Virus record (IMG/VR): IMGVR_UViG_3300038300_000093
DNA length: 64,000 nucleotides
Reading direction: 5' to 3' (one strand)
DNA from: a virus
Lineage: Duplodnaviria > Heunggongvirae > Uroviricota > Caudoviricetes
The notes beneath the pieces were generated by a model, which was not told the origin of the DNA, did no database searches, and saw only the letters and a list, made by a program, of their open reading frames with translations. Below, piece after piece: positions 1 through 64,000 of this stretch. The translations under genes were made by a program, and so were the position numbers. Positions within the stretch are counted from its first letter, which is position 1; each line of letters begins with the position of its first letter.

Positions 1-74
1 ACTTTTATTTCTTCTACACTTAAAGATTTTGATGGAGAGCATGGCAGTCCAATTTCGATTGTTTTCATTTTCAT
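1..74 (-). CDS. 5' end of a minus-strand gene whose body lies before the window start (partial)
   Basis: Minus-strand ATGs at 74-72 and 68-66 preceded by AAAAGGACA; the ORF runs off the window edge. Confidence 0.35.
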   Translation of the reverse strand, partial: MKMKTIEIGLPCSPSKSLSVEEIK

Positions 75-263
75 TTGTCCTTTTAAATTAAAGTATGTTC
101 CGTTAAGGGCTTAAACTCAATTGTCTAAGCTTTGTTTAGCTATAGTATTTAATACGGAACTAGATTAAATACTCAGAGTTATGTTGCTTGGCCACTCTAG
201 ATAAGCCTTTCTTACTTGATTCAATATAAGGGCTCAAACTTATCTTTCAAGCCCTTATATTAA

Positions 264-548
264 TTATCTGTAAATCAATCTCAAATTTTCATTATAAACA
301 TTTGGATAGTATGAGCGTTCCATAAGTATTGTAGAATACTTTTCTTCGCTGTTGGCATACTTCAAATAGAACAAACGAACATGTTCCGGCTCATAGATGT
401 CATCTGTCTCTTCGTATGATATAACTTGAAACAAAGTTCCTCTCTCATCAACTAAGATGTCATCGACTCTGATATCAGATTTCTCTCTTGTTCCTTGCAG
501 TGTAGCTATTCCCGATTTAAGATAGCATTCATTTTCTTCTTGTGTCAT
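264..548 (-). CDS. hypothetical protein (94 aa)
   Basis: ORF-track ORF. Start preceded by AAAGGACAAAGACA and the conserved intergenic module at 549-626. Confidence 0.6.
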   Translation of the reverse strand: MTQEENECYLKSGIATLQGTREKSDIRVDDILVDERGTLFQVISYEETDDIYEPEHVRLFYLKYANSEEKYSTILMERSYYPNVYNENLRLIYR

Positions 549-626
549 TGTCTTTGTCCTTTTGTTTGATTAACTTACTAATCTTACTATAGTGGTTGTT
601 TGGGCTTTTGCAAGCCCTGTTTATGA
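549..626 (-). promoter_or_regulatory. family-A intergenic module (stem-loop plus sigma70-like promoter plus conserved leader plus SD-like box), representative copy
   Basis: Minus strand: GGGCTTGCAAAAGCCC stem-loop (602-617), putative -35 TTGCAA (608-613), 16-nt spacer, -10 TATAGT (586-591), then AAGATTAGTAAG..AAAAGGACAAAGACA-ATG. Confidence 0.5.
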
Positions 627-1067
627 TTAACTTAGTAAAAGATTAACCGCTCCACGCATAAAGCTATTTTCAACTATCTTTCTTGCATAGCTTGAATCCA
701 TCTTATTTCCTAATACAGATCTTCTCTCAGAAGCATAGCACTGTACATACGTTGGAAAGCCCTGCTTATCTTTAGGGCCATGCCATCCACTGCCATGTCC
801 TGTTTTAATCTTTCTCGATCCACGAAAGACGACTTCTGTCTCTTCTGCTTCATTTAGGCATTTATCGCCATACTTTAAATTGCAAATCTGTACACGCTCA
901 GTAATGATTACTTTTCCATCACTCATGATAGATTTCTCTATTCTCCCCAACATTGGAAAACAACTACCGTCAGATCTTTTTGTTGGATAAGCTCCAAGTT
1001 TACGCCATTGTAAATTATCATCTAAGAGATAGTTCTCTAAAATATTGTCTTCTTGTTCTTTTTTCAT
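627..1067 (-). CDS. hypothetical protein (146 aa)
   Basis: ORF-track ORF with the upstream module and GAAAAGGACA box. Confidence 0.6.
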   Translation of the reverse strand: MKKEQEDNILENYLLDDNLQWRKLGAYPTKRSDGSCFPMLGRIEKSIMSDGKVIITERVQICNLKYGDKCLNEAEETEVVFRGSRKIKTGHGSGWHGPKDKQGFPTYVQCYASERRSVLGNKMDSSYARKIVENSFMRGAVNLLLS

Positions 1068-1135
1068 CGTATGTCCTTTTCTTTAAGATAATATACTATA
1101 AGGGCTCAAATGATTAATTCAAGCCCTATTTTGAG

Positions 1136-1384
1136 TTATCTTACAGCTAAACGTTTTTTTACATTTAAACGGCTTTTAAATAGTTTGTTGGTTGCTTTGC
1201 CAGTTCCTTGCCAGTGAACTACGTTGATGCTGTGCTTGTTGGCTGAAACAAATCTACTTCTCTTGTTTGTTTCGCTTACTGGCCCGCATGTGACCCATTG
1301 CCCCACTTGAAGCTTGAGTTGTCCGTTGCGAATGAGATCTTGTATTCCAGTATTCCAGAGATCGATTGTTTGTACAAATTTCAT
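1136..1384 (-). CDS. hypothetical protein (82 aa)
   Basis: ORF-track ORF; module and RBS-like box upstream. Confidence 0.55.
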   Translation of the reverse strand: MKFVQTIDLWNTGIQDLIRNGQLKLQVGQWVTCGPVSETNKRSRFVSANKHSINVVHWQGTGKATNKLFKSRLNVKKRLAVR

Positions 1385-1473
1385 AATGTGTCCTTTTCTT
1401 TGTAAGCCTGCTTAGTGCTTCTTACTAATCTTACTATAGTGGTTGTTTGGGCTTTTGCAAGCCCTATTATGAA
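1385..1473 (-). promoter_or_regulatory. family-A intergenic module, long-leader variant
   Basis: Contains GTAAGCCTGCTTAGTGCTTCTTACTAATCTTACTATAGTGGTTGTTTGGGCTTTTGCAAGCCC. The long-leader form is near-identical between copies (e.g. 2956-3054, 9525-9619, 12353-12450, 48491-48564). Confidence 0.5.
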
Positions 1474-1701
1474 TTAAATCAAGTGTAACATTTTTACATC
1501 TGCGGTTACGGCTTCTTGTACAAGCTCTCGTAATTCTTTAGCTTCTTGAGAATCATCTGTGGGAAGATTTCTATACTCATCATTGATGTCTTCAATGTCA
1601 ATAAATACTTCATTCTCATTCGAGCAACTCGCTACAGTCTTTATAGCCAAATCTTTAACTGCATTTGAAGCTGTGCTTAGTGCTGTTGTGTAAATATCCA
1701 T
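1474..1701 (-). CDS. hypothetical acidic protein (75 aa)
   Basis: ORF-track ORF; module upstream. Confidence 0.55.
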   Translation of the reverse strand: MDIYTTALSTASNAVKDLAIKTVASCSNENEVFIDIEDINDEYRNLPTDDSQEAKELRELVQEAVTADVKMLHLI

Positions 1702-1784
1702 GATCTTTGTCCTTTTCTTTTTTTAGTTTGTCTTACTAATCTTACTATAAGGGCTTAACTCGATTGTTCAAGCCCTGTTTTAAA

Positions 1785-2132
1785 TTATTTCCTTCTTATG
1801 TGACTTCCATAAGCCCACTTACCGTTTTTAAGATCTACGACAACTGAATCGTCATTGACTTTATTCCATTCAATAGAATCAACTTCATCGCCTTCCTTGT
1901 TGATGCAGTTAGCTTCAATGCGATCAATTACAGCTTCTTTCTCTTCATCACGGCCCCATGATCCCTTCCATAGTACTGTATCGCCTACTTTAAGAATATC
2001 CTTCTTCTTTTGTTCTTTTTCGATTAACGCTATAGCTTCTGCAATTTCTTTCTTCGTTAGATCATCATGATCTAGTGAATCAGAGTAAAACTTAAGAGCT
2101 GTCATTGTTGTGTCTGTAATTTCTTCTTTCAT
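1785..2132 (-). CDS. hypothetical protein (115 aa)
   Basis: ORF-track ORF; AAAGGACAAAGCAAAATG start context. Confidence 0.6.
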   Translation of the reverse strand: MKEEITDTTMTALKFYSDSLDHDDLTKKEIAEAIALIEKEQKKKDILKVGDTVLWKGSWGRDEEKEAVIDRIEANCINKEGDEVDSIEWNKVNDDSVVVDLKNGKWAYGSHIRRK

Positions 2133-2217
2133 TTTGCTTTGTCCTTTTGTTTAAGATATTCTAATATAGAGGTACTTAGGGCTATTGCAAGCCCTATTTA
2201 AAATTAAATTAGATGTT

Positions 2218-2463
2218 TTAGCCTTCTTCGTCCCAAAAATCAAAATCATATTCCATGTTGTTGACAGACCAATCAAACTTGGCTACTTCAATAAAGTTAC
2301 CGCCTGCCAAGTTAAAAATAACACCATTCTTTAAATCAAGAACATAATCTCCCGAAGCGAGCTTCGCTTGAATTTCCTTGACTTCACTGTCAGAAACAAC
2401 AATTTGACCATGAGCGTTTGTGATTTCTGTAATATCAATACTTCCAGTTGCATCTACTAACAT
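2218..2463 (-). CDS. hypothetical protein (81 aa)
   Basis: ORF-track ORF; module upstream. Confidence 0.55.
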   Translation of the reverse strand: MLVDATGSIDITEITNAHGQIVVSDSEVKEIQAKLASGDYVLDLKNGVIFNLAGGNFIEVAKFDWSVNNMEYDFDFWDEEG

Positions 2464-2565
2464 TTTATTTGTCCTTTTCTTTTTTTAGTAAGCTTGCTTA
2501 GTTGCTTCTTACTAATCTTACTATAAGGGCTCAAACGAATAGTTCAAGCCCTGTTTTGAATTATA

Positions 2566-2955
2566 TTAATTATTCTTTACTTTCTCGAAAAGAAACTTTC
2601 CTGCTTGATGATCTTCATTGTCACCGTCAGAGCTCCATTTTTCAATCACATTGTTTTCATCTGCAAACAACAAACAAGCGACAACTAAAGTATCGTAAGG
2701 CTTCCGTGCAGTCTTGCAAAACTGCCATTCTCCTGAATTAAACTCAAGAGCAAAAGTTTCATGTGAATCATCTTCAATGCCATTCAAATAAATACGTTCT
2801 TTTGCTACTTCTGGCTTAGTTCCTTCTTCGCCCATTCCATTGGCGATTAAATCAGCTCCAAACAATTCAATTGCTGTGTTTGTAAACTTGATCATTTTTT
2901 CAATTTGACTTTCTGTAGTGTTCTTGCTTAGTGTGAAATAATGAGTGTATCCCAT
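2566..2955 (-). CDS. hypothetical protein (129 aa)
   Basis: ORF-track ORF; module upstream. Confidence 0.6.
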   Translation of the reverse strand: MGYTHYFTLSKNTTESQIEKMIKFTNTAIELFGADLIANGMGEEGTKPEVAKERIYLNGIEDDSHETFALEFNSGEWQFCKTARKPYDTLVVACLLFADENNVIEKWSSDGDNEDHQAGKFLFEKVKNN

Positions 2956-3054
2956 GATCTTTGTCCTTTTGTTTTTTTAGTAAGCTTGCTTAGTGCTTCT
3001 TACTAATCTTACTATAGTGGTTGTTTGGGCTTTTGCAAGCCCTATTTTAAAAGT
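2956..3054 (-). promoter_or_regulatory. family-A intergenic module
   Basis: Same long-leader sequence as above. Confidence 0.5.
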
Positions 3055-3219
3055 TTATTTAATAATTGCTTGAATCTTATCAAGTTGTTCTGGAGTAATG
3101 TTTTTTAAACCTGTTGTTCCGTCTCCGGTAGTGAAAATCTTTATTTGATATTGATTTTCATATTTATTTCCAGCTACATTTCTCTTGAGTGTATTTATTT
3201 GTGTGTGTAGTGAGCTCAT
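3055..3219 (-). CDS. small hypothetical protein (54 aa), not in the ORF track
   Basis: Hand-translated: MSSLHTQINTLKRNVAGNKYENQYQIKIFTTGDGTTGLKNITPEQLDKIQAIIK. It fills the gap between two modules and has AAAAGGACAAAGATT before the ATG. Confidence 0.45.
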   Translation of the reverse strand: MSSLHTQINTLKRNVAGNKYENQYQIKIFTTGDGTTGLKNITPEQLDKIQAIIK

Positions 3220-3315
3220 AATCTTTGTCCTTTTGTTTTTTTAGTAAGCTTGCTTAGTGCTTCTTACTGATATCAATATAGTGGTGCTTTGGGCTTTTGC
3301 AAGCCCTATTTAAAA

Positions 3316-3540
3316 TTATTTTAATATTCTTCCAACTGTTTCTACATCTTGAATATTTGTTACTTCTCTCCAGTCAGCAGAGCTTTCACATATACTACAA
3401 GTAAATGATTTTCCTTCAATTTTTCTTGGATTCTCTGAAAGAGTTCCATCATCATTGAAACTAACATGATTTGAAAAAATGTGATTGCCGTCCTTATGAC
3501 TGTCACAATCTTCATCTGAGCATCTTAATAATCTATCCAT
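3316..3540 (-). CDS. small Cys/His-rich protein, possible zinc binding (74 aa)
   Basis: ORF-track ORF containing CSDEDCDSH...FTCSICES; module upstream. Confidence 0.55.
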   Translation of the reverse strand: MDRLLRCSDEDCDSHKDGNHIFSNHVSFNDDGTLSENPRKIEGKSFTCSICESSADWREVTNIQDVETVGRILK

Positions 3541-3636
3541 AATCTTTGTCCTTTCTTTTTTTTAGTAAGCTTGCTTAGTGCTTCTTACTGATATCAATAT
3601 AGTGGTTGTTTGGGCTTTTGCAAGCCCTATTATGAA

Positions 3637-3987
3637 TTATTTGTTTTTATTGTTCCATACTTCAAAGTTAGTAACAATTAATTCCCATGACAATCCAATA
3701 CTTGCATCAAACTTGTCTGTAATATGCTGAATGAAGTCTTCAAATGATTCTTCTGATAGAAATATAATATCTTCACTTTCAAGATGATCACGAATATCTT
3801 CATTGGTAAATCCGCCAATTAAAATAGTTTCATGAGGCTCTAAATTTTCAATCATATCCGATAAAAGTACTTCTGAGTACTCAAGTCCTTGACAAATGTC
3901 AAATGCGTTTTCAGATTTTGCATTTGATGCCCTGCCAAGATCATCTAGTACCAATCTTAATTTTTCTCTTATTTCTTGAATGTTCAT
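3637..3987 (-). CDS. hypothetical protein (116 aa)
   Basis: ORF-track ORF; module upstream. Confidence 0.6.
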   Translation of the reverse strand: MNIQEIREKLRLVLDDLGRASNAKSENAFDICQGLEYSEVLLSDMIENLEPHETILIGGFTNEDIRDHLESEDIIFLSEESFEDFIQHITDKFDASIGLSWELIVTNFEVWNNKNK

Positions 3988-4058
3988 TTTGTCTTGTATC
4001 CTTTTGTTTGTTTAACTTACTAATCTTACTATAGTGGTTGTTTGGGCTTTTGCAAGCC

Positions 4059-4370
4059 CTATTTAAAATTATTTAAACTGTATGCAACCAATCCTTCTTC
4101 CACCGTAGTGTAGACTTTTACATTGCAGTAATTTCTATCATACGTTGATTTAAATTGTTTGCCGTTGTCCTTTTCATTTCCTGCGACTTGAGTAAAAATT
4201 ACCGTTCCCTCTTTTCTGTCGAAACTTTCTATTTTAACTAAAAACTTTTCGAGATTGTACATGTACATTATGACGTATTTGCCAATATTTTTTTCCATTT
4301 CAAGCTCTGGTGGATCAACTATTTCCATTGTCTTTGTCCTTTTTAAGTTGATAATACAATAAGGGCTCAA
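4059..4370 (-). CDS. hypothetical protein (103 aa)
   Basis: ORF-track ORF; module upstream. Confidence 0.55.
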   Translation of the reverse strand: MSPYCIINLKRTKTMEIVDPPELEMEKNIGKYVIMYMYNLEKFLVKIESFDRKEGTVIFTQVAGNEKDNGKQFKSTYDRNYCNVKVYTTVEEGLVAYSLNNFK

Positions 4371-4396
4371 AGGATTAATTCAAGCCCTATTTGAAG

Positions 4397-4702
4397 TTAA
4401 ATCCAAGGAATATCGGATTCACTTCCAGTTGTTTCTTCTTCTTTGTCGTATGCTCTAAAATGATCAAAGATATCACTCACACAAGTTTCTTCTTTAATCA
4501 TACTGTAGAGTCCAGTACATTCAAAAGTTACTTCATCATTCAAACTAACAACACTATAAACATGCTCTCTTACTTCTTCATTCTTGTAAATCTCTCTCAT
4601 GAGCATATCATAAGTGAAGTTGTTTCCAAGCTCTACTGAAAATTCAGAGATAGTGTAAAGGTCGCACTCATTCTCTTCGCTGTATGTTCTTTCTACTTTC
4701 AT
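4397..4702 (-). CDS. hypothetical acidic protein (101 aa)
   Basis: ORF-track ORF; module upstream. Confidence 0.55.
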   Translation of the reverse strand: MKVERTYSEENECDLYTISEFSVELGNNFTYDMLMREIYKNEEVREHVYSVVSLNDEVTFECTGLYSMIKEETCVSDIFDHFRAYDKEEETTGSESDIPWI

Positions 4703-4773
4703 CTTGTTGTCCTTTTAGTTTTTAGTTTGTCTTACTAATCTTAATATAGTGGCTTAACTCGATACTTCAAGCC

Positions 4774-5076
4774 CTACTTTAAATAAAATAAATTCTTTAA
4801 TTCTTCATCATTCAATTTACTACTTAAATAATCCACATTTGCATCTTCTTTCAATGCTCCGGCTCCAGTGTTTACCGCTGAAAAGATTAGTAGAGTATTG
4901 CCACTACTATCTTCTCCCTCATACAAGCTTAATCCCAGTTTTGAATCCATAAGCTCTTTATAAGATCTTCTTCTGTTTGATCCTGCAACTCTCCCGTCAC
5001 TTAGGAAAGATGGCATGTCAATGCAGAATCCATCTTTTAATATCTCAGTTAATATGTGCTTACTTAGATCTCTCAT
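4774..5076 (-). CDS. hypothetical protein (100 aa)
   Basis: ORF-track ORF; module upstream. Confidence 0.55.
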   Translation of the reverse strand: MRDLSKHILTEILKDGFCIDMPSFLSDGRVAGSNRRRSYKELMDSKLGLSLYEGEDSSGNTLLIFSAVNTGAGALKEDANVDYLSSKLNDEELKNLFYLK

Positions 5077-5149
5077 TTTCTTTAGTCCTTTTCTTTAAGT
5101 TGATATACTATAAGGGCTCAACCGAATAAGTCAAGCCCTACTTTAAAAT

Positions 5150-5368
5150 TTATTTAACTCTAGCAATTTTTGCAAAGTGACTTACTACTTCAGGAATATG
5201 CCTTTTGTAGTAAGGCTGATTATCCTTGCACCAAACTTTAATCTCAGCCTTTGATGTGAATGGCTTGGTTATTGCATTGCCGTTCTGTATCATGTTGAAG
5301 ATTGGAGCTAGTTCATTGATAAAATCCTGTACTCTCCAGCCTTCTGAAACTTCTCTATTCATATTCAT
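5150..5368 (-). CDS. hypothetical protein (72 aa)
   Basis: ORF-track ORF; module upstream. Confidence 0.55.
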   Translation of the reverse strand: MNMNREVSEGWRVQDFINELAPIFNMIQNGNAITKPFTSKAEIKVWCKDNQPYYKRHIPEVVSHFAKIARVK

Positions 5369-5463
5369 AATGTTGTCCTTTTCTTTTTTTTGTAAGTCTG
5401 CTTAGTGCTTCTTACTAATCTTACTATAAGGGCTCAAACGAATAGTTCAAGCCCTACTTTAAA

Positions 5464-5697
5464 TTAAATGTTGATATAAACTTCCGCTTCTGAAAAATCA
5501 GATTCGATAAATTGAATCCCGTCAATGTGCTTTTCTTTGAAAACTAAACTCTTTACGGAAAAACGATTAACGTGTGATTCTATAGTCCCTTCTACAGTAT
5601 GACCGTCTTCATTATTGACAACTACAAAGACTTTTACTTGTAGCTTTTCCATTAGAGCTAATGTGTTTCCTGTCATTCTCTTTAATTCACCGTTCAT
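5464..5697 (-). CDS. hypothetical protein (77 aa)
   Basis: ORF-track ORF; module upstream. Confidence 0.55.
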   Translation of the reverse strand: MNGELKRMTGNTLALMEKLQVKVFVVVNNEDGHTVEGTIESHVNRFSVKSLVFKEKHIDGIQFIESDFSEAEVYINI

Positions 5698-5769
5698 CTT
5701 CTGTCCTTTTCTTTAAGTTGATATACTATAAGGGCTCAAACTGTTAATTCAAGCCCTACTTTAAAATTA

Positions 5770-6186
5770 TTAGCAGAATGTAGGATTTGCCATTTCTTCT
5801 CCTATTGTATCCTCTACTAAAGTTTTGTAATTCTCCTCAGTCTCATACTCTTCTTCATCAATCTCAAAGCCTTCACTGTATACGTTTTTACCAGATAGCT
5901 TATCAATAGATGAAACGTGAAAGTAACTTACTCTTTCTGTATGAATGTCGCCTTCTGAAATTTCATCAAAAAGAATTTCTCTTTCTTCTTCATCTTCAAT
6001 ATGATTTTCACTCATGCTGTTTAAGAAGTGCATCTCATAGGAAGGCGTTATTTCACAACAACGTGTTTGTCTGCTTTCATCATAGAGATATATTCCAAAG
6101 ATCTTTCCAGACTTCTCTACAATATCCTCACGCCAGTTTTTTGTTTCATCTATTTTTACTACTTTGAATTTTGGCTTTACTTTCAT
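5770..6186 (-). CDS. hypothetical acidic protein (138 aa)
   Basis: ORF-track ORF; module upstream. Confidence 0.6.
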   Translation of the reverse strand: MKVKPKFKVVKIDETKNWREDIVEKSGKIFGIYLYDESRQTRCCEITPSYEMHFLNSMSENHIEDEEEREILFDEISEGDIHTERVSYFHVSSIDKLSGKNVYSEGFEIDEEEYETEENYKTLVEDTIGEEMANPTFC

Positions 6187-6254
6187 CTTGTTGTCCTTTT
6201 GTTAAGTTGATATACTATAAGGGCTCAAACTGTTAATTCAAGCCCTACTTTAAA

Positions 6255-6533
6255 TTATTTTAGTTCTTTAAAAATAGTTTTTAACGCAGTATCTATAGTT
6301 TTGTCATTACTATCACAAGGGTAAAGTGGATATTCTTTATTTGTTACAGTTGGGAAATCAATAACTAAATTTGGAAATCTAGCTCTTGTATACGTCTTAA
6401 GTTGAAAACTTTTAAACCACAATTGATTCATGAGTTCAATCGTAACAACATCTTTTGCCTTAATATTAAAAGCCTTTAAAGTGCCTTTAATTCCATCTTT
6501 CATAATTTCTCTAGCTTGCTTGTCAATCTTCAT
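6255..6533 (-). CDS. hypothetical protein (92 aa)
   Basis: ORF-track ORF; module upstream. Confidence 0.55.
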   Translation of the reverse strand: MKIDKQAREIMKDGIKGTLKAFNIKAKDVVTIELMNQLWFKSFQLKTYTRARFPNLVIDFPTVTNKEYPLYPCDSNDKTIDTALKTIFKELK

Positions 6534-6597
6534 CTTGTTGTCCTTTTGTTAAGTTATTTATACTATATCAGCTCAAAGGATTATTACAAGCCCTACT

Positions 6598-6840
6598 TTA
6601 AAAACTTTTAAGATAACTTTTAGCTAATCCTTTTAATGTCTTATCTCCTACAATTCCATCTCTAGTCCAGATTCTATTCGTTGGTAAATATTCCAATGTC
6701 CAAACGTCAGTTCCTTTCTTGAAATCAAATCTCAATTCAAATACTTCTTTATTCATTGAAGTTCCTTTGAAGTGTAGATATCCATGTTCATTTTTGTCGC
6801 GTGTGCTCTCAGGCTCTTTATTCCATTCTATTTCATTCAT
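6598..6840 (-). CDS. hypothetical protein (80 aa)
   Basis: ORF-track ORF; ATGA stop/start overlap with the upstream gene. Confidence 0.55.
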   Translation of the reverse strand: MNEIEWNKEPESTRDKNEHGYLHFKGTSMNKEVFELRFDFKKGTDVWTLEYLPTNRIWTRDGIVGDKTLKGLAKSYLKSF

Positions 6841-7247
6841 GATAATCCTTTTTCTTTTATATCTGGCGTTCTTCTTATTACTTTGTTGTAAAATCTATTT
6901 GTCTTCCAAGCCTTCCTCTTCCAATTACATCCACCATTGTGAAGTCGAATACACTCTTCTAATGTCTTTGCCTTCCATCTCTTCATATAGGCTTTAAACA
7001 AAGCATAAGAAATAGAAACATCATAACAATCTTTATGACTGTACTTAGTCTTTAAGTATTCATTCGCATCTATTAAATAAAGGCTTCTTATCTGAACTAT
7101 GCCTACAGCGTTTTCTCTCTTGTTGTATGCTTTAGGATTCAATTCGCTTTCAATTTGGGCAATAGCAGAGAATACTCTTTTATAATCTGCTTCTGTAAGT
7201 CCGTAAGTGTTTAATGTTAAAAATAGTATTACTATAAAGTATTTCAA
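6837..7247 (-). CDS. secreted lytic transglycosylase (SLT domain)
   Basis: N-terminal signal peptide MKYFIVILFLTLNTYGLTEA. SLT catalytic motif IAQIESELNPKAYNKRENAVGIVQI matches the E-S..P.A....A.G.MQ pattern. Confidence 0.6.
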   Translation of the reverse strand: MKYFIVILFLTLNTYGLTEADYKRVFSAIAQIESELNPKAYNKRENAVGIVQIRSLYLIDANEYLKTKYSHKDCYDVSISYALFKAYMKRWKAKTLEECIRLHNGGCNWKRKAWKTNRFYNKVIRRTPDIKEKGLS

Positions 7248-7321
7248 TTAAGGTTCCTTCTTAAGTTGATATCAATATAATATCATCCTGAACTATTACA
7301 AGCCCTATAAATAAAAAAAGA

Positions 7322-7360
7322 GCTAAAGTTTTTACGCCTTAGCTCTTTTTAACTAATCTA
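7322..7360 (-). terminator. intrinsic (rho-independent) terminator after ORF 7362-7856
   Basis: Plus strand AAAAAAAGAGCTAAAG-TTTTTACG-CCTTAGCTCTTTTT: a 9-10-bp stem flanked by an A-run and a T-run. Confidence 0.6.
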
Positions 7361-7361
7361 T

Positions 7362-7856
7362 CTATTTATTTTTCTTCTTCTCAAGTCTTCTTGCTTTTTC
7401 TCTTGCGGCTTTCTTCTTTTTCTTTAAAGCAATCTTCCTAGAGTTCTTTTTAATCCATACTAAGTTTCTCTTTAATTTGACTGCTACATTGTCAAGTAAA
7501 GAATCAGTCCAATCTTTAATCTCATTCTGACTAAACAGTTCAAGATTACTTCTTAGACTTTTAGTTTTAGCTTTTCCATTTTCGCCATTTAAAATGTTGG
7601 CTTCAACTTCTTTCTTAAACTTTTTCCTTCCTTCATTATCTCTTGAAGTGAGAATTGTACTTAGTCTTTTAGTTTGTGTGCTTTTAAGTGCTGTTGTTAA
7701 GTTAAGTTTTATCTCTTCACTTGATGAGAGAATAAAACTTCTCATTTGATCAGTTGTGAAGCTTTCAAAATAAAGTGTAAGTCCTTTTGGCATTACTTTT
7801 GTTTCCACAACTTGATTTTCTAACTGTTCTTCTTTTTTACTTATTGTAATATTCAT
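7362..7856 (-). CDS. hypothetical protein with a basic Lys/Arg-rich C-terminus (164 aa)
   Basis: ORF-track ORF with KKKKKAAREKARRLEKKKNK tail; followed by an intrinsic terminator. Confidence 0.6.
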   Translation of the reverse strand: MNITISKKEEQLENQVVETKVMPKGLTLYFESFTTDQMRSFILSSSEEIKLNLTTALKSTQTKRLSTILTSRDNEGRKKFKKEVEANILNGENGKAKTKSLRSNLELFSQNEIKDWTDSLLDNVAVKLKRNLVWIKKNSRKIALKKKKKAAREKARRLEKKKNK

Positions 7857-7931
7857 AATGTTTCTCTTTAGTTTATTGGTTCGCTGGTTTACTATAGGGC
7901 TTGTTTTAACTATTACAAGCCCTACTTTTAT

Positions 7932-8468
7932 TTAAATTGCGACTGGAATGTTGTTTTTATTTAAAAATGCTTTGTACTGCTTTGTATTGGCATATGAAAG
8001 GCCCATGCTCTTTCCTTGTCCAATGTTCAAATACTTATAGCCTAAATCTTTGTAAAAATGATATTGGCCTTTGTCCGAAAAGTCATTGTTGCCTTTTATT
8101 TTAACTTCGCCGTTTTCAACTACAACTGTATTGTAATCTCTATCATGAACGGTAAATACAAAATGATCCTTTCCCTTATGCCAGATGTCGCCAACGATTG
8201 ACAACAAATCAAAATATTCATCATCCTTGGTTAAGTCTTGGAACTTCTCCCAACTCCAAACAACAGTACTTGTATTAATAGGAATGCCATTCTCTTCTAG
8301 CTGTAGGATTCTTTCGACGAATGGACGCATTTTATCGACGTCTTTGAACATCTCCCATGGCTCAGTAAAACTTTCAAACTCTTTTCCTTTCCATGTGATA
8401 CTATGGCCAGAATGCCTCATATGCTTTTCTACTTCTTCCATTACTTCTTTATCTGATAGCTCTTTCAT
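7932..8468 (-). CDS. hypothetical protein (178 aa)
   Basis: ORF-track ORF; module upstream. Confidence 0.6.
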   Translation of the reverse strand: MKELSDKEVMEEVEKHMRHSGHSITWKGKEFESFTEPWEMFKDVDKMRPFVERILQLEENGIPINTSTVVWSWEKFQDLTKDDEYFDLLSIVGDIWHKGKDHFVFTVHDRDYNTVVVENGEVKIKGNNDFSDKGQYHFYKDLGYKYLNIGQGKSMGLSYANTKQYKAFLNKNNIPVAI

Positions 8469-8512
8469 TGTGTTGTCCTTTTCTTTAAGTTATTTATACT
8501 ATATCAGCTCAA

Positions 8513-8734
8513 TTAACTATTACAAGCCCTATTTCTAATTTCTTCTACTCTTAACATAACATCAGCAGAGCTATAAACGCCTTCAGAACTAAGCTCATTC
8601 ATTGCTTGTTGCTTCTCATGAGTAGACATGCAATTACTCTTAAGATTGTGATAGTTCATCATAAGATTGCATCTCTTGCAGTTCTGATCTCTATTCTTGT
8701 ATCTTGTCCATAAGTGATTATAAAATTTTTTCAT
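8513..8734 (-). CDS. small Cys-containing protein (73 aa)
   Basis: ORF-track ORF; overlaps the next gene. Confidence 0.5.
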   Translation of the reverse strand: MKKFYNHLWTRYKNRDQNCKRCNLMMNYHNLKSNCMSTHEKQQAMNELSSEGVYSSADVMLRVEEIRNRACNS

Positions 8735-8937
8735 AATGGCATAGAAGCCCAGTTTAAACGAATAGATTTTTCATTTCTTTTAATTACTACGATTTCCCAT
8801 CCTTTCCCAGGTGAAGGCCAATGCTTTTTAAACCATCTCTTCCAAGCCAATTCTGTTTTATACATTGTCTTGTAGTTTTCATCCCAGAGATACTCTTTAG
8901 AGTGGAGAGGCAAATATTTATATTTTTTGTTTTTCAT
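8731..8937 (-). CDS. hypothetical protein (68 aa)
   Basis: ORF-track ORF; module upstream. Confidence 0.5.
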   Translation of the reverse strand: MKNKKYKYLPLHSKEYLWDENYKTMYKTELAWKRWFKKHWPSPGKGWEIVVIKRNEKSIRLNWASMPL

Positions 8938-9003
8938 TGTGTTGTCCTTTTCTTTAAGTTATTTATACTATATCAGCTCAAAGGATTAATTCAAGCCCTA
9001 TAA

Positions 9004-9042
9004 ACAAAAAAAGGCTACTCAATTAAGAGTAGCCTTTTTTTG
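9004..9042 (-). terminator. strong bidirectional intrinsic terminator after ORF 9054-9524
   Basis: AAAAAAAGGCTACTC-AATTAA-GAGTAGCCTTTTTTT: a perfect 10-bp stem with a 6-nt loop, flanked by A7 and T7. Confidence 0.8.
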
Positions 9043-9053
9043 TTTAAGCTTGT

Positions 9054-9524
9054 TTAGCTTAGAGCTTTAATAACATCTTTTCCAAGTTGTCTTGTATTCA
9101 AACTGCTCTTTTGAGAATGATCAAGAGATATAGGAAGATTCATTTCAACAATTAAGCCTTTAAGAAATTTAGAAGCTGATTGTTTAATCTTACATCTTGA
9201 ATTTGCCTTTTTCCCTTTGAAGATTTGAATCGTTCCCTTCTTGAACTTTTCTGTATCTTCTGCTCTTCTTACAATTGTGTAAGTTCCTGACATAATGTCA
9301 ACAATTACTCTTTGCTCAGAGTTTGCTTTTACAGTTCCAAAAAGTTTGTTGACAGCTTTTGCATTCTCAGAGCTAGAAGCGTTTTCAACGGCTTTCTTGA
9401 TGTCTGTAACGCCTTTGACTGTAAGTTGGATTCTGATCTTTCCGGCAGATACTCCAGTTGCAGTTTCGATTTCTTTAACTGTCATTACTTTGTTTGCTAC
9501 TTTGTATGTTTTTGCTTTACTCAT
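9054..9524 (-). CDS. hypothetical Lys-rich protein (156 aa), possibly DNA binding or abundant
   Basis: ORF-track ORF with module upstream, followed by the strongest intrinsic terminator in the window. Confidence 0.6.
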   Translation of the reverse strand: MSKAKTYKVANKVMTVKEIETATGVSAGKIRIQLTVKGVTDIKKAVENASSSENAKAVNKLFGTVKANSEQRVIVDIMSGTYTIVRRAEDTEKFKKGTIQIFKGKKANSRCKIKQSASKFLKGLIVEMNLPISLDHSQKSSLNTRQLGKDVIKALS

Positions 9525-9619
9525 TTTTGTGTCCTTTTCTTTTTTTAGTAAGCCTGCTTAGTGCTTCTTACTAATTTTACTATAAGGGCTTAAACTGTTT
9601 ATTCAAGCCCTGTTTTCAA
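9525..9619 (-). promoter_or_regulatory. family-A intergenic module (loop variant AGGGCTTAAACTGTTTATTCAAGCCCT)
   Basis: -35 TTGAAT inside the stem-loop, 16-nt spacer, -10 TATAGT. Confidence 0.5.
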
Positions 9620-9802
9620 TTATTTTAAAAGTTCTTTAATTAATACTTTTGAAAGACTAAAAGCCATTTCAATATCAGTCACGGATATTGAATCTAACAT
9701 ATCAACTTTGTCGTGACATTCGTTCAAATATTCCAAAGCTTGTCCCTTCTGACCATTGATCATTGCGTCTTCAATTAGTACAAATCTTTCTTCTGTATTC
9801 AT
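9620..9802 (-). CDS. hypothetical protein (60 aa)
   Basis: ORF-track ORF; module upstream. Confidence 0.5.
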   Translation of the reverse strand: MNTEERFVLIEDAMINGQKGQALEYLNECHDKVDMLDSISVTDIEMAFSLSKVLIKELLK

Positions 9803-9898
9803 AATGTTGTCCTTTTGTTTTTTTAGTAAGCTTGCTTAGTTGCTTCTTACTGATTTTACTATAAGGGCTCAAACTGTTTATTCAAGCCCTGTTTTCAA

Positions 9899-10126
9899 TT
9901 ATTTTAAAAGTTCTGTATGGCTTATACATACAGATTCATTGGAGTTGTCACTATCGCAGTATCCATTGTCTAAGCAATCATCAAGTTCTTCCTCAGACAA
10001 TTGTGCATCAACTACTTCTTTACAAATTCTTTTAAATTTGTCTTCTGCATTGTTGTCTTCTGCATTGTATGCCCAACTGTTGGCTACTACGCCATTTTGT
10101 ATAAATGTTACTATTGTTAATTCCAT
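9899..10126 (-). CDS. hypothetical acidic protein (75 aa)
   Basis: ORF-track ORF; module upstream. Confidence 0.5.
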   Translation of the reverse strand: MELTIVTFIQNGVVANSWAYNAEDNNAEDKFKRICKEVVDAQLSEEELDDCLDNGYCDSDNSNESVCISHTELLK

Positions 10127-10222
10127 TGCTTTGTCCTTTTGTTTTTTTAGTAAGCTTGCTTAGTTGCTTCTTACTGATTTTACTATAAGGGCTCAAACTG
10201 TTTATTCAAGCCCTATTTTGAA

Positions 10223-10423
10223 TTATTTTAAAAAAACTTCTTCTTCCGGCAATCCAGATTCTACCGCTTCATCTTGTATAGCATCTATTAAGTGTAAGAT
10301 GCCTGTTAAAGCTTCCTTATGATCTTTGCTTTTACTTACTTCAATAGATTCCATTAACAGAGCCTTTTGATTGCTTAGTAACTTGTAGTCTATTTCCAGT
10401 TCTATCATTGTTAATTTTGTCAT
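10223..10423 (-). CDS. hypothetical protein (66 aa)
   Basis: ORF-track ORF; module upstream. Confidence 0.5.
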   Translation of the reverse strand: MTKLTMIELEIDYKLLSNQKALLMESIEVSKSKDHKEALTGILHLIDAIQDEAVESGLPEEEVFLK

Positions 10424-10498
10424 CTTAATGTCCTTTTCTTTAAGTTGATATACTATAAGGGCTTAAATTGTTAATTCAAGCCCTATTTTGAATTATCC

Positions 10499-10948
10499 TT
10501 ATCCTTTCTCGCAATACTCTACAGCTTCTTTATAACTTTTAAATCCTTCTGTAGATCCTATTTCAGAGTGATAAGTTTGAAACTCTTTCCAAGATTCATT
10601 GAAGCGGATTGAATAACCGTTTACTTCATGCTTTCCCATTAATATCTCAAGCCATTCTGTTTCTTCTGAATAACAAACAAACTCTCTCTCAATAAATTCA
10701 ATAATTTCAGATTCAACTCTGTTTGAAGCTCCGTATGGCTTCCAAGACCAAAACTCTTTATTTGATTGCCCTTTGCAGGCTTTTCCGCCATTAAAAGATT
10801 TCTCAAGAGCTCTCTTGTACTTAACAAGTCTCTTGTGAAATTCAGGCTTAAGAAATATCTCTATTCTTCCTGAATCATTTTCAGAAGTGGATTCTCTTAC
10901 ATTCCAACTGGCAGTGATAAAATTATTCTCGTGTGTCATCTTTTTCAT
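10499..10948 (-). CDS. hypothetical protein (149 aa)
   Basis: ORF-track ORF; module upstream. Confidence 0.6.
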   Translation of the reverse strand: MKKMTHENNFITASWNVRESTSENDSGRIEIFLKPEFHKRLVKYKRALEKSFNGGKACKGQSNKEFWSWKPYGASNRVESEIIEFIEREFVCYSEETEWLEILMGKHEVNGYSIRFNESWKEFQTYHSEIGSTEGFKSYKEAVEYCEKG

Positions 10949-11018
10949 TTTGTTGTCCTTTTCTTTAAGTTAATATACTATAAGGGCTCAACTTGATTAG
11001 TCAAGCCCTATTTTAAAA

Positions 11019-11276
11019 TTAACAAGTACAATCGTTATTATTTATTGCGTCTTCGACTCTTCTTTGAAGGCTAGTAACATATCCTACTGTTACGATTCCA
11101 GTTTCATAGTTTTCGATACAATAGGACATACACAGATCACATTCAAGCTTTCGCTTATCTTCTGTCATGTCACTTGCCAAGCCAGTAACTATGAATCTTT
11201 TTGCCGTTGGGCTCCAAATAGATTTGCCCTTTGGAAAATTGGCTTTCAATAAATTTATGTACTGTAGTCTATTCAT
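11019..11276 (-). CDS. hypothetical protein (85 aa)
   Basis: ORF-track ORF; module upstream. Confidence 0.55.
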   Translation of the reverse strand: MNRLQYINLLKANFPKGKSIWSPTAKRFIVTGLASDMTEDKRKLECDLCMSYCIENYETGIVTVGYVTSLQRRVEDAINNNDCTC

Positions 11277-11348
11277 TTCTATGTCCTTTTCTTTAAGTTG
11301 TTATACTATAAGGGCTCAAGCTCATTGTTCAAGCCCTGTTTTAAAAGT

Positions 11349-11684
11349 TTATGCTTTTATTGTATAAGATTCTCCGTCAGCAGTTTTAATAGAAGCAATT
11401 TCTTCTTGAGAAATTTCAAAGTCAACCATTTTCAAGACTTCTCTAAGTCCTCTTGTGCCTTCTCCGCAATATCCCCATGAAAGAGCGTTAAAGCGCACGA
11501 TACAGTTGTCAAAGTGCATATAAACACGATTCCACAACTTGTCATTATACATGGCCTGCTTGTGCCTTCTTGGAGCTCTTAGTATAACTTTCTCAAGCTT
11601 ACCAAACTTAGAGAGATTCTTCTTTGCACACTTAATACTCTTGCTTGTGCTGTGATCTGCGAATCTAATATATTTCTTTGTCAT
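11349..11684 (-). CDS. hypothetical protein (111 aa)
   Basis: ORF-track ORF; module upstream. Confidence 0.55.
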   Translation of the reverse strand: MTKKYIRFADHSTSKSIKCAKKNLSKFGKLEKVILRAPRRHKQAMYNDKLWNRVYMHFDNCIVRFNALSWGYCGEGTRGLREVLKMVDFEISQEEIASIKTADGESYTIKA

Positions 11685-11754
11685 TGTATTGTCCTTTTCT
11701 TTAAGTTGATATCAATATAGGGGCATTTAGGGCTTTTGCAAGCCCTGTTTTGAA

Positions 11755-11928
11755 TTAATCACATACAATATTTATGTGTACTTCTAACAACTTGCCGTCA
11801 TCGTCCATGATGGAATCATCTACCATTGAGATTTCCCTTAAGTCCCCATCATCCCATAAAGAGATTGGAACTGATTTATCTTCTACTAGGGAGAGCTCGT
11901 CTATAAGATCTTGAACTGTGTTAATCAT
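11755..11928 (-). CDS. small acidic protein (57 aa), not in the ORF track
   Basis: Hand-translated: MINTVQDLIDELSLVEDKSVPISLWDDGDLREISMVDDSIMDDDGKLLEVHINIVCD. Sits between two modules with AAAAGGACAAAGAAA before the ATG. Confidence 0.45.
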   Translation of the reverse strand: MINTVQDLIDELSLVEDKSVPISLWDDGDLREISMVDDSIMDDDGKLLEVHINIVCD

Positions 11929-11998
11929 TTTCTTTGTCCTTTTGTTAAGTTGATATACTATAAGGGCTCAAACTGTTAATTCAAGCCCTACTTTAAAA

Positions 11999-12352
11999 TT
12001 AACTCATAATCTTGTTTCTTTGTTTTTCCTTCATGATCCTGCTTTCTTCTGAGTACTTAATCCAGTCCTTGATGTTATTTTCTAGCCTGTCCATCTCAAT
12101 TCTATCCCGTCCATCTTGCCACTCTTCATCATTCATAGGATAATCGTCATTCTCGATTACATCATAGATTATAAAATCTTGATTCATGTAAATCTCTAGC
12201 CTTGTGTAATCCTCATCCTTTCGATCATACATATTAATGCAAACAGAATCATAATCAAACACTAAGCTTATACTATAACGCTCTGTAAGCTTATCACAGT
12301 CAACTACAATCTCTTTCATTCTTTCCATCATTTGAAACATTAGTACGCTCAT
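11999..12352 (-). CDS. hypothetical protein (117 aa)
   Basis: ORF-track ORF; module upstream. Confidence 0.6.
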   Translation of the reverse strand: MSVLMFQMMERMKEIVVDCDKLTERYSISLVFDYDSVCINMYDRKDEDYTRLEIYMNQDFIIYDVIENDDYPMNDEEWQDGRDRIEMDRLENNIKDWIKYSEESRIMKEKQRNKIMS

Positions 12353-12450
12353 CTTATTTGTCCTTTTCTTTATTTGTAAGCCTGCTTAGTGCTTCTTACT
12401 AAAATTAATATAGTGGTACTTAGGACTTTTGCAAGCCCTATTTTAAAAGT
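12353..12450 (-). promoter_or_regulatory. family-A intergenic module
   Basis: GTAAGCCTGCTTAGTGCTTCTTACTAAAATTAATATAGTGGTACTTAGGACTTTTGCAAGCCC. Confidence 0.45.
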
Positions 12451-12663
12451 TTATGCTTTTGCCCTACTATTTAAAAAGTTTATTCTTTTGATCCGTTTAA
12501 AGTCATCCATCACATTGGTTTGGTCACTTAGTGTATAGACATCAGTCCACGTACTACAGCAATCTAAACACTCTACGTCTTGACTAACTCTATTGTCCAT
12601 AGTCTCAAAAGAACCGCCTTCCAACATCTCAGAATTGCATATTTTACATTTGTTATTATTCAT
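12451..12663 (-). CDS. small zinc-ribbon-like protein (70 aa)
   Basis: Contains CKIC...CLDCC; module upstream. Confidence 0.55.
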   Translation of the reverse strand: MNNNKCKICNSEMLEGGSFETMDNRVSQDVECLDCCSTWTDVYTLSDQTNVMDDFKRIKRINFLNSRAKA

Positions 12664-12742
12664 CTTATGTCCTTTGTTTTGTTGTCTTTCTTACTAAGAT
12701 TACTATAAGGGCTCAACCGTTAAAGTCAAGCCCTGTTTTAAA

Positions 12743-12937
12743 TTAAAGTTCTCCTTGTTTGTTCTTCCAGTAAGCCAAGCTTTGAGTATGCTCTGCAATC
12801 GCATTTGACTTCTCTTTAACATAAGCTAGATCAATGCGTTTCTTGCTCATTTCAATTTTGAGTCCTTTTGTAGCTTCTGCGAGACAGCTTGTGGAAATTT
12901 CAATTCCAGATTTGATAAGTGTTGGATTTTTATACAT
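12743..12937 (-). CDS. hypothetical protein (64 aa)
   Basis: ORF-track ORF; module upstream. Confidence 0.5.
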   Translation of the reverse strand: MYKNPTLIKSGIEISTSCLAEATKGLKIEMSKKRIDLAYVKEKSNAIAEHTQSLAYWKNKQGEL

Positions 12938-13034
12938 TGTCTTTGTCCTTTTCTTTTTTGTAAGCCTGCTTAGTGCTTCTTACTGATATCAATATAGTGG
13001 TACTTAGGACTTTTACAAGCCCTATTTAAAAAGT

Positions 13035-13241
13035 TTATACTTTTATTCTTTCATTGTAATTAATAATTTCCGCATCTCTTATAATTTCAAGTTCAGAATA
13101 TTCTTTGCTGAATAAACTATTAAAACTATATTTATCGTTCATAAGCATGATTGTGGAAATAATACTTTGCTTTAAATAATCTGTCATTGTCTTGTCCTTT
13201 TCTTTTTTGTAAGCCTGCTTAGTGCTTCTTACTGATATCAA
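13035..13241 (-). CDS. hypothetical protein (68 aa)
   Basis: ORF-track ORF; module upstream. Confidence 0.5.
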   Translation of the reverse strand: MISVRSTKQAYKKEKDKTMTDYLKQSIISTIMLMNDKYSFNSLFSKEYSELEIIRDAEIINYNERIKV

Positions 13242-13280
13242 TATAGGGCTTGTTTTTATTATTGCAAGCCCTATTTCAAA

Positions 13281-14225
13281 TTATTTATCAATTGTTATTA
13301 TTACTGTCGCGACATTAGTCCCAGACTCTTTAAAAGCTCCTGCTTCCACTTCTTCTACTTCTCCGCCAACTTCTTCAAGCCAGTCTCTAAACTCCTTCTG
13401 TAGCTTCTGCTGTCCTGTCTGCCAAGACTTACTGGCAATACTTACCAAACGTCCCGAAACATTTAAAAATTCATACATGTGTTTAATGTGCTTTATATCT
13501 TGATTCTTTGTGAATGGAGGATTTGCTAAAATTCTATCATATACAGGCTGTGAAGGAATTTCTAAGAAATCACCACTAGTAACTTGATAGCCTTTGTCCT
13601 GTAGTATCTTTACATTATCCTCAAACAGTTCAAAGCATTGTACATTTTCTTTCTTAAGTCCTTCTACTAAGTCGCCATGTCCTGCTGAAGGCTCTAAAAT
13701 ATAATGATGATCCTCAACGCAAGCTTTTTCTTGTACTGCTTTTACTTGTGGCTTACATGTTGCAAAGAATTGAAATTTCTTTTTATCATTTACACTTTCG
13801 CCAGATAAAAGACGATCTAAAAGATCTTCAAGCTTGTCAGATTCAAAACCATTCTTCTTATAAGAAAAGCCCGCTGTCAGTAAAGTTTTCTTTACTGCTG
13901 TGTAATTTGTGAATTGTTCACTTTGTGGCAATTCTAATCTATTGCCGCTTACTGTCATTTTAGATATGTTGATTAAAACAACATCATCACCAGAGTATCT
14001 TGGTTTTTTAGCTCCATAGTTCCTAACAGCATAATCGTTATGTCTTTCAACTATTACTTTTAATTCTTCTTTATTTTCTCTAAAGTGTTTACAGTCTTCA
14101 GGCATGTCAGATTTTAAGAAGTCTTGTGCTTCAATAATGTTAATTGTTCTATTGTGAAAAACTCTGTCATTCTCTAACATTAATTCAAGATTGACCTGTT
14201 TGTTTGTTAATTCTTCGTAGCTCAT
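13281..14225 (-). CDS. N6-adenine (amino-) DNA methyltransferase, with no restriction partner in the window
   Basis: SAM-binding motif I ILEPSAGHGDL and catalytic motif IV ILANPPFTKNQD (NPPF). No adjacent restriction endonuclease gene. Confidence 0.7.
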   Translation of the reverse strand: MSYEELTNKQVNLELMLENDRVFHNRTINIIEAQDFLKSDMPEDCKHFRENKEELKVIVERHNDYAVRNYGAKKPRYSGDDVVLINISKMTVSGNRLELPQSEQFTNYTAVKKTLLTAGFSYKKNGFESDKLEDLLDRLLSGESVNDKKKFQFFATCKPQVKAVQEKACVEDHHYILEPSAGHGDLVEGLKKENVQCFELFEDNVKILQDKGYQVTSGDFLEIPSQPVYDRILANPPFTKNQDIKHIKHMYEFLNVSGRLVSIASKSWQTGQQKLQKEFRDWLEEVGGEVEEVEAGAFKESGTNVATVIITIDK

Positions 14226-14294
14226 TTTATTGTGTCCTTTTTAAGTTATTTATACTATAAGGGCTCAACCGTTAAAGTCAAGCCCTGTTTTAAA

Positions 14295-14480
14295 TTAACC
14301 GAATTCTAATCTATCCTGCTGTAACTGAAATGGAACTCCGCTCTCAGTATCGTAAGGACATCCCCAATCTCTACAAGACTCTACTTCTTCTTGAGTCTTT
14401 GCATCGTCTTGATTATCTTCTCTATAAGAAGCAAAATCCTCTGACTCGTACTCTGATCCATCTAATGCTATCTTTATCAT
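14295..14480 (-). CDS. hypothetical acidic protein (61 aa)
   Basis: ORF-track ORF; module upstream. Confidence 0.5.
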   Translation of the reverse strand: MIKIALDGSEYESEDFASYREDNQDDAKTQEEVESCRDWGCPYDTESGVPFQLQQDRLEFG

Positions 14481-14538
14481 TTTGTGTCCTTTTGTTTTAT
14501 TGTCTTTCTTACTAAGCTTACTATAGATGCCGTTTATA

Positions 14539-14820
14539 CTATTGCAAGCCCTGTTTTGAAATTTCCTGTAACAATCTCATTTGTTCATCTCGAAAGATGT
14601 TTGTGACGTTATTTCTAATTTCAAGAAAAGCTGCACACATGGCCGAATCAACTGTAGCTCTCTCTGATTCACAAATGTCTAAATCACTCATGATTGCATT
14701 TTCAGCATCTGTAAGAGCTTTTCTTACAGCATCACATGTTTCCGGTAAACGATTAAAAGCTTCACGTTGAACGTTGCTTGAAAACGTTTTTTGAATAACA
14801 GTTAAATTGTCGTAGCTCAT
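14539..14820 (-). CDS. hypothetical protein (93 aa)
   Basis: ORF-track ORF; module upstream. Confidence 0.55.
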   Translation of the reverse strand: MSYDNLTVIQKTFSSNVQREAFNRLPETCDAVRKALTDAENAIMSDLDICESERATVDSAMCAAFLEIRNNVTNIFRDEQMRLLQEISKQGLQ

Positions 14821-14902
14821 ATCTTATCCTTGATTGTTTGATTAACTTTCTTACTTGATTCAATATAGCTGTACTTAGGGCTTTTGCAAGCCCTGTTTTG
14901 AA

Positions 14903-15175
14903 TTATCTACCAACTTCAAAGTAATTACATTCATCTGTTAATTTAACTTCTGTAATTTCTGAAATAAATACTCCGAATGATGTGTTGTCATCATTGTCGA
15001 ATATTACTTGATCTTCATTAATGCTAATTACGAAATGACCGCTTAGCTGTCCTTTAAACATCACTGTGTTGATAGTCACAGTACAGTAAGTCATACTCTT
15101 AAGACTTTCGATCTGTTCTTTAATTTTATCATGTCTTTCTTTTAATTTTTGAAAGAATGCTGACTTGAGTTTCAT
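14903..15175 (-). CDS. hypothetical protein (90 aa)
   Basis: ORF-track ORF; module upstream. Confidence 0.55.
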   Translation of the reverse strand: MKLKSAFFQKLKERHDKIKEQIESLKSMTYCTVTINTVMFKGQLSGHFVISINEDQVIFDNDDNTSFGVFISEITEVKLTDECNYFEVGR

Positions 15176-15273
15176 GATATTGTCCTTTCTAAGTTTTTGT
15201 AAGCTTGCTTGATTGCTTCTTACTATTCTTTAATATAGTTGTTAGTAGGACTCTTTCAAGCCCTACTTTGAAA

Positions 15274-16086
15274 TTAAATGTTATTTAATAAACTCTTATA
15301 AGAATCTAAGAATTTTGGTCTTTCGATAATATTAGAGTATCTTGCAGTTTTCTCACTTAGTAAGTGAATGTTAAGCTTTCCTTCTTTGTATGATTCATGG
15401 CTTTCTAAATCTGAAATATCGCCATTGTGAATTACAACTTTATCTGTTTCAACATTGTTCTTTAACATCTCTTTATGTAGCTTCTTTGGAACTACTACAG
15501 AAACTGGCATTCCAACATACTTACAAAGATCTAAAAAATCTTTCTTACTATTCTCATTCCAACTATAGATAGCTTTTTGAGGAACGTTTCTTGTTTCGCT
15601 ATCTTGAAGAATCTTAGCAGGATTTTTAAAGTAGCCGTATGTCGTTACGTTACTTAGAGAAAGAAACTTTCTAAAATCAATACACTCAGAAGAAATTTCG
15701 CGAAACATAACTTCCATTTCACCATATACAGACATTATTTCAATTTCTGAATTTGCTCTTCTGTAAAAGTAATCTTGCTTATTGTTGAAAAGCCATAATC
15801 TTTTTAACATTGCTTTGTCAACATTTGAAAGATTGCAATTAGTTGAGCCTTTCATCATTTGACTTACTCCAGTAAATCCGATACAAAGCTTAGAACAACT
15901 TGCAGAGTGACTACAGCTTCCCTTGAAGGCTGGAAATAGGGAAATACCAGCTACTACATATTCTTTGCCTTGTGCAGTACTTTCGAGCTTCTTATTCTTT
16001 GTTACAATCGCACCAACTTTTGAAGCTGTATTGAAATCAAGAGTATTGTAGAAACTTCTTGCGGTTTTGAGTCTTTCTTTAATCAT
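15274..16086 (-). CDS. hypothetical protein (270 aa) with a Cys cluster CSHSASCSKLC
   Basis: ORF-track ORF; module upstream; no recognisable catalytic motifs. Confidence 0.6.
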   Translation of the reverse strand: MIKERLKTARSFYNTLDFNTASKVGAIVTKNKKLESTAQGKEYVVAGISLFPAFKGSCSHSASCSKLCIGFTGVSQMMKGSTNCNLSNVDKAMLKRLWLFNNKQDYFYRRANSEIEIMSVYGEMEVMFREISSECIDFRKFLSLSNVTTYGYFKNPAKILQDSETRNVPQKAIYSWNENSKKDFLDLCKYVGMPVSVVVPKKLHKEMLKNNVETDKVVIHNGDISDLESHESYKEGKLNIHLLSEKTARYSNIIERPKFLDSYKSLLNNI

Positions 16087-16176
16087 TGTCTTTGTCCTTT
16101 TCTAGTTTAGTTGTCTTTCTTACTAAGCTTACTATAAGGGCTCAAACTCATTATTCAAGCCCTATTTAAAATATTC

Positions 16177-16338
16177 TTACAATTTGTCTATCATATAATC
16201 TTTAATCAATGTCAAATTTTCAATTTCTTCTTTTAGTGACTTGTGGAGTTTGGAATTTCCCTTGCCTAAACCTTGAAGCTTTACTTTCAAATCATCTCTC
16301 TTCTTGATAGTCGCTTTTATCTCTTTCATCTTATTCAT
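16177..16338 (-). CDS. small Lys-rich coiled-coil-like protein (53 aa), not in the ORF track
   Basis: Hand-translated: MNKMKEIKATIKKRDDLKVKLQGLGKGNSKLHKSLKEEIENLTLIKDYMIDKL. AAAGGAAACAAA before the ATG; sits between two modules. Confidence 0.4.
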   Translation of the reverse strand: MNKMKEIKATIKKRDDLKVKLQGLGKGNSKLHKSLKEEIENLTLIKDYMIDKL

Positions 16339-16425
16339 TTTGTTTCCTTTGTTTTATTTAACTTACTAAGCTTACTATAGTTGCTGCTTTAACTATTGCA
16401 AGCCCTATTTTAAAATAAAGCAAAA

Positions 16426-16468
16426 AAAAAGACTTAACAGAAGGACGGTCTGCTAAGTCTTCACACAC
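16426..16468 (-). terminator. intrinsic terminator after ORF 16495-16839
   Basis: Plus strand A9-GACTTAACAG..CTGCTAAGTCTT; on the minus strand the hairpin is followed by a T9 run. Confidence 0.6.
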
Positions 16469-16494
16469 TAAAACACTATTAAGAATCTATTATA

Positions 16495-16839
16495 CTAAGA
16501 TACTTTACTTATTTTAACTTTTCTTAAATCTTTATGCCCTAATTTCTTTGCAAGGGCTTTCCAATGCTTACTAGAATAGCATTCATCACATTTCTTTTCA
16601 AACTTTATCTTTAACAATATAACAATTTCAATTAATTGATCTTTAATCTCTTCTGTAGAACATTCTAACAGATTGCTACCGATTGTTACAGTAGCCTTAT
16701 CAGCTTTACAGCCTACAGGATAACCGACTCCATATAAGTCTTTTGTATCTTCTTTAAACTCAATAGCTGTATTGTTAAACTTTTGACTATCTAAATACTT
16801 TCTTGCAAAATCTAAAATTTGTTCTTTCTTTTTAGCCAT
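16495..16839 (-). CDS. hypothetical protein (114 aa)
   Basis: ORF-track ORF; followed by an intrinsic terminator at 16426-16468. Confidence 0.55.
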   Translation of the reverse strand: MAKKKEQILDFARKYLDSQKFNNTAIEFKEDTKDLYGVGYPVGCKADKATVTIGSNLLECSTEEIKDQLIEIVILLKIKFEKKCDECYSSKHWKALAKKLGHKDLRKVKISKVS

Positions 16840-16856
16840 CCGTTATTTCTCCATAT

Positions 16857-17054
16857 TTAAAAGTGTGGAGTGCAGAAAATGCCATCCGTTATTTCCCCAT
16901 ATTCAAAACTTCCAATGACTTCTAATTCGCCATTTTCAATCTTTCCATAATCACCAGTAACTTCATCAGTGAGAGTTTCAAGAAAATCCATCATTCCTTT
17001 CTCACTTTCAAAGTAAGAGGGCTCTTCTGTTGCTATGTCTACATAATATTTCAT
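16857..17054 (-). CDS. hypothetical acidic protein (65 aa)
   Basis: ORF-track ORF. Confidence 0.5.
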   Translation of the reverse strand: MKYYVDIATEEPSYFESEKGMMDFLETLTDEVTGDYGKIENGELEVIGSFEYGEITDGIFCTPHF

Positions 17055-17153
17055 TTTTCTGTTTGTCCTTTTCTTTAAGTTATTTATACTATATCAGCTT
17101 AATTAATAATTACAAGCCCTACTTTACACTATATATTGGATTCTTGGGCATTC

Positions 17154-17381
17154 TTATTTTCCCCAAAGTGCCGATCTTAAATTATTAATATTTTCATGAA
17201 CTTCTTGATTTGACTTAGCGTGAAGCCTTGGATCTAAAGTGCCTGTTATCATTTCAGCTCCATCTGGCATCTTTAAAGTATATCTATCTCCGCCATAACT
17301 TCCGCCATCCTTTTCAACTTCTGTAACTTTAGCTCTTTGTCCCATATACCAAATTGTTTGATTCTTCTCAATCGTTTTCAT
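17154..17381 (-). CDS. hypothetical protein (75 aa)
   Basis: ORF-track ORF; module upstream. Confidence 0.5.
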   Translation of the reverse strand: MKTIEKNQTIWYMGQRAKVTEVEKDGGSYGGDRYTLKMPDGAEMITGTLDPRLHAKSNQEVHENINNLRSALWGK

Positions 17382-17393
17382 CTTATGTCCTTT

Positions 17394-17729
17394 TTATACC
17401 ATTTCTATCCATATTGCAGGATACTTAAAACTTTGCATTAATGAGTTATCCCACTTGCAACTTCTCTCCTTTACAAAAGGCTTTTGGTTTAGAGAAACTT
17501 CATACTCGCTTTCAGTTAGAAACTTCATTATGAAACTTCTTGCTTCATCATCATTCTTAAAAGTTAATTCAAAAAGCTTTTCTTTCTCGTTAAAACATTC
17601 TTCTTTCGTAATGCCATCTAAAGACTTTTTAATTTCTCTAAAGATTAGATTGCGAGCTGTACTAGTATCGAATCTTGAAAACCCTACTAATACTTTGTTT
17701 TCTCCATTGTTAATTTCAATAACTTCCAT
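17394..17729 (-). CDS. hypothetical protein (111 aa)
   Basis: ORF-track ORF; module upstream. Confidence 0.55.
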   Translation of the reverse strand: MEVIEINNGENKVLVGFSRFDTSTARNLIFREIKKSLDGITKEECFNEKEKLFELTFKNDDEARSFIMKFLTESEYEVSLNQKPFVKERSCKWDNSLMQSFKYPAIWIEMV

Positions 17730-17833
17730 GAGGTTGTCCTTTTCTTTAAGTTATTTATACTATATCAGCTTAATTAATAATTGCAAGCCCTACTTTGAAG
17801 ATAAGGCAAAATCAACTTTCGTGCCTTATCTTT

Positions 17834-18187
17834 TCATCTTGCATTAATATCGTTTTCTTTATATATTAAATTTATCTCTTGATAAATTGATCCTAACTTC
17901 AACTCAGCTTCCATCTTTTGATACTTCTCTCTCAGCTGATTAAATAAAGTCTCAGAGATTTCTTTAAATCCAAAACTCTCAATAATGTGGAACTTTCCAT
18001 CAATGAATATTAAATCGCCAGAACTAACAGAAGGATAATCTCTAGGCTGAAATTCATTCTGGCCATATCTATAGATTAAATCTAACTTATCTTCTAATGT
18101 TGTATCTTCGTTTAATTCTTCCTCTGGAACTTCTACTGTCCTAAATGAATTTCCTTTGTACTTGCTTACTACATTTGCTCTCATCAT
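17834..18187 (-). CDS. hypothetical protein (117 aa)
   Basis: ORF-track ORF; module upstream. Confidence 0.55.
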   Translation of the reverse strand: MMRANVVSKYKGNSFRTVEVPEEELNEDTTLEDKLDLIYRYGQNEFQPRDYPSVSSGDLIFIDGKFHIIESFGFKEISETLFNQLREKYQKMEAELKLGSIYQEINLIYKENDINAR

Positions 18188-18229
18188 TTCGTTGTCCTTT
18201 ATTCTTTTAAGATATTTAACTATAAGGGC

Positions 18230-18589
18230 TCAAACGAATAGTTCAAGCCCTACTTTTAAATAAGCTGTAAGTTTCATTTCTTCTCTAGCGTTATTTATCC
18301 ACTTGAGACAAGTTTCTTTGAAGTTGTCCAGATCAATGCTTACATCTAGATCATCTCCCTCTGTCATTACTTCTTGGAGAGTCTCAAAATCATAGTAAGT
18401 TTCGTAGTAAAAGCCGTTCTTGTCTAAACCATCGTGTACTTGTATTAAAACGCACATTATATCTGGAGTTTCGTTCTTTAAATCCCAGTTGTCATCCTTT
18501 GCAAAACTCAAGTGTATTCCGATTTGTTCAGATCCATTGAGATTTTCAATGTCTTTGCCGATTGCAATTAATTTTTCGATCTTATTCAT
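18230..18589 (-). CDS. hypothetical acidic protein (119 aa)
   Basis: ORF-track ORF; module upstream. Confidence 0.55.
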   Translation of the reverse strand: MNKIEKLIAIGKDIENLNGSEQIGIHLSFAKDDNWDLKNETPDIMCVLIQVHDGLDKNGFYYETYYDFETLQEVMTEGDDLDVSIDLDNFKETCLKWINNAREEMKLTAYLKVGLELFV

Positions 18590-18675
18590 TTTGTGTCCTT
18601 TTGTTTAGTTGTCTTTCTTAATAAGATCAATATAGATGTACTTAGGACTATTACAAGCCCTGTTTTGAAAGTTTC

Positions 18676-19182
18676 TTATCTCTTATCTCTTGCTATATGG
18701 AAAGATTTTCTCATTCTTAGGGCCATGTCGTCCACTTTAAAATATCCCTCAGAGATTTTCTTCTTAGCCATTTCTGTAATTGGAAGAATGCTATTACTTG
18801 GCTCTCCTATGTTGATAACTCCCTCTACTTCGCAGCATGAAAGGCCGTCAAGCATGTGCTTCAATGCGTCATCAATTGTATGTGGCTCATTCTTGAAGAA
18901 ACGAAATCCAAGCCCGATTGAAGAAGTAAAGATTTTAGTCAATTGTCTTTTATCACAATGATCATATACAAGCTCAAACAATATGGAAAAAACTGCTTCG
19001 TGGTCAACTGATTCTGAATCTAAACCACAACGCTTTCCAATTATAGTTTGTAAGTCTTTCATAACATCATCACTCTCATACCGTCCGGCTCTTGTCCGGC
19101 TCTTGCTTTGCTTTGTCCTCTCATACCAATGTTTGGCATAAAGAAAAATATGATTGTAATCTAATATTTTCATTTTAAGCAT
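18676..19182 (-). CDS. hypothetical protein (168 aa) carrying a short GC-rich CCGGCTCTTG repeat insert
   Basis: ORF-track ORF. Internal repeat at about 19085-19125 encodes ..SKSRTRAGRY.. Confidence 0.55.
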   Translation of the reverse strand: MLKMKILDYNHIFLYAKHWYERTKQSKSRTRAGRYESDDVMKDLQTIIGKRCGLDSESVDHEAVFSILFELVYDHCDKRQLTKIFTSSIGLGFRFFKNEPHTIDDALKHMLDGLSCCEVEGVINIGEPSNSILPITEMAKKKISEGYFKVDDMALRMRKSFHIARDKR

Positions 19183-19191
19183 TCCTTACTT

Positions 19192-19470
19192 TTAACGTTG
19201 AATTGATTCTGTAATTTGCTCAAACTCTATGTCCATAATTTTCTTTCTTAAAAACATTTGAAATTCAAGGATAGTTTGGAATTGTCTACAGCCATCATCA
19301 TTCGTTACAACTACCCAACTGCATTCCTCTGGAGGAAGATCAAGTCCTTTCCATGTTAGATTTGAATATGCCAGTAATTTTATTTCATTTTCAGAAACTT
19401 TTCTTCCATCATAATCTACTATTAAAGTTGAAGATGCGTCATCTATTATTGCCGAGCCGTATATTTTCAT
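19192..19470 (-). CDS. hypothetical protein (92 aa)
   Basis: ORF-track ORF. Its C-terminal MDIEFEQITESIQ segment is shared with the N-terminal region of ORF 19866-20435. Confidence 0.5.
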   Translation of the reverse strand: MKIYGSAIIDDASSTLIVDYDGRKVSENEIKLLAYSNLTWKGLDLPPEECSWVVVTNDDGCRQFQTILEFQMFLRKKIMDIEFEQITESIQR

Positions 19471-19544
19471 TGTCTTGTCCTTTTATTTAAGATATTTCAA
19501 TATAAGGCTTGAACGATTATATTCAAGCCCTGTTTTGAATTATA

Positions 19545-19784
19545 TTAAATCTCTTTAGTTATGTACCAGTCGTAAACTTCAAAGCTCAACTTGCAATCAA
19601 CTTTAAATCCTTCTAGCTTTGATTTTATTGCACTCATGAAAAAATGGCTTGATGACTTCCATCCGTAAGAATCTGAAATACAAGTGGATAGTTTTAAAAA
19701 GCTCTTGTCTTTAACTAATTCTTTAACCACTACTAGCATTTCTTCTGCGCTTTCCGCTTTGTTCATTTCGTCTATAGTACTCAT
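19545..19784 (-). CDS. hypothetical protein (79 aa)
   Basis: ORF-track ORF; module upstream. Confidence 0.5.
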   Translation of the reverse strand: MSTIDEMNKAESAEEMLVVVKELVKDKSFLKLSTCISDSYGWKSSSHFFMSAIKSKLEGFKVDCKLSFEVYDWYITKEI

Positions 19785-19865
19785 TGTTTGTCCTTTGTAT
19801 TTTGTTTGTTATTTAAGATATAACAATATAGATGGTGTTAGGGCTTTTTCAAGCCCTGTTTTGAA

Positions 19866-20435
19866 TTATTTAATTTCGCCTTCTTCTGTGAAGTCATAAT
19901 CATTTGCAACTAAACTTTCGTCTACAGCTTCATTTGAAGTTATCCTTTCAATTTCTTCATATCCTTCCTTTTGAAAATCTCTTGAAAGATCTTTGATATG
20001 TTCTTGTAGATGGTCTGTAAAGTCTTCTAAAGCCTGTTCGCGAGAAGAGTTCTCATAGCCATTGTAAAGAGCTTCATTGTAGCTTACTGTCATTGTATTG
20101 TAATGATTGTAATGACTGTTGTTGCTGTATATCTCAACATTGTCAATCAGTAAGTCTTTATCAGCGTCAAAAAGCTTTCTGAACTTTGATTTAATCTTAT
20201 TCTTGACTAAGTACTCTTCAACGTCTAGTGAACCATAAAACGCAACTCCATCTCCTTGACAACATGAAAGTCTCCATTGTACATCTTCAGTCGGCAATCC
20301 AAGCTCTTCTAACTTAAGTTGAATTGATTCTGTAATTTGCTCAAACTCTACGTCCATTGACTCTTTCCACCAGCTTCTAGCTGTTTCTTTTGATGATTCT
20401 GAAAGTTCATTGAACTTGTAAATTGCTGTTTTCAT
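19866..20435 (-). CDS. hypothetical highly acidic protein (189 aa)
   Basis: ORF-track ORF; module upstream. Composition is reminiscent of DNA-mimic anti-restriction proteins, but there is no motif-level support. Confidence 0.55.
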   Translation of the reverse strand: MKTAIYKFNELSESSKETARSWWKESMDVEFEQITESIQLKLEELGLPTEDVQWRLSCCQGDGVAFYGSLDVEEYLVKNKIKSKFRKLFDADKDLLIDNVEIYSNNSHYNHYNTMTVSYNEALYNGYENSSREQALEDFTDHLQEHIKDLSRDFQKEGYEEIERITSNEAVDESLVANDYDFTEEGEIK

Positions 20436-20517
20436 TTTGTGTCCTTTGTGTTTTGTTTGTTATTTAAGATATAACAATATAGATGGTGTTAGGACTTTTG
20501 CAAGCCCTACTTTGAAA

Positions 20518-20907
20518 TTATTTTAAAAGATTTATTTTATTCTTACAGTAAGAATATAATTCGTCAGACTCTTCTTTTGTAATGTCTTCATCATCACTGA
20601 CAATATTATCATAGTCAGAAAGAGCTGTAAAGAATGAGCCAGAAGAAGTATTTGAAAGATTATTGCCTTTCTGTCCTTCAAGCCATAGTGGATAAGAAGT
20701 ACTAATCTTATTATCATTGAATTTATAATGTCTCTGTAAACATCTAAACTTGAATGTTTCCCAGTTCATCAAGTCAGACTGATAATCAAGTAAGTCTTGA
20801 CTGTCTTCCATTGCTGAATCAATCTTTTCAATGAGCCCAATTAGCTTCCACTTCTTTGTTTTTTCTTTAACCATTTTCTTTGTCCTTTTGTTTTTAAGAT
20901 ATTTCAA
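20518..20907 (-). CDS. hypothetical protein (129 aa)
   Basis: ORF-track ORF; module upstream. Confidence 0.55.
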   Translation of the reverse strand: MKYLKNKRTKKMVKEKTKKWKLIGLIEKIDSAMEDSQDLLDYQSDLMNWETFKFRCLQRHYKFNDNKISTSYPLWLEGQKGNNLSNTSSGSFFTALSDYDNIVSDDEDITKEESDELYSYCKNKINLLK

Positions 20908-20918
20908 TATAGATGGTG

Positions 20919-21158
20919 TTAGGACTTTTGCAAGCCCTTTTTTGAAAGTTTATTTAAAAAATTACTAGCTGATACTTTTGCTTCCCTTAAAGTATTCTCT
21001 GCGTCAAGATTTTTATAACAAGTGCAAATTCTCCAATGAGAGTAAAGCCTATATCCAATAAGAGCTTTGAAGATTACGCCAATTGTCTTGCCGTTCATTA
21101 CTATGTCGTATCTGCTTGTCCCAGATCTTTTGAATTCTATGATATTTTCTTTAACCAT
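20919..21158 (-). CDS. hypothetical protein (79 aa)
   Basis: ORF-track ORF; module upstream. Confidence 0.5.
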   Translation of the reverse strand: MVKENIIEFKRSGTSRYDIVMNGKTIGVIFKALIGYRLYSHWRICTCYKNLDAENTLREAKVSASNFLNKLSKKGLQKS

Positions 21159-21232
21159 TTTTTGTCCTTTTGTTTTTAAGATATTTCAATATAAGGCTTG
21201 CTTTCTAAAAGTCAAGCCCTGTTTGAATTATA

Positions 21233-21628
21233 TTAAGAAGAAGAATTACAAGTCCACTTTCCATCTTCAAAGATATAACCGTACTCTTCATTGTTCTTAT
21301 CTTTATCCCAGTTTCCAAGTACAAATTCGGTGTCTCCTTCGCCTCTATCTCTACCGTAGTAAACTGTATGTCCTTCAACTGGATTATCATAAGAATGCCC
21401 TTCAGGCTTCTCGCAACTTTCAGCCAACGAACTCATATCTCCATGAGAAATTAACTCAATTACTTTTTCTTCTTCATCATAATTTTCTGTTAGTATTGGC
21501 ATCATATTAGAAGGATAACCGTCGAAATGAACATAAGCATGGATTATTTGGCCCGCTTCAATATCTCTTCCACCAACTGTTACTGAATTGTATGAAACTT
21601 TAACTGCTACTCTTGATCTTGTACTCAT
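21233..21628 (-). CDS. hypothetical protein (131 aa)
   Basis: ORF-track ORF; module upstream. Confidence 0.55.
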   Translation of the reverse strand: MSTRSRVAVKVSYNSVTVGGRDIEAGQIIHAYVHFDGYPSNMMPILTENYDEEEKVIELISHGDMSSLAESCEKPEGHSYDNPVEGHTVYYGRDRGEGDTEFVLGNWDKDKNNEEYGYIFEDGKWTCNSSS

Positions 21629-21709
21629 TGTGTGTCCTTTGTGTTTTATTTAAGATATTCTAATATAGTTGTTGTTTGGGCCTTTACAAGCCCTACTTTA
21701 AATATTCTT

Positions 21710-21997
21710 TTAATATTTTGAAGATTTTGTTGTGTATGTACTTTCAAGTTGAAAGATTAACTTTAACTCTTTGACTCCAGAAGGATAAGTTAAATATAGT
21801 GCTAAGAATCCGCCAGTAGAACAGTTTAAGGATTCTTCTCTTATTACTGTTGACAAACACTGATAAGCTGTTCCTTTCAAGGCTGAAATAGAAGGAGCTT
21901 CTGTTCCTCCCCAAAAATGATTAGTCTCTTGCATATGCTTTTGAACTTTCTCAAAGTTGAAGTTTTCCATTACTTTGTCGATGTCGATGCTGTTCAT
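21710..21997 (-). CDS. hypothetical protein (95 aa)
   Basis: ORF-track ORF; module upstream. Confidence 0.5.
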   Translation of the reverse strand: MNSIDIDKVMENFNFEKVQKHMQETNHFWGGTEAPSISALKGTAYQCLSTVIREESLNCSTGGFLALYLTYPSGVKELKLIFQLESTYTTKSSKY

Positions 21998-22090
21998 AAA
22001 ATGTCCTTTCTAAGTTTTGTAAGCCTGCTTAGTGCTTCTTACTAAACTTACTATAGTTGCACTTTAGATTATTGCAAGCCATATTTTAGA

Positions 22091-22279
22091 TTATTTTTTT
22101 GACATTTGCTCGTCATAGTATTCTTGGCTACATCCTCCAGACTTTACCAATCTTTCTAATCTTTCTTGTCTACTAGACTTCTGAACACAAGCATGAACTA
22201 TAAAGTCGTTCTGATCTTGAAATACTTCTTCGCATGTTTTACATATTCCATACATTATCTTTATCCTTATGCGCTGCAA
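22091..22279 (-). CDS. small Cys/His zinc-finger-like protein (62 aa)
   Basis: Contains CKTCEEVF...HAC. Confidence 0.5.
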   Translation of the reverse strand: MQRIRIKIMYGICKTCEEVFQDQNDFIVHACVQKSSRQERLERLVKSGGCSQEYYDEQMSKK

Positions 22280-22503
22280 ATGTTAGATTTAAATAAATAC
22301 AGTTGTCTTTCTACCAATTCTTCAAGATCATCAATTCTTAAAAATTTACCTTCAGTCGTGTGGACTTGATATTCCGAATCCTTCCTCATCCAAAGGATTT
22401 GAATCTCTTCCTTATTTTTAGTCTTCCATACGTCACCAGCAATATAATGAGTCTCTACGCCAGTAATTAATTCTAACATTGTTAATGAAAAATCGTAACT
22501 CAT
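22267..22503 (-). CDS. hypothetical protein (78 aa)
   Basis: ORF-track ORF; overlaps its neighbours. Confidence 0.5.
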   Translation of the reverse strand: MSYDFSLTMLELITGVETHYIAGDVWKTKNKEEIQILWMRKDSEYQVHTTEGKFLRIDDLEELVERQLYLFKSNICSA

Positions 22504-22733
22504 ACTTTAGACTCCTCTTTCCTAGTATCCGAACATTTCTTACAGTCGGGATCATGCGTTAAAGCGAAACTACTTCCTGAAACAAAAATATAAGTATGAT
22601 TCTTATATCTTTCAATCGTTGTTATGTTTCCGCCAATTCCTTTTTCGTCTTTTTCATCCTTGCCTAACGAATATAAGACGAATGTTACTACTAAAATAAC
22701 TATTATTATTGCGCCTATAAGTATAAATTGCAT
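22500..22733 (-). CDS. small membrane protein (77 aa)
   Basis: N-terminal hydrophobic helix IGAIIIVILVVTFVLY. Confidence 0.5.
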   Translation of the reverse strand: MQFILIGAIIIVILVVTFVLYSLGKDEKDEKGIGGNITTIERYKNHTYIFVSGSSFALTHDPDCKKCSDTRKEESKV

Positions 22734-22795
22734 CTTTTTGAATCCTTTGTTTTACTTTCGTGTCTTATCTTATAGTAATATGAGAAAGCAAAATG

Positions 22796-23299
22796 TCAAG
22801 CCTTGATTGCTTCTTTCTCTTCCTTTAGCATTACAGCATTATGTTTTAACCATGCTGTCAACAAATCAGCGTTGTTCCACTCTACTTTTATGCGTCCAGT
22901 TATTTCATCAAACCACTCACTCAATGTGAAGCAATAAAAATCCCTCTGTCTGTTTTGCCTTTGATTTAAAGTCATATGATAAAATAGCTTTAAACTATGA
23001 ACACTTATTTCCTCTAATATATGTTTGCAAACTTCTTTATCCCAATTATCCCATTTAGCATAAGGAATTTCAAATGAATTATCTCTATAGTGCTTATTGG
23101 TTAAACATCTATAATAATCATTCAGTTTGCTCTTTATTCCCCAGATTAAATCCCCTTTAGTTGTATAATTGTTGCAAAAATCATTTAAACTTATAAAATC
23201 ATCCATGCTTCTAGCTAAATTTCTACAAAACATTACATTTTGAAGTGCTTCTGGGTGATGATATGCGCTGTATAAGTTGTCTAATATATTTGTAAACAT
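22796..23299 (-). CDS. hypothetical protein (167 aa)
   Basis: ORF-track ORF; preceded by the family-B motif TTACTATAAGATAAGACACGAAAGT and AAAAGGACAT before the ATG. Confidence 0.55.
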   Translation of the reverse strand: MFTNILDNLYSAYHHPEALQNVMFCRNLARSMDDFISLNDFCNNYTTKGDLIWGIKSKLNDYYRCLTNKHYRDNSFEIPYAKWDNWDKEVCKHILEEISVHSLKLFYHMTLNQRQNRQRDFYCFTLSEWFDEITGRIKVEWNNADLLTAWLKHNAVMLKEEKEAIKA

Positions 23300-23350
23300 A
23301 TGTCCTTTTTGTTTTACTTTCGTGTCTTATCTTATAGTAACACAAGAATC
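23300..23350 (-). promoter_or_regulatory. family-B upstream motif TTACTATAAGATAAGACACGAAAGT, representative
   Basis: Same 25-mer upstream of the genes starting at 22795, 23299, 23569, 24057, 24300, 29548, 29735, 29898, 30070, and again at 31020-31045 and 31110-31135. It has a TATAAGATAAG -10-like element and no -35. Confidence 0.45.
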
Positions 23351-23569
23351 CTAAATTTCTACATATCCTGTTACATTTACTAAAGTTTCTTCGTCTAAGT
23401 AAGTAGTTGTATGAGTTCTCATGCTTACTACTTCTCTCATTTCAAACTTCTCTCCTCTGTAATTGTCAAGAGCAATATAAGATCTGTCAGAAGTGGAAAC
23501 TATAAATTTAGCGAGTCCATCTAATTCTTTTAATGGCGTTGCAAGCTTTTCATTGAAATCATTATTCAT
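23351..23569 (-). CDS. hypothetical protein (72 aa)
   Basis: ORF-track ORF; family-B motif upstream. Confidence 0.5.
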   Translation of the reverse strand: MNNDFNEKLATPLKELDGLAKFIVSTSDRSYIALDNYRGEKFEMREVVSMRTHTTTYLDEETLVNVTGYVEI

Positions 23570-23658
23570 TTTTGTTGTCCTTTTGTTTAACTTTCGTGTC
23601 TTATCTTATAGTAACGCAAGAATCCTAAACTTCAAGACCTTTATTAAAAATCGTACTG

Positions 23659-23772
23659 GATTAAATTAACTTTGCCAGACTCATCTTGACCATCTTGATT
23701 TGGAACTTCCCAATTGTTATTTACACAGCTTCCTGCTAACAATAAAATTAATACCATGATTAGCTTTTTCAT
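23659..23772 (-). CDS. possible small lipoprotein or secreted peptide (37 aa)
   Basis: Hand-translated: MKKLIMVLILLLAGSCVNNNWEVPIKMVKMSLAKLI, with a lipobox-like LLAGSC. ATGA overlap with the upstream gene's stop. Confidence 0.3.
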
Positions 23773-24026
23773 TTTACTTCCTTTTCTTTATATATGAATT
23801 GTACTTTCTTAATATAATCATATCTATAATGATTACAACGCTTGCAAACAATGTTAATTTCTTTAGTACTGCTCTTCAGCTCGCTTGAGTCAATATCTTT
23901 AAGCTGCAGACCACAAACAGTTCTATTACTACTATTTATAATATGTATCTTACTTCCATTCTTATATAACCATCTACTTCTTTTGTATATCGGACGTATT
24001 GTAAATATTATAGGAGACTTATTCAC
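23769..24026 (-). CDS. hypothetical basic protein (85 aa)
   Basis: ORF-track ORF. Confidence 0.5.
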   Translation of the reverse strand: MNKSPIIFTIRPIYKRSRWLYKNGSKIHIINSSNRTVCGLQLKDIDSSELKSSTKEINIVCKRCNHYRYDYIKKVQFIYKEKEVK

Positions 24027-24057
24027 TTTCGTGCCTTATTTTTTAGAAATTGACATT

Positions 24058-24300
24058 CTACGTAAGCCACGGATTACTCTCAAGAGCGTTTAAATTTCTT
24101 TCAATATTATCCTCTTCCGAGAAAGATGCTATTCTGTCATAAGTCTCGTTGTACCATCCTCTATCTCTAAGACCATAAGTGATTGAAGTTGGGATTCCAA
24201 ACAATTTCATCCAAAAAGTCTTTTCTTTAGTGATAGTAACCTGATAAACAACTCCTGAACTATTCTTTACCATTTCAAATGAATTCATATTAAAATCCAT
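24058..24300 (-). CDS. hypothetical protein (80 aa)
   Basis: ORF-track ORF. Confidence 0.5.
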   Translation of the reverse strand: MDFNMNSFEMVKNSSGVVYQVTITKEKTFWMKLFGIPTSITYGLRDRGWYNETYDRIASFSEEDNIERNLNALESNPWLT

Positions 24301-24302
24301 GA

Positions 24303-25100
24303 TTATCTCCTAATGCTAATTGGCATTTTAGGACTTTCGTGTCTTAACTTTTGGCAGATATCCTTTCTCAATTCTTTATCAATAGCTTCTAAGGCTTCCT
24401 CATCTCTTTCAAGATAGTTAGCAATCTCAAGATTAACTTTCTGATAACGAGCCTTTCTCTTGACGTTCAACTCACTCCTAAGCTTTTCAATCTTGTCCTT
24501 TAGAATTTTCTCTTCTTTCTCTTCTTCACTATAATCATAAATCTCTTCTTTGATCCAACAAGTGTCAATACGATCAAAGGCATTTAACAGCATCTCACTG
24601 TTACTCTCTTCGTATTCTTTATTTAATCTGTCAATTACTTTCTGAATACTTGCATTTACTTCAGCAATCTTGACCGAAATGTAAAGCTCGCAGTTCTCTT
24701 CTGTATCTTTTCTAAGTGCCTCAAACATCTCATCTTTAATCTTTTGACGCTTAGATTGTATCTTTGGAACTCCTTTCCAACTTCTTTCACTTTTGCAATT
24801 TAGATAGAAAAGATTAAATCCTAAGAAATTCTCCGGTACTTCCTTACTCGAAAAAGGGAACTTTAAAGTAAAAGTCTTCATCATTGTAGGATCATTGTAG
24901 TTTCTATCATTATACTCTGGAGAACTCTCAGTCCATTCTCCAATTTCAAAATCTTCCTTCTTAAGAGGAGTGAATTCGTATCTTGGATGTCTCTCGATGA
25001 AACTTGTGTGCTTTACGATATTGCTGCTGACTACTTCTGTAGGCATTCCAATCAAATCTTTCTCATCTACTTCTTTAACATCTATGTTGATTTTTCTCAT
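24303..25100 (-). CDS. hypothetical protein (265 aa)
   Basis: ORF-track ORF; family-B-like motif upstream. Confidence 0.6.
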   Translation of the reverse strand: MRKINIDVKEVDEKDLIGMPTEVVSSNIVKHTSFIERHPRYEFTPLKKEDFEIGEWTESSPEYNDRNYNDPTMMKTFTLKFPFSSKEVPENFLGFNLFYLNCKSERSWKGVPKIQSKRQKIKDEMFEALRKDTEENCELYISVKIAEVNASIQKVIDRLNKEYEESNSEMLLNAFDRIDTCWIKEEIYDYSEEEKEEKILKDKIEKLRSELNVKRKARYQKVNLEIANYLERDEEALEAIDKELRKDICQKLRHESPKMPISIRR

Positions 25101-25170
25101 TTTTGTGTCCTTTATTTTAACTTAATATTAATATAGCTTAACTTTAGAAAGGTTCAAGCCATATTTAGCA

Positions 25171-25530
25171 TTAATTTCCAATTAGCCAATCTTTAACTGA
25201 TTGCTTTGTAATTAAGTTTCCCTTTTTCCTTTGCATTCCCTTTAGAATGCCAGTGTTTAACATTCTATTGATTGTCTTAGAACATCGTTTAATTTCATGA
25301 GAAACTTCTTTAACGCTCATGTACTCAGTGCAGTGTTTCAAGATCTCTTCTTCTGATCTGAATTTTATGATTTCCTTCGACATTTTATTTAATCTGTCAA
25401 CTATTATGTCTATGTCATCTCGATCCTCTAAATCATAATAATGACACTCTTCGCCGTCTTCATTGAAAATGTTAATACGTTGATCGTCTGTTGGTTCTAC
25501 TTCATAATGATATAATTCTTCTTGTGTCAT
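25171..25530 (-). CDS. hypothetical protein (119 aa)
   Basis: ORF-track ORF. Confidence 0.55.
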   Translation of the reverse strand: MTQEELYHYEVEPTDDQRINIFNEDGEECHYYDLEDRDDIDIIVDRLNKMSKEIIKFRSEEEILKHCTEYMSVKEVSHEIKRCSKTINRMLNTGILKGMQRKKGNLITKQSVKDWLIGN

Positions 25531-25595
25531 TTTATGTCCTTTATTTTAACTTAATATTAATATAGCTTAACTTTAGAAAGGTTCAAGCCATATTT

Positions 25596-25817
25596 TTAAA
25601 TAATATCTAATTTGGTGTAAACTCTCAAACATCCTAAACAGTCAGATCCCTCAACATACAGGCAAGAAGGACATTGAGGATGTAAAGTATTGTTCACTAA
25701 TATTAAATTCTCTTGAAAGCAAGCATCTACTTCAAATTCTTTCCCACAGCCACACTTGCATATGGCCCATTCATCTAAGTGAGGGAATCGCGAGAGTATC
25801 TTCAAATATTTAATCAT
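25596..25817 (-). CDS. small Cys-rich zinc-binding-like protein (73 aa)
   Basis: Contains CKCGCG...CPSC...CLGC. Confidence 0.55.
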   Translation of the reverse strand: MIKYLKILSRFPHLDEWAICKCGCGKEFEVDACFQENLILVNNTLHPQCPSCLYVEGSDCLGCLRVYTKLDII

Positions 25818-25861
25818 AATAAAAAAGACAGACTCTTTTAAAAGCCTGCCTTATTAATCTG

Positions 25862-26272
25862 TTAGAGAATTTCTACATTGAGATGTGGACTAACGCGACC
25901 ATTCATCTTTGTAAGTGTTGGCTGTTTAAGCTCGCTCATGGCCTCTTTCGCGCCTTCCTTGATCTCCGTTACTTTATCGGGATCAACTGTCAGAGACTCC
26001 TTAATAACACTTTCAAGAGTTACTCCGTTAAGCTTAGACATTAATACTGAAATTATGTCCCAAGGCTGAGCTTTCGCTACTACTCTTTGCTCAAAATCTT
26101 TGCCTTTATCTAAAGTTCCAGTAATACGAACCAAAATGTCTACTTTGTTTTCGCCTGTTGGAATCTTACTTGATACTTCTTTAGCATCAGCCTCACGGAT
26201 TGTCTTGTACAATGCAGTTAGTGCTAATACTTCTAGTTTGTCTGTGCCTGTCGTTCTTGTAGTCTTTTTCAT
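25862..26272 (-). CDS. hypothetical protein (136 aa)
   Basis: ORF-track ORF. Confidence 0.55.
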   Translation of the reverse strand: MKKTTRTTGTDKLEVLALTALYKTIREADAKEVSSKIPTGENKVDILVRITGTLDKGKDFEQRVVAKAQPWDIISVLMSKLNGVTLESVIKESLTVDPDKVTEIKEGAKEAMSELKQPTLTKMNGRVSPHLNVEIL

Positions 26273-26341
26273 TGTCTTGTCCTTTATTTAAGATACTATT
26301 AATCTAACACCCCAAATAAAGAAGTCAAGCCATGTTTTCAA

Positions 26342-26587
26342 TTATTTTCTATCAAATCCTAATATTCCAGAATGTTCTGTCTTCCCATCCTCATAATACT
26401 CTTTTGCGCGAGAAGAATAATACATTACTTTATTACACTGAGTACATTTATATCTATGAAGATCTACATCAACTGTCGTTGACTCCTCATGGCCATCAAT
26501 CCAAATATCGTCATACTCTCCAGCTAAATCATCATAATAATCTTCCCAATGTCCAGATACTTTTCTAGTGTGATTACATTCTTTCAT
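26342..26587 (-). CDS. hypothetical protein with a CTQC pair (81 aa)
   Basis: ORF-track ORF. Confidence 0.5.
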   Translation of the reverse strand: MKECNHTRKVSGHWEDYYDDLAGEYDDIWIDGHEESTTVDVDLHRYKCTQCNKVMYYSSRAKEYYEDGKTEHSGILGFDRK

Positions 26588-26802
26588 TGAAATTCCACCA
26601 CTGCTGATTTATTGACAATATACTTAAAAGATGTATCAATAGTTTTAAATATTGTCCCATCATCATTTAATAAACGTACTCTTACATTTGTTTTTTCAAT
26701 ATGTATTGTCAATACATTGGCATTCCATATCTTGCAATATGGCTTGTAGAAAGAATTTCTAGAATATAAAGGATGTTTTCTAAAGTCTACTTCAACTATC
26801 AT
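26584..26802 (-). CDS. hypothetical protein (72 aa)
   Basis: ORF-track ORF; ATGA overlaps on both sides. Confidence 0.5.
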   Translation of the reverse strand: MIVEVDFRKHPLYSRNSFYKPYCKIWNANVLTIHIEKTNVRVRLLNDDGTIFKTIDTSFKYIVNKSAVVEFQ

Positions 26803-27149
26803 TTTTTAGACTCCTTCAAGTCTTTCTCGCAATCTTTGATCTTCTGCTTGGCAATCTTTAACATCTCTTTCATTAACTCTGGATGCGATATACAAAGCTT
26901 ATTGAAACTAGAAGTCCATGAATCTAATTCTGTCATTGATCCGCCACTTACAAGAAACAACCTATCACAACTGGTATGCATTGAAGGATGAATTGTTATG
27001 TGGTTACAATATCCTTTATGGCTTACATCTTGAACATACCTACTTCCAGAATTGATAGTATTAAAAATCTTCTTAGACAATTCTCCATCGTCCTTATCAA
27101 ATAAATGCAATGCATCATTGCTTATTAAAACTGGTGTTAAGTTTCCCAT
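26799..27149 (-). CDS. hypothetical protein (116 aa)
   Basis: ORF-track ORF. Confidence 0.55.
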   Translation of the reverse strand: MGNLTPVLISNDALHLFDKDDGELSKKIFNTINSGSRYVQDVSHKGYCNHITIHPSMHTSCDRLFLVSGGSMTELDSWTSSFNKLCISHPELMKEMLKIAKQKIKDCEKDLKESKK

Positions 27150-27569
27150 TTACATTTCCTCTAAAGCTTCTTCAACTTCTTTCCAATCTTTACTTCCGTC
27201 GAAGCCTGCCTTATCATCAATCAATACATTGAAATAAAACTTGCCATCAAAATTACATAACTCATCTGAAGGACAATCTGGATTGCAATTGAAATGATCA
27301 AATACAATACCAAGATCTTTCAATCTCTCAATATGCTTTTCAACATAATCTTCATAAGATGATGTCCACAATGTTAAAGTACTGTCAGATCTTTCTGTAA
27401 GCTTCTTTAAGACTCTTATGGCATCTGGATAAAATTCATTCTTACCATCATCCTTGGTATAACTACCCGGCATTATAGTGTCATGAAAATCAATACACCA
27501 AAACATCTTATCCCAACCACGTTCTTTCATCTTACTAAATTCTTTCTTTATCGTTTCCTTTAAAGACAT
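27150..27569 (-). CDS. hypothetical protein, possibly a HAD-superfamily-like phosphatase (139 aa)
   Basis: WCIDFHDTI near the N-terminus and NVLIDDKAGFDG near the C-terminus resemble HAD motifs I and IV. The fit to the DxDxT spacing is imperfect. Confidence 0.45.
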   Translation of the reverse strand: MSLKETIKKEFSKMKERGWDKMFWCIDFHDTIMPGSYTKDDGKNEFYPDAIRVLKKLTERSDSTLTLWTSSYEDYVEKHIERLKDLGIVFDHFNCNPDCPSDELCNFDGKFYFNVLIDDKAGFDGSKDWKEVEEALEEM

Positions 27570-27742
27570 TAATCTGTTCCTTTACGTTTTAATTTATTAA
27601 AATCAACCATTACAATGTCTTTAATCTTATTGACATCTTGTCGTCCTGCAATACAAACTGAATTTAATTTAGAACAATAGAAACGCTCTCCTCGGTTTAT
27701 TCTACGCTTCCCTGTGAAAATATATCCAAACATTCCGATCAT
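27569..27742 (-). CDS. small basic protein (57 aa), not in the ORF track
   Basis: Hand-translated: MIGMFGYIFTGKRRINRGERFYCSKLNSVCIAGRQDVNKIKDIVMVDFNKLKRKGTD. TAATG overlap with the downstream gene. Confidence 0.4.
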   Translation of the reverse strand: MIGMFGYIFTGKRRINRGERFYCSKLNSVCIAGRQDVNKIKDIVMVDFNKLKRKGTD

Positions 27743-27867
27743 TCTATATTCCTTTAGTTTTTTATAGAAAGTAAAAATACAACAAGTAATACAAATATTA
27801 TTGACGTGATAATGATATCACGCTTCTGCTCTTTTTTTATTTTCACAATTTATTCCTTTATCTACAA

Positions 27868-27905
27868 TAAATAAAGATCCTGACATTATATCAGGATCTT
27901 TATAG
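27868..27905 (-). terminator. intrinsic terminator after ORF 27918-28625
   Basis: AAAGATCCTGA-CATTATA-TCAGGATCTTT: a perfect 11-bp stem with a T/A-rich tail. Confidence 0.65.
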
Positions 27906-27917
27906 AATCTTTTGCTT

Positions 27918-28625
27918 TTAGACTGTTTCAGCCTTTACTTTTAATTTCTCACTTAAAGCTCTTACTACTTTAGAACCAAGTGTTCTTGTGTTAATGTTAT
28001 CGCCTTTAGGACTTTTTGTTGCAATTCCAAGATTAAACTTTTCATTGGCTTGAAGAATGATTGGTTTTGCAGTTCTCTCATCAAACTTTGACTCTTCTTC
28101 AAGTGTGATTGTTGTTACATCATCTGTAACATCACAAACATTCAAGTAAGAAGTCTCATCACAAAGGAAAGCTTTGACAGTCTTAGATTTCTTTAACACT
28201 AAGACAATAGTAACATCGTCAAGTTTGAACTCAGCCGTATTACTAACAATCTCTTCATCTTTTAAAAACTTATCACCAGATTTACGCTTAATGAATTGAG
28301 GATGCTTGTATACTTCCTTCTTAGACTTCTTAGAATTATTAGACTTCTTAGAATTATTAGAAGTATTAACTCTAGGATTTACCGAAGCCTTCATTGGCTT
28401 CTCAACTTCTACTACAACTGGTGGCTTTACATCAACTGTTTCAAATTTAGATTCAGCTTTGTCAAAAGCATCACTAATGGAATTATCCATTACTTCTTCA
28501 AGTTCCATATCCTCATCAGAAGTTATTAATTCACACTCTTCTTCTTCATCAAAGGAAAACTCTTCAAAATCAAATTCGTCAAGGCCAAGTGATGATAAAG
28601 TTGTTTCTTCCATCTCGTCAGACAT
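27918..28625 (-). CDS. hypothetical acidic protein with an internal NNSKKS repeat (235 aa)
   Basis: ORF-track ORF. Tandem 15-nt repeat at about 28325-28360. Followed by an intrinsic terminator at 27868-27905. Confidence 0.6.
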   Translation of the reverse strand: MSDEMEETTLSSLGLDEFDFEEFSFDEEEECELITSDEDMELEEVMDNSISDAFDKAESKFETVDVKPPVVVEVEKPMKASVNPRVNTSNNSKKSNNSKKSKKEVYKHPQFIKRKSGDKFLKDEEIVSNTAEFKLDDVTIVLVLKKSKTVKAFLCDETSYLNVCDVTDDVTTITLEEESKFDERTAKPIILQANEKFNLGIATKSPKGDNINTRTLGSKVVRALSEKLKVKAETV

Positions 28626-28762
28626 ATTCGGTACTCCGTTTCTTATTTTTATATTTTCAGCATTGTGCTGTTATCATTGATTGTTTCAATGGTACAATAT
28701 GACACCTCATAAAAATAAGTCAAGACGACTTATAACTTTTTTTTAAATAAATATATTATTAA

Positions 28763-28827
28763 TTCCCAGGTTGAATTAATTAAAAAACCGGGTATAGTAA
28801 GATTAGTAACTAAAAAGGAACAACTAA
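28763..28827 (+). promoter_or_regulatory. plus-strand (inverted) copy of the family-A stem-loop / TATAGTAAGATTAGTAA module
   Basis: CCCAGGTTGAATTAATTAAAAAACCGGG-TATAGTAAGATTAGTAACTAAAAAGGAACAACTAA-ATG. This is the only copy in the window that faces the plus strand. Confidence 0.4.
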
Positions 28828-28973
28828 ATGATCTCTATCTTATCATGCACTCTTAACCAGCAGCCTTCTCTGATTAGCTTATCTTCAATAATCTTTTTAC
28901 CAAACTCAGTTTTAAAAAAAATATCTCTAAAGATAGAAGTTTTAGACATAGGAGTTCCAGCATATACAATCAT
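28824..28973 (-). CDS. micro-protein (49 aa) with C-terminal ..EGCWLRVHDKIEII motif
   Basis: Hand-translated. ATGA overlap with the upstream micro-gene. C-terminal motif shared with ORFs 39705-39902, 40371-40583, 53575-53793, 54123-54320 and 54800-55054. Confidence 0.35.
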   Translation of the reverse strand: MIVYAGTPMSKTSIFRDIFFKTEFGKKIIEDKLIREGCWLRVHDKIEII

Positions 28974-29149
28974 GCTATCTCCTTATCATATAATCTTAGC
29001 CAACCGCCTTCTTCTATCATCTTGTCCTCACGACGAATTTCTTTGCCAAAGTCTGTTTCGTAAAGAATTCTATTGTATTCGGCATAACTCATATTAAGTG
29101 AAGTTGTTCTTAAGTACTCGCTGGAAAATTCATTAAAATTAATTATCAC
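28970..29149 (-). CDS. micro-protein (59 aa with GTG start) ending ..GGWLRLYDKEIA
   Basis: Hand-translated. GTG start at 29149-29147, preceded by AGAGGAATATCTAAAGTG, a 19-nt translation initiation region duplicated at 29357-29375. Confidence 0.35.
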   Translation of the reverse strand: MIINFNEFSSEYLRTTSLNMSYAEYNRILYETDFGKEIRREDKMIEEGGWLRLYDKEIA

Positions 29150-29195
29150 TTTAGATATTCCTCTTTGCTATACAGCCTTAGACTTCCGACTTCCT

Positions 29196-29366
29196 CTATA
29201 GTTCATCTCCTACTATCTCCCAGTATCTAGATCTATGGGGCTGAATTAATAAATGTCCATCCTCACATGATTCTTTATTTTCCCTACAATACAAACATAA
29301 TTTGTATTTACTTTCTATGAACACCTTGTAAGTCTTTAAACATAAAATACAATTCACGGTTTTCAC
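29196..29366 (-). CDS. Cys-x2-Cys zinc-ribbon micro-protein (56 aa, GTG start)
   Basis: Hand-translated: (V/M)KTVNCILCLKTYKVFIESKYKLCLYCRENKESCEDGHLLIQPHRSRYWEIVGDEL. SD-like AGAGGAA 8 nt before the GTG. GTGA overlap with the upstream gene's stop. Confidence 0.4.
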   Translation of the reverse strand: MKTVNCILCLKTYKVFIESKYKLCLYCRENKESCEDGHLLIQPHRSRYWEIVGDEL

Positions 29367-29548
29367 TTTAGATATTCCTCTCTGTCAGATACTACCAAAA
29401 CGCCTTTCTCACATTTAATCATTTTCTTGATGCAAATAAAACAATAAAGTCCTGAAAGTGAATGCTCATCGACAGGCCAATCTATATGAGAAGAAGTGAA
29501 ATAATGCATCCCACATAAATAACAAATGTCTCTCGAATCATATTTCAT
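29363..29548 (-). CDS. Cys-x2-Cys zinc-ribbon micro-protein (61 aa)
   Basis: ORF-track ORF containing CYLCGMH...CFICIKK. Start context CACGAAAGTTGATATG. Confidence 0.5.
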   Translation of the reverse strand: MKYDSRDICYLCGMHYFTSSHIDWPVDEHSLSGLYCFICIKKMIKCEKGVLVVSDREEYLK

Positions 29549-29549
29549 A

Positions 29550-29735
29550 TCAACTTTCGTGCCTTATCTTCTCACCTACTATCATTAAACCTCCTCTGCC
29601 ATGATAAAAACTATTGTATTTAATGCGAAAACAACTGTTACATAAAATCTTATCAAGTAATATTAAATGACGATCAGGTTCATAAATAACCACATCACCA
29701 GTTATACATAAACTACATTTAAAATGTTTTTCCAC
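29550..29735 (-). CDS. Cys-x2-Cys zinc-ribbon micro-protein (61 aa, GTG start)
   Basis: ORF-track ORF containing CSLC...CNSC. The start codon at 29735-29733 is GTG, lying inside the conserved CACGAAAGTG motif. Confidence 0.45.
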   Translation of the reverse strand: MEKHFKCSLCITGDVVIYEPDRHLILLDKILCNSCFRIKYNSFYHGRGGLMIVGEKIRHES

Positions 29736-29898
29736 TTTCGTGCCTTATCTTCTTAGAGATATATAAATAACCATTATATGCAAAAGAAGATCTGTACTTT
29801 AGATAGTGACAACTTTGACACAAATCTTCAAACCCAACATGTTGAGAATCGCAAAGATTACACTCGACTTTTATGTTATAACTACTCCCACAATCCAT
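29719..29898 (-). CDS. Cys-x2-Cys zinc-ribbon micro-protein (59 aa), not in the ORF track
   Basis: Hand-translated: MDCGSSYNIKVECNLCDSQHVGFEDLCQSCHYLKYRSSFAYNGYLYISKKIRHESGKTF. Start context CACGAAAGTTGATATG. Confidence 0.4.
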   Translation of the reverse strand: MDCGSSYNIKVECNLCDSQHVGFEDLCQSCHYLKYRSSFAYNGYLYISKKIRHESGKTF

Positions 29899-29899
29899 A

Positions 29900-30070
29900 T
29901 CAACTTTCGTGCCTTATCTTTTTAGAAATGAATAAACTGCCATCCATGCTATACTTCTTACTAAGTTTAAAACAATCAAAACAGAAACTACCACTACAAA
30001 CAATACTACTGTTTGAAAAAAATACAGTTGCATAATCGCGATTACAAAAAGTACATTGATAAGAATGCAT
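29900..30070 (-). CDS. Cys-x2-Cys zinc-ribbon micro-protein (56 aa), not in the ORF track
   Basis: Hand-translated: MHSYQCTFCNRDYATVFFSNSSIVCSGSFCFDCFKLSKKYSMDGSLFISKKIRHES. TGATATG overlap with the next gene. Confidence 0.4.
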   Translation of the reverse strand: MHSYQCTFCNRDYATVFFSNSSIVCSGSFCFDCFKLSKKYSMDGSLFISKKIRHES

Positions 30071-30100
30071 ATTAACTTTCGTGCCTTATCTTATAGAAAT

Positions 30101-30355
30101 TCAACATCTGTACTTTGTATCATTACCAGAAGGAGGAATCTTATTAAACTTAGGAAGTTCAGGCTTACCAGTATGAGCATCGTTCAACTCTTCAAGTGTA
30201 GCAGTTGTCTGCTTCTCTCGTAAAGGATCTATCTCATGTACAAATGTTAAATTTAAATGATTCTTAACTATCTTTACTTGCTCGTCTGTCATTTCATCAG
30301 ATCCAGAGATCTCAAAAAAACCCTGTAACCAAAAACAAAAATCTATACTATTCAT
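30101..30355 (-). CDS. hypothetical protein (84 aa)
   Basis: ORF-track ORF. Confidence 0.5.
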   Translation of the reverse strand: MNSIDFCFWLQGFFEISGSDEMTDEQVKIVKNHLNLTFVHEIDPLREKQTTATLEELNDAHTGKPELPKFNKIPPSGNDTKYRC

Positions 30356-30356
30356 A

Positions 30357-30509
30357 TTACTTCCTCACCATTCTAGTCTTATTACAATCTGGACAAACAA
30401 ACATATAAGGAATTGGCTCCTTCTTATCTGTAAAGAATCCTATCCTATACATAAGTGTACAAGGAGGCGCTGGTGGACATTTATGTTTCTTCTTTTTCTT
30501 CTTTCCCAA
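30357..30509 (-). CDS. small basic zinc-ribbon protein (about 50 aa, TTG start), copy 1 of a duplicated gene
   Basis: Hand-translated: (L/M)GKKKKKKHKCPPAPPCTLMYRIGFFTDKKEPIPYMFVCPDCNKTRMVRK. Canonical SD AAGGAG 9 nt upstream of TTG. A second copy about 90% identical at the nucleotide level lies at 52960-53112. Confidence 0.45.
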   Translation of the reverse strand: MGKKKKKKHKCPPAPPCTLMYRIGFFTDKKEPIPYMFVCPDCNKTRMVRK

Positions 30510-30685
30510 CTCTCTTCTCCTTCATTTAAAAATTCATTAAACATTACAAGAATGATTGGCATTCCGGGTCTCCGCAGATAACTATAATATTTATTAAATC
30601 TTTCACATCCATTTATACCGTTAAATTATCTTAGATATATAATATAAAACAAGATTATAATTTTGCAAGACGATTCTTTAATTTT

Positions 30686-31260
30686 TATCTCTCGTGCTCA
30701 AATGGTCTACTTTTCCCATATAGAGAAAGACAAAATTCTTTTACAGTTCCCTTGTCTGCCAGATTCATCTGACAGACGTCTTTAATATACACGCCCAAAC
30801 CAACTTGTCAAGCCCCAAATCATTCACAACATGTAAAAACTTACACACTAATATATCTAATCAATCACTCTGGGTAATCTTTTACTCATTAACTTCTCCC
30901 CGACTGGGATCTTTCGGTCTTTCCCTATATGCCAGAATAACACTTTTCGTGCTTGAGGAGTCTACTTTTCCCATATAGAAGAAGACAACAATCCCCCAAC
31001 AGGGAAACAATCATTATTTACTTTCGTGTCTTATCTTATCCTATATAACAATAATAACACTTTTTGTGCTTGAGAGGTCTTCTTTTCCCATATAGAGAAA
31101 GACAAAATTTACTTTCGTGTCTTAACTTCTGGTAGATCCATCTGACAGAATGACCTGAACGGGTTCTTTTTATATCTCTCAGGGCTTTCTGACAAAAAAA
31201 GAAATTTTAAACTTTCGTGCTCAAATGGTCTACTTTTACCATATAGAAGAAGACAAAAAT
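30686..31260. repeat. four dispersed copies of a ~47-bp element CTTTCGTGCT(CAAATG/TGAGGA)GTCTACTTTTCCCATATAGARAAGACAAAA
   Basis: Copies at about 30686-30740, 30943-30998, 31062-31112 and 31205-31258. Each carries an imperfect inverted repeat around TATATGGG. Interspersed are TCTGACAG boxes (30770, 31140, 31188, 31375, 31425) and family-B motifs. Confidence 0.6.
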
Positions 31261-31516
31261 AACTTAATGAATATTATTCTGTACATTCCTCTGGGTTGAT
31301 GGCTAATATTCTGTACAATAGTTGCACAAACATCTATTCATTGGGTTATATCTGGGTTAAAAGATGCACAAGCATCTGACAAATCTACTTTTTTTTGAAA
31401 ATCCTTTTTTCAAATCTGACAGAATTTTTAATTTCTGGGACATTTGTCAGTCTTTTTTGTGTTTTTTTGCTATTTTTTGCTATTTATCACTGTTATTTGA
31501 CCCGTATTTCTAATTC

Positions 31517-31603
31517 AAAAACATTTCACGCCCTCTACACTAATATCTATTTGAGGTTAAATTTAATTAACATCAAACATTTCACGCCCTCTACACTAAT
31601 ATA
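31517..31603. repeat. 28-bp direct repeat AACATTTCACGCCCTCTACACTAATAT, two copies 55 bp apart
   Basis: Exact duplication at 31517-31547 and 31572-31603, in non-coding DNA. Confidence 0.6.
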
Positions 31604-31897
31604 GTAATATGTTATATATTAATTATTAAATCTATATCCCAGAGAGCCTTTTGGGGCATCTGTGCTGTATTTAGACAATTAAAACGTTATGGAGGTCATA
31701 TTATGCCTTACTCGCTCTCTAAGGAGCTTAATTGGCATATTAATTTCAACTAGTTTTAAGTAAAGCGTTTTAAAGATTGCAATATGATTACTATGTTACT
31801 ACTATACCTACATATATACTCTTGGTAGTCTATATAGGTATATGTATTATATGTTCTACTGTATATATCTATTCTAGTATATGCTTTTTGTATTTAT

Positions 31898-31974
31898 CTA
31901 TTTTTTTGTACTTGTAGTGTTTACTCATATTTTTTCTTGTATCTTATAATTTGCACTTGTAGTCTTTACTTATC
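31898..31974. repeat. AT-rich direct repeats GYACTTGTAGTSTTTACTYATNTTTTTTCTTG, two copies
   Basis: 31898-31929 and 31942-31974, inside a >200-bp AT-rich tract (31780-31990) with no ORF. Confidence 0.5.
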
Positions 31975-31992
31975 TTTTTTCTTGGATTGTAT

Positions 31993-32232
31993 TTATTGTT
32001 TCCATTTTCCTAGGAAGTAATTCAGATTCATTCCTGAGCCATAGCCAATTTTCTCATCTATTAATTTTTCAAAATTTAAGCTGAAATTCTCGTCATAAAT
32101 AAATAGGCAGCCTTTAAATTCTTCCTTGTATTTTCTAGGAACTATGCTACTACTATACAGGTTAAATTCTATTGGGAATATATTGTCGAATACTTTCCTG
32201 TGATCTTCTTCTTTTATATTCTTATATTTCAT
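31993..32232 (-). CDS. KGCLFVYDD-family paralog (79 aa)
   Basis: Contains FKGCLFIYDENF; first member of the tandem array. Confidence 0.6.
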   Translation of the reverse strand: MKYKNIKEEDHRKVFDNIFPIEFNLYSSSIVPRKYKEEFKGCLFIYDENFSLNFEKLIDEKIGYGSGMNLNYFLGKWKQ

Positions 32233-32324
32233 TGCTTAGAGGGTCTTCTATTATTTAAAGTTTTACAGAATAAATTAAAGCCCCATTCTCTGAGAAAGTC
32301 ATCCAGATCTATTCCGGTATTCTT

Positions 32325-32500
32325 TTGAACTTTTTCCTGTCCTGTCCTGTCCGGCTCTTGTGGCTCTTGCTCTGTCTTGTCCTCTTGTGGCTCTTGCCTT
32401 GCTTTATTCTGTCCGGCTCTTGTGGCTCTTGCTCTTGTCCGGCTTTGCCTTGCTTTGCTCTTGTCCTCTTGTGGCTCTTGCTCTGTCCTGCCCTGCTCTG
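32325..32500. repeat. GC-rich minisatellite (CTCTTGTGGCTCTTGC / TGTCCGGCT units)
   Basis: At least 7 tandem units. Encodes the low-complexity tail of ORF 32404-32655. The same CCGGCTCTTG unit occurs at 19085-19125 inside ORF 18676-19182. Confidence 0.6.
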
Positions 32501-32655
32501 TCTAGTATTTTTTCAAATCTTGAGCTGAAATTATCGTCGTAAACAAATAGGCATCCTTTATATTCTTCCTTGAATCTAACTGGGCAGAATCCTATTGGGA
32601 ATATATTGTCTAAGACCTTATCGTGATCTTTAATATCTATATGCTTATCATTCAT
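32404..32655 (-). CDS. KGCLFVYDD-family paralog with a low-complexity tail (83 aa)
   Basis: Contains YKGCLFVYDDNF. The C-terminus is encoded by the GC-rich repeat at 32325-32500. Confidence 0.55.
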   Translation of the reverse strand: MNDKHIDIKDHDKVLDNIFPIGFCPVRFKEEYKGCLFVYDDNFSSRFEKILDRAGQDRARATRGQEQSKAKPDKSKSHKSRTE

Positions 32656-32658
32656 TAT

Positions 32659-32946
32659 TTAAAGTCTCTTAGACATTCCATTCTGGCTTGTGGTTGAGAG
32701 TAGTCTTGGAGTTCTTCCTTGTAGGTTTACCCTATTCCATTCTCTTAGGAAGTATTCCAATGTTAATCCTGAACTATAGCCTATTTTCTCATCCATTAAA
32801 TCTTCAAACTTTAAGATGAATTCCTCATCGTATACAAATAGGCAGCCTTCGTATTCTTCCTTGTATTTAATCGGGTGGAATCCTACTGGAAATATGTTCT
32901 CTACTACCTTCTTGTGATCTTCTTCTTCTATTACTTTATAGTTCAT
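32659..32946 (-). CDS. KGCLFVYDD-family paralog (95 aa)
   Basis: Contains YEGCLFVYDEEF. Confidence 0.6.
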   Translation of the reverse strand: MNYKVIEEEDHKKVVENIFPVGFHPIKYKEEYEGCLFVYDEEFILKFEDLMDEKIGYSSGLTLEYFLREWNRVNLQGRTPRLLSTTSQNGMSKRL

Positions 32947-33135
32947 TTACTGCAATCTTGCAAAGAGGGCTGATTTACAAATTTCTTTCCTGAACTCTTC
33001 ATCGTAAATAAATAGACATCCTTCGTATTCAGCATTATACGGCCATCGCCTTGACAGCCTTGACCTATACTCCTCCTTATAGAAATTGTTTCTTGCCTTC
33101 TTATAGTCTTCTTTCTCTATTACTTTATAGTTCAT
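32947..33135 (-). CDS. KGCLFVYDD-family paralog (62 aa)
   Basis: Contains YEGCLFIYDEEF. TAAATG junction with the next gene. Confidence 0.55.
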   Translation of the reverse strand: MNYKVIEKEDYKKARNNFYKEEYRSRLSRRWPYNAEYEGCLFIYDEEFRKEICKSALFARLQ

Positions 33136-33329
33136 TATTTATTCCATTCTTTGTCATTCCATTCTTTGAGGAAACATTCCAAATTATCAAAGCTTGAGCA
33201 GAACTTATCATCATATATAAATAGGCATCCTTTAAATTCTTCTTTACATTTTCTTGGGTTGAATACTAATGGGAATACGTTGTTGAATGCTTTCTTATAG
33301 TCTTCTTCTTTTATATGCTTATCATTCAT
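33135..33329 (-). CDS. KGCLFVYDD-family paralog (64 aa)
   Basis: Contains FKGCLFIYDDKF. Confidence 0.55.
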   Translation of the reverse strand: MNDKHIKEEDYKKAFNNVFPLVFNPRKCKEEFKGCLFIYDDKFCSSFDNLECFLKEWNDKEWNK

Positions 33330-33332
33330 TAT

Positions 33333-33533
33333 TTAAAGCTTCCAATGAAAATGGACTTTTCCAACTTCTTCCTTGAAAAGATCATCATATACAAATAGGC
33401 ATCCTTGGAAGTTATCACCAATAATTCTTTTATGCAATATCGCTCTCTCCAACCGTTTATTTCTGATTCTCTCTCTTATAAAGTTTTCCGTTGTCTTCTG
33501 ATAGTCTTCAATGTCTATATGTTTATAGTTCAT
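33333..33533 (-). CDS. KGCLFVYDD-family paralog (66 aa)
   Basis: Contains FQGCLFVYDDLF. Confidence 0.55.
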   Translation of the reverse strand: MNYKHIDIEDYQKTTENFIRERIRNKRLERAILHKRIIGDNFQGCLFVYDDLFKEEVGKVHFHWKL

Positions 33534-33718
33534 TACAATCGCCAGTGTGGAAATTGCATTTCAAAGCTTTCCTTGAAGAGATCATCATATACAAATAGGC
33601 ATCCTTTATATTCATCACTATATAAGTTAACTGTTACAGAGTCTTTTCTACATCTCTCAGTGTGGAAATTGTACATTGTCTTCTGATGGTATTTCTCATC
33701 TATATTCTTATAATTCAT
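33533..33718 (-). CDS. KGCLFVYDD-family paralog (61 aa)
   Basis: Contains YKGCLFVYDDLF. Confidence 0.55.
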   Translation of the reverse strand: MNYKNIDEKYHQKTMYNFHTERCRKDSVTVNLYSDEYKGCLFVYDDLFKESFEMQFPHWRL

Positions 33719-33721
33719 TAT

Positions 33722-33946
33722 TCACTTCTGCAGTCTAAGATTTAGGTATTCAAGGTCATGAAATTTGTCAAATTTTTCCTTAAATTTGTCATCATATACA
33801 AATAGACATCCTTTATATTCTTCACTATATAGAAGTGGAGTTCCTCTAAACTGTATTCTACGAATCTCTTCCCTGAAATTTTGTCTTGCCTTCGAATAGT
33901 CTTCAATGTCTATATGTTTATAGTTCATTAGCCAATACAGCTCCAC
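33722..33946 (-). CDS. KGCLFVYDD-family paralog (74 aa)
   Basis: Contains YKGCLFVYDDKF. Confidence 0.55.
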   Translation of the reverse strand: MELYWLMNYKHIDIEDYSKARQNFREEIRRIQFRGTPLLYSEEYKGCLFVYDDKFKEKFDKFHDLEYLNLRLQK

Positions 33947-34251
33947 ATAAGGCTTATAATATAATCCACTCTTTTATGGACTTCTGCCATTGATGGTTGA
34001 TCTATAACTACTCCAAAGAAAATCCCACCATATGACTCAGAACCATCTGGGTTTATTCCAAGTTCAATAGAACCAAATCCCTTATGTCCATTCACAGTGA
34101 AATAGTAAGATCGCTCACAGTCACATTCAGTATCACAGTCACAATACTCTGCATGACAAGCAACATTACTATCTTTATAGTTTTTAACCATCATTCTCAT
34201 TTCTCTTTTATCGCATACATATAAGAATACTTGACTTTGATAGCTTGTCAA
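33928..34251 (-). CDS. Cys-rich hypothetical protein (107 aa)
   Basis: ORF-track ORF containing CHAEYCDCDTECDC. Confidence 0.5.
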   Translation of the reverse strand: MTSYQSQVFLYVCDKREMRMMVKNYKDSNVACHAEYCDCDTECDCERSYYFTVNGHKGFGSIELGINPDGSESYGGIFFGVVIDQPSMAEVHKRVDYIISLMWSCIG

Positions 34252-34374
34252 GCTTTTTATCGTTTAAATTCTTTTTTATGTGTTGTCTAATCGTTAAGCC
34301 ATTTAACTTCTTTTTCTTATAATCATATCCTATTATCTTGTAATAATCCATCAATATATATTAAGTGCTCCATG

Positions 34375-34560
34375 CTATCTCTCATCATTACAATGAACAG
34401 GTTGAATTGCAGTTGAATATCTGTCCCAATTCAAGTTTATCCCTAAACCAGCTTCAACTTTTTCTGCCATTCGGAGAGACTTATTTGGTTCACCAATCTT
34501 CTCAACCTTTCCGGTCTCATCACATATAACTACAACTTGATGTCTCATTTCTGTACTCAT
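34375..34560 (-). CDS. hypothetical protein (61 aa)
   Basis: ORF-track ORF; preceded by a degenerate family-A module at 34561-34625. Confidence 0.5.
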   Translation of the reverse strand: MSTEMRHQVVVICDETGKVEKIGEPNKSLRMAEKVEAGLGINLNWDRYSTAIQPVHCNDER

Positions 34561-34643
34561 TTATTTGTCCTTTTGTTTTAATCTTACTATAAAGGATTAA
34601 TTGGACTTTTCAAGCCCTTCTGGTAAGAAAACATACTCTATAC

Positions 34644-35045
34644 TTATTTCACATAATATTGCGGGTAATCAGAAAAAATATAACTCATGCTTTGATGATC
34701 TTCCATTAGTTTATCATCAAATACGAACAGGCAGCCTTTGAATTTACTATTATCCATTATACCTGTTCTATAATTGTCCATTGCTACCTCTTGATTCTTC
34801 TTATCTATTATTTTACACTCTAAGCCGGATTCCAAAGTCATTTGTACCATTTGTGCCATCTTGCAATCCCAGCCTATACCACTCTTTTCTTTTTGAAATT
34901 CTCTAAGGAAGTTATCATCATATATAAATAGACAGCCTTTATGCTTATTCATCTTTAACTGTAAGTGATAATTTGCCAATGCTTCATCATAGCTTTCTAC
35001 TATCTTATTTTTTATTTTCAACATCATTAATTCTCCATAGTTCAC
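34644..35045 (-). CDS. fused tandem duplication of the KGCLFVYDD family (133 aa)
   Basis: Two motif copies in one ORF: HKGCLFIYDDNF and FKGCLFVFDDKL. Confidence 0.55.
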   Translation of the reverse strand: MNYGELMMLKIKNKIVESYDEALANYHLQLKMNKHKGCLFIYDDNFLREFQKEKSGIGWDCKMAQMVQMTLESGLECKIIDKKNQEVAMDNYRTGIMDNSKFKGCLFVFDDKLMEDHQSMSYIFSDYPQYYVK

Positions 35046-35119
35046 TTTCGTCTTTTTTGTGTTATAAGTCTTTATAAATTAAACCTTTACATGTATGAAA
35101 TGTCACTAACTCTTCGCTT

Positions 35120-35347
35120 TCATTCCTTAGCCTTTTTATTTAGTAGTATCTCTGATAGTACGGCCTCACAGTCAGTGCAATAATCATATGCTTCATTAAA
35201 TTTTTTTGCGCCAACCCCTTTAACACCTTCGAGTTCACTGAATAACCACATACACTTACGCAAAAGTGGCAATAATTCATCTTTAACTTTCTTTTTTTCT
35301 GATGATGTCATTTCTCTAACTCCTTTTCTTACTTGACTCTCGTACAA
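35120..35347 (-). CDS. hypothetical protein (75 aa)
   Basis: ORF-track ORF. Confidence 0.5.
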   Translation of the reverse strand: MYESQVRKGVREMTSSEKKKVKDELLPLLRKCMWLFSELEGVKGVGAKKFNEAYDYCTDCEAVLSEILLNKKAKE

Positions 35348-35673
35348 TCTCTACTTTCATACGACTGTACCCACATCAATATATCTTCTGTTCTGTCATT
35401 CTTTATACTTCTCTCTAAGCATCTTCTTGCGAATGGATTTAGATGTGCTAATGCCAAGCTTACTCTTTCTTGTGAACATGGTAATTCTACTTTTACAGCT
35501 TGGTTTCCTTTATCCTCTTCGCTCTCTCTTGTCTTATATTTATAAGTAGAAACTACTTTAGGATACATGGCAGATAAGTTAGCACTAAACTCTTTCATTT
35601 TACTAAAGTCATCAAACTCTAATGTAGCCTTTGATATTCCAGAAAGGACTTTAAATTCCCAGTACGTAATCAT
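35329..35673 (-). CDS. hypothetical protein (114 aa)
   Basis: ORF-track ORF. Confidence 0.5.
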   Translation of the reverse strand: MITYWEFKVLSGISKATLEFDDFSKMKEFSANLSAMYPKVVSTYKYKTRESEEDKGNQAVKVELPCSQERVSLALAHLNPFARRCLERSIKNDRTEDILMWVQSYESRDCTRVK

Positions 35674-35737
35674 TGTTTAATTCCTCTTAATAACTTTTCT
35701 ATTTCTTCATGAGCCATTGCCATTCTCTATCCTTCTG

Positions 35738-36592
35738 TCATATTAAATACATTAATATTTCTTTTGCCTCTTCGCTGAGGTTTTCTATATTAACACATTT
35801 TATAGCTTCTTTGTTTTGTCTGACTGCTTCTATCTGTACTTTCTCGGTAGGATTTATTATATTTCCAATTGAAGAAAAATTTTGTCTTACTGCAATTAAC
35901 TGCGCTTCTTCACATGGATTCTTTATATATTGTATTGCAGAACATATTTCCTCCACAGCTTTAATTTGTACTTCTTTGCTGGCGTTGTTTATTCTCTTTA
36001 TTACAAGGCCATCTTGACCAACCGCTTCTAATTGAATTGCTTTACTGGGATTCTTTATATACATTATTGAATCAGCAGTTTCTTTAATAGCAATCAAACA
36101 AGCTTTCACGCATGGATTCTTTATATATCTCAGTGACTCACAGTTTTCACTGACTGCTTCCATTTGAACTTCTTCATCTGGGTTGTTTATACTCTTTATA
36201 GCAAGGCCATCTTCTTCCACAGCCTCTAGTTGAATATACTTATTGGGATTATCAATATACATTATTGAATCAGGACATTGTTTAACTGCTTCCAACTGTA
36301 CTTCTTCACTAGGATTCTTTATATATCTAATTGATAATCCTGACTTTTTAACAGCAGCCAATTGAAGTTCTTCGCTTGGATTATCAATGAATTTTATAAC
36401 ATCTCCATTTATCCTAATTGACTTCAAACATTTATCTTTATCATAAATGTCAAATCCTATTGATTTTACCTTTTGTTCCTTCAGGTATTCTGTTAAATCT
36501 TTCATTTTACTTCTACATTGTTTATTTGGTTGACCAAGACTTATTACATCCAATACATATCCAACCTGATGTACGAGATTTAGTGTCGTCAT
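35738..36592 (-). CDS. tandem-repeat protein (284 aa) with about eleven ~23-aa repeats I.NPSEEVQLEAVKQ.G.AI.YI
   Basis: The periodic repeat is visible in the translation and resembles the DUF4116 repeat class (EEVQLAAVKQNG.AL.YA). This assignment is from memory, not from a search. Confidence 0.6.
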   Translation of the reverse strand: MTTLNLVHQVGYVLDVISLGQPNKQCRSKMKDLTEYLKEQKVKSIGFDIYDKDKCLKSIRINGDVIKFIDNPSEELQLAAVKKSGLSIRYIKNPSEEVQLEAVKQCPDSIMYIDNPNKYIQLEAVEEDGLAIKSINNPDEEVQMEAVSENCESLRYIKNPCVKACLIAIKETADSIMYIKNPSKAIQLEAVGQDGLVIKRINNASKEVQIKAVEEICSAIQYIKNPCEEAQLIAVRQNFSSIGNIINPTEKVQIEAVRQNKEAIKCVNIENLSEEAKEILMYLI

Positions 36593-36722
36593 TTGGCACT
36601 ATAACTCTGTTGTCGCATTCATGATTTTTAACCAATTCAACAACATCTTTAAATTCTTTCTTTTTATAATTCATATATAAAAATACATGCCTTTAGGAGA
36701 TTTTCAAGCTGTTTCTTGTTTT

Positions 36723-36992
36723 TTATTCGTAATCATAATGTGACATCTTAAAGAGCCAATCTTTTAACCAGTAACCATCTTTTCTTCTCTTAAAGACTCG
36801 CTCATTCTCAAAGCCATTCGGCCAATGATAACATTTAGTATCGTTGAAATAGAAAGAAAATGAATTATCATAAACGAATAAACATCCTTGAAATTCTTTC
36901 TGTCTCTGATAGCCACCACTTATAGTTACAAGGTCTATGTTTTTTGCCACTTTATCATGGTCTTTCATTCCTATTTCTTTATAATGTATCAT
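36723..36992 (-). CDS. KGCLFVYDD-family paralog (89 aa)
   Basis: Contains FQGCLFVYDNSF. Confidence 0.55.
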   Translation of the reverse strand: MIHYKEIGMKDHDKVAKNIDLVTISGGYQRQKEFQGCLFVYDNSFSFYFNDTKCYHWPNGFENERVFKRRKDGYWLKDWLFKMSHYDYE

Positions 36993-37492
36993 ACTAAATA
37001 TATCAAAAGATCTTTCGTCTCTTCAGTTAATCTGTCTATATCTACAAATTCAATATTATCCCCACACCTTTTCACTGCTTCCAGTATGACTTTCTCAGTG
37101 GGATTCTTTATAAGCGCAAATGATGTGGGTAAAATTTCAATAGCTGCTAATTGGACTTTCTCGCTGGGATTTCTTATAACTTCAAGACAGTTTGGATCGT
37201 CTTTTATAGCTTGGATAAAAACCTCTTCGCAGGGATCTTCTATAACCATTATGACGTAGCCATTTTCTTTGACGGCTGCCATTTGAAGTTCTTTACTTGG
37301 GTTATCAATATAAATTATATTATATCCATCATTTTGAACAGCAGATAACTTAACAGCTTCACTTGCGTTCTTCATATGGGTTATCTTGTAATTCTTTAGG
37401 ATTATAGCTTCTATGCATTTAGTTTCATCGGAAATATCAAACCCTAATAATTTACTTCTAGCTTTCTTTAAATACTCTGTTGCATCTCTCAC
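36989..37492 (-). CDS. tandem-repeat protein (167 aa), same repeat class as ORF 35738-36592
   Basis: Repeats NPSKELQMAAVKENGYVI / NPSEKVQLAAIE... Confidence 0.55.
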   Translation of the reverse strand: MRDATEYLKKARSKLLGFDISDETKCIEAIILKNYKITHMKNASEAVKLSAVQNDGYNIIYIDNPSKELQMAAVKENGYVIMVIEDPCEEVFIQAIKDDPNCLEVIRNPSEKVQLAAIEILPTSFALIKNPTEKVILEAVKRCGDNIEFVDIDRLTEETKDLLIYLV

Positions 37493-37655
37493 ATTATAAA
37501 ATTCCTATTTATGAAGCCCCAATCACAGACTTTGACTAGATATTCTAAGAATTCACTATCACATACAAACAGACAACCTTTGAAGTCCAGACCTTTCCTG
37601 CCTTTACGCCTATTTATCATAATCTTATGATATTCAATTTTTTTTACAGCTGTCA

Positions 37656-37922
37656 TTATGAATGCCCAAATCTATGATTGTAATAAATGTTTAATTCTAT
37701 CTTCTTTCTATTTTTCAGCCAATCATCTAAGCTTCGAATAGGATTAGAATTCATAGGATCGCTATACATACTTATCAATCCATTTAAGAAACAATCTGCG
37801 TGATCTTCAAATTCTTGATCATATAGAAATAAACATCCTTTTATTTCTTCATTATTAATCATGGACAGTGAATCTATTACTTTACTGTAATCATCTGAAT
37901 GTATTTTTTTTATAGTTATCAT
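37656..37922 (-). CDS. KGCLFVYDD-family paralog (88 aa)
   Basis: Contains IKGCLFLYDQEF. An additional degenerate unannotated copy, DFKGCLFVCDSEF, lies at about 37500-37640. Confidence 0.5.
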   Translation of the reverse strand: MITIKKIHSDDYSKVIDSLSMINNEEIKGCLFLYDQEFEDHADCFLNGLISMYSDPMNSNPIRSLDDWLKNRKKIELNIYYNHRFGHS

Positions 37923-38119
37923 TTTGGTCTTATCTCAAGCCAACTATCCAAGCTGAGGTATAATTGATTAAAGTATTTCTCAAATTTTTCATCATATACG
38001 AACAAACAGCCTTTGAATTTTTTAATATTGTGATCTTTTGAACCAAGATTTATTGTTATTATCACATTGCTCAAAGTCTTTTCAAGATCATTTCTTGGCC
38101 TGCCGTTGTATTTTATCAT
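37919..38119 (-). CDS. KGCLFVYDD-family paralog (66 aa)
   Basis: Contains FKGCLFVYDEKF. Confidence 0.55.
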   Translation of the reverse strand: MIKYNGRPRNDLEKTLSNVIITINLGSKDHNIKKFKGCLFVYDEKFEKYFNQLYLSLDSWLEIRPK

Positions 38120-38124
38120 ACTTA

Positions 38125-38343
38125 TTAAAAGCCTTTGTTTTCTGGCTCTTCATAAGTAGTTTCTACTTCTGGCTTTGGAACCTCTTTCGGTACATCATTC
38201 ATATCCCATATTCTAGGTGGGAATATATCTATATTCCATTTGCCCTTTCCTATTGGTAGTCCGAAGAATAGTGCAGTTATCAACATGATAAAAACTATCA
38301 AACTAAAGCAACCACACCCACCGTTATTATTATCTTCACTCAC
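38125..38343 (-). CDS. small membrane protein (72 aa)
   Basis: Hydrophobic segment SLIVFIMLITALFFGL. Confidence 0.5.
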   Translation of the reverse strand: MSEDNNNGGCGCFSLIVFIMLITALFFGLPIGKGKWNIDIFPPRIWDMNDVPKEVPKPEVETTYEEPENKGF

Positions 38344-38406
38344 AACATAATCCTTCTTTTGTTATTATATCTCGTACTGTATCACTTGAAATAAGGATTG
38401 CAAGTT

Positions 38407-38619
38407 CTATTTTTTTATTTTAAAGTTTCCTACGTTCGTACCACAATTGGTATTCCCATCTCTGTTGAACAATTCTACGTTATCAACTTCCCTAGATACG
38501 AAATCAACACAACCCTTATGGTCATAAGTGACAAATTGTATAAGGCCACTTTCAGTGTATATTATTGCACCAAACATTTTGCCTCTTTTGTCTATATCTT
38601 TAAGCATATCCTCATTCAT
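38407..38619 (-). CDS. hypothetical protein (70 aa)
   Basis: ORF-track ORF. Confidence 0.45.
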   Translation of the reverse strand: MNEDMLKDIDKRGKMFGAIIYTESGLIQFVTYDHKGCVDFVSREVDNVELFNRDGNTNCGTNVGNFKIKK

Positions 38620-39175
38620 TTCTTAATTCCTTTTTATGTGATATAAATAAACTTCCTGCATATCTTTTAGGGAAAGCAAAGAAGGAATGAAAGTCTCTAA
38701 TAGCAATATGTTCTTCTTTGTTTAACTCTAAGCGGAGATTATCTATACATTGATATTCTGTTTCTCCCGTGTTGAACAAATCTTCTGCATTTATCTCCAC
38801 ATTTAATCTTTGGTTATCATGATAACCATTCATTCCAACCAACTGCAGGTCTTTAGGCTCAAATGAATTTACCAGTGAAATGGCATAGTATAAAGCTTCA
38901 ACGTCTGTTGTTGAAAAACAATCCATATCTACTTCGCCCTTAGAATTTGCCATATCTAATAAACTAATATCTTCTTCGAGCGTATAAATGGCCGAGTTCA
39001 ACATTAGAAACTTCTTATCAAACTCTTTTCTTGTTATCGTTCTCCCATGCATTCTTATGTGAAACCTATCCGCAGTAAACATGCAAGACCTCAAAGCATT
39101 CTCATCCATTTGGGGAATCTTAGACTTTAAAAACTTTACTGCATTTATAAGCGATTTTTCCTCATACATAATCAT
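38612..39175 (-). CDS. hypothetical protein (187 aa)
   Basis: ORF-track ORF. Confidence 0.55.
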   Translation of the reverse strand: MIMYEEKSLINAVKFLKSKIPQMDENALRSCMFTADRFHIRMHGRTITRKEFDKKFLMLNSAIYTLEEDISLLDMANSKGEVDMDCFSTTDVEALYYAISLVNSFEPKDLQLVGMNGYHDNQRLNVEINAEDLFNTGETEYQCIDNLRLELNKEEHIAIRDFHSFFAFPKRYAGSLFISHKKELRNE

Positions 39176-39738
39176 CTCTCCAAGATTACCTCTTTCAATA
39201 CTTCCCTTTGAAAGTCCTTGAAGAATCTGTCTAGTATTTCATCAACGCCCTCTGTTCTTGCTCTTGCAAGTATCTCAGCATTTTCTTTTAAAAGAGAGTT
39301 TATTATATGCCTCAACACCTTTGTGCAATTAATCTTCCATTCAATATCTTTACTTTTAATTCTATCTTTGTAGTGGCTAATTACAACGTCAAGTATTAAG
39401 AATATTTTCTTTTGCTCAAAATTTGAATTGATTATTTCTTCATAAGAATTAAGTTTATTAAATTCTAAAATAGAACTGTTCGCTTTTGACATAATGCCAC
39501 TTAAAGCTTTTTTTCTTTCCCTGTATTTTAAATGATTCATTTTATCCATGTTATCACTTAATTCTTTTATACAATTGTCAACTTCTACCTTTGTAAAATT
39601 AAACTCTATTCCTTTGAAACTAACCGTATGGTATGGCTTCGCTGCTTTTTCCTTCTCTTGTCCAAAACAAGCCAAACTTAATGATAACATCAAAATAAAC
39701 TTAATCACAATTCTTCCTTGTCTGATATTTCCAGCCAT
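39172..39738 (-). CDS. putative lipoprotein or secreted protein (188 aa)
   Basis: Signal peptide with a lipobox-like LSLACFG. Confidence 0.55.
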   Translation of the reverse strand: MAGNIRQGRIVIKFILMLSLSLACFGQEKEKAAKPYHTVSFKGIEFNFTKVEVDNCIKELSDNMDKMNHLKYRERKKALSGIMSKANSSILEFNKLNSYEEIINSNFEQKKIFLILDVVISHYKDRIKSKDIEWKINCTKVLRHIINSLLKENAEILARARTEGVDEILDRFFKDFQREVLKEVILER

Positions 39739-39902
39739 CCTTCTTCTAGATCATCATCCCATCCATAACCTTTCCCGAAGCTAAATTTGAAACTTTGTCC
39801 AAGCCTTATTATTGCTTCAGAGGCTTCCTTAGAGGAAAGAGAAACTTTATTCATCGCCTTAATTGATTGTTTAAAATTGAGGTTTAAATCTTCTAGTTTC
39901 AC
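39705..39902 (-). CDS. small protein ending ..EGWLEISDKEEL (65 aa)
   Basis: C-terminal motif family. Confidence 0.45.
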   Translation of the reverse strand: MKLEDLNLNFKQSIKAMNKVSLSSKEASEAIIRLGQSFKFSFGKGYGWDDDLEEGWLEISDKEEL

Positions 39903-40074
39903 AGTACTTCCTCTATCTCATACACCCTTAAATAACCTTTATCTTTATATCTAACAACTTTTTCTAGGCAAGACAAACAGTCCCACTTATCAATTTCATC
40001 ATCACGAAATAAAGACGTAGATTCAATCTTACATATATTGCAAACATTGTAGTCTTTACTTCTCACTCATCCTC

Positions 40075-40374
40075 CTAAAATATTGATAATACCAAATCTA
40101 ATCCTTCTTCTTTATTATATGACTCAACTTCATAGAATTTTAATACTTCATCAATAAATTTAGAAGCTCTCTCACAATTATAAATAATTATTTCCTCAAG
40201 GTCTCCCTCGTAATCACACTTTTCCGTCATATAGCCATCGTTCAACTCTATATCGACTTTCTCTGCAATCTCCCACAGTTCATTCTTAACTTGGTAAAAA
40301 GCTCTATTTGAGCATCCAAATATTATTTTAAAGAATGGGCTCGGCGTGACTATTTTAGCATCTTTTGGTTTCAT
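40075..40374 (-). CDS. hypothetical protein (99 aa)
   Basis: ORF-track ORF. Confidence 0.5.
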   Translation of the reverse strand: MKPKDAKIVTPSPFFKIIFGCSNRAFYQVKNELWEIAEKVDIELNDGYMTEKCDYEGDLEEIIIYNCERASKFIDEVLKFYEVESYNKEEGLDLVLSIF

Positions 40375-40583
40375 ATTTCTTCCTTTGTGTATATTCTCAG
40401 TGAACTTCCATTATCTTCTTCTTCAATTCTTCTCATAAAACAAGGCAAATCGTATTTCCAATTCCAACCGCATGAGTTATGCATTGATTCTCCAGCATTA
40501 GGGCAATTACTTCTTTCCAAGTCATCATCTACTGGATAATCGCCAGTTGCCCTGTAAAAATACTCTGCAGTTATCCCACTCAT
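40371..40583 (-). CDS. small Cys-containing protein ending ..LRIYTKEEI (70 aa)
   Basis: C-terminal motif family. Confidence 0.5.
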   Translation of the reverse strand: MSGITAEYFYRATGDYPVDDDLERSNCPNAGESMHNSCGWNWKYDLPCFMRRIEEEDNGSSLRIYTKEEI

Positions 40584-40760
40584 TGCTTTATATCCATCTC
40601 TCTTCGTAATTTTCTACATTACTTGCAAGAAGATCCAATTCTTCAATCTGATCGCTTGTAATTGTGTCAGCAATGGAAAGATCAATCAATAAACTAACTC
40701 TTGCGAGTGCTTCCTCGTACTGCTTGTCTGTTTCAATTGGTTTATATTCCATTGTATTCC

Positions 40761-40979
40761 TTAACTATTGTGATATCCTCTTGTGTGAAGCCAGACTTCC
40801 AAATCATCCACTCCGTCTATTTCATTATATTTTTTTTCAAACTCATCATCGTATACAAACAGACATCCTTGAAATTCTTTCTTTATGATCATATAATTCT
40901 CAGACGGTAATTCTTGAAGATGTGTGTTCTCAATAGCCTTCTCGTAATCAGACTTATTTATTTTCTTCAAATGTATCAT
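40761..40979 (-). CDS. KGCLFVYDD-family paralog (72 aa)
   Basis: Contains FQGCLFVYDDEF. Confidence 0.55.
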   Translation of the reverse strand: MIHLKKINKSDYEKAIENTHLQELPSENYMIIKKEFQGCLFVYDDEFEKKYNEIDGVDDLEVWLHTRGYHNS

Positions 40980-41547
40980 TTTCTTTACACTTTATTCCGA
41001 CCTTAAAATCTTCATCCGTTAATTCTGGTATGTCACTAAAATCAATATCTTCACGATTAGGAGCATTCTTTAAAGCTTTTTCAAATCTTTTATCCCTACA
41101 ACCTTTTTCAGTCAACTCGCCTACCATCATCACAACGCATCCACTGTCATTATCCTCAAGATCCATTTGATGTAATTTAGTATGATCAAATTCATAAACA
41201 TTGAACAGCTCTACTTCTTCTGTTTGTCCACTTGCTGTAATTGTAGAAATTCCTTTTGGAAGTATCAGAGGTATTACATAAGTTGTTCCGGTAAACTTTT
41301 CTGGATCTAAAGCATCAGTATGAGGCTCTGCCCCTTTGCAGACACTAAAGAAAACATAGTCAAGGTTATTCTTGTCGATATTGATAACTTCTCCAAGATC
41401 TTCTACAAACTTTTCAGAATCCGCTGAGTGATGCTTGTTTATTTGAAATTTAGTTGGTGTGTTTACTTTATAGTTCTCATGCTTTATTGTTTCTGCATAA
41501 TCCACTATTGAATTTGAAATATCCATCAATCCATGATTCGTAATCAT
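40954..41547 (-). CDS. hypothetical protein (197 aa), weak resemblance to a cupin / 2OG-Fe(II) oxygenase H-x-D...H arrangement
   Basis: AEPHTDALD ... FDHTKLHQ spacing only; low support. Confidence 0.5.
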   Translation of the reverse strand: MITNHGLMDISNSIVDYAETIKHENYKVNTPTKFQINKHHSADSEKFVEDLGEVINIDKNNLDYVFFSVCKGAEPHTDALDPEKFTGTTYVIPLILPKGISTITASGQTEEVELFNVYEFDHTKLHQMDLEDNDSGCVVMMVGELTEKGCRDKRFEKALKNAPNREDIDFSDIPELTDEDFKVGIKCKENDTFEENK

Positions 41548-41557
41548 TTTAATCTCC

Positions 41558-41824
41558 TTACTTTTTTAAATTAGAACAATCTACGCCAAGATCTTCAAGA
41601 GTTGGCGCTTCAACTGCTATATATTCCCCGCCTTTAAGCTGCTTTAATAATTCTTCTGTGGTCATTCTATCTCCATACACATCTTTTATAACAGCAGATC
41701 CATCTCGCATATCTATTCTTATATCAATATACTTACATCTTGAGTTTACAGACCAACTCCAATGAACTTTATTAGTGATTATTGATATTACTGCACTTGT
41801 CCAATCATTGAATGGTTGCCACAT
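41558..41824 (-). CDS. hypothetical protein (88 aa)
   Basis: ORF-track ORF. Confidence 0.5.
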   Translation of the reverse strand: MWQPFNDWTSAVISIITNKVHWSWSVNSRCKYIDIRIDMRDGSAVIKDVYGDRMTTEELLKQLKGGEYIAVEAPTLEDLGVDCSNLKK

Positions 41825-41825
41825 C

Positions 41826-42533
41826 TTATTTACCTTTTTTTGATTTATCTTTTCTGAATGAAAATTTGTTGAATCCTTTTGATTCTGCTACAACTACATC
41901 TCCTCCAACTGGCATTGATGGATCATTTGATTGAGCAAGGTCATTCCCAATATACATATCAAGTTCTTGGAATGCTGTATAACTATCAAATTGTTTATAA
42001 AATTCGTACTTCTTCAACTCATGATTAAGGCTAAGGATTTCTTTTTGATCAAGAGTTAAATCAATTACAAACGATGGAACGCTGTGTTTCGTAAATATGC
42101 CAAGCAAGCTCTTATCTTCTAGTATTTCATCTCTTCTTGAAATAAACTTAGGAGCTTGTTTCCACCTGTAATTATTTCCGTTGTTACTCTTTATAAATTC
42201 ATCTTTCCACTTTGAGCTTGATTGATATATATTTAAAAAGCAATTAAGCTTTTCCATATCGTAAAATACATGCTTTTCCGGTAAATTTCCCCATGAAGTT
42301 CTACTCAGCTCAACTTCAACTCCATAGTATATTTTTCCACAGAAGCCTACTACAAACTCTTTATACATGTATTCTTTATCTTCAACCCATATCCGTCCAA
42401 TTTTGAATGATCTTCTATTGAAGGGATTTTTAATTTCCAGACTAATGTTTTTACGAATATATAAAGGATGATCATCTCGATACATTCCTTGTACGCCATC
42501 GTAATAATCTCTAAATTTAGATACTATTTTCAT
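41826..42533 (-). CDS. hypothetical protein (235 aa)
   Basis: ORF-track ORF. Confidence 0.55.
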   Translation of the reverse strand: MKIVSKFRDYYDGVQGMYRDDHPLYIRKNISLEIKNPFNRRSFKIGRIWVEDKEYMYKEFVVGFCGKIYYGVEVELSRTSWGNLPEKHVFYDMEKLNCFLNIYQSSSKWKDEFIKSNNGNNYRWKQAPKFISRRDEILEDKSLLGIFTKHSVPSFVIDLTLDQKEILSLNHELKKYEFYKQFDSYTAFQELDMYIGNDLAQSNDPSMPVGGDVVVAESKGFNKFSFRKDKSKKGK

Positions 42534-42605
42534 TTTTTAGCCACTTTCATTTTTTTTGTACTTCTTATAAAAATGAAAGTATCACTTTAAATAAAAATTA
42601 CAAGT

Positions 42606-42932
42606 TCATTTATCCTTTATATCCCAAAAAGCTCCGCTTCTAAATATTCCATCTTCCACTTTCGTCAAATCATTAAGAACTATTAACTCCTTTGCGTCAG
42701 AATTGGATATAGTCACTTTAAGAAGTGTTCCCTTCTTTCCCCTTCTGATCAATCTAAACTCTTGGCCTCTATCTCCATTCCACTCAGATATATAAAATCC
42801 CTTCTTCCATATCTTACAAAGTTCTTTTATATTAATCTCACATTCCCCAGTATCTGGACAATTTACTATAAACTTCTGATTTAATTTAGTCATTATAATC
42901 TCCCTTTGGTGAAATCTACAACATTTACCCAT
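42606..42932 (-). CDS. hypothetical protein (108 aa)
   Basis: ORF-track ORF. Confidence 0.5.
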   Translation of the reverse strand: MGKCCRFHQREIIMTKLNQKFIVNCPDTGECEINIKELCKIWKKGFYISEWNGDRGQEFRLIRRGKKGTLLKVTISNSDAKELIVLNDLTKVEDGIFRSGAFWDIKDK

Positions 42933-43126
42933 GCATAGAATATTCCATCATCCCATTCCCAATCGGCATCTCTTTCCAATACACTTTGTGCCTCTTCCAT
43001 TGTCATATTAACTTCATAAGGCCCTAAGTAACTACTATCCCCAGACTTTGTACTATATCCTATATAATATCCCTTGTTATTTGGAATTTCATATCTTCCA
43101 CTATCACTGCAATAAAACTTGGCCAT
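42893..43126 (-). CDS. hypothetical protein (77 aa)
   Basis: ORF-track ORF. Confidence 0.45.
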   Translation of the reverse strand: MAKFYCSDSGRYEIPNNKGYYIGYSTKSGDSSYLGPYEVNMTMEEAQSVLERDADWEWDDGIFYAWVNVVDFTKGRL

Positions 43127-43142
43127 TACTTTTCCTTTATCA

Positions 43143-43505
43143 TCAATTACTATTCAAGTAGGCCATATAAGACACTTCGCATCTCTTAGAGCACATTTGA
43201 TCATGATTGTAGCACATATTCCCACAGTTGGGACACTTTCCAGTAGGAAGACCATCTGGCAAATCAGGCTTTCCAAAAGCGCTATCCTGACAAGACTGAC
43301 ACATTCCGCTTATCTTATATTCCTTAAGGCTTAAGTCGTCTACGAATCCCATGTAGGGCTTTTGGCAAGTTGGACAGGTATTAATTCCTGTATCATTCAT
43401 TTGCTTCTCAGTCAATGACTCGTGCATGACTCCCATTAAAAATGCATTTGCTTCAGCTCTACCCATTGTTTTGCCTTTTCCTATTTTGATCTTGTAGTTC
43501 ATCAT
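43143..43505 (-). CDS. Cys-rich protein with multiple CxxC pairs (120 aa)
   Basis: Contains CPTC...CQSC...CPNC. Confidence 0.55.
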   Translation of the reverse strand: MMNYKIKIGKGKTMGRAEANAFLMGVMHESLTEKQMNDTGINTCPTCQKPYMGFVDDLSLKEYKISGMCQSCQDSAFGKPDLPDGLPTGKCPNCGNMCYNHDQMCSKRCEVSYMAYLNSN

Positions 43506-43830
43506 TTAGATACTCAATAAGATAATTAGCCTGCTTTATCTGTATCTTGTTTATTCTTGCGACATTAGGATATTTCTTAGAACCTGATAGATCTTTATCG
43601 ATTTTCTCATATTCTGTTCTATTTCTTACCAATCCCGTAATAATCATAGCAATGTCGGAATCTGTTATACTTAATTTAACTTTCATTTTTAACTTTCCTG
43701 CTGTATTTAATTCCCTTCCATTCTCTACATGACTTCCCACAGCTTGTTTTAGTTCTTGCATCGTGATAACAGCAAAGTCCTCCTCCGTATGAATCCTTTT
43801 TCCATTTCTGGAAATGTGCGCAGCTACCAC
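43459..43830 (-). CDS. hypothetical protein; true start is probably an internal Met (MKVKL at about 43686)
   Basis: The ORF-track ORF overlaps the Cys-rich ORF 43676-43870 by 155 nt; an internal start would remove the conflict. Confidence 0.4.
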   Translation of the reverse strand: MVAAHISRNGKRIHTEEDFAVITMQELKQAVGSHVENGRELNTAGKLKMKVKLSITDSDIAMIITGLVRNRTEYEKIDKDLSGSKKYPNVARINKIQIKQANYLIEYLNDELQDQNRKRQNNG

Positions 43831-43839
43831 AATCTCTAC

Positions 43840-44094
43840 TCATTTCAAAGTTTCTCCCAAGCGAGTACAATACTTAAAATCATTCTTTGCAGTAGAATAC
43901 CATTTCTCTTTTTCATTGTAATTCACAAATGGAGCAACTACACATACAAGATCAGCATTTATATGAGCGAACTCCTCAACAGGATCATCATGAAAAAAAC
44001 ATATTTCTCCGAATTCTGGTAATTCCTTACAAGAGTGTCCTCTAAAAGGAAGAATGCATCCGCATTTTTGGCAGGGATTTATTATGTCAAACAT
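43840..44094 (-). CDS. Cys-rich hypothetical protein (84 aa)
   Basis: Contains CQKCGC...HSC. Confidence 0.5.
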   Translation of the reverse strand: MFDIINPCQKCGCILPFRGHSCKELPEFGEICFFHDDPVEEFAHINADLVCVVAPFVNYNEKEKWYSTAKNDFKYCTRLGETLK

Positions 44095-44422
44095 TTCTAT
44101 ATTTCAACCTATCTTGGTATTTTCTTTCAAACTCTTCGTTTCTTTTCCAACTCACGACTCTTTTGAATATAACCCTGAATTGTTTATGATTCTTATGTGT
44201 AGAATGTACTATTCTCAAGTGGCAAGTTTCACAGAGACTCACTCCATTGTTTAAATCTAATGCTTTCTCAGGACAATCATATTTCCTATCAAGATGATGA
44301 GCTTGTATCTTTCTTTTAGATGTTGCCTTTTCAAGGCACATTTGACAAATGAAATTATCTCTTATACGAATGTATCTTGACCATTTGGCCAAATAGTATT
44401 CAGAATATGGATTTTCACTCAT
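44087..44422 (-). CDS. HNH endonuclease
   Basis: CQMC ... AHHL ... LDLNNGVSLCETCH is the canonical HNH C-x2-C / HH / N / C-x2-C-H arrangement. Confidence 0.7.
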   Translation of the reverse strand: MSENPYSEYYLAKWSRYIRIRDNFICQMCLEKATSKRKIQAHHLDRKYDCPEKALDLNNGVSLCETCHLRIVHSTHKNHKQFRVIFKRVVSWKRNEEFERKYQDRLKYRNV

Positions 44423-44993
44423 TCCTTTTTCCCAGTCCTTCCACTGATTCTTTCACCGTCTTTAATTAAAGAACCTGAAGGATCAATATAAACAGATGCA
44501 CTTTTACACTTATCACCATTAACTCTTATTGTTCTGGCTCCACTAACATACAAATCTTGTGAGTAAAGATATAAATCAACGGCTTTGGCCAATTCATTTC
44601 CAGTAAGTTTAATATCTATACCAGTTCCAAACTCAGAATCACCTTTTCCTTTTTTGATTTTCATCCTATATCGCCACTCATTGTTGACACTGATCCTTGG
44701 ATCGATCCAGAGCAACTAACATCACCACTCATAGTCTTTACAGATCCTTGAATATCTCCAGAACAATCAACATCACCACTCATAGTCTTTACAGAACCAC
44801 AATTTCCCTTTACTGTAATCATATCGCAAGCATCAACATCAAGTTTTTCAATGCTAGACTCAATCACAATACTTATATTTTTCTGATCTATATTTTTAAG
44901 GTTGGTAATTTCCTTGCCATTTGAAAAAACTCTATTACCATTTATTGTAACATTTCCTGAAAAATTATACTTATCGCCATTTATATTAATCAT
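44419..44993 (-). pseudogene. bactofilin-like beta-helical repeat gene split into two overlapping ORFs (44661-44993 and 44419-44715)
   Basis: Upstream ORF carries GSVKTMSGDV.CSG.IQ repeats; downstream ORF continues a beta-strand-rich pattern. The 55-nt overlap in different frames suggests a programmed frameshift or a disrupted gene. Confidence 0.4.
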
Positions 44994-45005
44994 ATTATCC
45001 TCTCT

Positions 45006-45656
45006 TTAATAGTCATCAATCTGTTTTAGCTTTCCAATGGGAAAGAATCCATTAATAATATCAGGAGCCCACTCATCACTATAAAATGATTCTGATACTC
45101 CATCAACATGCGTTTCAGTCCAATTGTTAGAATCTTCTACCCAATCTAGTCCTTCTCCCTCTTCATGCATTTCATTCTTTTTAAGTACTTCTTTTTCATC
45201 AGATGAATCATTTACATACATTGCAAAACAATCTGATAATACAAAGAACAATTGATTAGTCATTGGGTTGAAAAGAACTTCCCCACCATCAACTTCAACA
45301 TAATGCTTTCTACAGTATTTCATCGCCTCTTTGATTAACTTTACTTTTTCTTTTAAATTTACTTCAAATACAAAAGTAACTTCTTCATCATCATGAGCTT
45401 CTGAATACATGGTGAAAACTGTTACAAATTTACCAGTATCAACATCTTCCATTACCCTGTAGTCAATTTTACAGTACGTCTTCTTGCAGCGCCTTTTCCA
45501 AGTTCCAGATCCATAAACATGTAAACATGCTTTCACAGCATCTTTTGTTGAATTCACTTCATTGGGCCAAAATCCTTTCGCCTCTCCAATCTTATCCTCA
45601 GAGTTTTCTCTGTCACTGAATAAGTCATAAATTGGCTCGTCGCATGCATATTTCAT
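45006..45656 (-). CDS. hypothetical acidic protein (216 aa)
   Basis: ORF-track ORF. Confidence 0.55.
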   Translation of the reverse strand: MKYACDEPIYDLFSDRENSEDKIGEAKGFWPNEVNSTKDAVKACLHVYGSGTWKRRCKKTYCKIDYRVMEDVDTGKFVTVFTMYSEAHDDEEVTFVFEVNLKEKVKLIKEAMKYCRKHYVEVDGGEVLFNPMTNQLFFVLSDCFAMYVNDSSDEKEVLKKNEMHEEGEGLDWVEDSNNWTETHVDGVSESFYSDEWAPDIINGFFPIGKLKQIDDY

Positions 45657-45670
45657 ATTCTAATCCTTAA

Positions 45671-46435
45671 TTAATTCCAAACAAACGATTCTTTATCTTT
45701 AGAATCTATAATAGAAGATGTAATGTAATTAATCACAGTACGCTCTACTTCCAAATTGGGGTTGCTTCTTGCTTGATGCTTTTCTGGAAGAGATTCAATC
45801 TCCTCAGTTGTAAACTTGGATATAGACTTTGATCTTTTGATACAAATTCCATTCCTATAGCATTCCGGCATCTTAAGCCAATCATTATTATCTTCTTCAA
45901 GCATCTTCTTCATTTCCCACGTCTTCTTCTCTTGAAGCTGTTTGTGGCTAAATACAGACTGAGCTAAACAACTTACGCTATTTCTTCTACAATCCTCTGC
46001 TCTCCACTCCAAACACTCAATAGCTGTTTGCTTGTCTGGTACTTCAAAGATACGACAGTCAAACAATGCCATTACATCAGAATTTGATAAGTTGTTGAAA
46101 TGATAAGTAGCCAAGCTTGCCAATACTGAGCAAAGCTTCATGAATTTTCCACCAAAGAATAATTCTTGATTATCACTCTTCTTTGTCAAAACTAAACTTA
46201 TTTCATCAGATTGAGTATAACCGATATCAGCATCACAATATAATACCAATTCCTCCGTGACTTTTTTCATTTGATTGAAAAATTTCTCATCAAATGGCTT
46301 CTCGCAATTGATGGATTTAGTATATTTACTAAAGTTCTTGCCATCCAATCTAATTATTATCGGCTTGTCACCTGAGGGCTTATAGTTAAACTCTCTTTCA
46401 TATTCTTTAAGCTTGTCGCCAAGTGGATCTTTCAT
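45671..46435 (-). CDS. Thg1-like protein (tRNA-His guanylyltransferase family, 3'-5' nucleotidyltransferase)
   Basis: PIIIRLDGKNFSKYTK ... ADIGYTQSDEISLVLTKKSDNQELFFGGKFMKLCSVLASLATYHFN matches the Thg1 core (VVVRLDGRNFHRF ... AYGQSDEYSFVF ... R.SK..T..AS.F...Y). Start chosen at MKDPLGD (ATGA coupling to an upstream micro-ORF); the track's longer ORF would start at 46465. Confidence 0.75.
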   Translation of the reverse strand: MKDPLGDKLKEYEREFNYKPSGDKPIIIRLDGKNFSKYTKSINCEKPFDEKFFNQMKKVTEELVLYCDADIGYTQSDEISLVLTKKSDNQELFFGGKFMKLCSVLASLATYHFNNLSNSDVMALFDCRIFEVPDKQTAIECLEWRAEDCRRNSVSCLAQSVFSHKQLQEKKTWEMKKMLEEDNNDWLKMPECYRNGICIKRSKSISKFTTEEIESLPEKHQARSNPNLEVERTVINYITSSIIDSKDKESFVWN

Positions 46436-46611
46436 TCTTTTATCCTTTTTAGTTCTCTTAAGCATAACTTACAAGTGACTTTATCTGTATTGTAAGTTAT
46501 GTCATCCCTAACATAGCCGCACTCTGTGCTATGATTATATTCGTAATCGGTTTGACCTGAATTTCTAAAGTCTTTACCTCTCAAAAACATGTGTATTTTC
46601 GGATTTCTCAT
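46432..46611 (-). CDS. zinc-ribbon micro-protein (59 aa), not in the ORF track
   Basis: Hand-translated: MRNPKIHMFLRGKDFRNSGQTDYEYNHSTECGYVRDDITYNTDKVTCKLCLRELKRIKE. ATGA overlap with the Thg1-like start. Confidence 0.35.
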   Translation of the reverse strand: MRNPKIHMFLRGKDFRNSGQTDYEYNHSTECGYVRDDITYNTDKVTCKLCLRELKRIKE

Positions 46612-46618
46612 CTCTCTT

Positions 46619-47047
46619 CTATTTTAGCAATCCTTCAATATCATCAAGTTCCATTCCAGTACGAGCTTCTTTACTTACAAGGGAATTTAACTTCTTCTCA
46701 AGTGCTTTATATTTCTTTTCTTCTTCTGCATATTTAACCTTGTCAACACACAGCTTAAAATCCTCAGTCCACGCCTCTAATGAGTAACCATCCCAATCAA
46801 ACATATCAAACACACAAAGAAGTTTACAAGCTTCTGCGTGATTCTTTGAGGCATTCAGTAAGTATGTTAATCCACTTATCGCTTTGTCAAAACTTCCAAT
46901 AGTATTTAGGTTTAATACTCTTCCATCAGTGTATTTAAACAATGCATTGGTTTCCCATGCCTTCTTAGGCTTTGCTCCTAAGGATTTCTTCTTATCCTCA
47001 AGCTTTTTAATCAAACCTTTTACTCTGTTGTCATTTTTGCTCATCAA
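46619..47047 (-). CDS. hypothetical protein (142 aa)
   Basis: ORF-track ORF. Confidence 0.55.
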   Translation of the reverse strand: MMSKNDNRVKGLIKKLEDKKKSLGAKPKKAWETNALFKYTDGRVLNLNTIGSFDKAISGLTYLLNASKNHAEACKLLCVFDMFDWDGYSLEAWTEDFKLCVDKVKYAEEEKKYKALEKKLNSLVSKEARTGMELDDIEGLLK

Positions 47048-47229
47048 TCTTTCTCATCTATTATATTATTATAGTTAATGAATTCTCTACATCCACACTT
47101 TGGACATTCAACTTCCTGACTAGCAAACATGGTAGTTTGAGGCTCAAATGTTTTGCCACAATCGCAATCCATTCTCCATCTGTTTGTTCTATAGTCACTG
47201 CTTAATCCAATACATCTTATATTTTTCAT
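47044..47229 (-). CDS. zinc-ribbon micro-protein (61 aa)
   Basis: Contains CDCG...CPKCGC. Confidence 0.5.
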   Translation of the reverse strand: MKNIRCIGLSSDYRTNRWRMDCDCGKTFEPQTTMFASQEVECPKCGCREFINYNNIIDEKD

Positions 47230-47269
47230 ATGTTCAATCTACTTGTTGAAAACTATTATTCAAGTCGTT

Positions 47270-48490
47270 TTATGAAATTTTAAAGCATAAAACATTATGT
47301 ACATTGGCAGCATGAAGATTAAATAATTTTATAGACTTTAAGAATTCCTTATCAACTACTAAAGACTGAATTTTTCTCGTTCTTCTGTTGTATGAGAATG
47401 AATGATAGTTCCTATCGTCAACTTCCTCGCACTTATATTCTCCCCAGTCTTTAAACAACTCCAAAAATTCAGTCTTATTGTATGAATAAGACGAATGACT
47501 ATTCCCGCTGTTGTCTTTTTCATATTCCAATCTAAAAGAATCACTAATTTTAGCACGACCTCTACACATCACGCTATATCTGTTTTGATCATCAGCCTTG
47601 CCACGATATCTGCAGTTTTCATGAGATATTTTCATATCATAGACATAATCCCCCATGAAATAAAATCCTTTAAAAGACTCATGATCAGAATAATCTTTCT
47701 TTGCATCAAACTTTACACGTTTTTTAGACAATTTAGATGGCTCACAATAGTGTTTGGACTTAATCAGCTCTTCATACGTATTTGCAAAAGTATCAACTGG
47801 ATCTTCTGTCATCTTAACTGCCAACTTTGTAAATCCAGGTTGAATCCAATAGTTGTCATTGTAACCATAGCCTTCATCTTTATCTACATATTTATATACA
47901 TGTTTCTTAACTTTTTTATAGTTGCTGTTCCATGAATAATCAAGGAAGTCATGACGGCCAAGATACATAACTTTATCATTGTCTTTATTAAGATATAAAC
48001 AGCCCTCAGTCATATCTTTTTTAGTTATCTTCTTTGTCTTTAATCCAGTGAACTTTGATGACTCGACGTATTCCTGTGAAGAAGTAGGCAACAATACTAA
48101 ATCTTTTCCATCCCAAGAGTAAACGAACTCTCCCTCAATTCCTTTTCCTTTGATAGATGAACACTCTTCCAATATGAAAACAAGGTTGTTTATGGATATC
48201 TCAAATTCAAACCCTCTTGGATCATAAACTCTCATCCAAGCTTGACGACCATTCCATCCTCCTCTGTAATCACCCGCTTTCTTATTTAAAACAAATCCAG
48301 ACATAGGCTCATTGTCAAAATCATCCGGCTCTATTTTATTGTCGCGCCAGCTATTCCAAGAAGCCTCACATCTATGCTTTCCTTTCTCATCTACTTGAGT
48401 AACATATGCAAGCTTTCCTGTGTATGTTCCTTCACGCTTTACATAACCAACTTTTAAAACTTTAGGTATACTTAATTTATTCAAACTCAT
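47270..48490 (-). CDS. hypothetical protein (406 aa)
   Basis: ORF-track ORF; preceded by a full family-A module at 48491-48564. Confidence 0.65.
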   Translation of the reverse strand: MSLNKLSIPKVLKVGYVKREGTYTGKLAYVTQVDEKGKHRCEASWNSWRDNKIEPDDFDNEPMSGFVLNKKAGDYRGGWNGRQAWMRVYDPRGFEFEISINNLVFILEECSSIKGKGIEGEFVYSWDGKDLVLLPTSSQEYVESSKFTGLKTKKITKKDMTEGCLYLNKDNDKVMYLGRHDFLDYSWNSNYKKVKKHVYKYVDKDEGYGYNDNYWIQPGFTKLAVKMTEDPVDTFANTYEELIKSKHYCEPSKLSKKRVKFDAKKDYSDHESFKGFYFMGDYVYDMKISHENCRYRGKADDQNRYSVMCRGRAKISDSFRLEYEKDNSGNSHSSYSYNKTEFLELFKDWGEYKCEEVDDRNYHSFSYNRRTRKIQSLVVDKEFLKSIKLFNLHAANVHNVLCFKIS

Positions 48491-48564
48491 TTTTGTGTCC
48501 TTTTCTTTTTTTAGTAAGCCTGCTTAGTGCTTCTTACTAATCTTACTATAAGGGCTCAAACTGT
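48491..48564 (-). promoter_or_regulatory. family-A intergenic module, isolated copy in the right-hand block, upstream of the 406-aa gene
   Basis: Full conserved sequence recurs 26 kb away from the main cluster. Confidence 0.5.
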
Positions 48565-48867
48565 TTATTCAAGCCGCCATAACGGCTTCATTGATTCTAT
48601 TTCAAAATTCCAATCATCGACGATACCAGATTCCCAATCTGTACTTTCTGAAAAACTACAAACAACCTCATATACTCCAGTAACTTCATCTACTGAATCT
48701 GGAAGTCCAAAATACTCAGGCTCTCTCCCAACCTCTAAAAATGAGTCATGGATATTTGGAAATGACAATATTGTTAGAGTGCCATCATCAGAGACAGACA
48801 TAATCCATTTTGAACTATATGGACTGTCAAATACTGGCTCATCTTCTTCTTTTAAAGCTTTAATCAT
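48565..48867 (-). CDS. hypothetical acidic protein (100 aa)
   Basis: ORF-track ORF. Confidence 0.5.
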   Translation of the reverse strand: MIKALKEEDEPVFDSPYSSKWIMSVSDDGTLTILSFPNIHDSFLEVGREPEYFGLPDSVDEVTGVYEVVCSFSESTDWESGIVDDWNFEIESMKPLWRLE

Positions 48868-49184
48868 TTTCTTTTTTTATCTTTGACCTTCATACTTTTT
48901 CTTTTATTCTTTAATATCTTTTTATCAGACTTATCCCTCTTCTTCCAATTAGCAGAAGCATAAAATCCGTCCAAATAGCTTTTACACTCTTTGAAGTTTC
49001 CTCTAAAGATAGTATGCATATATGGACTCTCTATAAATCTCCGCATTATTCTTATCTTAAAGAATTCTGGATCTACATTGCACTGGACAATTTCAAGATC
49101 AGAAGGACAATCAACTTTAAGCAATGATAACTTCGTTATCTCTTTATCCTTTGTAGTTTTTGACACCGATGCAAACTCCTTCAA
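48864..49184 (-). CDS. hypothetical protein with a basic tail (106 aa)
   Basis: ORF-track ORF. Confidence 0.5.
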   Translation of the reverse strand: MKEFASVSKTTKDKEITKLSLLKVDCPSDLEIVQCNVDPEFFKIRIMRRFIESPYMHTIFRGNFKECKSYLDGFYASANWKKRDKSDKKILKNKRKSMKVKDKKRK

Positions 49185-49611
49185 GTTTAAGATTGTTAAT
49201 AGTTAAATCTTGCTGTATTCCAGCCAATTCCTCTTCTAGCTCAACTCTTTCTTGCATAATTTCACTCACAAGATTTAACTTACTCCTTTCACAATAAAGA
49301 TATGAAAAAGATGACACACGAGAACGATAATTATCATGCTGATATCTCTCCAGAAAGCCATGCTTGTTTCTTTCGTAAAGATGCTTTTTCTCCAAGTGGT
49401 AAAGAAATGTTTTATTAGTTGCTATGTTTACAACTTCAACAAGATCTTCTTTAAATATTTCTCTACCTTCTAACATTTTTTCGTGTTCTTCTTTCTGCTT
49501 GATAGCGCCATCAAATGTTTTAGATGTAAACTCTTTCCCATTAAACTCTAAAGAGAAGTCACAACTCTCAACATTAAATACTACACCATCCTTAAGATTT
49601 ACTTTACTCAT
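49144..49611 (-). CDS. hypothetical protein (155 aa)
   Basis: ORF-track ORF. Confidence 0.55.
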   Translation of the reverse strand: MSKVNLKDGVVFNVESCDFSLEFNGKEFTSKTFDGAIKQKEEHEKMLEGREIFKEDLVEVVNIATNKTFLYHLEKKHLYERNKHGFLERYQHDNYRSRVSSFSYLYCERSKLNLVSEIMQERVELEEELAGIQQDLTINNLKLEGVCIGVKNYKG

Positions 49612-51287
49612 AACAACAATGCCTCTCCTTTATTATACAAGATATTACTAGAAATTTTCTTCCATTTGGAAATGTTTTTGTCTTTTTCTGAGTACTTAAA
49701 GCTAAACTTTTTAAGATTAAATCGTTTTGAATTTTTACTAAGGAAATCCAAAGCCAATTTCACATTGCCATATCTCTTTCCATGATCCGTATTGATCTCC
49801 TCATCGATGTGATTGAGAATATCGACACAGATGTCGAAACAAGCATTAAAGTAGCTCTCATGAGCGTTATCGGGGATCTCTGACAATCTACAGTAGTTTG
49901 GAGACATTGGATAATATGTACTATACTCTCCTTTAGGTTTCCCAAAAATCTTAGAATTCTTTCTTCTCAATGATTGACGCATTACCTTCTCTTCAAATAA
50001 GAGAAATCCAGACTTTGCTTCGTATCCAACTAGTTTATTCATTTCATCAATGCATTCTTGGTAAACATTGTATCTTGAATCGCATCCTTCAACTGCCTTG
50101 TTGTATAATTCTCTGTACTTGGAGTTTGGACGGTATTTATCCATTTCCTTTTGAAGCTCATCATTCTTCTTAATGTCTTCCTCGGATTCTGAAAAGACTA
50201 ATTTCATTAAATCTGCTCTAATAGTTTCAACATCTTTAACATTTCCATCAGGAACTTCTACTTTAAATACGAAGTCACTCCATGAATCTGTTGCATTACT
50301 TGAATAATCAGATTCTCTTAAGTCTACTTCCTTATCTTCTTTTATCTTTTTAAGATTTTTTTCAATTCCAAATTCAAAATTAAAAACTGAATTAGAAATT
50401 AAATCGCTGTAATTGCTAAAGTCAAATTCGTAATTTTTGTCTTTATAGATGTTTGTCTTTCTAGCTTCTTCCTTATCTCCCTCAGACATTTTACCATAAA
50501 TGTTGGAAATATTCGAAATGTAAACACAATATTCGAAAGCATCTTCAAATCTCTTCACGAGATCATCTGTGCATTCCATATTTAACTCATTACACTTTTC
50601 TTCTACTTCTCTTCTAACTTTGTAGATATCCTTGATGATTTCTCGCTCAGCTTCATTTCCACTCCAATTTATTTCTACTTTCCTCATATATTCATCAACG
50701 CCATCTTTAATATATGGGTCGTTTTTCAATGAAAGGATTTTTTCTCTTATCTTCTTAGGAACTTCATCCTCACACATAGTGTACCCATAAAAAATAGAGT
50801 TTGGAGTATTGCATGGGCCAGAAAAATCAAGATAGCCATCTTTATTCCATTTTATGCCCGTGCCATTTGTACATATATAATGATCAACAACTCTTTTTTT
50901 ATCTGGATATATGCTTTTGTATTTATAATTTTCATGAGTGCAGATATCTACCCAATCTTCCATTGTCTTGTTGAGCTTATCCGCCTTGGGAACAGAATCT
51001 CTTGCATCATCTGGAAATTCATATCCATTGGAAACTGTTACTGCCCATGAATCATATAAAAGATTACCACCTTCAGAGTCCTCACCGCACCATTCTTCTA
51101 GCCATTCAAGATCATACTTTGGATTATTGTTACATTCTCCCATTCTACGGCCCACATTGTGAATCAACTCGAAATGCATCATACACCAAGCTAAATGCTT
51201 AGGATTGTCCTTTAAATAGCTCCAATTATTTTTTATTGTCTTTAGTACAGAATCAAATAATCTATCAGCTTTATCTTCTTTATTCAT
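49608..51287 (-). CDS. large hypothetical protein (559 aa)
   Basis: Longest ORF in the window; no motif recognised by eye. Confidence 0.65.
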   Translation of the reverse strand: MNKEDKADRLFDSVLKTIKNNWSYLKDNPKHLAWCMMHFELIHNVGRRMGECNNNPKYDLEWLEEWCGEDSEGGNLLYDSWAVTVSNGYEFPDDARDSVPKADKLNKTMEDWVDICTHENYKYKSIYPDKKRVVDHYICTNGTGIKWNKDGYLDFSGPCNTPNSIFYGYTMCEDEVPKKIREKILSLKNDPYIKDGVDEYMRKVEINWSGNEAEREIIKDIYKVRREVEEKCNELNMECTDDLVKRFEDAFEYCVYISNISNIYGKMSEGDKEEARKTNIYKDKNYEFDFSNYSDLISNSVFNFEFGIEKNLKKIKEDKEVDLRESDYSSNATDSWSDFVFKVEVPDGNVKDVETIRADLMKLVFSESEEDIKKNDELQKEMDKYRPNSKYRELYNKAVEGCDSRYNVYQECIDEMNKLVGYEAKSGFLLFEEKVMRQSLRRKNSKIFGKPKGEYSTYYPMSPNYCRLSEIPDNAHESYFNACFDICVDILNHIDEEINTDHGKRYGNVKLALDFLSKNSKRFNLKKFSFKYSEKDKNISKWKKISSNILYNKGEALLL

Positions 51288-51436
51288 TTAATTATCCTTT
51301 GTTTATCTAAAGCAATATAAAGCCCATTATAGAATGTTCAAGCCCAGTTTAATAATTAATCGTTAAATCCGCATTCAAAGCAAAAAAATCCCCATGTCAA
51401 TTAAGACACAGGGATCAAGGAACAAATTGTTTTAAA

Positions 51437-52846
51437 TTACTTAGCAGTCTTCTTCGTTTTTCTTACAGTCGGAGTAGCTACAGCCTTCTTAAAAGGATTC
51501 TCAGTACTGATTTTATCATCTTTCTTAGCTGAATCAATGATTCCCGTAGCTTCAAGAAGTTTAAGATTGATAAGAGATGCAGTGATTCCAGAACCTTCTC
51601 CTCCATTTCCGCCACCGATTACTACAGAAGGAGTTTTGATATCCTTCAAGAACTCAGCAACTCCTATGTCACGTTTTGCAGAGATCTCTGCAAGAACTTT
51701 TTCCTTTTCAGTAATCGCTCCAGCCTTGACGATTCGGTCTTCCTCAGCAGCCGCTAACACTTGAATTGCTTTAGCTTCTTCTGTTGCAGCTTTAGCTTCT
51801 ACTTCTGCCACTGCCAGTTTTGCATTTGCAATCTCAAGCTGAGACTGAGCAGTTAGTTTTGCAACTGAAAGATCTTTCTCAGCAGAAATCTCAGCCTGCT
51901 CTTTTTCTTTGTTAGCATCAATGATTGCCAACTCAGCCAATTGAGTAGCTGCAAGCTTCTTTGCCTCTGCTTCAATTTCAAGCTTTTGCTTAGCCGCAGT
52001 TGCAGCAATTCTAATTCTTTCCTGCTCTGCTTCACCATTTGCAGTTGCAGTCTCTTTCATAGTTCGAGCTTTAATAACTTCTTGACGACCTTTTTCTTGC
52101 TCTTGGCGAATCTGAGCTTTGATCTCGTCAATGGCTAAAAGCGCTCCCTTTTTAACTTGAAATGATTTCAAGGTTTGTGGATCATATTTAGTACTTCCAA
52201 GAGTTACTTCTAGAATCTTCATTCCATAAGCTCCCCAAGAAGATGTGCGCTCAATGATTGGCTTTTTATCAGCATCAAACTTAAGTTCTGTTTGAACTAT
52301 TGAAATTGCCTTTCCATCTGGATCATTTTGATCAATTTTAGTCTCAACAGTTGTTTCCTTCTGATAAAGGCCATCACGTACTTGATCCATTATCATTTGA
52401 GCATATTCAGACTTTCGCCCTACAGCATGCTCAGAAGCAGTCATAATGCCCGCAGTTGACTTCATTACGTTTGTTACCCATGCAGTCATAGACCGACTTA
52501 CATTTTCCTCTGATCTATATTCAGAGTGGAACTTCTTACAATTATCTTCTGAGAATGGAGTTGTGTAACGAATCAGTACATTAATAGTTGCTGTTGAGCC
52601 GTCTCCAAATGTAATACTTACTGGATATTCATCTTGAATAACTTTTGGCCATGTATTAATGGTTTCTCCAAGAGACCAATACCAACCCGGCGTTTGTTGG
52701 ATCGTTATTTGACCAGACATTGACTGCCTGTGTTGCCAATCCGTTGCGTTGTTCTTTTTAAAACAGAACAATAGGACAATTACTAATCCTAGAACTGCAC
52801 TCAAGGCGATAGCGCCCAATTTCATCATTTTGTTCATTTTAATCAT
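51437..52846 (-). CDS. SPFH / band-7 (flotillin/HflKC-like) membrane protein
   Basis: N-terminal transmembrane helix LGAIALSAVLGLVIVLLF, an SPFH-like core, then a long Ala/Glu/Lys coiled coil (AEAKKLAATQLAELAIIDANKEKEQAEISAEKDL...). Confidence 0.65.
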   Translation of the reverse strand: MIKMNKMMKLGAIALSAVLGLVIVLLFCFKKNNATDWQHRQSMSGQITIQQTPGWYWSLGETINTWPKVIQDEYPVSITFGDGSTATINVLIRYTTPFSEDNCKKFHSEYRSEENVSRSMTAWVTNVMKSTAGIMTASEHAVGRKSEYAQMIMDQVRDGLYQKETTVETKIDQNDPDGKAISIVQTELKFDADKKPIIERTSSWGAYGMKILEVTLGSTKYDPQTLKSFQVKKGALLAIDEIKAQIRQEQEKGRQEVIKARTMKETATANGEAEQERIRIAATAAKQKLEIEAEAKKLAATQLAELAIIDANKEKEQAEISAEKDLSVAKLTAQSQLEIANAKLAVAEVEAKAATEEAKAIQVLAAAEEDRIVKAGAITEKEKVLAEISAKRDIGVAEFLKDIKTPSVVIGGGNGGEGSGITASLINLKLLEATGIIDSAKKDDKISTENPFKKAVATPTVRKTKKTAK

Positions 52847-52959
52847 TCTTACTTCCTTGCTTGTTTTTGTTTTTGTTTTTGTTTTTACATATTTACTAAG
52901 AGCTTCACTATATAACGTAAAACTTTAATTTCAACTTCTTTTAAAAACTTTATTTTTTA

Positions 52960-53112
52960 TTAATTCTCCACCATTCTAGTTTTCTTGCAATCTGGACACT
53001 CAAACATATAAGGAATCGGTTCCTTCTTATCTACAAAGAATCCTATCCTATGCATAAGTGTACAAGGAGGCGCTGGTGGACATTTATGCTTCTTTTTCTT
53101 CTTCTTTCCCAA
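52960..53112 (-). CDS. small basic zinc-ribbon protein (about 50 aa, TTG start), copy 2
   Basis: (L/M)GKKKKKKHKCPPAPPCTLMHRIGFFVDKKEPIPYMFECPDCKKTRMVEN. AAGGAG SD 8 nt before TTG. About 90% nucleotide identity to 30357-30509 over ~165 bp. Confidence 0.45.
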   Translation of the reverse strand: MGKKKKKKHKCPPAPPCTLMHRIGFFVDKKEPIPYMFECPDCKKTRMVEN

Positions 53113-53306
53113 AGCTCTTCTCCTTATTTAGGTATTGTACAATCATGAATCATATCAGCAAGCCTATTCATTCTTAATAATAGAGCAACAGCCATTAAAG
53201 GGTGCGATATGATATTATGTACCGTCCAGTTTTTATATAACTTCTTCATTTGATTCTCTTAAATATAATCAAAATTAATATAACAGCTATCGCTGCCAAT
53301 ACAATC

Positions 53307-53492
53307 TTAAACATATACTTTACTCCAAATAAATAATCCATTGAAATTTAAAACAAACTCGCGACCATCATCTATACTGTAAAAAGGAATGCCAGCATAA
53401 ACCTCATCTACCATATCCTGAATATATATCTTTATATCTCTTCCTTGTTCCATGACAACATCACTCCGTCCATATGTAAAACTTCTACCCAA
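53307..53492 (-). CDS. hypothetical protein (61 aa)
   Basis: ORF-track ORF only. Confidence 0.3.
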   Translation of the reverse strand: MGRSFTYGRSDVVMEQGRDIKIYIQDMVDEVYAGIPFYSIDDGREFVLNFNGLFIWSKVYV

Positions 53493-53574
53493 ATATGATA
53501 AGGCATCTCATTAGGAAACATATCACATGCAAAAGTCTCAAGCCTTTCTTTATCAGCATCACCAACTAAAACTC

Positions 53575-53793
53575 TCATATCTCTTCCTTGGTATATAAAT
53601 ACAAATGACCCGCTTTGTTAGAATGATACATGTCCATCAAAATACAAAAATTACACATCGGCCTCAACATATCCACGGGTCTTTCATTAAAATACTCTAA
53701 CAAATATCCCTTAGAATTCTTCTTTAAATATAATATAGATTCACAAGAACTACATTTGTACTTTCTATAAGAACTTTTCTCGCGCAATATCAC
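53575..53793 (-). CDS. Cys-x2-Cys micro-protein ending ..HLYLYTKEEI (72 aa, GTG start)
   Basis: Contains CSSC...CNFC. GTGA overlap with the upstream gene. Confidence 0.45.
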   Translation of the reverse strand: MILREKSSYRKYKCSSCESILYLKKNSKGYLLEYFNERPVDMLRPMCNFCILMDMYHSNKAGHLYLYTKEEI

Positions 53794-53963
53794 AGAACAC
53801 TCTTATTGAAAATAAATAGATAACCACAAATCCTACTGTAAGCATCTATCTTCTCAATACAATGATAACATATTAAATCATCCTTGGCCCTGAAGTAATC
53901 AAAATGAAGAAAAGGAATACCGCAGAAATTGCAATCAAACAACTCATCATCAGTGTCAATCAT
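53790..53963 (-). CDS. Cys-x2-Cys micro-protein (57 aa), not in the ORF track
   Basis: Hand-translated: MIDTDDELFDCNFCGIPFLHFDYFRAKDDLICYHCIEKIDAYSRICGYLFIFNKSVL. Confidence 0.4.
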   Translation of the reverse strand: MIDTDDELFDCNFCGIPFLHFDYFRAKDDLICYHCIEKIDAYSRICGYLFIFNKSVL

Positions 53964-54126
53964 TGTACTCCTTATCTATCCTCTCTATGATACTACGCAA
54001 TTCAAAACACATCTCAAAGATCTGAGTGTTATCTCTTCTGGATATATGCTCACACCAGTTTACTTGATTCTCATCTAAAATAGCTTGAGCCTCATTCAAT
54101 AATTTCAATGTGTCTTTCTTGGTCAT
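53956..54126 (-). CDS. micro-protein (56 aa) with MTKxxLKLL N-terminus, not in the ORF track
   Basis: Hand-translated: MTKKDTLKLLNEAQAILDENQVNWCEHISRRDNTQIFEMCFELRSIIERIDKEYND. Paralogous to 54320-54484 and to the N-terminus of ORF 54477-54803. Confidence 0.4.
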   Translation of the reverse strand: MTKKDTLKLLNEAQAILDENQVNWCEHISRRDNTQIFEMCFELRSIIERIDKEYND

Positions 54127-54320
54127 AATTCTTCCTTATCGTAAATCTCTAAATGATTATCCTCACTATACTTTCCCCGCTTTAGAATTTTGTCCGTTGT
54201 CTCACATTGACAATACTGAGGATCATGACAGATGCAGTTCTCATACTTGTCAAATCGTTTCTCGTGAAAGTAACCCGATATTAAAATAAAACATATAATG
54301 AATAATATTGATCCTAACAT
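54123..54320 (-). CDS. small membrane / Cys protein ending ..HLEIYDKEEL (65 aa)
   Basis: ORF-track ORF; N-terminal hydrophobic helix; C-terminal motif family. Confidence 0.5.
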   Translation of the reverse strand: MLGSILFIICFILISGYFHEKRFDKYENCICHDPQYCQCETTDKILKRGKYSEDNHLEIYDKEEL

Positions 54321-54484
54321 TAACTCTCTCCGCGAATGACTTCAATCAAATAAATTAAATTAGAATGAATCTCAATAAGACTACGATTAGAAGAAACTGA
54401 CAGTTCATGATTCCAGCCCTCTTGCGCCTTGTTTAAAAGCAACTCAGCTGCAATCAATAACTTTAAATTTTCTTCCTTAGTCAT
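54320..54484 (-). CDS. micro-protein (54 aa), not in the ORF track
   Basis: Hand-translated: MTKEENLKLLIAAELLLNKAQEGWNHELSVSSNRSLIEIHSNLIYLIEVIRGES. TAATG overlap downstream. Confidence 0.4.
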   Translation of the reverse strand: MTKEENLKLLIAAELLLNKAQEGWNHELSVSSNRSLIEIHSNLIYLIEVIRGES

Positions 54485-54803
54485 TAGACTTATCCTTCCA
54501 TCTAATTATAGAATTACTCAAAGCTTCTGCTCTTGTCGCGCCAGTACTAGATATACAACATATTCCGCCGTTTACTAATAAACTACAAGAGTAACCATCC
54601 AAATGTGGATTTATCCTAACTTCAGGAGAAGTGTCTAAAGAATCCAATACTTCAAAAGCATGAACAAGATTCTCTAAAGGATTCCAACCAGTGTAAGGCT
54701 TCAATCCTGATATCTCTGTAAGTATCTTAAACTTTCTATTATCTTCCTGACTAACTTCAAGCTCTCTTAGATCTTCTAACATTTCTAGGTTAGACTTTGT
54801 CAT
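54477..54803 (-). CDS. hypothetical protein with MTKSNLEML N-terminus (108 aa)
   Basis: ORF-track ORF. Confidence 0.5.
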   Translation of the reverse strand: MTKSNLEMLEDLRELEVSQEDNRKFKILTEISGLKPYTGWNPLENLVHAFEVLDSLDTSPEVRINPHLDGYSCSLLVNGGICCISSTGATRAEALSNSIIRWKDKSND

Positions 54804-55054
54804 ATCTCTTCCTTATCGTAAATTTCTAAATAATCTCTACTTGCTAGAAGATCTAACCTATCAAAGTAACTCTTCATCGTTGACCACCAAGAAGGATCTC
54901 CAAGACGCCAACCACTCCACGCCTTTAATATATCATCATGAGTCATTTCATTTATATCATTGTCATAATTTTTATCAAAAACATCATTAGCTCCCTTTCT
55001 CTGACGGATGTCTCCAAGGATTCCCAATTCATCTAGCTTCTCTATATTAGTCAT
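54800..55054 (-). CDS. hypothetical protein ending ..YLEIYDKEEI (84 aa)
   Basis: C-terminal motif family. Confidence 0.5.
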   Translation of the reverse strand: MTNIEKLDELGILGDIRQRKGANDVFDKNYDNDINEMTHDDILKAWSGWRLGDPSWWSTMKSYFDRLDLLASRDYLEIYDKEEI

Positions 55055-55065
55055 ATCAACTTTTC

Positions 55066-55380
55066 TTATTTTTTTATCTCGAACTTCTGATCCAATCTCA
55101 GCTTTCTAAAATCCTTCTTCTTTTCAAATTTTTGATCCAACCTCAGCCTTCCAAACTTTTTAAATCTCAGCTTTCCAAGATCTTCTGCGATAAATACTTG
55201 TCCAACACCCTGAAGTGTAAGCTTTTTATACTTTGAGAGATCTAAGAATATATTCTTAGATATATTCATTTTAAACTCAGCAGGGCCTTCCATTTGTGGT
55301 TCTGGCCCTCTGTCTAGCAATTGACCAAACGCTGATGTCGTCATCAGAATCAAGGTAATTATAACAATCTTCGTTTTCAT
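55066..55380 (-). CDS. secreted basic protein (104 aa)
   Basis: Signal peptide MKTKIVIITLILMTTSAFGQ; repeated KLRLDQKFE segment. Confidence 0.55.
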   Translation of the reverse strand: MKTKIVIITLILMTTSAFGQLLDRGPEPQMEGPAEFKMNISKNIFLDLSKYKKLTLQGVGQVFIAEDLGKLRFKKFGRLRLDQKFEKKKDFRKLRLDQKFEIKK

Positions 55381-55421
55381 AGTTTTTCCTTTGTTTAGAA
55401 TTATAACTTATACCGTTAAAC

Positions 55422-56273
55422 TTAAATTGCAACATCACCTTTGATACTTTCATGACTTTTATAATTACATACTTCAAAATTAGTATATTCCCAGTTAAAT
55501 ATGTCAACAGGATCTTTGAACTTCACTGTTGGAAGGTCATATGGAGTGTTGCTTAATTGTTGTCTACACTGATCAATGTGATTCTCATAGATGTGAGTGT
55601 CACAGAGGACTCCTGACAGCGTTCCTGCCTTCATTCCAACATGGGCACATATAATCTCTAGAAGCGCGGCATACGAAGCGACATTGAAAGGAATTCCTAA
55701 GAAAAAATCACAACTACGCTGGAACCATGTTAAATGTAGCTTTCCATTGATATGTTGTACATTGAATCCAAGATGGCATGCTGGCAAAGCTTGTTGATAC
55801 TTCTGCAATGGATTCCATGCAAAGCATAACATCCTTCTGTCATTTGGATTTGTTTGAAGTGTGTTTATAATGTTGGCAAGTTGATCATAACTTTCAGAAC
55901 TTGGAGGCAGAGCTTCTTTGTTAGGCTTCCCATTGACATACTCTTGATTGAACCTGCGCCATTGCATACCATAAATAGCCCCAAGATCATCTTTATCATC
56001 TGACACTGGATTAGACCACTCATTCCAAATTCTACACTTGCGCTCTTGATACCATTCCTTTGATGTTATTCCCTTTAAGAAACCTTCCAATTCAACTAGA
56101 ATTGCTCTAGTATACATCTTCTTTGATGTTAGAAGCGGAAATCCTTTAGACATATCATGTTGAAGCATGACTGTTGGTATTACAAGAGTATCTATCCCTG
56201 TTCTGTTTGACTTTCTTTCACCATTCTCAAGGATGTTTTCCATTACGCTAAGATACTGCTGTTCAATATTCAT
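55422..56273 (-). CDS. thymidylate synthase family enzyme (ThyA-type dUMP methylase or dUMP hydroxymethylase)
   Basis: Near-collinear with E. coli ThyA. Conserved segments: NRTGIDT (substrate-binding Arg), AIYGMQWRRF, LPACH (catalytic Cys), FQRSCDFFLGIPFNVASYAALLEII (Asn in PFN implies dUMP rather than dCMP), and C-terminal VAI. Confidence 0.8.
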   Translation of the reverse strand: MNIEQQYLSVMENILENGERKSNRTGIDTLVIPTVMLQHDMSKGFPLLTSKKMYTRAILVELEGFLKGITSKEWYQERKCRIWNEWSNPVSDDKDDLGAIYGMQWRRFNQEYVNGKPNKEALPPSSESYDQLANIINTLQTNPNDRRMLCFAWNPLQKYQQALPACHLGFNVQHINGKLHLTWFQRSCDFFLGIPFNVASYAALLEIICAHVGMKAGTLSGVLCDTHIYENHIDQCRQQLSNTPYDLPTVKFKDPVDIFNWEYTNFEVCNYKSHESIKGDVAI

Positions 56274-56324
56274 TTAGAACCTCTTTATATTATAATTTAA
56301 AATTATCTGTAAGCTATAATACAA

Positions 56325-56747
56325 TCAAGATTCCAATTCTTTTGAATAAATCCTTAATAAGTTTTCTTTATGCGTCATTCTAGAATATTTATTCAAAATA
56401 CAGTAAAGTAATTCCTCAGTATCGAATTCTCCATCAACAAACCCAATAAACATCCACTTTAGCAATCCTTCAATCTCAAATGAATCCTTTTTAACAAATG
56501 CATCTCCGATATGGTAAGTGACTAAAAGATCGTCTTTGATCTCTTTTATTCTCAATGGATAAAATTCTTTCTCCTCATAACGACAGAAAGACTCATCTTC
56601 CGATTCCGATTCATACATCATATTTACTTTTAGAGGATGTTCAATTAGTATTTCTTTAATCCTATTCAATATTTCTTTTCTGTTTGTAGGACTTTTAACA
56701 GGACAGGAAATGAGGACAGGATTATCGAGTTGAGGCTTTCTTTTCAT
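56325..56747 (-). CDS. hypothetical protein (140 aa)
   Basis: ORF-track ORF. Confidence 0.5.
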   Translation of the reverse strand: MKRKPQLDNPVLISCPVKSPTNRKEILNRIKEILIEHPLKVNMMYESESEDESFCRYEEKEFYPLRIKEIKDDLLVTYHIGDAFVKKDSFEIEGLLKWMFIGFVDGEFDTEELLYCILNKYSRMTHKENLLRIYSKELES

Positions 56748-56865
56748 TTTCTTATTCTTACTTTTTTCATTTTGTCAATTGTATCGTCACATCCCTTCAT
56801 ATAACCAATCTTATACCCGTGGGAATATCCACAAAATGCAAAAACAATTCCAAATATCAACACTA

Positions 56866-57303
56866 CTATTTCTTCCATAATCCAGTACCATCTGAAACAT
56901 TACACTCTGCATTGGGACAGAAAGATCCAATACCTGGAGCACTCCCCAAAGCCGTATCACATTTATAGCAAACAAAGGCATACAATCTCGCTTTGAGCTT
57001 ATCGTTATCCTCTATATGCACTAAACATCTTTGTGAACACCTATAATGAGCCTTATCCATTGTTGCTAACTCTTTTGTCAATTCAGCCTTTTCCTCAAGC
57101 AACTTGTTTTTTTCTTTTTCAAGTTCTTCCTCTCGTGGCCTTGTATTCCATCCATCTTCATGATTAAATGTCGCTCCATCTTCAAACATTGTTCCGCAAT
57201 GCATACATGACACTTGATTAGAATATCGACCAGTTCCTTTTCGTACAAATTCAGCTTCCCCGTTGCAGAAAGGACATTTTTTCAATTCACTCATTTTTAT
57301 CAC
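56866..57303 (-). CDS. Lar-family restriction-alleviation-like zinc-ribbon protein with a C-terminal extension
   Basis: N-terminus LKKCPFCNGEAEF ... SCMHCGTMFEDG ... WNTRP matches the Lar pattern (CPFCGG.a ... C..CGa ... WNrR). A second Cys cluster lies at the C-terminus. Confidence 0.55.
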   Translation of the reverse strand: MIKMSELKKCPFCNGEAEFVRKGTGRYSNQVSCMHCGTMFEDGATFNHEDGWNTRPREEELEKEKNKLLEEKAELTKELATMDKAHYRCSQRCLVHIEDNDKLKARLYAFVCYKCDTALGSAPGIGSFCPNAECNVSDGTGLWKK

Positions 57304-57443
57304 TTATAGTGTTTTTAATAGCTTTCATAAGTCTAATCACTTCATCACAAAGTTCTAAGTCTTCTTTTAAGTTGCTATTGAATATTTTAACGTCTTTTAT
57401 ATCGTCTAATTTCTTAGCAGTGAAATCATCAATAGCTGGTTTA

Positions 57444-58025
57444 TTATTTAGCATCTTCAACGATCTCCTTTAGATTGTATTTGAATTTGAGATCATCCAT
57501 GTGAAGAACTGTGTCTGTCCCTTTGATATAAACATTATGAAAGTTTTTATAGCTTCTATCTCTAACTTCTATTTCAATTTCTTCTCCTTCATAATGAGGA
57601 TTCTTCAATGGCTGTCCTACATATTCAAGTTGATATCCATCTCCCCAGTCCTTCTCCAAATCAACAATATGCATGCCGATGTCACCTGAATCTTCTACTA
57701 TTAGGGATACAACATGATCTTTCACTCTTTTATAACTTTCTTGAGACAACCATGAATATCTTTTATCGGATTTTCTTGCTCGTTGTTCTGAAACTCCTAC
57801 AAAATCATCATTCAAGAATATTACAGTGCATCCTACGTGTGTATCAGTACAAATCCATTTTTGGAAATAGTAGCTCTTTATTTTAAACTCATCATCATCA
57901 TCATTGTAATTACACCAGCCCAATCCAAATTCTTCGCCAAATTCTTGTATGTCAATCCACACTGAGTTCTTTTCGGATTTATCAACTCTTTGAGCTATTT
58001 CTTTGATATTCATTTTAATGTCCAT
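57444..58025 (-). CDS. hypothetical protein (193 aa)
   Basis: ORF-track ORF. Confidence 0.55.
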   Translation of the reverse strand: MDIKMNIKEIAQRVDKSEKNSVWIDIQEFGEEFGLGWCNYNDDDDEFKIKSYYFQKWICTDTHVGCTVIFLNDDFVGVSEQRARKSDKRYSWLSQESYKRVKDHVVSLIVEDSGDIGMHIVDLEKDWGDGYQLEYVGQPLKNPHYEGEEIEIEVRDRSYKNFHNVYIKGTDTVLHMDDLKFKYNLKEIVEDAK

Positions 58026-58078
58026 TTATTAATTTTATGATTTACTAATAACATAAAATTAATTTTATTCAAGCTCAT

Positions 58079-58636
58079 TTAAAGAATAAAACCGTCAAAC
58101 GGAGGAGAATCCCATTTATCATTTTCTTCTTCACATCTTTCATCGCAAACACCACCCATCTCTATAGATGAGCATAATTCTTTAAAGAAACTCTTATTTG
58201 ACAATTTCATTCTCTTAGCAATTGAGGTTAGAGCATCCCATTCTTCCAGTAAAAATGGTAAGCTTACATTCATTACTCCTTTATGGCATTTTTTATTTAC
58301 TCTTATAGAACTCTTTAAACTATTTTCTATATTAAGCAATCTATCTTCCATCTTCTGAGAAGCTCCTAAAGTGTAAATGCAAAAAACCTCTTCATCGGCA
58401 ATATAAGCACTTACAAAATCGTTACAATTATTAAATCTAAGATCTATATCGCCATAGAATACTCTTACTGATTCTTTATCTCTGGATAATTCAAACGATG
58501 TAAATTTATATTCTTTGATATAAGTAGGTCTAGGACTCCTATTTATAGTATCCTGTATGTTATTGTTGTAGAAATAATATTCTAACTTAATAGTATTATT
58601 TCTACACATTTTTATTACTTCATCGACCCAATTCAT
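58079..58636 (-). CDS. hypothetical protein (185 aa)
   Basis: ORF-track ORF. Confidence 0.55.
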   Translation of the reverse strand: MNWVDEVIKMCRNNTIKLEYYFYNNNIQDTINRSPRPTYIKEYKFTSFELSRDKESVRVFYGDIDLRFNNCNDFVSAYIADEEVFCIYTLGASQKMEDRLLNIENSLKSSIRVNKKCHKGVMNVSLPFLLEEWDALTSIAKRMKLSNKSFFKELCSSIEMGGVCDERCEEENDKWDSPPFDGFIL

Positions 58637-59091
58637 TATAGTCTAACTTTGTTTAAAACTGCCAATGAATTTTTAGGTGCATGAATAATTATAAAGTTAT
58701 CTAACTCAAGTATTTTCTCCTCTAAAGATAAACGCTTGATACGAATATCCTTAAATTTATCAAGAACAAAATAAAGCATGCCAAGAAAAAAACAAAATGA
58801 CACTTCGGAATACTCCATAATCGCAAAAGTACAAAAACAAACAGCCAACACTCCAAACACTACAGCTAGAAACTTATGTAACAACATTTGTTGCATAATA
58901 AATCTCAATCTTTCATTGCAAAATACCACATAATCACTCTTTTGCTTATCTGTCATATCTGCATCATCACAAGGCAAAGAATATGTAGTAGTGCAAGCGT
59001 ATGAGTAATCTACTCTATCTCCATCTCTTAATCCTCCCAAACCACCATCATCTCCACAATAAGGGCTCATAATTTCTCCTTTTGATCCCAA
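58636..59091 (-). CDS. membrane protein (151 aa)
   Basis: Two hydrophobic helices (LAVVFGVLAVCFCTFAI, FCFFLGMLYFVL). Confidence 0.5.
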   Translation of the reverse strand: MGSKGEIMSPYCGDDGGLGGLRDGDRVDYSYACTTTYSLPCDDADMTDKQKSDYVVFCNERLRFIMQQMLLHKFLAVVFGVLAVCFCTFAIMEYSEVSFCFFLGMLYFVLDKFKDIRIKRLSLEEKILELDNFIIIHAPKNSLAVLNKVRL

Positions 59092-59129
59092 ACAATCAAT
59101 AAGTGTTTGGGAATATAATTTGTCAAAGT

Positions 59130-59390
59130 TTAATTTCTATTTAATTTCTCATAGTTTAACTCAAGACTCCATAAAAATATGTCGTTCCTAGTACCAATCA
59201 TATCGTGCTCAGCATCTATTGATCCTTCACACCAACTGCAAGGAGGATGGCTTGTTGCACTACAATGACAACTTCCATCTCTATTTCCTTCACAGCTATA
59301 TGAGCAAAAACCCGGATAAACATCATCTTCTACTTCATCTGTGCAATAGAAGTCATCACAGTAAACACATAGAGCATATTCTTTACTCAT
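59130..59390 (-). CDS. Cys-rich protein (86 aa)
   Basis: More than 10 Cys, e.g. CVYCDDFYC...CSYSCEGNRDGSCHC...CSWC. Confidence 0.5.
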   Translation of the reverse strand: MSKEYALCVYCDDFYCTDEVEDDVYPGFCSYSCEGNRDGSCHCSATSHPPCSWCEGSIDAEHDMIGTRNDIFLWSLELNYEKLNRN

Positions 59391-59394
59391 AACT

Positions 59395-59610
59395 TCACTT
59401 TATGATAATCTCGAACTGCAAACTGGATGGGCCATAAGACTGAAAATTAATTGACATTTGAGCTTTCCCGTTCATATACTGAATCTCCTCATCCCCTGTC
59501 ATTTCATCCCTTAAGTGTTGAAAGAGTGCTTTCTTAACTTCATCGACTTCAAGATTAAAAGTCATTGCTTTTTTGTTTCCAACTAAAATCTTATTCATTC
59601 CAATTCCCAT
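59395..59610 (-). CDS. hypothetical protein (71 aa)
   Basis: ORF-track ORF. Confidence 0.45.
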   Translation of the reverse strand: MGIGMNKILVGNKKAMTFNLEVDEVKKALFQHLRDEMTGDEEIQYMNGKAQMSINFQSYGPSSLQFEIIIK

Positions 59611-59725
59611 CTGTGTTGTCTTTTTTTAGGTTAGCTGAAAGGATAGGGATTGAACCTATTCATATGATAAAGAGCTACTTTACCATACTCTCTCCACTAG
59701 AGCCGATCAATGTGTTTATATTACT

Positions 59726-59941
59726 CTATATATCTTTAAATTCAAGATGGTCTTCCATCATACTTATTACTTTTTCCCTTTCTGGAACAGTCGCATTCAT
59801 ACCATCCCAAGCAGCATCTATTTCTTTAATTTCGTATTCGTTTAACTCAAATCTAAGTATTTCATTCTCAAGGTTAATTTGTTGATTAAGTATAATTAAA
59901 TTTGCTAAAGCATTTTCCAATTCTTCTCTATTTAAAGACAT
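59726..59941 (-). CDS. hypothetical protein (71 aa)
   Basis: ORF-track ORF. Confidence 0.45.
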   Translation of the reverse strand: MSLNREELENALANLIILNQQINLENEILRFELNEYEIKEIDAAWDGMNATVPEREKVISMMEDHLEFKDI

Positions 59942-59944
59942 TCT

Positions 59945-60220
59945 TTAATCCTCATATTCTTCTTTCCGCTCTATTTTTAAATAGCCTCTTTTATCTTCTG
60001 TTGTTAAATCAAATGCATCTTGATAATTAATTAGAATGGAAGAATACCAAGATACATGATTTGTAGGCATGAAGCTAATACTCTGATCGAAGATTAATAT
60101 GTGTTTGTTTATTTTTAAAACATTATTACAACCACTAACCCACTTATATTCTAAGTCTAACAATAAATTCTGTAAAATTATTGACTCTGATTTAGTTACA
60201 ACTGATGCCCATCTCTTCAT
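59945..60220 (-). CDS. hypothetical protein (91 aa)
   Basis: ORF-track ORF. Confidence 0.45.
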   Translation of the reverse strand: MKRWASVVTKSESIILQNLLLDLEYKWVSGCNNVLKINKHILIFDQSISFMPTNHVSWYSSILINYQDAFDLTTEDKRGYLKIERKEEYED

Positions 60221-60510
60221 TTTCTTCCATAGAAGGTGTAGTTTAATAGTTCCGAATCTTCTTCTCTGGAATCTTTATTTAAAGATACAGACTTGCCATA
60301 AGCAGTTAATTTATGTTTAACACAAATGCCAGAACCATATTCATCAAACTTATCTAAATCCTCTATGGAAACAAATCCTGCTGAAATGACATCTTCTCTG
60401 CCGCAAATTCTATTTGCTATCGTAAAATGTTGGAAATTTGATCCAAATATAACTGGAGTTTCATTGCCATATTTATCTTTAACTACTATGTATTTAACTT
60501 CTCTGCTCAT
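60217..60510 (-). CDS. hypothetical protein (97 aa)
   Basis: ORF-track ORF. Confidence 0.5.
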   Translation of the reverse strand: MSREVKYIVVKDKYGNETPVIFGSNFQHFTIANRICGREDVISAGFVSIEDLDKFDEYGSGICVKHKLTAYGKSVSLNKDSREEDSELLNYTFYGRK

Positions 60511-60520
60511 ATCGTTTTCC

Positions 60521-60775
60521 TTAATCTACAAAATATTTACTTTCGACAAAATACTCTTTGTTATTCTCATCAGTTATCTTTAAAACAATTGTTCCATCGT
60601 CTTCTATGTATGTGTCACTATACAGCTGACTTCCCCTCTTGATAACCTCTTGAATAACTATCGAATGTATAAAATCATCCAATTCTTCCTTAGGAATATT
60701 TTTATTCCCAACTTCAACAAAGTTTTTACTGCGAGGCTTCTTTTCCTTAAAGAAAGACCTGATGAACTTGAACAT
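60521..60775 (-). CDS. hypothetical protein (84 aa)
   Basis: ORF-track ORF. Confidence 0.5.
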   Translation of the reverse strand: MFKFIRSFFKEKKPRSKNFVEVGNKNIPKEELDDFIHSIVIQEVIKRGSQLYSDTYIEDDGTIVLKITDENNKEYFVESKYFVD

Positions 60776-60791
60776 TTATAAAATCCTTTTA

Positions 60792-61052
60792 TTAATCAAC
60801 CGTAATGTATTGTTCGTCAATGTAATAATTTATTATATTATCAACATTCCTAATTTTTATAAGAGATTTACTAAAAGTAAATATATTTCCTGTAAACTTC
60901 CCAGCTACTACTTGTCGCATCTTGATTGATGAATTAGTTTCTTTGATCGTTCCAGTGTAAAGATAAGTTCCACCAATACTGGAAACTACAAGCCTTACGG
61001 TTTTTTCCTTGATCTTCAAAAGTCTTCTCATTGTTTTTATAATCTTTTTCAT
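60792..61052 (-). CDS. hypothetical protein (86 aa)
   Basis: ORF-track ORF. Confidence 0.5.
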   Translation of the reverse strand: MKKIIKTMRRLLKIKEKTVRLVVSSIGGTYLYTGTIKETNSSIKMRQVVAGKFTGNIFTFSKSLIKIRNVDNIINYYIDEQYITVD

Positions 61053-61113
61053 CGCCTTTATCCTTTGTTTTAATTTAACTTAATATAAAAAAGGATACTT
61101 TCAAGTCGTTATA

Positions 61114-61491
61114 CTATAATAATTGTAACTTTTTAGTCAGTTTGTTGAGAGTTTCTATATCTTCCTCGGTATAAACTGGGCCTAATGCCATAACTGTTGG
61201 AGTTCCGGCTGTTACTTCCGTTCTTCCCCCATCAACTTGAACAGAACAAGGAATATCAACTTCTTTTGCCTTTGCAACTAACTTATATAGATTCTTTTCA
61301 CTCTTCACATAACAAGTAATACAAACATGGCCATCGTCAACATCGTCACCATAAGGCTTTAAATCAGGATTTCTCCTTAGAGCATGAATAACTTGTGCCG
61401 CTGTCTTACCGATTGACATATTTAAATCTTTTCTAACTACTAAAACTAACTTACTCTTTAATTCTCTCATCGATCTATTTCCTTGAATCAT
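61114..61491 (-). CDS. peptidyl-tRNA hydrolase, PTH2 family
   Basis: KLVLVVRKDLNMSIGKTAAQVIHA ... VQVDGGRTEVTAGTPTVMALGP matches PTH2 (KMVLVVRTDL.MGKGKIAAQCSHA ... DAGRTQIAPGS.TVLGIGP). Overlaps the upstream RNA ligase gene by 17 nt. Confidence 0.75.
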   Translation of the reverse strand: MIQGNRSMRELKSKLVLVVRKDLNMSIGKTAAQVIHALRRNPDLKPYGDDVDDGHVCITCYVKSEKNLYKLVAKAKEVDIPCSVQVDGGRTEVTAGTPTVMALGPVYTEEDIETLNKLTKKLQLL

Positions 61492-62458
61492 AATCCATAT
61501 TGATAATCTTAAATGAATCTTCTTCAGTATTTATAACCACTCCTTCAAAACTCTGTCCGTTTAGCTTTTTAGGTGTTAAATATCTGTCGATAAGTTCTTG
61601 ATTAAATTCTACACCCTTTTCAATCATTGGAACCGTTTTCATATTTAATGATTTGGCAACCTCAAAAATGTAATACTTTGACTCAGTACGCTCATATTTC
61701 ATCTCATCAAAGTTAAATACTGAATAAAGAGCTAGATCTATCTTGAGTTTGCTATGAGGATTGTTAGAACTATTCTGTAGTCCTTGACCATACACTTCAC
61801 CACGAATAGCCAAAGAAACATCATTCTCTATACAGAAAGATTTCAATACATTTTCAACGTCATACACTTTGTTATGCACAGTGTAGATGTTTTCCTTATC
61901 AACATCAAAATCAACAGAGCGGCCAGTAATGCCGAATCTAAAGCCATCTGGCTCATTTTCATCTCTAATGCAGTAAGCCGTCCAACTCGATCCATCAATC
62001 TTAAGTGTTACATCAACCTTTTTACCAAAGTACTTACTTATATCGATATTTTGAAACATGATCTCGTCAGTCTTAGGAAGATTTACTGGAAGGCCTCCAA
62101 CTCCGCCATAAACTTGAGATACCGGAGCTATATATTTTGTAATTCCAAGAGAACTTACATCATCACCGACATTAAAAGAATCATCCAATCCAACGTCTTC
62201 CAAACTAACAACAATTCCAAATGACCAAATTCCACGAAGCTTTTGAGCCTTAACACGCTTTTTATTAAACTTCTTATAGAATTCAGCCCAAGGGGATTCT
62301 GGGAGGACAGTGTCTGGATAAATAAATAATACTTTATCACCGACTTTAAATGCTCCGCGAGATACGATTGCAGGAAATCCCTTGACTTTAACAATGTCTA
62401 AGCGATCTGCATTTGAATGAGTAGTTACTTCTTTGATTAATTCTATTTCAGCTAACAT
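61475..62458 (-). CDS. ATP-dependent RNA ligase-like nucleotidyltransferase fused to an N-terminal tRNA-binding (Myf/EMAP-type) OB-fold domain
   Basis: N-terminus HSNADRLDIVKVKGFPAIVSRGAFKVGDKVLFIYPDTVLPE resembles the tRNA-binding OB domain (HPnADkL.v..vd.G...iVcGA.n...G..v..A.pGavLp). Ligase motifs follow: I TLKIDGSS (KxDG), IRGEVYGQG, IV FEGVVI, V SFKIIN. Confidence 0.65.
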   Translation of the reverse strand: MLAEIELIKEVTTHSNADRLDIVKVKGFPAIVSRGAFKVGDKVLFIYPDTVLPESPWAEFYKKFNKKRVKAQKLRGIWSFGIVVSLEDVGLDDSFNVGDDVSSLGITKYIAPVSQVYGGVGGLPVNLPKTDEIMFQNIDISKYFGKKVDVTLKIDGSSWTAYCIRDENEPDGFRFGITGRSVDFDVDKENIYTVHNKVYDVENVLKSFCIENDVSLAIRGEVYGQGLQNSSNNPHSKLKIDLALYSVFNFDEMKYERTESKYYIFEVAKSLNMKTVPMIEKGVEFNQELIDRYLTPKKLNGQSFEGVVINTEEDSFKIINMDYDSRK

Positions 62459-62507
62459 TATAAATTCCTTTTTGTTTTACTTAAACTTAAAGCAAAAAAT
62501 GAATTTG

Positions 62508-62906
62508 TCAAGATGGAAAAGAATTAATTTTTGATGCTTCTTTGAGGACTGTTAGAATTTTTCTTTGCTTTTCTTTTTCTTCAATATCTTCACTGACCAA
62601 CAGATCCAGCTCTTTATATATTTCTTCTGGCAAGTTTTCAAAGTATCCTGCAATTTTATTTTTTATATCGAACTTTTCTTTCTTTTGTTCTTCTTTATAT
62701 TCGATCCACTCCTCAAGAGTTTCTTTTGTATCCAAGATGCATTGATCTAATCTAAACCACATACTCCCTTCACAACGAACCCAAACTTTCTCTTGGCATG
62801 TTATTTTTACTTCTGTAATTTTCCAAGGAGCTGGATTAGCACAAGTGATCGGATGATCTTTTGGAGCGCAATATTGGCCCTCTAGGTATTTGACATTTAC
62901 ATTCAT
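62508..62906 (-). CDS. hypothetical protein (132 aa)
   Basis: ORF-track ORF. Confidence 0.5.
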   Translation of the reverse strand: MNVNVKYLEGQYCAPKDHPITCANPAPWKITEVKITCQEKVWVRCEGSMWFRLDQCILDTKETLEEWIEYKEEQKKEKFDIKNKIAGYFENLPEEIYKELDLLVSEDIEEKEKQRKILTVLKEASKINSFPS

Positions 62907-63014
62907 GTTTATTCTCGTTAATAATTAAAAAACTTCTTCTTCTCGTTAATTTCTTTAACATACTTACAAAAACGATAAAGTCAATCTCTGCAGAAGAAGA
63001 AGTTTAATTATTAA

Positions 63015-63221
63015 TTACATGAATGGATTTCCGTCAGCGTCGTGTGTTATTGTTACTATTTCATACATATTATGCATGATAACAAACACGGACAATAAGC
63101 CAAAGCTTAATATGGTTACTAACAATTGAATAATCCCTTCTCTGTTGTATCCTGCTACGAAATTATGTACTCCAAAAATTCCAACAAGCAGAGCTAACAT
63201 TATATATAAGAATCGTGACAT
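63015..63221 (-). CDS. TM2-domain membrane protein (68 aa)
   Basis: LLVGIFGVHNFVAGYNREGIIQLLVTI matches the TM2 signature (G.fG.hrFYlG....G..QLl) with two transmembrane helices. Confidence 0.55.
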   Translation of the reverse strand: MSRFLYIMLALLVGIFGVHNFVAGYNREGIIQLLVTILSFGLLSVFVIMHNMYEIVTITHDADGNPFM

Positions 63222-63275
63222 TTTTGATTATCCTTTTTTATATAACAAACTACTATAGAAGGATTTATCGAATTA

Positions 63276-63473
63276 TTATATATGCATTTTATCCCAAATC
63301 AACAAGCACCCTGGATATTCATTCCCCATTTCCTCTTCCGTTTCCCATCTGGTAGTATAATACAATTCCCCATAGCACTTTGGACAATCTATATGGCCAT
63401 TACTAAATCTGCGCATTTCTCTCTCACTTCCGAAATAACTACACTCCATGCATCTAATAATTAAATCTGACAT
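63276..63473 (-). CDS. zinc-ribbon micro-protein ending ..PGCLLIWDKMHI (65 aa)
   Basis: Contains CMEC...CPKC. The tail weakly echoes the KGCLFVYDD motif. Confidence 0.45.
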   Translation of the reverse strand: MSDLIIRCMECSYFGSEREMRRFSNGHIDCPKCYGELYYTTRWETEEEMGNEYPGCLLIWDKMHI

Positions 63474-63479
63474 TAGTAG

Positions 63480-63731
63480 CTATTTATACCTTTTGTCTTG
63501 TATATCTTTTATTTTTCTACAAACACTAGATACTTCCCAATCTCCCCTTGACCCAACTTCCAAAACTAATTTTTCCAGTTTCTCTATCTGCTCATCTCTT
63601 TTATCCAACATGTAAGACATAGATTCTTCATAGTTTCCACATTCTTTTAAATGCTTTATCGAACCACACATGAATACATTACATCCAGCACAACATTCAA
63701 ATTCCAACTCAACACTATGTTCTCTCATCAT
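63480..63731 (-). CDS. Cys-containing hypothetical protein (83 aa)
   Basis: ORF-track ORF. Confidence 0.45.
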   Translation of the reverse strand: MMREHSVELEFECCAGCNVFMCGSIKHLKECGNYEESMSYMLDKRDEQIEKLEKLVLEVGSRGDWEVSSVCRKIKDIQDKRYK

Positions 63732-64000
63732 TTTCCATAACCCAATAAAAACTTAACCTTGTTTGATCTTTTTTGCTTTTTAACTTTGTATTCTAATTTA
63801 GTAGCTTGAGATCTGTTTTCTAAAGGAATCGATAGTGCAATCATTTTAACTGGCCTTCTTGTTGAAGTATACTTAGCGCCACCACATAGAAGGCCGTTGT
63901 GTCGCCTTATTCTCTTTTCCACATCATTCGACAGTCCAGTGTAATAAGTCCCGTCAATGCACTCTACAATGTAAACGTAGTAAGATTTACCAGTGGGCAT
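63728..64000 (-). CDS. GIY-YIG nuclease-domain protein (COG2827/YhbQ-like)
   Basis: YYVYIVECIDGTYYTGLSNDVEKRIRRHNGLLCGGAKYTSTRRPVKM matches GIY..YIG ... R...HN.G.GAKYT..R.P. Its ATG sits at the last three bases of the window. Confidence 0.65.
   Translation of the reverse strand: MPTGKSYYVYIVECIDGTYYTGLSNDVEKRIRRHNGLLCGGAKYTSTRRPVKMIALSIPLENRSQATKLEYKVKKQKRSNKVKFLLGYGK

Follow-up and report, generated by a model that had tools for sequence, protein, structure and literature searches.

An element repeated ahead of start codons in the 64-kb stretch of viral DNA analysed here (the window) raises the question of what it does and how it relates to the other upstream modules of the genome. The first-pass annotation had described a 25-mer, confined to positions 22734-31140 and replacing an upstream module called family A from 22.7 kb onwards, that would mark either a second promoter class or a translation-initiation signal. 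The repetition is genuine: the core TAAGRCACGAAAGT occurs in 12 exact copies against 0.03 expected, all 12 on the minus (gene) strand and spread from 17.8 to 31.1 kb. The 25-mer TTACTATAAGATAAGRCACGAAAGT has six matches with at most three mismatches, 6/6 on the minus strand, and none in any of 100 shuffled sequences, while CACGAAAGT has 13 minus-strand copies and none on the plus strand. The part common to all 13 copies is a 14-mer, the TTACTAT part being present in only 3 to 5 of them. The ATGs lie at 29548, 29898 and 30070 and the GTG of ORF 29550-29735 is inside the motif, both as reported earlier, and the GTG of ORF 23769-24026 is placed likewise. The limits given to the element need revision, since one copy (17815-17832) lies outside them, family-A-type promoters return at 25160, 25589, 30671, 30814 and 34616, and the right-hand block, thought to be operonic and free of both modules, has others at 48575, 51344 and 53164. 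A distinct sub-family of upstream elements (family B) is nevertheless real, and it does share AAGAT(T/A)AG with family A: when TACTAT followed by AAGATAAG is set against TATAGT followed by AAGATTAG, the hexamers align without an indel, and the shared block is proximal to the transcription start site (TSS).

About 61 cassettes in the window, B copies included, have a single geometry, which runs GGYCTTGNN, a 16-nt spacer, TAnnnT, AAGAT(A/T)AG, a modular leader, an AAAGGA Shine-Dalgarno (SD) sequence and ATG. The annotation saw no -35 in the B element, but TTGACA, TTGAAG, TTGCAT or a similar hexamer stands exactly 16 nt upstream of TACTAT (or TATTAT) in 14/14 promoter-type copies from the window and its relatives, the spacer often ending in TGn; their consensus is aGGtCTTGaA.TtTaa.TTTCcTGTGTTACTAT, in which the untranscribed spacer TTTCCTGTG is also conserved. 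We do not regard the element as a new promoter class or as belonging to a separate polymerase or sigma class. The same sigma-70 geometry recurs in some 58 further early promoters of the window, so that family B is a leader variant and not a T4-late-like or leaderless class, and the supposedly T4-late-like TATAAGATA is missing from most copies. A second temporal class served by a phage sigma factor or RNA polymerase also finds no backing, as a Pfam scan of the 138 ORFs of the window detected no sigma factor, gp55-like protein or RNA polymerase. The reading that we hold to be slightly better than an even bet is a joint one, in which the 25-mer combines the -10 box with the initially transcribed bases of a host-type (sigma-70-like) phage early-promoter cassette and the 14-mer within it is portable. 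The 25-mer would then comprise the -10 hexamer TACTAT, often after TGn, and roughly the first 12 transcribed nucleotides of the B sub-family. Judging from geometry only, host RNA polymerase would start about 7 nt past TACTAT, and the motif spans about -2 to +12 of promoter-type cassettes. The mRNA would have its 5' end near AGACACGAAAGU and an open leader, which folding from the predicted TSS returns as unstructured. The individual copies are listed in Table 1.

Table 1. Copies of the B element in the window and features associated with them.
Feature	Position	Strand	Remarks
Exact cores TAAGRCACGAAAGT (low coordinates)	17815, 22754, 23316, 23590, 24025, 24333, 29553, 29734, 29903, 30075, 31020, 31111	-	
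Exact 25-mers TTACTATAAGATAAGRCACGAAAGT (n = 3)	22754-22778, 23316-23340, 23590-23614	-	
Exact CACGAAAGTTGATATG	29546-29561, 29896-29911		
CACGAAAGTTAATATG	30068-30083		1 mismatch to CACGAAAGTTGATATG
Full B cassette 1	22734..22802	-	TTGACA-16-TACTAT, 10/12 matches in independent promoter scan
Cassette 1, -35 GGCTTGACA	22802-22794	-	followed by 16-nt spacer
Cassette 1, -10 TACTAT	22777-22772	-	promoter scan picks TTGACA-16-TACTAT at 22799-22772
Cassette 1, 18-mer AAGATAAGACACGAAAGT	22771-22754	-	followed by AAAGGA SD
Cassette 1, gene	ORF 22500-22733	-	ATG at 22733
Full B cassette 2	23570..23638	-	
Cassette 2, -35 GTCTTGAAG	23638-23630	-	16-nt spacer ends in TGCGT
Cassette 2, -10 TACTAT	23613-23608	-	
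Cassette 2, 18-mer	23607-23590	-	followed by AAAGGAC SD; ATG at 23569
B cassette 3	23300..23365	-	near-duplicate of cassette 2; -35 degraded (GTAGAA)
Cassette 3, 18-mer (preceded by TGtTACTAT)	23333-23316	-	followed by SD; ATG at 23299
G-variant copy	24042-24025 (region 24024..24083)	-	last GT plus next G form the GTG of ORF 23769-24026; UAAGG 7 nt upstream of it
Sigma-70-like promoter TTGAGA-17-TAGAAT	24083-24055	-	near copy 24042-24025
Copy AAGTTAAGACACGAAAGT	24333..24350	-	within 3' end of ORF 24303-25100, read KLRHES
Four identical junction copies AAGATAAGGCACGAAAGT	30092-30075, 29920-29903, 29751-29734, 29570-29553 (region 29553..30092)	-	between tandem CxxC...CxxC micro-genes
Two A-variant copies	31128-31111, 31037-31020 (region 31020..31128)	-	in non-coding region; positions kept in L013, L028/L063 and L039/L062
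G-variant copy	17815-17832 (region 17799..17832)	-	directly past stop of ORF 17834-18187; family-A promoter downstream
Conserved non-coding region, ~1.4 kb	30600..31992	-	holds copies 31128-31111 and 31037-31020, four 53-nt repeats (TTGTCTTYTTCTATATGGGAAAAGTAGAC..AGCACGAAAGT) and a strong TTGACA-16-TATATT promoter at 30811-30784

The B core stands behind a promoter in only 3 of its 12 window copies; for the leader cores L1-L4 the coupling is complete (35/35). At least six related metagenomic phage contigs (given below by L numbers), with only 65-80% identity in their genes, carry the 14-mer at 100% identity, and it is the same in 51 distinct contexts of the window and relatives, in sense orientation in 51/51. 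A merely conserved coding C-terminus, another reading entertained earlier, does not explain this, as only 4 of the 13 window copies are coding and the four junction copies, 100% identical, have no synonymous variation while the micro-gene proteins are only 27-37% identical. These junction copies either supply the KIRHES end of the upstream ORF or come directly after its stop codon, and they stand 4 nt ahead of the next ATG or overlap the next GTG. The copy at L062:14620 lies inside an ORF and is read in another frame (DKTRK), and the one at 24333..24350, with one mismatch in L062 (CTC) and five in L049 (AAGAGAAGAAGAA), is by its sequence probably a decaying relic. Copies with no start codon nearby are found in 3' UTRs (17832, where AAGATAAGGCA pairs with the downstream TGCCTTATCTT in an 11-bp hairpin of -16.2 kcal/mol, z -2.4, and L063:2103 in a similar context), at L062:14620, and in clusters in the non-coding region, which is the context of the element and no part of a cassette. 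Such start-codon-distant copies are still invariant across diverged genomes, and this is not accounted for by sigma-70 recognition, SD function or recombination scars. For the promoter-less A-form copies, whose invariance the roles proposed here do not explain on their own, the likeliest cause is that a phage or host factor recognises them, as RNA or as DNA.

The two forms of the 14-mer, which differ at one purine (R) position, are distributed according to translational context. The G variant (UAAGG, SD-like) adjoins a start codon in 13 of 18 copies and the A variant (UAAGA) in 1 of 33 (Fisher p = 2e-7), and a separate AAAGGA-type SD lies downstream of 17 A copies and of no G copy. Within the window the spacing from AAGG to the start codon peaks at 7-9 nt and is 7 nt for the GTG copies; at the ATG(+4) junctions it is an atypical 13 nt. 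Orthologs of ORF 23769-24026 show the same exchange, with a full B cassette, SD and ATG in L042 in place of the UAAGG-N7-GTG of the window and L062. Correlation and spacing thus support UAAGG of the G form as the SD sequence of abutting start codons, so that this 14-mer would make a compact intercistronic ribosome-binding junction in tandem micro-gene arrays. The proposal of a translation-initiation signal is therefore supported for the G variant, the only form for which SD use accounts, but not in its "leaderless-like" version: UAAGG precedes the abutting starts by 7 nt (GTG) or 13 nt (ATG), and GTG, a poor codon for leaderless initiation, is used at two of the five starts in the window.

In full cassettes of relatives the 14-mer is also the 3' arm of an inverted repeat, a stem-loop that encloses the -10. 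Cassettes of L062 and L012 fold at -20 to -21 kcal/mol (z about -6), 93% of cells are paired against 30-56% in slid controls, changes in the left arm are mostly wobble-compatible, and at L062:13967 the repeat that the motif forms with the spacer around the -10 is perfect over 16+16 nt. Covariation within the stem falls short of significance (the observed score is attained in 40 of 500 shuffles), and the three promoter-type copies of the window form only a weak stem-loop (z -0.6 to -1.3). The structure could presumably fold only in RNA reading through from upstream.

This repeat around the -10, together with the position of the motif across the predicted TSS, would also suit an asymmetric DNA operator bound by a regulator that the phage encodes, for instance the HTH_17-like protein of ORF 25171-25530. 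Overlap with the TSS would shut off or time the B promoters, sites would be clustered in a non-coding control region, and dispersed single sites might act like the asymmetric C1 operators of phage P1; we regard this proposal as unlikely. It gains from the five to six copies clustered in the conserved non-coding region, from conservation of the untranscribed spacer, from a nearby HTH_17 match of sub-threshold score (24 bits, cut-off 27), and from a related element (TTTGAGCACGAAA) whose orientation is reversed at homologous sites of L013 and L028, which fits recognition of double-stranded DNA more easily than the portable leader that we favour. The binding protein, however, is a candidate only, a gap of about 30 bp between the arms would be unusual for a dimeric operator, and in the window the left arm is poorly preserved. 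Orientation is always sense, the distance to a promoter varies (0, ~14 or ~26 nt, or no promoter) while that to the start codon is constrained, and the R position follows the need for an SD, an RNA-level property. C1 operators of P1 are likewise many copies of a ~14-17 bp asymmetric site, scattered in the genome and some of them over promoters, but they are found in either orientation and are not known to be tied to start codons.

The strictly sense orientation, with copies in 5' leaders, intercistronic junctions and 3' UTRs, raises the alternative of a transcript site for a phage RNA-binding protein, endoribonuclease or antisense RNA, to which we give a similarly low probability. Control of early mRNAs might be of the RegA/RegB type, or polycistronic RNA might be cut into pieces that receive the 5' leader of primary B transcripts. 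The leader is predicted to be single-stranded, the motif of L062 and L028 lies in the transcript ~26 nt downstream of a strong TTGACA/TATATT promoter, and its complement ACTTTTCGTGC is present on the sense strand of the non-coding region in L013 and L028. Yet this anti-motif is absent from the window, both the window and L013 have a degenerate copy past the strong promoter, no RNase or RNA-binding domain was detected among the 138 window ORFs, there is no Rfam match, and an invariant 14 nt is long for a protein-only RNase.

A further alternative, that cassette-mediated recombination left the promoter-less copies behind as neutral scars or that the motif marks strand-specific nick sites (T5/tf-like, cut by a phage endonuclease), in either case with no role in expression, is very improbable. 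Decay of the coding copy at 24350 in L062 and L049, the coincidence of the motif with junctions between unrelated upstream and homologous downstream sequence, the single strand used by all copies and an HNH gene at 44087-44422 would fit. Against this, genomes with ~70% identity in the surrounding sequence agree fully in the non-coding and junction copies at orthologous positions, a 14/14 match having a chance of ~0.007 per pair at that per-site identity; the base at R changes with the translational context, and copies are confined to a sub-region of ~10-14 kb and not genome-wide. Least probable of all, and already disfavoured, is the model of the first-pass annotation, a middle or late phage-specific promoter, T4-late-like (-10 only) or for a single-subunit RNA polymerase (~18 nt), with very short or absent leaders: an invariant 14-25 nt, always co-oriented with genes and 0-32 nt upstream of many starts, is comparable in length to T7-type or Syn5-type promoters and TATAAGATA resembles TATAAATA in some copies, but besides the -35 at 16 nt in all promoter-type copies, their TGn and the GTG of two abutting starts, the SD supplied by the G variant requires transcription to begin upstream of the motif there, and some further copies, in 3' UTRs and within ORFs, have no gene start downstream of them.

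Among known systems, T4 late promoters (TATAAATA, gp55/gp33-dependent) and T7-type promoters are also short conserved blocks near starts and co-oriented with genes. The present element differs in its canonical -35 and TGn, in that the T4-like octamer is not conserved, in the window's having no detected cognate polymerase or sigma factor, and in lying within the mRNA, as its use as an SD implies. The strong early promoters of coliphage T5 reportedly have conserved initially transcribed regions; they use host sigma-70, are similar past +1 and are numerous in an early region read in one direction, all of which the present system would share. Their downstream regions are only loosely similar and to our knowledge have never been found detached from promoters, whereas the 14-mer is invariant and mostly detached.

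The closest known kind is the promoter/stem-loop cassette (PeSL, promoter-early stem-loop, and PmSL) of T4-type phages (Arbiol et al. 2010, PMC2839356; Comeau et al. 2014, PMC4122927). Both systems have many near-identical cassettes of ~60-90 nt ahead of small ORFan genes, each with sigma-70-like -35/-10, stem-loop, SD and start codon, and both have several sub-classes per genome, degraded half-cassettes (for PeSL anatomy and "half" PeSLs see PMC4122927) and cassettes at indel or replacement junctions of related phages. The likeness has its limits: PeSLs are defined in T4-type phages, while the present lineage is unclassified and no T4 core gene was seen in the window; the spacer here is 16 nt; the B stem-loop encloses the -10 and that of PeSLs lies upstream of the -35; and here the 3' 14 nt occurs alone far more often than with a promoter, does not vary between genomes and in its G form also serves as an SD. 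Family B belongs, as one of its leader variants, to a PeSL-like system of sigma-70 cassettes. PeSL crossovers are located between the -10 and the SD/ATG (PMC2839356), and in the present phages the motif is the exact point beyond which orthologous genes have different upstream sequences, one gene being joined there to three such contexts. The module formed by a B cassette and the ortholog of ORF 22500-22733 occupies different places in the window and L062, and L061, a close relative, has five micro-gene junctions, one more than the window. These comparative junctions support the view, drawn from sequence comparison, that gene modules are joined and shuffled between genomes at the 14-mer, which, as the longest invariant patch between -10 and SD, may serve as their joining site.

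The repeated 25-mer described in the first-pass annotation is a real feature of the window (GC ~33%, every gene on the minus strand), with six matches at three mismatches or fewer, three of them exact, and none in shuffled sequence. The part common to all copies, TAAGRCACGAAAGT, is shorter than the 25-mer and occurs 12 times exactly between 17.8 and 31.1 kb, on the minus strand only, against 0.03 expected, while CACGAAAGT has 13 copies on the minus strand and none on the plus strand. Statistically the feature is secure, and it is conserved across phages of a new, uncultured lineage. Inspection of the sequence bore out the quoted start-codon examples and the GTG within the motif; the range proposed for the element proved too narrow, as one copy lies outside it at 17815-17832.

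Positions of motif copies, further cassettes and selected other features in the window
Feature	Coordinates	Strand	Context
Promoter-type copies	22771, 23333, 23607 (5' coordinates)	minus	directly after TACTAT, then AAAGGA Shine-Dalgarno (SD) sequence and ATG
Micro-gene junction copies (n=4, identical)	29570, 29751, 29920, 30092	minus	between tandem CxxC micro-genes
Junction sequence forms			UAAGGCACGAAAGUG and ...GUUGAUAUG; motif portion CACGAAAGU
Junction-type copy	24042	minus	at GTG start of ORF 23769-24026
Coding copy	24350	minus	within 3' end of ORF 24303-25100
3'-UTR copy	17832	minus	directly after stop codon, in hairpin
Non-coding copies (n=2)	31037, 31128	minus	in 1.4-kb non-coding region
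Further-cassette regions	1-22100, 25130-25590, 34560-34620, 48490-48620, 51290-51345, 53100-53165	minus	
Second junction module, AGAGGAATATCTAAAGTG	29149-29166, 29366-29383		used by ORFs 28970-29149 and 29196-29366
KGCLFVYD(D/E)xF family	31993-34250, 36720-38120, 40760-40980		mostly tandem genes, stop/start overlapping
tRNA/RNA-repair-type genes	45671-46465, 61475-62458		plus one PTH2 ORF
Largest ORFs	49608-51287, 51437-52846		559 aa and 469 aa

What had been taken for a second class of promoters is a single module within a combinatorial set of cassettes. A pattern search found 61 window cassettes that share G[GT]CTTGnnn, a 16-nt spacer, TAnnnT, an AAGAT(A/T)AG-like stretch and a leader module, either one of the types L1-L4 or B, the element considered here (a TACTAT-type -10 followed by an 18-mer leader with an invariant 14-base core). 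The B copies at 22802 and 23638 follow this layout exactly. All 14 promoter-type copies in the window and its relatives carry G[GT]CTTGnnn, 16 nt and TACTAT, often with TGn, and an independent promoter scan returned TTGACA-16-TACTAT at 22799-22772 with 10 of 12 positions matched. The element had been likened to T4 late promoters, with a TATAAATA-like -10 as its sole component and no -35; a -35 is in fact present at a fixed 16 nt. The string TATAAGATA is confined to copies with TACTAT or TTCTAT; the remaining 30 copies are conserved over the 14-mer alone, and their consensus lacks this string. The promoter-type copies (n=14) are conserved over the block aGGtCTTGaA.TtTaa.TTTCcTGTGTTACTAT + AAGATAAGACACGAAAGT + tAAacAaa. 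Aligned hexamer to hexamer, B (TACTAT, then AAGATAAG) and family A (the cassette type with TATAGT, then AAGATTAG) have the octamer proximal to the transcription start site (TSS) in common, with no indel. Taking the end of the -10 as -7, the TSS is predicted at the A of AAG(A/G)CACG, in agreement with leader L1, whose stem-loop (AGUAAG...CUUACU) would start exactly at the predicted +1. Downstream of the motif, 17 A-variant copies (those reading UAAGA) have an AAAGGA SD and an ATG at 16-28 nt.

Two statements on the distribution of family A also need correcting. It is not replaced after 22.7 kb, where A-type cassettes recur at 25160, 25589, 30671, 30814 and 34616, and the right-hand block, held to contain neither module, has them at 48575, 51344 and 53164. 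About 58 further sigma-70-type cassettes (GGGCTTGnn, 16 nt, TATAGT/TATATT) are present on the minus strand, roughly one per small gene, with the -35 inside a GGGCTT...AAGCCC inverted repeat and with four interchangeable leader modules, of which L1 reads AAGATTAGTAAGAAGCACTAAGCAAGCTTACTAAAAAAA. An independent assembly of the same phage (L002, Logan contig SRR12939118) equals window 23311-25135 and ends exactly at a B cassette (23311) and a duplicated A-type cassette (25135), showing that short-read assemblies of the lineage are fragmented by these repeats.

Likewise, the suggested dependence on a phage sigma factor or RNA polymerase found no counterpart among the 138 window ORFs (Pfam, E<=1e-4), gp55/gp33-type factors included. 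The scan recognised 11 families, namely ThyA, Thg1-like, RNA ligase, PTH2, HNH, Lar, SLT, TM2, DUF4116, HTH_17 and PHA02142, the last matching the OB fold in the RNA ligase ORF. An upstream activator site of the MotA-box kind was rejected on inspection, since no -10 follows the motif at a constant distance, and we know of no convincing likeness between the motif and CRP, LexA, Spo0A, DnaA or cre boxes. The B element is best read as an early-promoter cassette of a known kind, varied in that its 14-base leader core is invariant and unusually autonomous, and probably not as a promoter or polymerase class of its own.

That precedent is the promoter-early stem-loop (PeSL) cassette of T4-type phages, which consists of an AT-rich stretch, a stem-loop, a sigma-70 promoter, an SD and an ATG, is highly repeated among ORFans, falls into early and middle sub-classes and also occurs as degraded halves (PMC4122927); crossovers have been mapped between its -10 and SD/ATG (PMC2839356). 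The B cassettes match this architecture in their sigma-70 hexamers, 3' SD and ATG, and many copies. As to their setting, none of the window's genes was recognised as a T4 core gene, and no near relative or near-identical DNA was found in 50,697 phage records. The search for cultured relatives gave no match by tblastn for the 559-aa ORF and only distant matches for the RNA ligase and a 406-aa ORF, hence no close cultured phage. In IMG/VR the exact 18-mer had one chance coding match and protein-seeded scans with three window ORFs found no relatives; the 11 single matches in GTDB genomes fell in unrelated taxa and therefore give no host or prophage link. No tRNA or tmRNA was found in the window.

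Relatives were recovered by scanning metagenome contigs with AAGWTAAGRCACGAAAGT, which gave multi-copy contigs JAAHTG010000049.1 (133 kb), Ga0164321, Ga0114918, Ga0210003, Ga0075119 and FUWD01. Their homologous genes are 65-80% identical to the window, with the exception of locus L061, which is ~97% identical in one protein. A search for more distant relatives with a variant motif (paralog-family profile, neighbouring contigs) returned only lineages with the identical motif. The exact 14-mer occurs in 51 distinct contexts in the window and its relatives, all in sense orientation, and the cassettes are numerous among small ORFans, at indel or replacement junctions between related genomes. For example, one gene has three unrelated upstream contexts joined exactly at the motif, and the module that pairs a B cassette with the ortholog of ORF 22500-22733 is positioned upstream of the ORF 22267-21710 block in the window; in L062 its place is downstream of the orthologs of this block. 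Similarly, there are five micro-gene junctions in L061 and four in the window, and the B cassettes of L063 are found on the opposite side of the non-coding region.

The proposed role in translation initiation was supported for the G form (UAAGG), and its leaderless mechanism was not. Of 18 contexts with the G form, 13 have an abutting start codon (offset -2 to +6), compared with 1 of 33 with the A form (Fisher p = 2e-7, the contexts being partly non-independent as the window and its close relative L061 are both counted), the sole A-form case being an internal in-frame GTG; a separate SD and start follow 17 A copies and no G copy. GTG accounts for two of the five abutting starts in the window. 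The window SD consensus is AAAGGA, its AAGG falling 7-9 nt ahead of the start in 71 of 94 cases, and the AAGG of the motif matches it. Abutting starts are preceded by UAAGG, at 7 nt in the GTG copies and at an atypical 13 nt in the ATG(+4) copies, and its presence correlates with abutment. In one ortholog set, the L042 member has a full B cassette, TAATCAAAGGATAACA and then ATGAACAAATCGCC, and the window, L061 and L062 members have TAAGGCACGAAAGTGAATAAGTC. Together, the tracking of the A/G position, the SD spacing and this ortholog set indicate that the G form is most likely a compact SD-spacer-start junction aided by stop/start coupling (AGT TGA T ATG). A second repeated junction module serves two further micro-genes, with a GAGGA SD, 9 nt and a GTG start.

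The -10 of the relatives is flanked by an inverted repeat whose arms are the spacer (AACTTTCCTGTGT) and the motif (ACACGAAAGTT); in L062:13967 the repeat is perfect over 16+16 nt. Folded as single-stranded RNA, these cassettes reach -20 to -21 kcal/mol (z ~ -6), and stem cells are paired in 93% of cases vs 30-56% with the partner slid. Most changes in the left arm leave wobble pairing possible, with A-to-G facing U or C-to-U facing G (15 such changes); covariation of the stem was not significant (40 of 500 shuffles reached the observed score). Folding is weak in the window's own three cassettes (z -0.6 to -1.3). The relatives' stem-loop encloses the -10, is not ahead of the -35 and has no U-tract after it, and transcripts from the predicted TSS would lack the 5' arm and be unstructured by computed fold. 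It looks like the stem-loop of PeSL interleaved with the promoter, and may act as an insulator or processing site. Rfam 15 gave no match at gathering score in the whole window, and in 22-32 kb only chance-level matches (E 0.45-4.6), none on the motif; hammerhead-type and other known ribozymes, raised by CUG..GAAA-like strings, are disfavoured for lack of an Rfam match. Other candidate structures were also rejected. A hairpin (GTCTT..AAGAC) beside the non-coding copies has a conserved 5' half and a 3' half that varies without keeping pairing, pairing of forward CACGAAAGT with an inverted copy in L013 finds a partner for only one of three units, and a CAC-GAAA-GUG tetraloop mini-hairpin and a lambda boxB-like GAAAA loop have stems of 2-3 bp and are not predicted to form.

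The autonomy of the B core is seen in its coupling to promoters, which holds for 3 of 12 copies compared with 35 of 35 for the cores of L1-L4. The first-pass annotation had allowed that the motif might be only a conserved coding C-terminus (KIRHES), with selection acting on the protein. Three observations led to this being rejected in favour of constraint on the nucleotide sequence. Between micro-genes with 27-37% protein identity and poorly alignable DNA, the four junction copies agree at all 18 nt (100%); a copy in another frame (DKTRK), within a 170-aa ORF of L062, is identical in L042; and four genomes retain the non-coding copies at orthologous positions, within an alignment whose column identity averages 63% around them. 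Constraint does not extend to the coding copy at 24350, which has one change in L062 and five in L049. Some A-form copies that have no nearby promoter or start codon (in 3' UTRs, an ORF interior and the non-coding cluster) are still invariant.

The non-coding region (30600-31992) is syntenic in at least four related genomes and, in the window and relatives, holds three to six motif copies among promoter and hairpin repeats. It contains four 53-nt repeats (TTGTCTTYTTCTATATGGGAAAAGTAGAC-N6-AGCACGAAAGT), each with a AGCACGAAAGT-like end, a strong near-consensus promoter (TTGACA-16-TATATT, 30811-30784), two exact 28-nt repeats AAACATTTCACGCCCTCTACACTAATAT (31519-31546, 31575-31602) and TCTGTCAGA-type hairpins, and gave no Rfam match. 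It could be a small-RNA gene cluster, an origin or a control region. A related element, TTTGAGCACGAAA, is inverted at homologous positions in L013 and L028. The sequence CATTTGAGCACGAAAGT after each 53-nt repeat is replaced in relatives by its exact reverse complement, ACTTTTCGTGCTCAAATG (L013:309/457/689 and L028:1382 vs window 31219/31070/30696), a local inversion of 7-18 nt without a consistent pairing partner. Directly upstream of the region, in gene direction, are at least 11 paralogous KGCLFVYD(D/E)xF genes (55-95 aa), with homologs in the same phage lineage only.

It is possible, if somewhat doubtful, that TAAGRCACGAAAGT is the recognition site of a dedicated phage-encoded factor (protein or small RNA) coordinating an early-gene regulon and titrated or produced by the non-coding region. 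The features of that region and the invariant A-form copies also keep alive two unlikely alternatives: that the motif is a DNA operator, with the HTH_17-like ORF 25171-25530 as candidate regulator, or, equally improbable, that it is recognised or processed as RNA. This ORF encodes a 119-aa early protein whose C-terminal HTH_17-like domain scores 24 bits (E = 4.8e-5; Pfam cut-off 27), and it is the sole candidate DNA-binding regulator seen near B cassettes.

Elsewhere in the window, the Thg1-like 3'-5' polymerase, the RNA ligase with a PHA02142 OB domain and the peptidyl-tRNA hydrolase PTH2, together with a T4 Rnl1-type ligase beside the Thg1 gene in L065, suggest counter-defence against tRNA-cleaving nucleases. 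The largest ORF has no Pfam or PHROG match, and the second largest no Pfam match and PHROGs of unknown function only. After ORF 27918-28625, a perfect palindromic hairpin of 13-15 bp with T-runs on both strands (27871-27903) is likely a bidirectional intrinsic terminator.

As a variant of the known cassette, the B element would extend the PeSL idea past T4-type phages, at an extreme density of about one cassette per kb and with shared -35/-10 geometry and interchangeable leaders, in an uncultured lineage without a cultured relative. The useful new point is the autonomous 14-base leader core, invariant across genomes otherwise 65-80% identical, whose A/G switch depends on the need for it as a ribosome-binding site and which marks joints for small-gene exchange. 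If a factor recognises the 14-mer, it would define a compact, testable early regulon, and large marine-sediment phages of an uncultured lineage would have a new circuit for early-gene control; if there is no factor, it would offer a clean example, from nature, of a translation junction that is minimal and portable.

Follow-up and report, generated by a model that had tools for sequence, protein, structure and literature searches.

A conserved gene-free region at the head of variable early genes in a Caudoviricetes phage: a candidate cis-acting control module

The 64,000-nt stretch of DNA from an uncultured, large, marine-type phage analyzed in this work (IMG/VR record IMGVR_UViG_3300038300_000093, hereafter the window) contains a conserved region without genes at positions 30510-31992, which we tentatively regard as a non-coding, cis-acting control module that consists of gene-less leader cassettes and heads a set of variable early genes. 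At the level of sequence, the comparison with two relatives revealed a promoter, the absence of coding, conservation of individual motifs, and kinship with the cassettes in front of real genes. The initial annotation had described the region as a candidate replication origin or regulatory hub, and the second of these readings gained support from a conserved early promoter and from leader boxes that are common to real early genes.

Based on a greedy ORF map of the minus (coding) strand, the region was the longest gene-free gap of the window, with 1483 nt compared to 526 nt for the second largest, which agrees with the earlier statement that this is the only long stretch devoid of convincing ORFs. 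All genes of the window lie on the minus strand with no strand switch at the region, and the genes of the relative's contig were also one-stranded in both sampled 20-kb stretches, which together span around 50 kb. The neighboring genes are small and Cys-rich (56-61 aa). The first gene downstream is a 50-aa zinc-ribbon ORF (30357-30509, minus strand), and downstream of the region there are around 30 kb of small genes with approximately 50 strong early promoters. None of the flanking proteins matched a family of known function, and there were no initiator, helicase, primase, terminase, cas, or toxin genes near the region.

The coding status was assessed using a close relative, L229, and a distant one, L309. 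The 40-aa and 29-aa ORFs of the region each lacked their ATG in L229, while an ORF of 16 aa on the plus strand, which has a GGAGG ribosome site, was frameshifted in L309. In the six-frame tblastn comparison of the window with L309, almost every aligned frame contained a stop, and in the few short stop-free matches the protein was no better conserved than the DNA. Consequently, no frame stood out as coding. The codon log-odds of the element-bearing frames ranged from -0.11 to 0.22, compared to 0.355 ± 0.105 for real small genes. Gene callers made no calls in the homologous stretch of the three source records, no Rfam family reached its gathering score in the region, with weak matches that were not common to both lineages, and a search for tRNA and tmRNA genes in the region found none. 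Judged by its sequence, the region has no coding function in either lineage. The possibility raised earlier that micro-ORFs fill the region was not borne out, since the frames were not kept and the codon scores were low.

The distant relative L309 has a collinear gene-free region of around 1.5 kb (10613-12110) at the syntenic position, and the identity of the two genomes at 4-fold sites is 59.7%. Ten 40-nt bins were 80-88% identical between the two and one block was identical in 28 of 28 positions, while the interleaved bins were 38-57% identical, and the conserved islands had binomial P values of 1e-4 to 5e-7 per island. The spacing of the repeated elements described below was 151/117 in the window, 150/117 in L229, and 149/116 in L309, and TATATRG motifs were found at +47, +70, and +46 in both lineages, with indels being common elsewhere in the region. 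Since motif order and spacing were kept at 40% silent-site divergence, we consider the module to be under selection and conserved above the neutral level, although short islands could in principle reflect recombination between lineages. The pair of the window and L229 was rejected as a test of selection because it is too close, with the region diverging at the neutral rate (6.8% versus 5.1% at silent sites).

Among the relatives that were looked up, only two lineages carried the module, and protein-guided look-ups in the more distant relatives L230, L305-L308, L311-L312, and L347-L353 found it absent. One distant relative is located on a 324-kb Tara Oceans scaffold. DNA similarity searches against 50,697 phage records, in near as well as distant mode, returned no match. 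Exact-pattern scans of IMG/VR with the element core, the early promoter, the leader box, and the 28-nt repeat gave none or single chance matches, with no match for the 28-nt repeat. The matches of a metagenome scan with an 18-base core were due to chance, lying inside common gut bacterial genes, and neither the N-family profile nor the leader box turned up a relative in scans of GTDB genomes. Cultured T4-like phages had no detectable relation to the window phage.

A strong sigma-70-type early promoter is present at 30784-30816 on the minus strand (GGGGCTTGACA-16-TATATT, 11 of 12 consensus positions), between the repeat units B and A. Its family, GGGCTTGMA...TATAGT/TATATT, precedes around 50 genes in the window, where the cassettes are spread over 250-26400, and the GGGCTTGA -35 and TATATT -10 sequences are shared with these promoters. 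The L309 counterpart is TTGACA-16-TATATT, with both hexamers kept and a diverged spacer. A perfect palindrome (30755-30776, minus strand; TCTGTCAGA-TGAA-TCTGGCAGA) begins around 7 nt past the -10, and in the RNA it is predicted to fold into a 5′-terminal hairpin of 10 bp. Its arms are kept in L309, where the loop differs (CGGG). Retention of the -35, the -10, and the palindrome arms alongside a diverged spacer and loop reads as the footprint of a working promoter, and the palindrome could be either a 5′ stabilizer hairpin or a repressor operator. The A+T-rich leader at 30583-30682, with 82% A+T and the second lowest stability among the 100-bp sections of the window, lies between element A and the first gene and begins around 95 nt from the transcription start. 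The distance from the promoter to the A+T-rich DNA downstream of it is 95-195 nt.

The downstream half of the region (approximately 31260-30560, minus strand) is composed of four tandem gene-less cassettes built around a repeated element of 47-56 nt. The earlier count of four copies of around 47 bp was correct. Copies D (31203-31258), C (31052-31107), B (30935-30990), and A (30680-30735), all 56 nt long and on the minus strand, were 71-89% identical to the reference copy and absent from the rest of the window. The 29-nt core TTGTCTTYYTCTATATGGKAAAAGWAGAC (minus strand) occurred four times here and nowhere else in the 64 kb, with an expectation of 0.00 from shuffles. The element starts are irregularly spaced in the window (151/117/255), neither head-to-tail nor in helical phase, and the elements are co-oriented with transcription. 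By-eye comparison with L309 showed that core TTTTGTCTTCTTCTATATGGT of copy D is identical (covering 40-nt bin, 88%) and that the tail of element C (AAGCACAAAAAGTGTTATTATTGTTATATAGG; element with tail, 31040-31107, minus strand) has a single mismatch, making it the best conserved long stretch (bin 31072-31033, 88%). Element B with its tail CATATAGGGAAAGAC (30917-30990, minus strand) includes the sequence TATAGGGAAAGAC, which is identical in L309. Element A falls within the long leader that the 30784-30816 promoter would produce.

Each cassette unit comprises an 18-nt box, AAGNTAAGRCACGAAAGT, or a decayed copy of it, followed by the core TTGTCTTYYTCTATATGGKAAAAG and a second box-like motif, GAGCACGAAA. 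Two intact leader boxes of the second promoter family were found on the minus strand, one at 31111-31128 (AAGTTAAGACACGAAAGT), immediately upstream of element C, and the other at 31020-31037 (AAGATAAGACACGAAAGT), where the ATG 6 nt behind the box is lost in L229. Together with the early-family promoter, they account for the promoter motifs without a gene behind them that the initial annotation had reported. Its five TCTGACAG boxes were reduced to three exact copies, which are all those of the window, while TCTGACA occurs in the region five times out of eight in the window. The palindrome TGNCAGA-N4-TCTGNCA, which had previously escaped notice, is present at 30757-30774 and 31130-31147, with the upstream copy contained in an imperfect palindrome (31128-31149, minus strand; TCTGTCAGATGGATCTACCAGA).

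The 18-nt box corresponds to the first transcribed bases of the second promoter family at real genes. The coding strand has 13 copies of the box CACGAAAG and the opposite strand a single one. The box lies 4-7 nt upstream of the start codons of the Cys-rich genes as their translation-start cassette, and is also found at the leader 5′ ends of the genes starting at around 22737, 23299, and 23569 (boxes at 22762, 23324, and 23598, minus strand). Gene leaders, start sites, and repeat units have the box AAGATAAGRCACGAAAGT in common, and the box roles at gene leaders and starts are the same in L309. An nhmmer comparison of the second promoter family with the module boxes gave E values of 3e-6 to 5e-3, with matches to the box alone and not to the whole promoter. 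The translated units had a weak resemblance to the Cys-rich proteins (E 0.007-0.05), and one unit of L309 is still open as a 60-codon TTG ORF ending in ...KLRHES, while units D, C, and B were not followed by a conserved ORF. Since the 18-nt box is common to real gene leaders and starts, the most likely source of the units is a series of tandem mini-gene or leader cassettes, which lost their coding function and kept their nucleotide motifs.

Several other identities of the element were considered and rejected. Read as a plus-strand promoter (GTGCTTGAGG-15-TATAGA), it is similar to the early family. However, only two of the four copies have the -35, the spacer is 15 nt long, and the final T of the -10, otherwise invariant, is missing. 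The resemblance to T4 MotA-type or T7-type promoters was partial, with TATA(T)GGGAAA confined to this region. A lambda nut-like boxB hairpin (CAC-GAAAA-GTG) was found in copies B and C only, the GGA of a putative CsrA-type sponge was not kept in L309, and the similarity to relics of the upstream N-family genes (GCLFVYDD) was at chance level.

The upstream half of the region (31992-31260) begins with an A+T-rich tract (31781-31992, 77% A+T). The section 31781-31980, with 77% A+T compared to 67% for the window, had the lowest stability of any 200-bp section in the 64 kb (z 3.5), confirming the earlier report of an AT-rich tract of more than 200 bp, and other segments of the window were nearly as unstable as the A+T tracts of the region. 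The tract holds a two-copy direct repeat (minus-strand sequences AAGATAAGTAAAGACTACAAGT at 31955-31976 and AATATGAGTAAACACTACAAGT at 31910-31931), both copies of which are present in L309. The previously described repeats of around 32 nt (31898-31929 and 31943-31974) are real, but they are only around 72% alike, and it is the two-copy motif that is kept in L309. A TATA-rich imperfect palindrome (31795-31844; CATATACCTATATAGACTACCAAGAGTATATATGTAGGTATAGTAGTAAC) matched L309 in around 47 of 50 nt by eye (bins, 85-88%). The 28-nt block at 31712-31739 (minus-strand sequence TATGCCAATTAAGCTCCTTAGAGAGCGA) was identical to L309 in all 28 positions, with P = 5e-7 against a neutral identity of 60%.

The two exact 28-nt direct repeats of the initial annotation were located at 31519-31546 and 31575-31602 (minus strand), with a third copy of 68% identity at 30827-30854. 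Both their core AGTGTAGANNGCGTGAAATGTTT and the start-to-start spacing of 56 nt are kept in L309. The upstream copy is preceded by a -10-like hexamer, which reads TATATT, TATAAT, and CATAAT in the three genomes. Three A-tracts phased at exactly 10 nt, (CAAAAAAN)n, are found at 31452-31480, with five copies each in L229 and L309, and are predicted to result in intrinsically bent DNA. They had not been noted before. Behind them, the conserved block at 31403-31450 (minus strand; (C/T)NGACAAATGTCCCAGAA...TCTGTCAGATTTGAAAAA) is a possible weak promoter, which reads TAGACA-16-TAAGAT in L309 and is poorer in the window. As a whole, the upstream half is only loosely explained by transcription and looks more like a DNA-level site, for example, an origin.

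According to the control-module reading, host RNA polymerase would start transcription from the promoter at 30784-30816 early in infection, aided by the bent upstream DNA. The transcript would begin with the 10-bp hairpin, followed by element A and a leader of 165-270 nt, and then continue into the lineage-variable downstream genes. The upstream half would supply curved, easily melted DNA together with further conserved boxes, and the TATATRG/CACGAAA repeats at fixed spacing would be sites for a phage or host factor. We infer that the elements are bound by such a factor, which, acting on the DNA or the leader RNA, would determine how strongly or when the downstream genes are expressed.

The closest known counterparts are the PeSL/PmSL cassettes of T4-like phages (Arbiol et al., 2010; Comeau et al., 2014, PMC4122927). 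A PeSL unit comprises a sigma-70-type early promoter with a stem-loop, a leader, and a Shine-Dalgarno sequence ahead of small variable ORFs, and PeSLs are located in hyperplastic regions, with degraded gene-less copies near indels (PMC4122927). The window similarly has around 50 such cassettes, including one promoter inside the module, and the module units share their box with the cassettes ahead of real genes. Directly downstream of the module, L229 has an additional 2.6 kb with 12 extra genes, an adjacent indel of the kind seen near PeSLs, while L309 has different genes at this place, and this plasticity fits a portable regulatory cassette as in PeSLs (PMC4122927). In contrast to PeSLs, the four gene-less units have a fixed order and spacing across 40% neutral divergence, and the 700-nt upstream half with its A-tracts, palindrome, and 28-nt repeats has no PeSL counterpart. 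Since no conserved ORF is found behind units D, C, and B, the module would be a gene-less derivative and strictly not a standard PeSL array.

A replication origin is the foremost alternative and, in our estimate, a rather unlikely one, which could moreover coexist with a regulatory role. The repeats would bind an initiator, the A-tracts bend the DNA, the A+T tracts melt, and the early promoter activate or prime initiation. The architecture proposed in the initial annotation is compatible with this function, including several direct-repeat families, A-tracts in 10-nt phase with variable copy number, the two A+T-rich segments of lowest stability, a strong conserved promoter upstream of one of them, and motifs and spacing kept in a distant lineage. 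The T4 origins share no sequence motif, and a promoter with an unwinding element suffices: oriF and oriG consist of a promoter and an A+T-rich unwinding element, and oriE of an early promoter and 12-nt iterons (PMC3016281). The region is similar in having a promoter beside easily melted DNA and syntenic direct repeats in relatives, with no need for DnaA. However, the minimal T4 origins have around 100 bp, the 12-nt iterons of oriE are even whereas the module repeats are uneven and 23-56 nt long, the unwinding DNA of oriF is nearer to its promoter than the distance of around 95 nt found here, and several T4 origins lie at strand-switch or skew-shift points, which the region does not. Iteron origins of lambda-type phages and plasmids also have direct repeats, an intrinsic bend, and an adjacent A+T tract, but their iterons of 17-22 bp are clustered, helically phased, and located next to or in the initiator gene, while the module repeats are spaced at 56, 151, 117, and 255 nt without such a gene.

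The specific support for an origin failed to appear. There was no DnaA box (TTATCCACA, ≤1 mismatch) between 27866 and 37056, and the whole window contained 27 at this threshold compared to 20.9 expected. With no box within around 3 kb on either side, the DnaA EMSA proposed in the initial annotation has no target. The cumulative GC skew, which had been suggested as a check, was monotonic across the 64 kb, with no extremum and no turn at the region. There was also no strand switch in the window or in the sampled stretches of the relative, no initiator, helicase, or primase gene close by, and other segments of the window melt almost as easily. The 47-nt elements themselves are long, uneven, out of helical phase, oriented like the transcription, and kin to gene leaders.

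Another kind of DNA-level site placed before the early genes is quite unlikely, either for injection stop and entry control, as in the iss region of T5, or a genome end or packaging signal like the left end of T7. In T5, the non-coding iss region spans 1662 bp and is full of repeats, direct as well as inverted, in addition to palindromes and bent DNA, and its order is conserved among relatives while the neighboring genes are not (Davison, bioRxiv 10.1101/866236). The same pattern was observed here in a repeat-rich, collinear region of similar size (around 1.5-1.7 kb) adjoining genes with strong early promoters, and the 30 kb downstream with its approximately 50 early promoters resembles a host-takeover block. 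However, neither the eight paired DnaA boxes of the T5 region nor its 131-bp inverted-repeat pair (IRC/IRD) has a counterpart in the module, and there is no sequence similarity between the two regions. The T5 region is also part of a terminal repeat, while the module is internal in its contigs, namely the 64-kb window and a 133-kb contig. The assemblies of several samples break within the region, but they do so at differing repeats (31604, 30734, and the A-tracts in L310), which is expected of repeat-driven assembly and not of a fixed end. In addition, no terminase gene is near and the flanking genes have the same direction.

It is just as doubtful that the region is functionless debris, comprising decayed tandem copies of Cys-rich genes and promoter cassettes that remained in a hyperplastic region after cassette-mediated deletions. 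The unit size is in the range of the neighboring 56-61-aa genes, which have the same flanking boxes, and the weak protein similarity, the open 60-codon unit in L309, and the large indel adjoining the module all agree with such an origin, as do the degraded PeSL copies documented near indels in T4-like phages (PMC4122927). Under this explanation, drift to 60% identity and indels would be expected. Instead, the region is collinear with spacing within 0-2 nt, and identical or nearly identical stretches of 21-31 nt were seen by eye in the 88% 40-nt bins. Moreover, L309 keeps all four elements without the Cys-rich gene array, and the upstream half is unrelated to genes.

One or more small non-coding RNA genes, formed by the four elements or by an antisense RNA from a promoter in the upstream 28-nt repeat, have a low probability. 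The earlier suggestion that the repeats are promoters for short non-coding RNAs found no support: neither strand of the element carries a valid sigma-70 -10 hexamer, and a conserved fold and terminators are likewise missing. The co-orientation of the elements with transcription is in favor of RNA genes, but the element consensus fold was negligible (-1.3/-3.8 kcal/mol) with zero compensatory pairs. The repeat of L309 contains a good antisense promoter (TTCACG-18-TGGTATAAT), which is weak in the window. The antisense consensus fold of -14 kcal/mol has four compensatory pairs, a covariation from two sequences only, and the fold z score of the L309 segment was -3.7 compared to only -1.2 to -1.5 for the window segment. 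Apart from one unconserved hairpin there were no terminators, and the Rfam, tRNA, and tmRNA searches described above do not favor an RNA gene. The Rfam match of L309 to the Pseudomonas sRNA P1 scored 30.6 bits (gathering score, 100) and was rejected, with no equivalent in the window.

There is also a slim chance that the early-transcribed array RNA, or the DNA itself, acts as a decoy that soaks up a factor recognizing the leader box. The three to five intact and further decayed CACGAAAG copies and the TATATRG core would compete with the boxes at the 5′ ends and start sites of an early-gene regulon for a translational repressor, a nuclease, or an RNA-polymerase-associated factor, and the array would thereby time regulon expression as a phage-encoded regulatory sponge built from dead gene leaders. 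As an alternative to the decoy, the region might mark a stop in a two-step entry of the DNA of a jumbo-type marine phage.

Micro-ORFs encoding leader peptides of 6-30 aa are very improbable: translation-start-type boxes with a TTG or ATG 4-6 nt behind are present at some units, and MS(F/S)SIW(EK)* is readable in one frame of all four window copies, but the start codons and frames are lost in L229 or L309, almost all aligned L309 frames are interrupted by stops, and the codon scores are low. Mimicry of a host immune RNA, either a CRISPR mini-array or RNA anti-CRISPR based on the 28/28/28 repeat-spacer-repeat geometry at 31519-31602 or a type III antitoxin-like repeat RNA, is scarcely credible, since the "spacer" is conserved between the window and L309 (around 21 of 33 nt by eye, including TAACCTCAAAT) and thus shows no spacer turnover, the repeat has no hairpin and its 28-nt box no match in IMG/VR, the 47-nt elements are not head-to-tail like antitoxin repeats, and no cas or toxin gene is near.

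Large uncultured phages are annotated mostly by their genes, and their cis-acting DNA is hardly charted. The module described here is a concrete piece of DNA that can be cloned and that may serve as an origin, control DNA entry, or regulate expression in a group without a cultured member. On the practical side, its repeats break the metagenome assemblies of these phages. The module also suggests that a gene leader can outlast its gene and persist as regulatory DNA.

The gene-free, repeat-dense region at 30510-31992 is a real feature under selection, which we tentatively read as a cis-acting module controlling early transcription. It was read along the minus strand, which carries all the genes and every ORF of at least 150 aa in the window. 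The ORF map left a gap of 1483 nt here against 526 nt for the second largest, in agreement with the initial annotation, which had called this the only long stretch without a convincing ORF. The roughly 47-bp element described in four copies was recovered as a 56-nt element at 30680-30735 (A), 30935-30990 (B), 31052-31107 (C), and 31203-31258 (D), with a 29-nt core that occurs four times inside the region and nowhere else in the 64 kb (expected 0.00). The two exact 28-bp direct repeats were likewise found, as was the AT-rich tract of more than 200 bp, 31781-31980 being the least stable 200 bp of the window; 30583-30682 ranks second among its least stable 100-bp stretches. Five TCTGACAG boxes had been counted, but there are three, which are all those in the window; it is TCTGACA that occurs five times, from a window total of eight. 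Two features are additional to the earlier description: a set of three A-tracts in exact 10-nt phase, and the palindrome TGNCAGA-N4-TCTGNCA, which lies at 30757-30774 and again at 31130-31147.

The window has a G+C content of 33% and gave no match in a DNA similarity search against 50,697 phage records. Its proteins resemble those of cultured phages only distantly: one protein of unknown function is 49-58% identical along part of its length (45-61%), and the RNA ligase reached about 30%. The identical phage is present in JGI sample 3300072015 and Logan run SRR12939118, a close relative (L229) is a contig from JGI 3300009136, a distant one (L309) is NCBI JAAHTG010000049.1 (133 kb), and a third, more distant still, lies on a 324-kb Tara scaffold. 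These sample, relative, and database matches therefore indicate a marine-type phage that is uncultured and probably very large. The window carries genes for a Thg1-like tRNA-His guanylyltransferase (45671-46465), thymidylate synthase (55422-56273), and RNA ligase (61475-62458), and the relatives add a T4 Rnl1-type ligase, a PNK-type kinase/phosphatase, and NAD-salvage genes, together a tRNA-repair and nucleotide tool kit; no tRNA genes were found within the 64-kb window.

In L309, gene calls end at 10612 and restart at 12111, the flanks match those of the window (N-family genes upstream; 245-, 139-, 117-, and 136-aa genes downstream), and the two gene-free regions can be aligned end to end. 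The two lineages agree at 59.7% of 325 four-fold sites and their aligned coding DNA is 71.5% identical, while 40-nt bins of the gene-free region switch between 38-57% and 80-88%. The conserved islands are a TATA-rich palindrome (31795-31844), a 28/28-identical block (31712-31739), the pair of 28-nt repeats at an unchanged spacing of 56 nt, the A-tract array with GACAAATGTCCCAGAA and TCTGTCAGATTTGAAAAA, the element D core, unit C with its tail (one mismatch by eye; its 40-nt bin 88% identical), TATAGGGAAAGAC, and the promoter -35, -10, and both palindrome arms, with per-island binomial P values of 1e-4 to 5e-7 under a null of 60% identity. The D-C-B distances are 151/117 nt in the window, 150/117 in L229, and 149/116 in L309, and six TATATRG motifs maintain offsets of +47, +70, and +46. 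Recent exchange of tracts between lineages is a possible source of such islands; because they are short and sharp-edged with fixed spacing, they point to selection on motifs and not to recent exchange of long tracts. L229, whose silent sites differ by 5.1% and whose copy of the region differs by 6.8%, is too close to inform on selection, and IMG/VR pattern scans, GTDB scans, and protein-guided look-ups yielded no module-bearing lineages beyond these two.

At least 14 small paralogous N-family genes (31993-40865, minus; consensus MNYK.I.EED..K...EYKGCLFVYDD.F) lie mostly in tandem immediately upstream of the region, with no match in Pfam or PHROG and very few homologues beyond this phage lineage. 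An imperfect, low-complexity tandem repeat of CTTGTCCTGTCC / GGCTCTTGTGGCTCTTGC at 32300-32560 encodes the charged C-terminal tail of the paralogue at 32404-32655. Directly after the module, L229 carries 2.6 kb (1044-3643) with 12 extra small genes, inserted at a point corresponding to about 30530-30540; one encodes a DUF4116 protein, whose gene also follows the module in L309 and whose window counterparts lie upstream (35738-37492). Just downstream, the 84-aa protein at 30101-30355 (phrog_28500) has 118 homologues, up to 92% identical, scattered among numerous unrelated phage contigs, one of which (44 kb) carries tail genes. Further on, at 29196-30070 (minus), are tandem 56-61-aa Cys-rich (zinc-ribbon-like) paralogues, 3/5 of which end in a conserved ...KIRHES; the 18-nt box encoding it also acts as translation-start cassette for the gene that follows, and these protein ends seem to reflect a constraint at the nucleotide level.

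The region itself is non-coding. Its 40-aa ORF and the 29-aa ORF through element B lose their ATG in L229 (to AGG and AGT), a frameshift in L309 disrupts a 16-aa plus-strand ORF that has a perfect GGAGG ribosome site, and the element copies differ in which reading frame runs through them. Six-frame comparison with L309 met stops in almost every aligned frame, the few short stop-free matches being no better conserved than the DNA, and element-bearing frames scored codon log-odds of -0.11 to 0.22 against 0.355 +/- 0.105 for real small genes of this phage. Micro-ORFs filling the region, which the initial annotation had named as evidence against its own proposal, are on these grounds very improbable. 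L309 does have a single open 60-codon TTG ORF spanning two units and ending in ...KLRHES, the window counterpart of which has a stop and no start codon, and the units matched the Cys-rich family in tblastn (E-values 0.007-0.05); they probably descend from tandem mini-genes akin to that family.

One promoter family recurs in about 50 intergenic gaps of 70-100 nt; it consists of AAARYAGGGCTTGMA, a spacer often pairing with the -35 region, TATAGT or TATATT, a leader often containing the hairpin GTAAGAAGCACTAAGCAGGCTTAC, the ribosome site AAAGGAC, and ATG. The roughly 50 cassettes span 250-26400 (minus) at about one per 350-500 nt, each ahead of a small ORF, and resemble the promoter/stem-loop (PeSL) cassettes and arrays of T4-like phages (PMC4122927); GGCTTG has 72 copies on the minus strand against 11 on the plus strand. 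A second family (22762, 23324, and 23598; 17413, 18336, 18709, and 19811 in L309) reads CTTGAAG-16-(TG)TTACTAT, with an extended -10 followed at once by the box AAGATAAGACACGAAAGT, fully conserved in both lineages. Since these first 18 or so transcribed bases are identical among paralogous copies and between lineages, the 5' end of these mRNAs may have a function. The box core CACGAAAG has 13 coding-strand copies against a single copy on the opposite strand, and in the Cys-rich array it lies 4-7 nt ahead of start codons while encoding the ...KIRHES terminus of the preceding gene.

The top sigma-70 match of the region in both lineages is TTGACA-16-TATATT at 30784-30816, whose kept hexamers and diverged spacer are the footprint of a working promoter. 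A perfect palindrome starts about 7 nt past its -10, giving the RNA a 10-bp hairpin at its extreme 5' end; both lineages have this hairpin, and its loop differs between them. As many main-family leaders also open with a hairpin, a 5' stabiliser is the most economical interpretation, with a repressor operator as the alternative. The predicted transcript runs through element A and a 165-270-nt leader into a first gene that differs in each of the three genomes. Units D, C, and B are situated upstream of this promoter, each with the leader box or a decayed copy in front and GAGCACGAAA at the end; by nhmmer, only the box of the second family recurs in the region, not its full promoter. Neither strand of the element has a valid -10 hexamer, and no conserved fold was found in it.

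The main rival is a replication origin, possibly acting via the same promoter, which we consider unlikely. Its architecture is compatible, combining repeats and bent DNA with the window's least stable stretch and a promoter that adjoins A+T-rich DNA, and T4 phage origins can consist of a promoter and unwinding element only, or an early promoter with iterons (PMC3016281). However, DnaA boxes are absent for about 3 kb around, the genes keep to one strand, none of those nearby resembles an initiator, and cumulative GC skew has no extremum at the region in the 64-kb window; the repeats are long, unevenly spaced, and kin to gene leaders. The initial proposal of an origin or regulatory hub gained on its regulatory side, from the conserved strong promoter and leader boxes, and lost on the origin side, where all specific tests run here were negative. 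An entry-stop or genome-end site is improbable. The T5 iss region is a striking formal analogue, likewise conserved, collinear, repeat-rich, non-coding, and beside variable early genes (bioRxiv 10.1101/866236), but the present region has neither the DnaA-box pairs nor the large inverted repeats that define T5 iss. Contigs of this phage group from metagenome and Logan data (L107, L108, L229, L310) repeatedly terminate inside the region, but at different repeats: at element A (30734), at the 28-nt repeat (31604) or, for L310, at the A-tract array. The breaks are therefore an assembly effect of the repeats and not a fixed genome end. Functionless debris is equally improbable, and small RNAs slightly more so, folding z-scores being modest and Rfam and ARAGORN finding nothing in the region; immune-RNA mimics hardly merit consideration.

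Among known systems, the control module favored here is nearest to PeSL cassette clusters and by form also recalls T4 oriE and T5 iss, but it misses defining features of each, so it is a member of none. We infer that a factor may bind the repeated motifs. The module would consist of leader cassettes without genes, grouped around a single strong promoter and with curved, easily melted DNA upstream, and would act in cis on early transcription.
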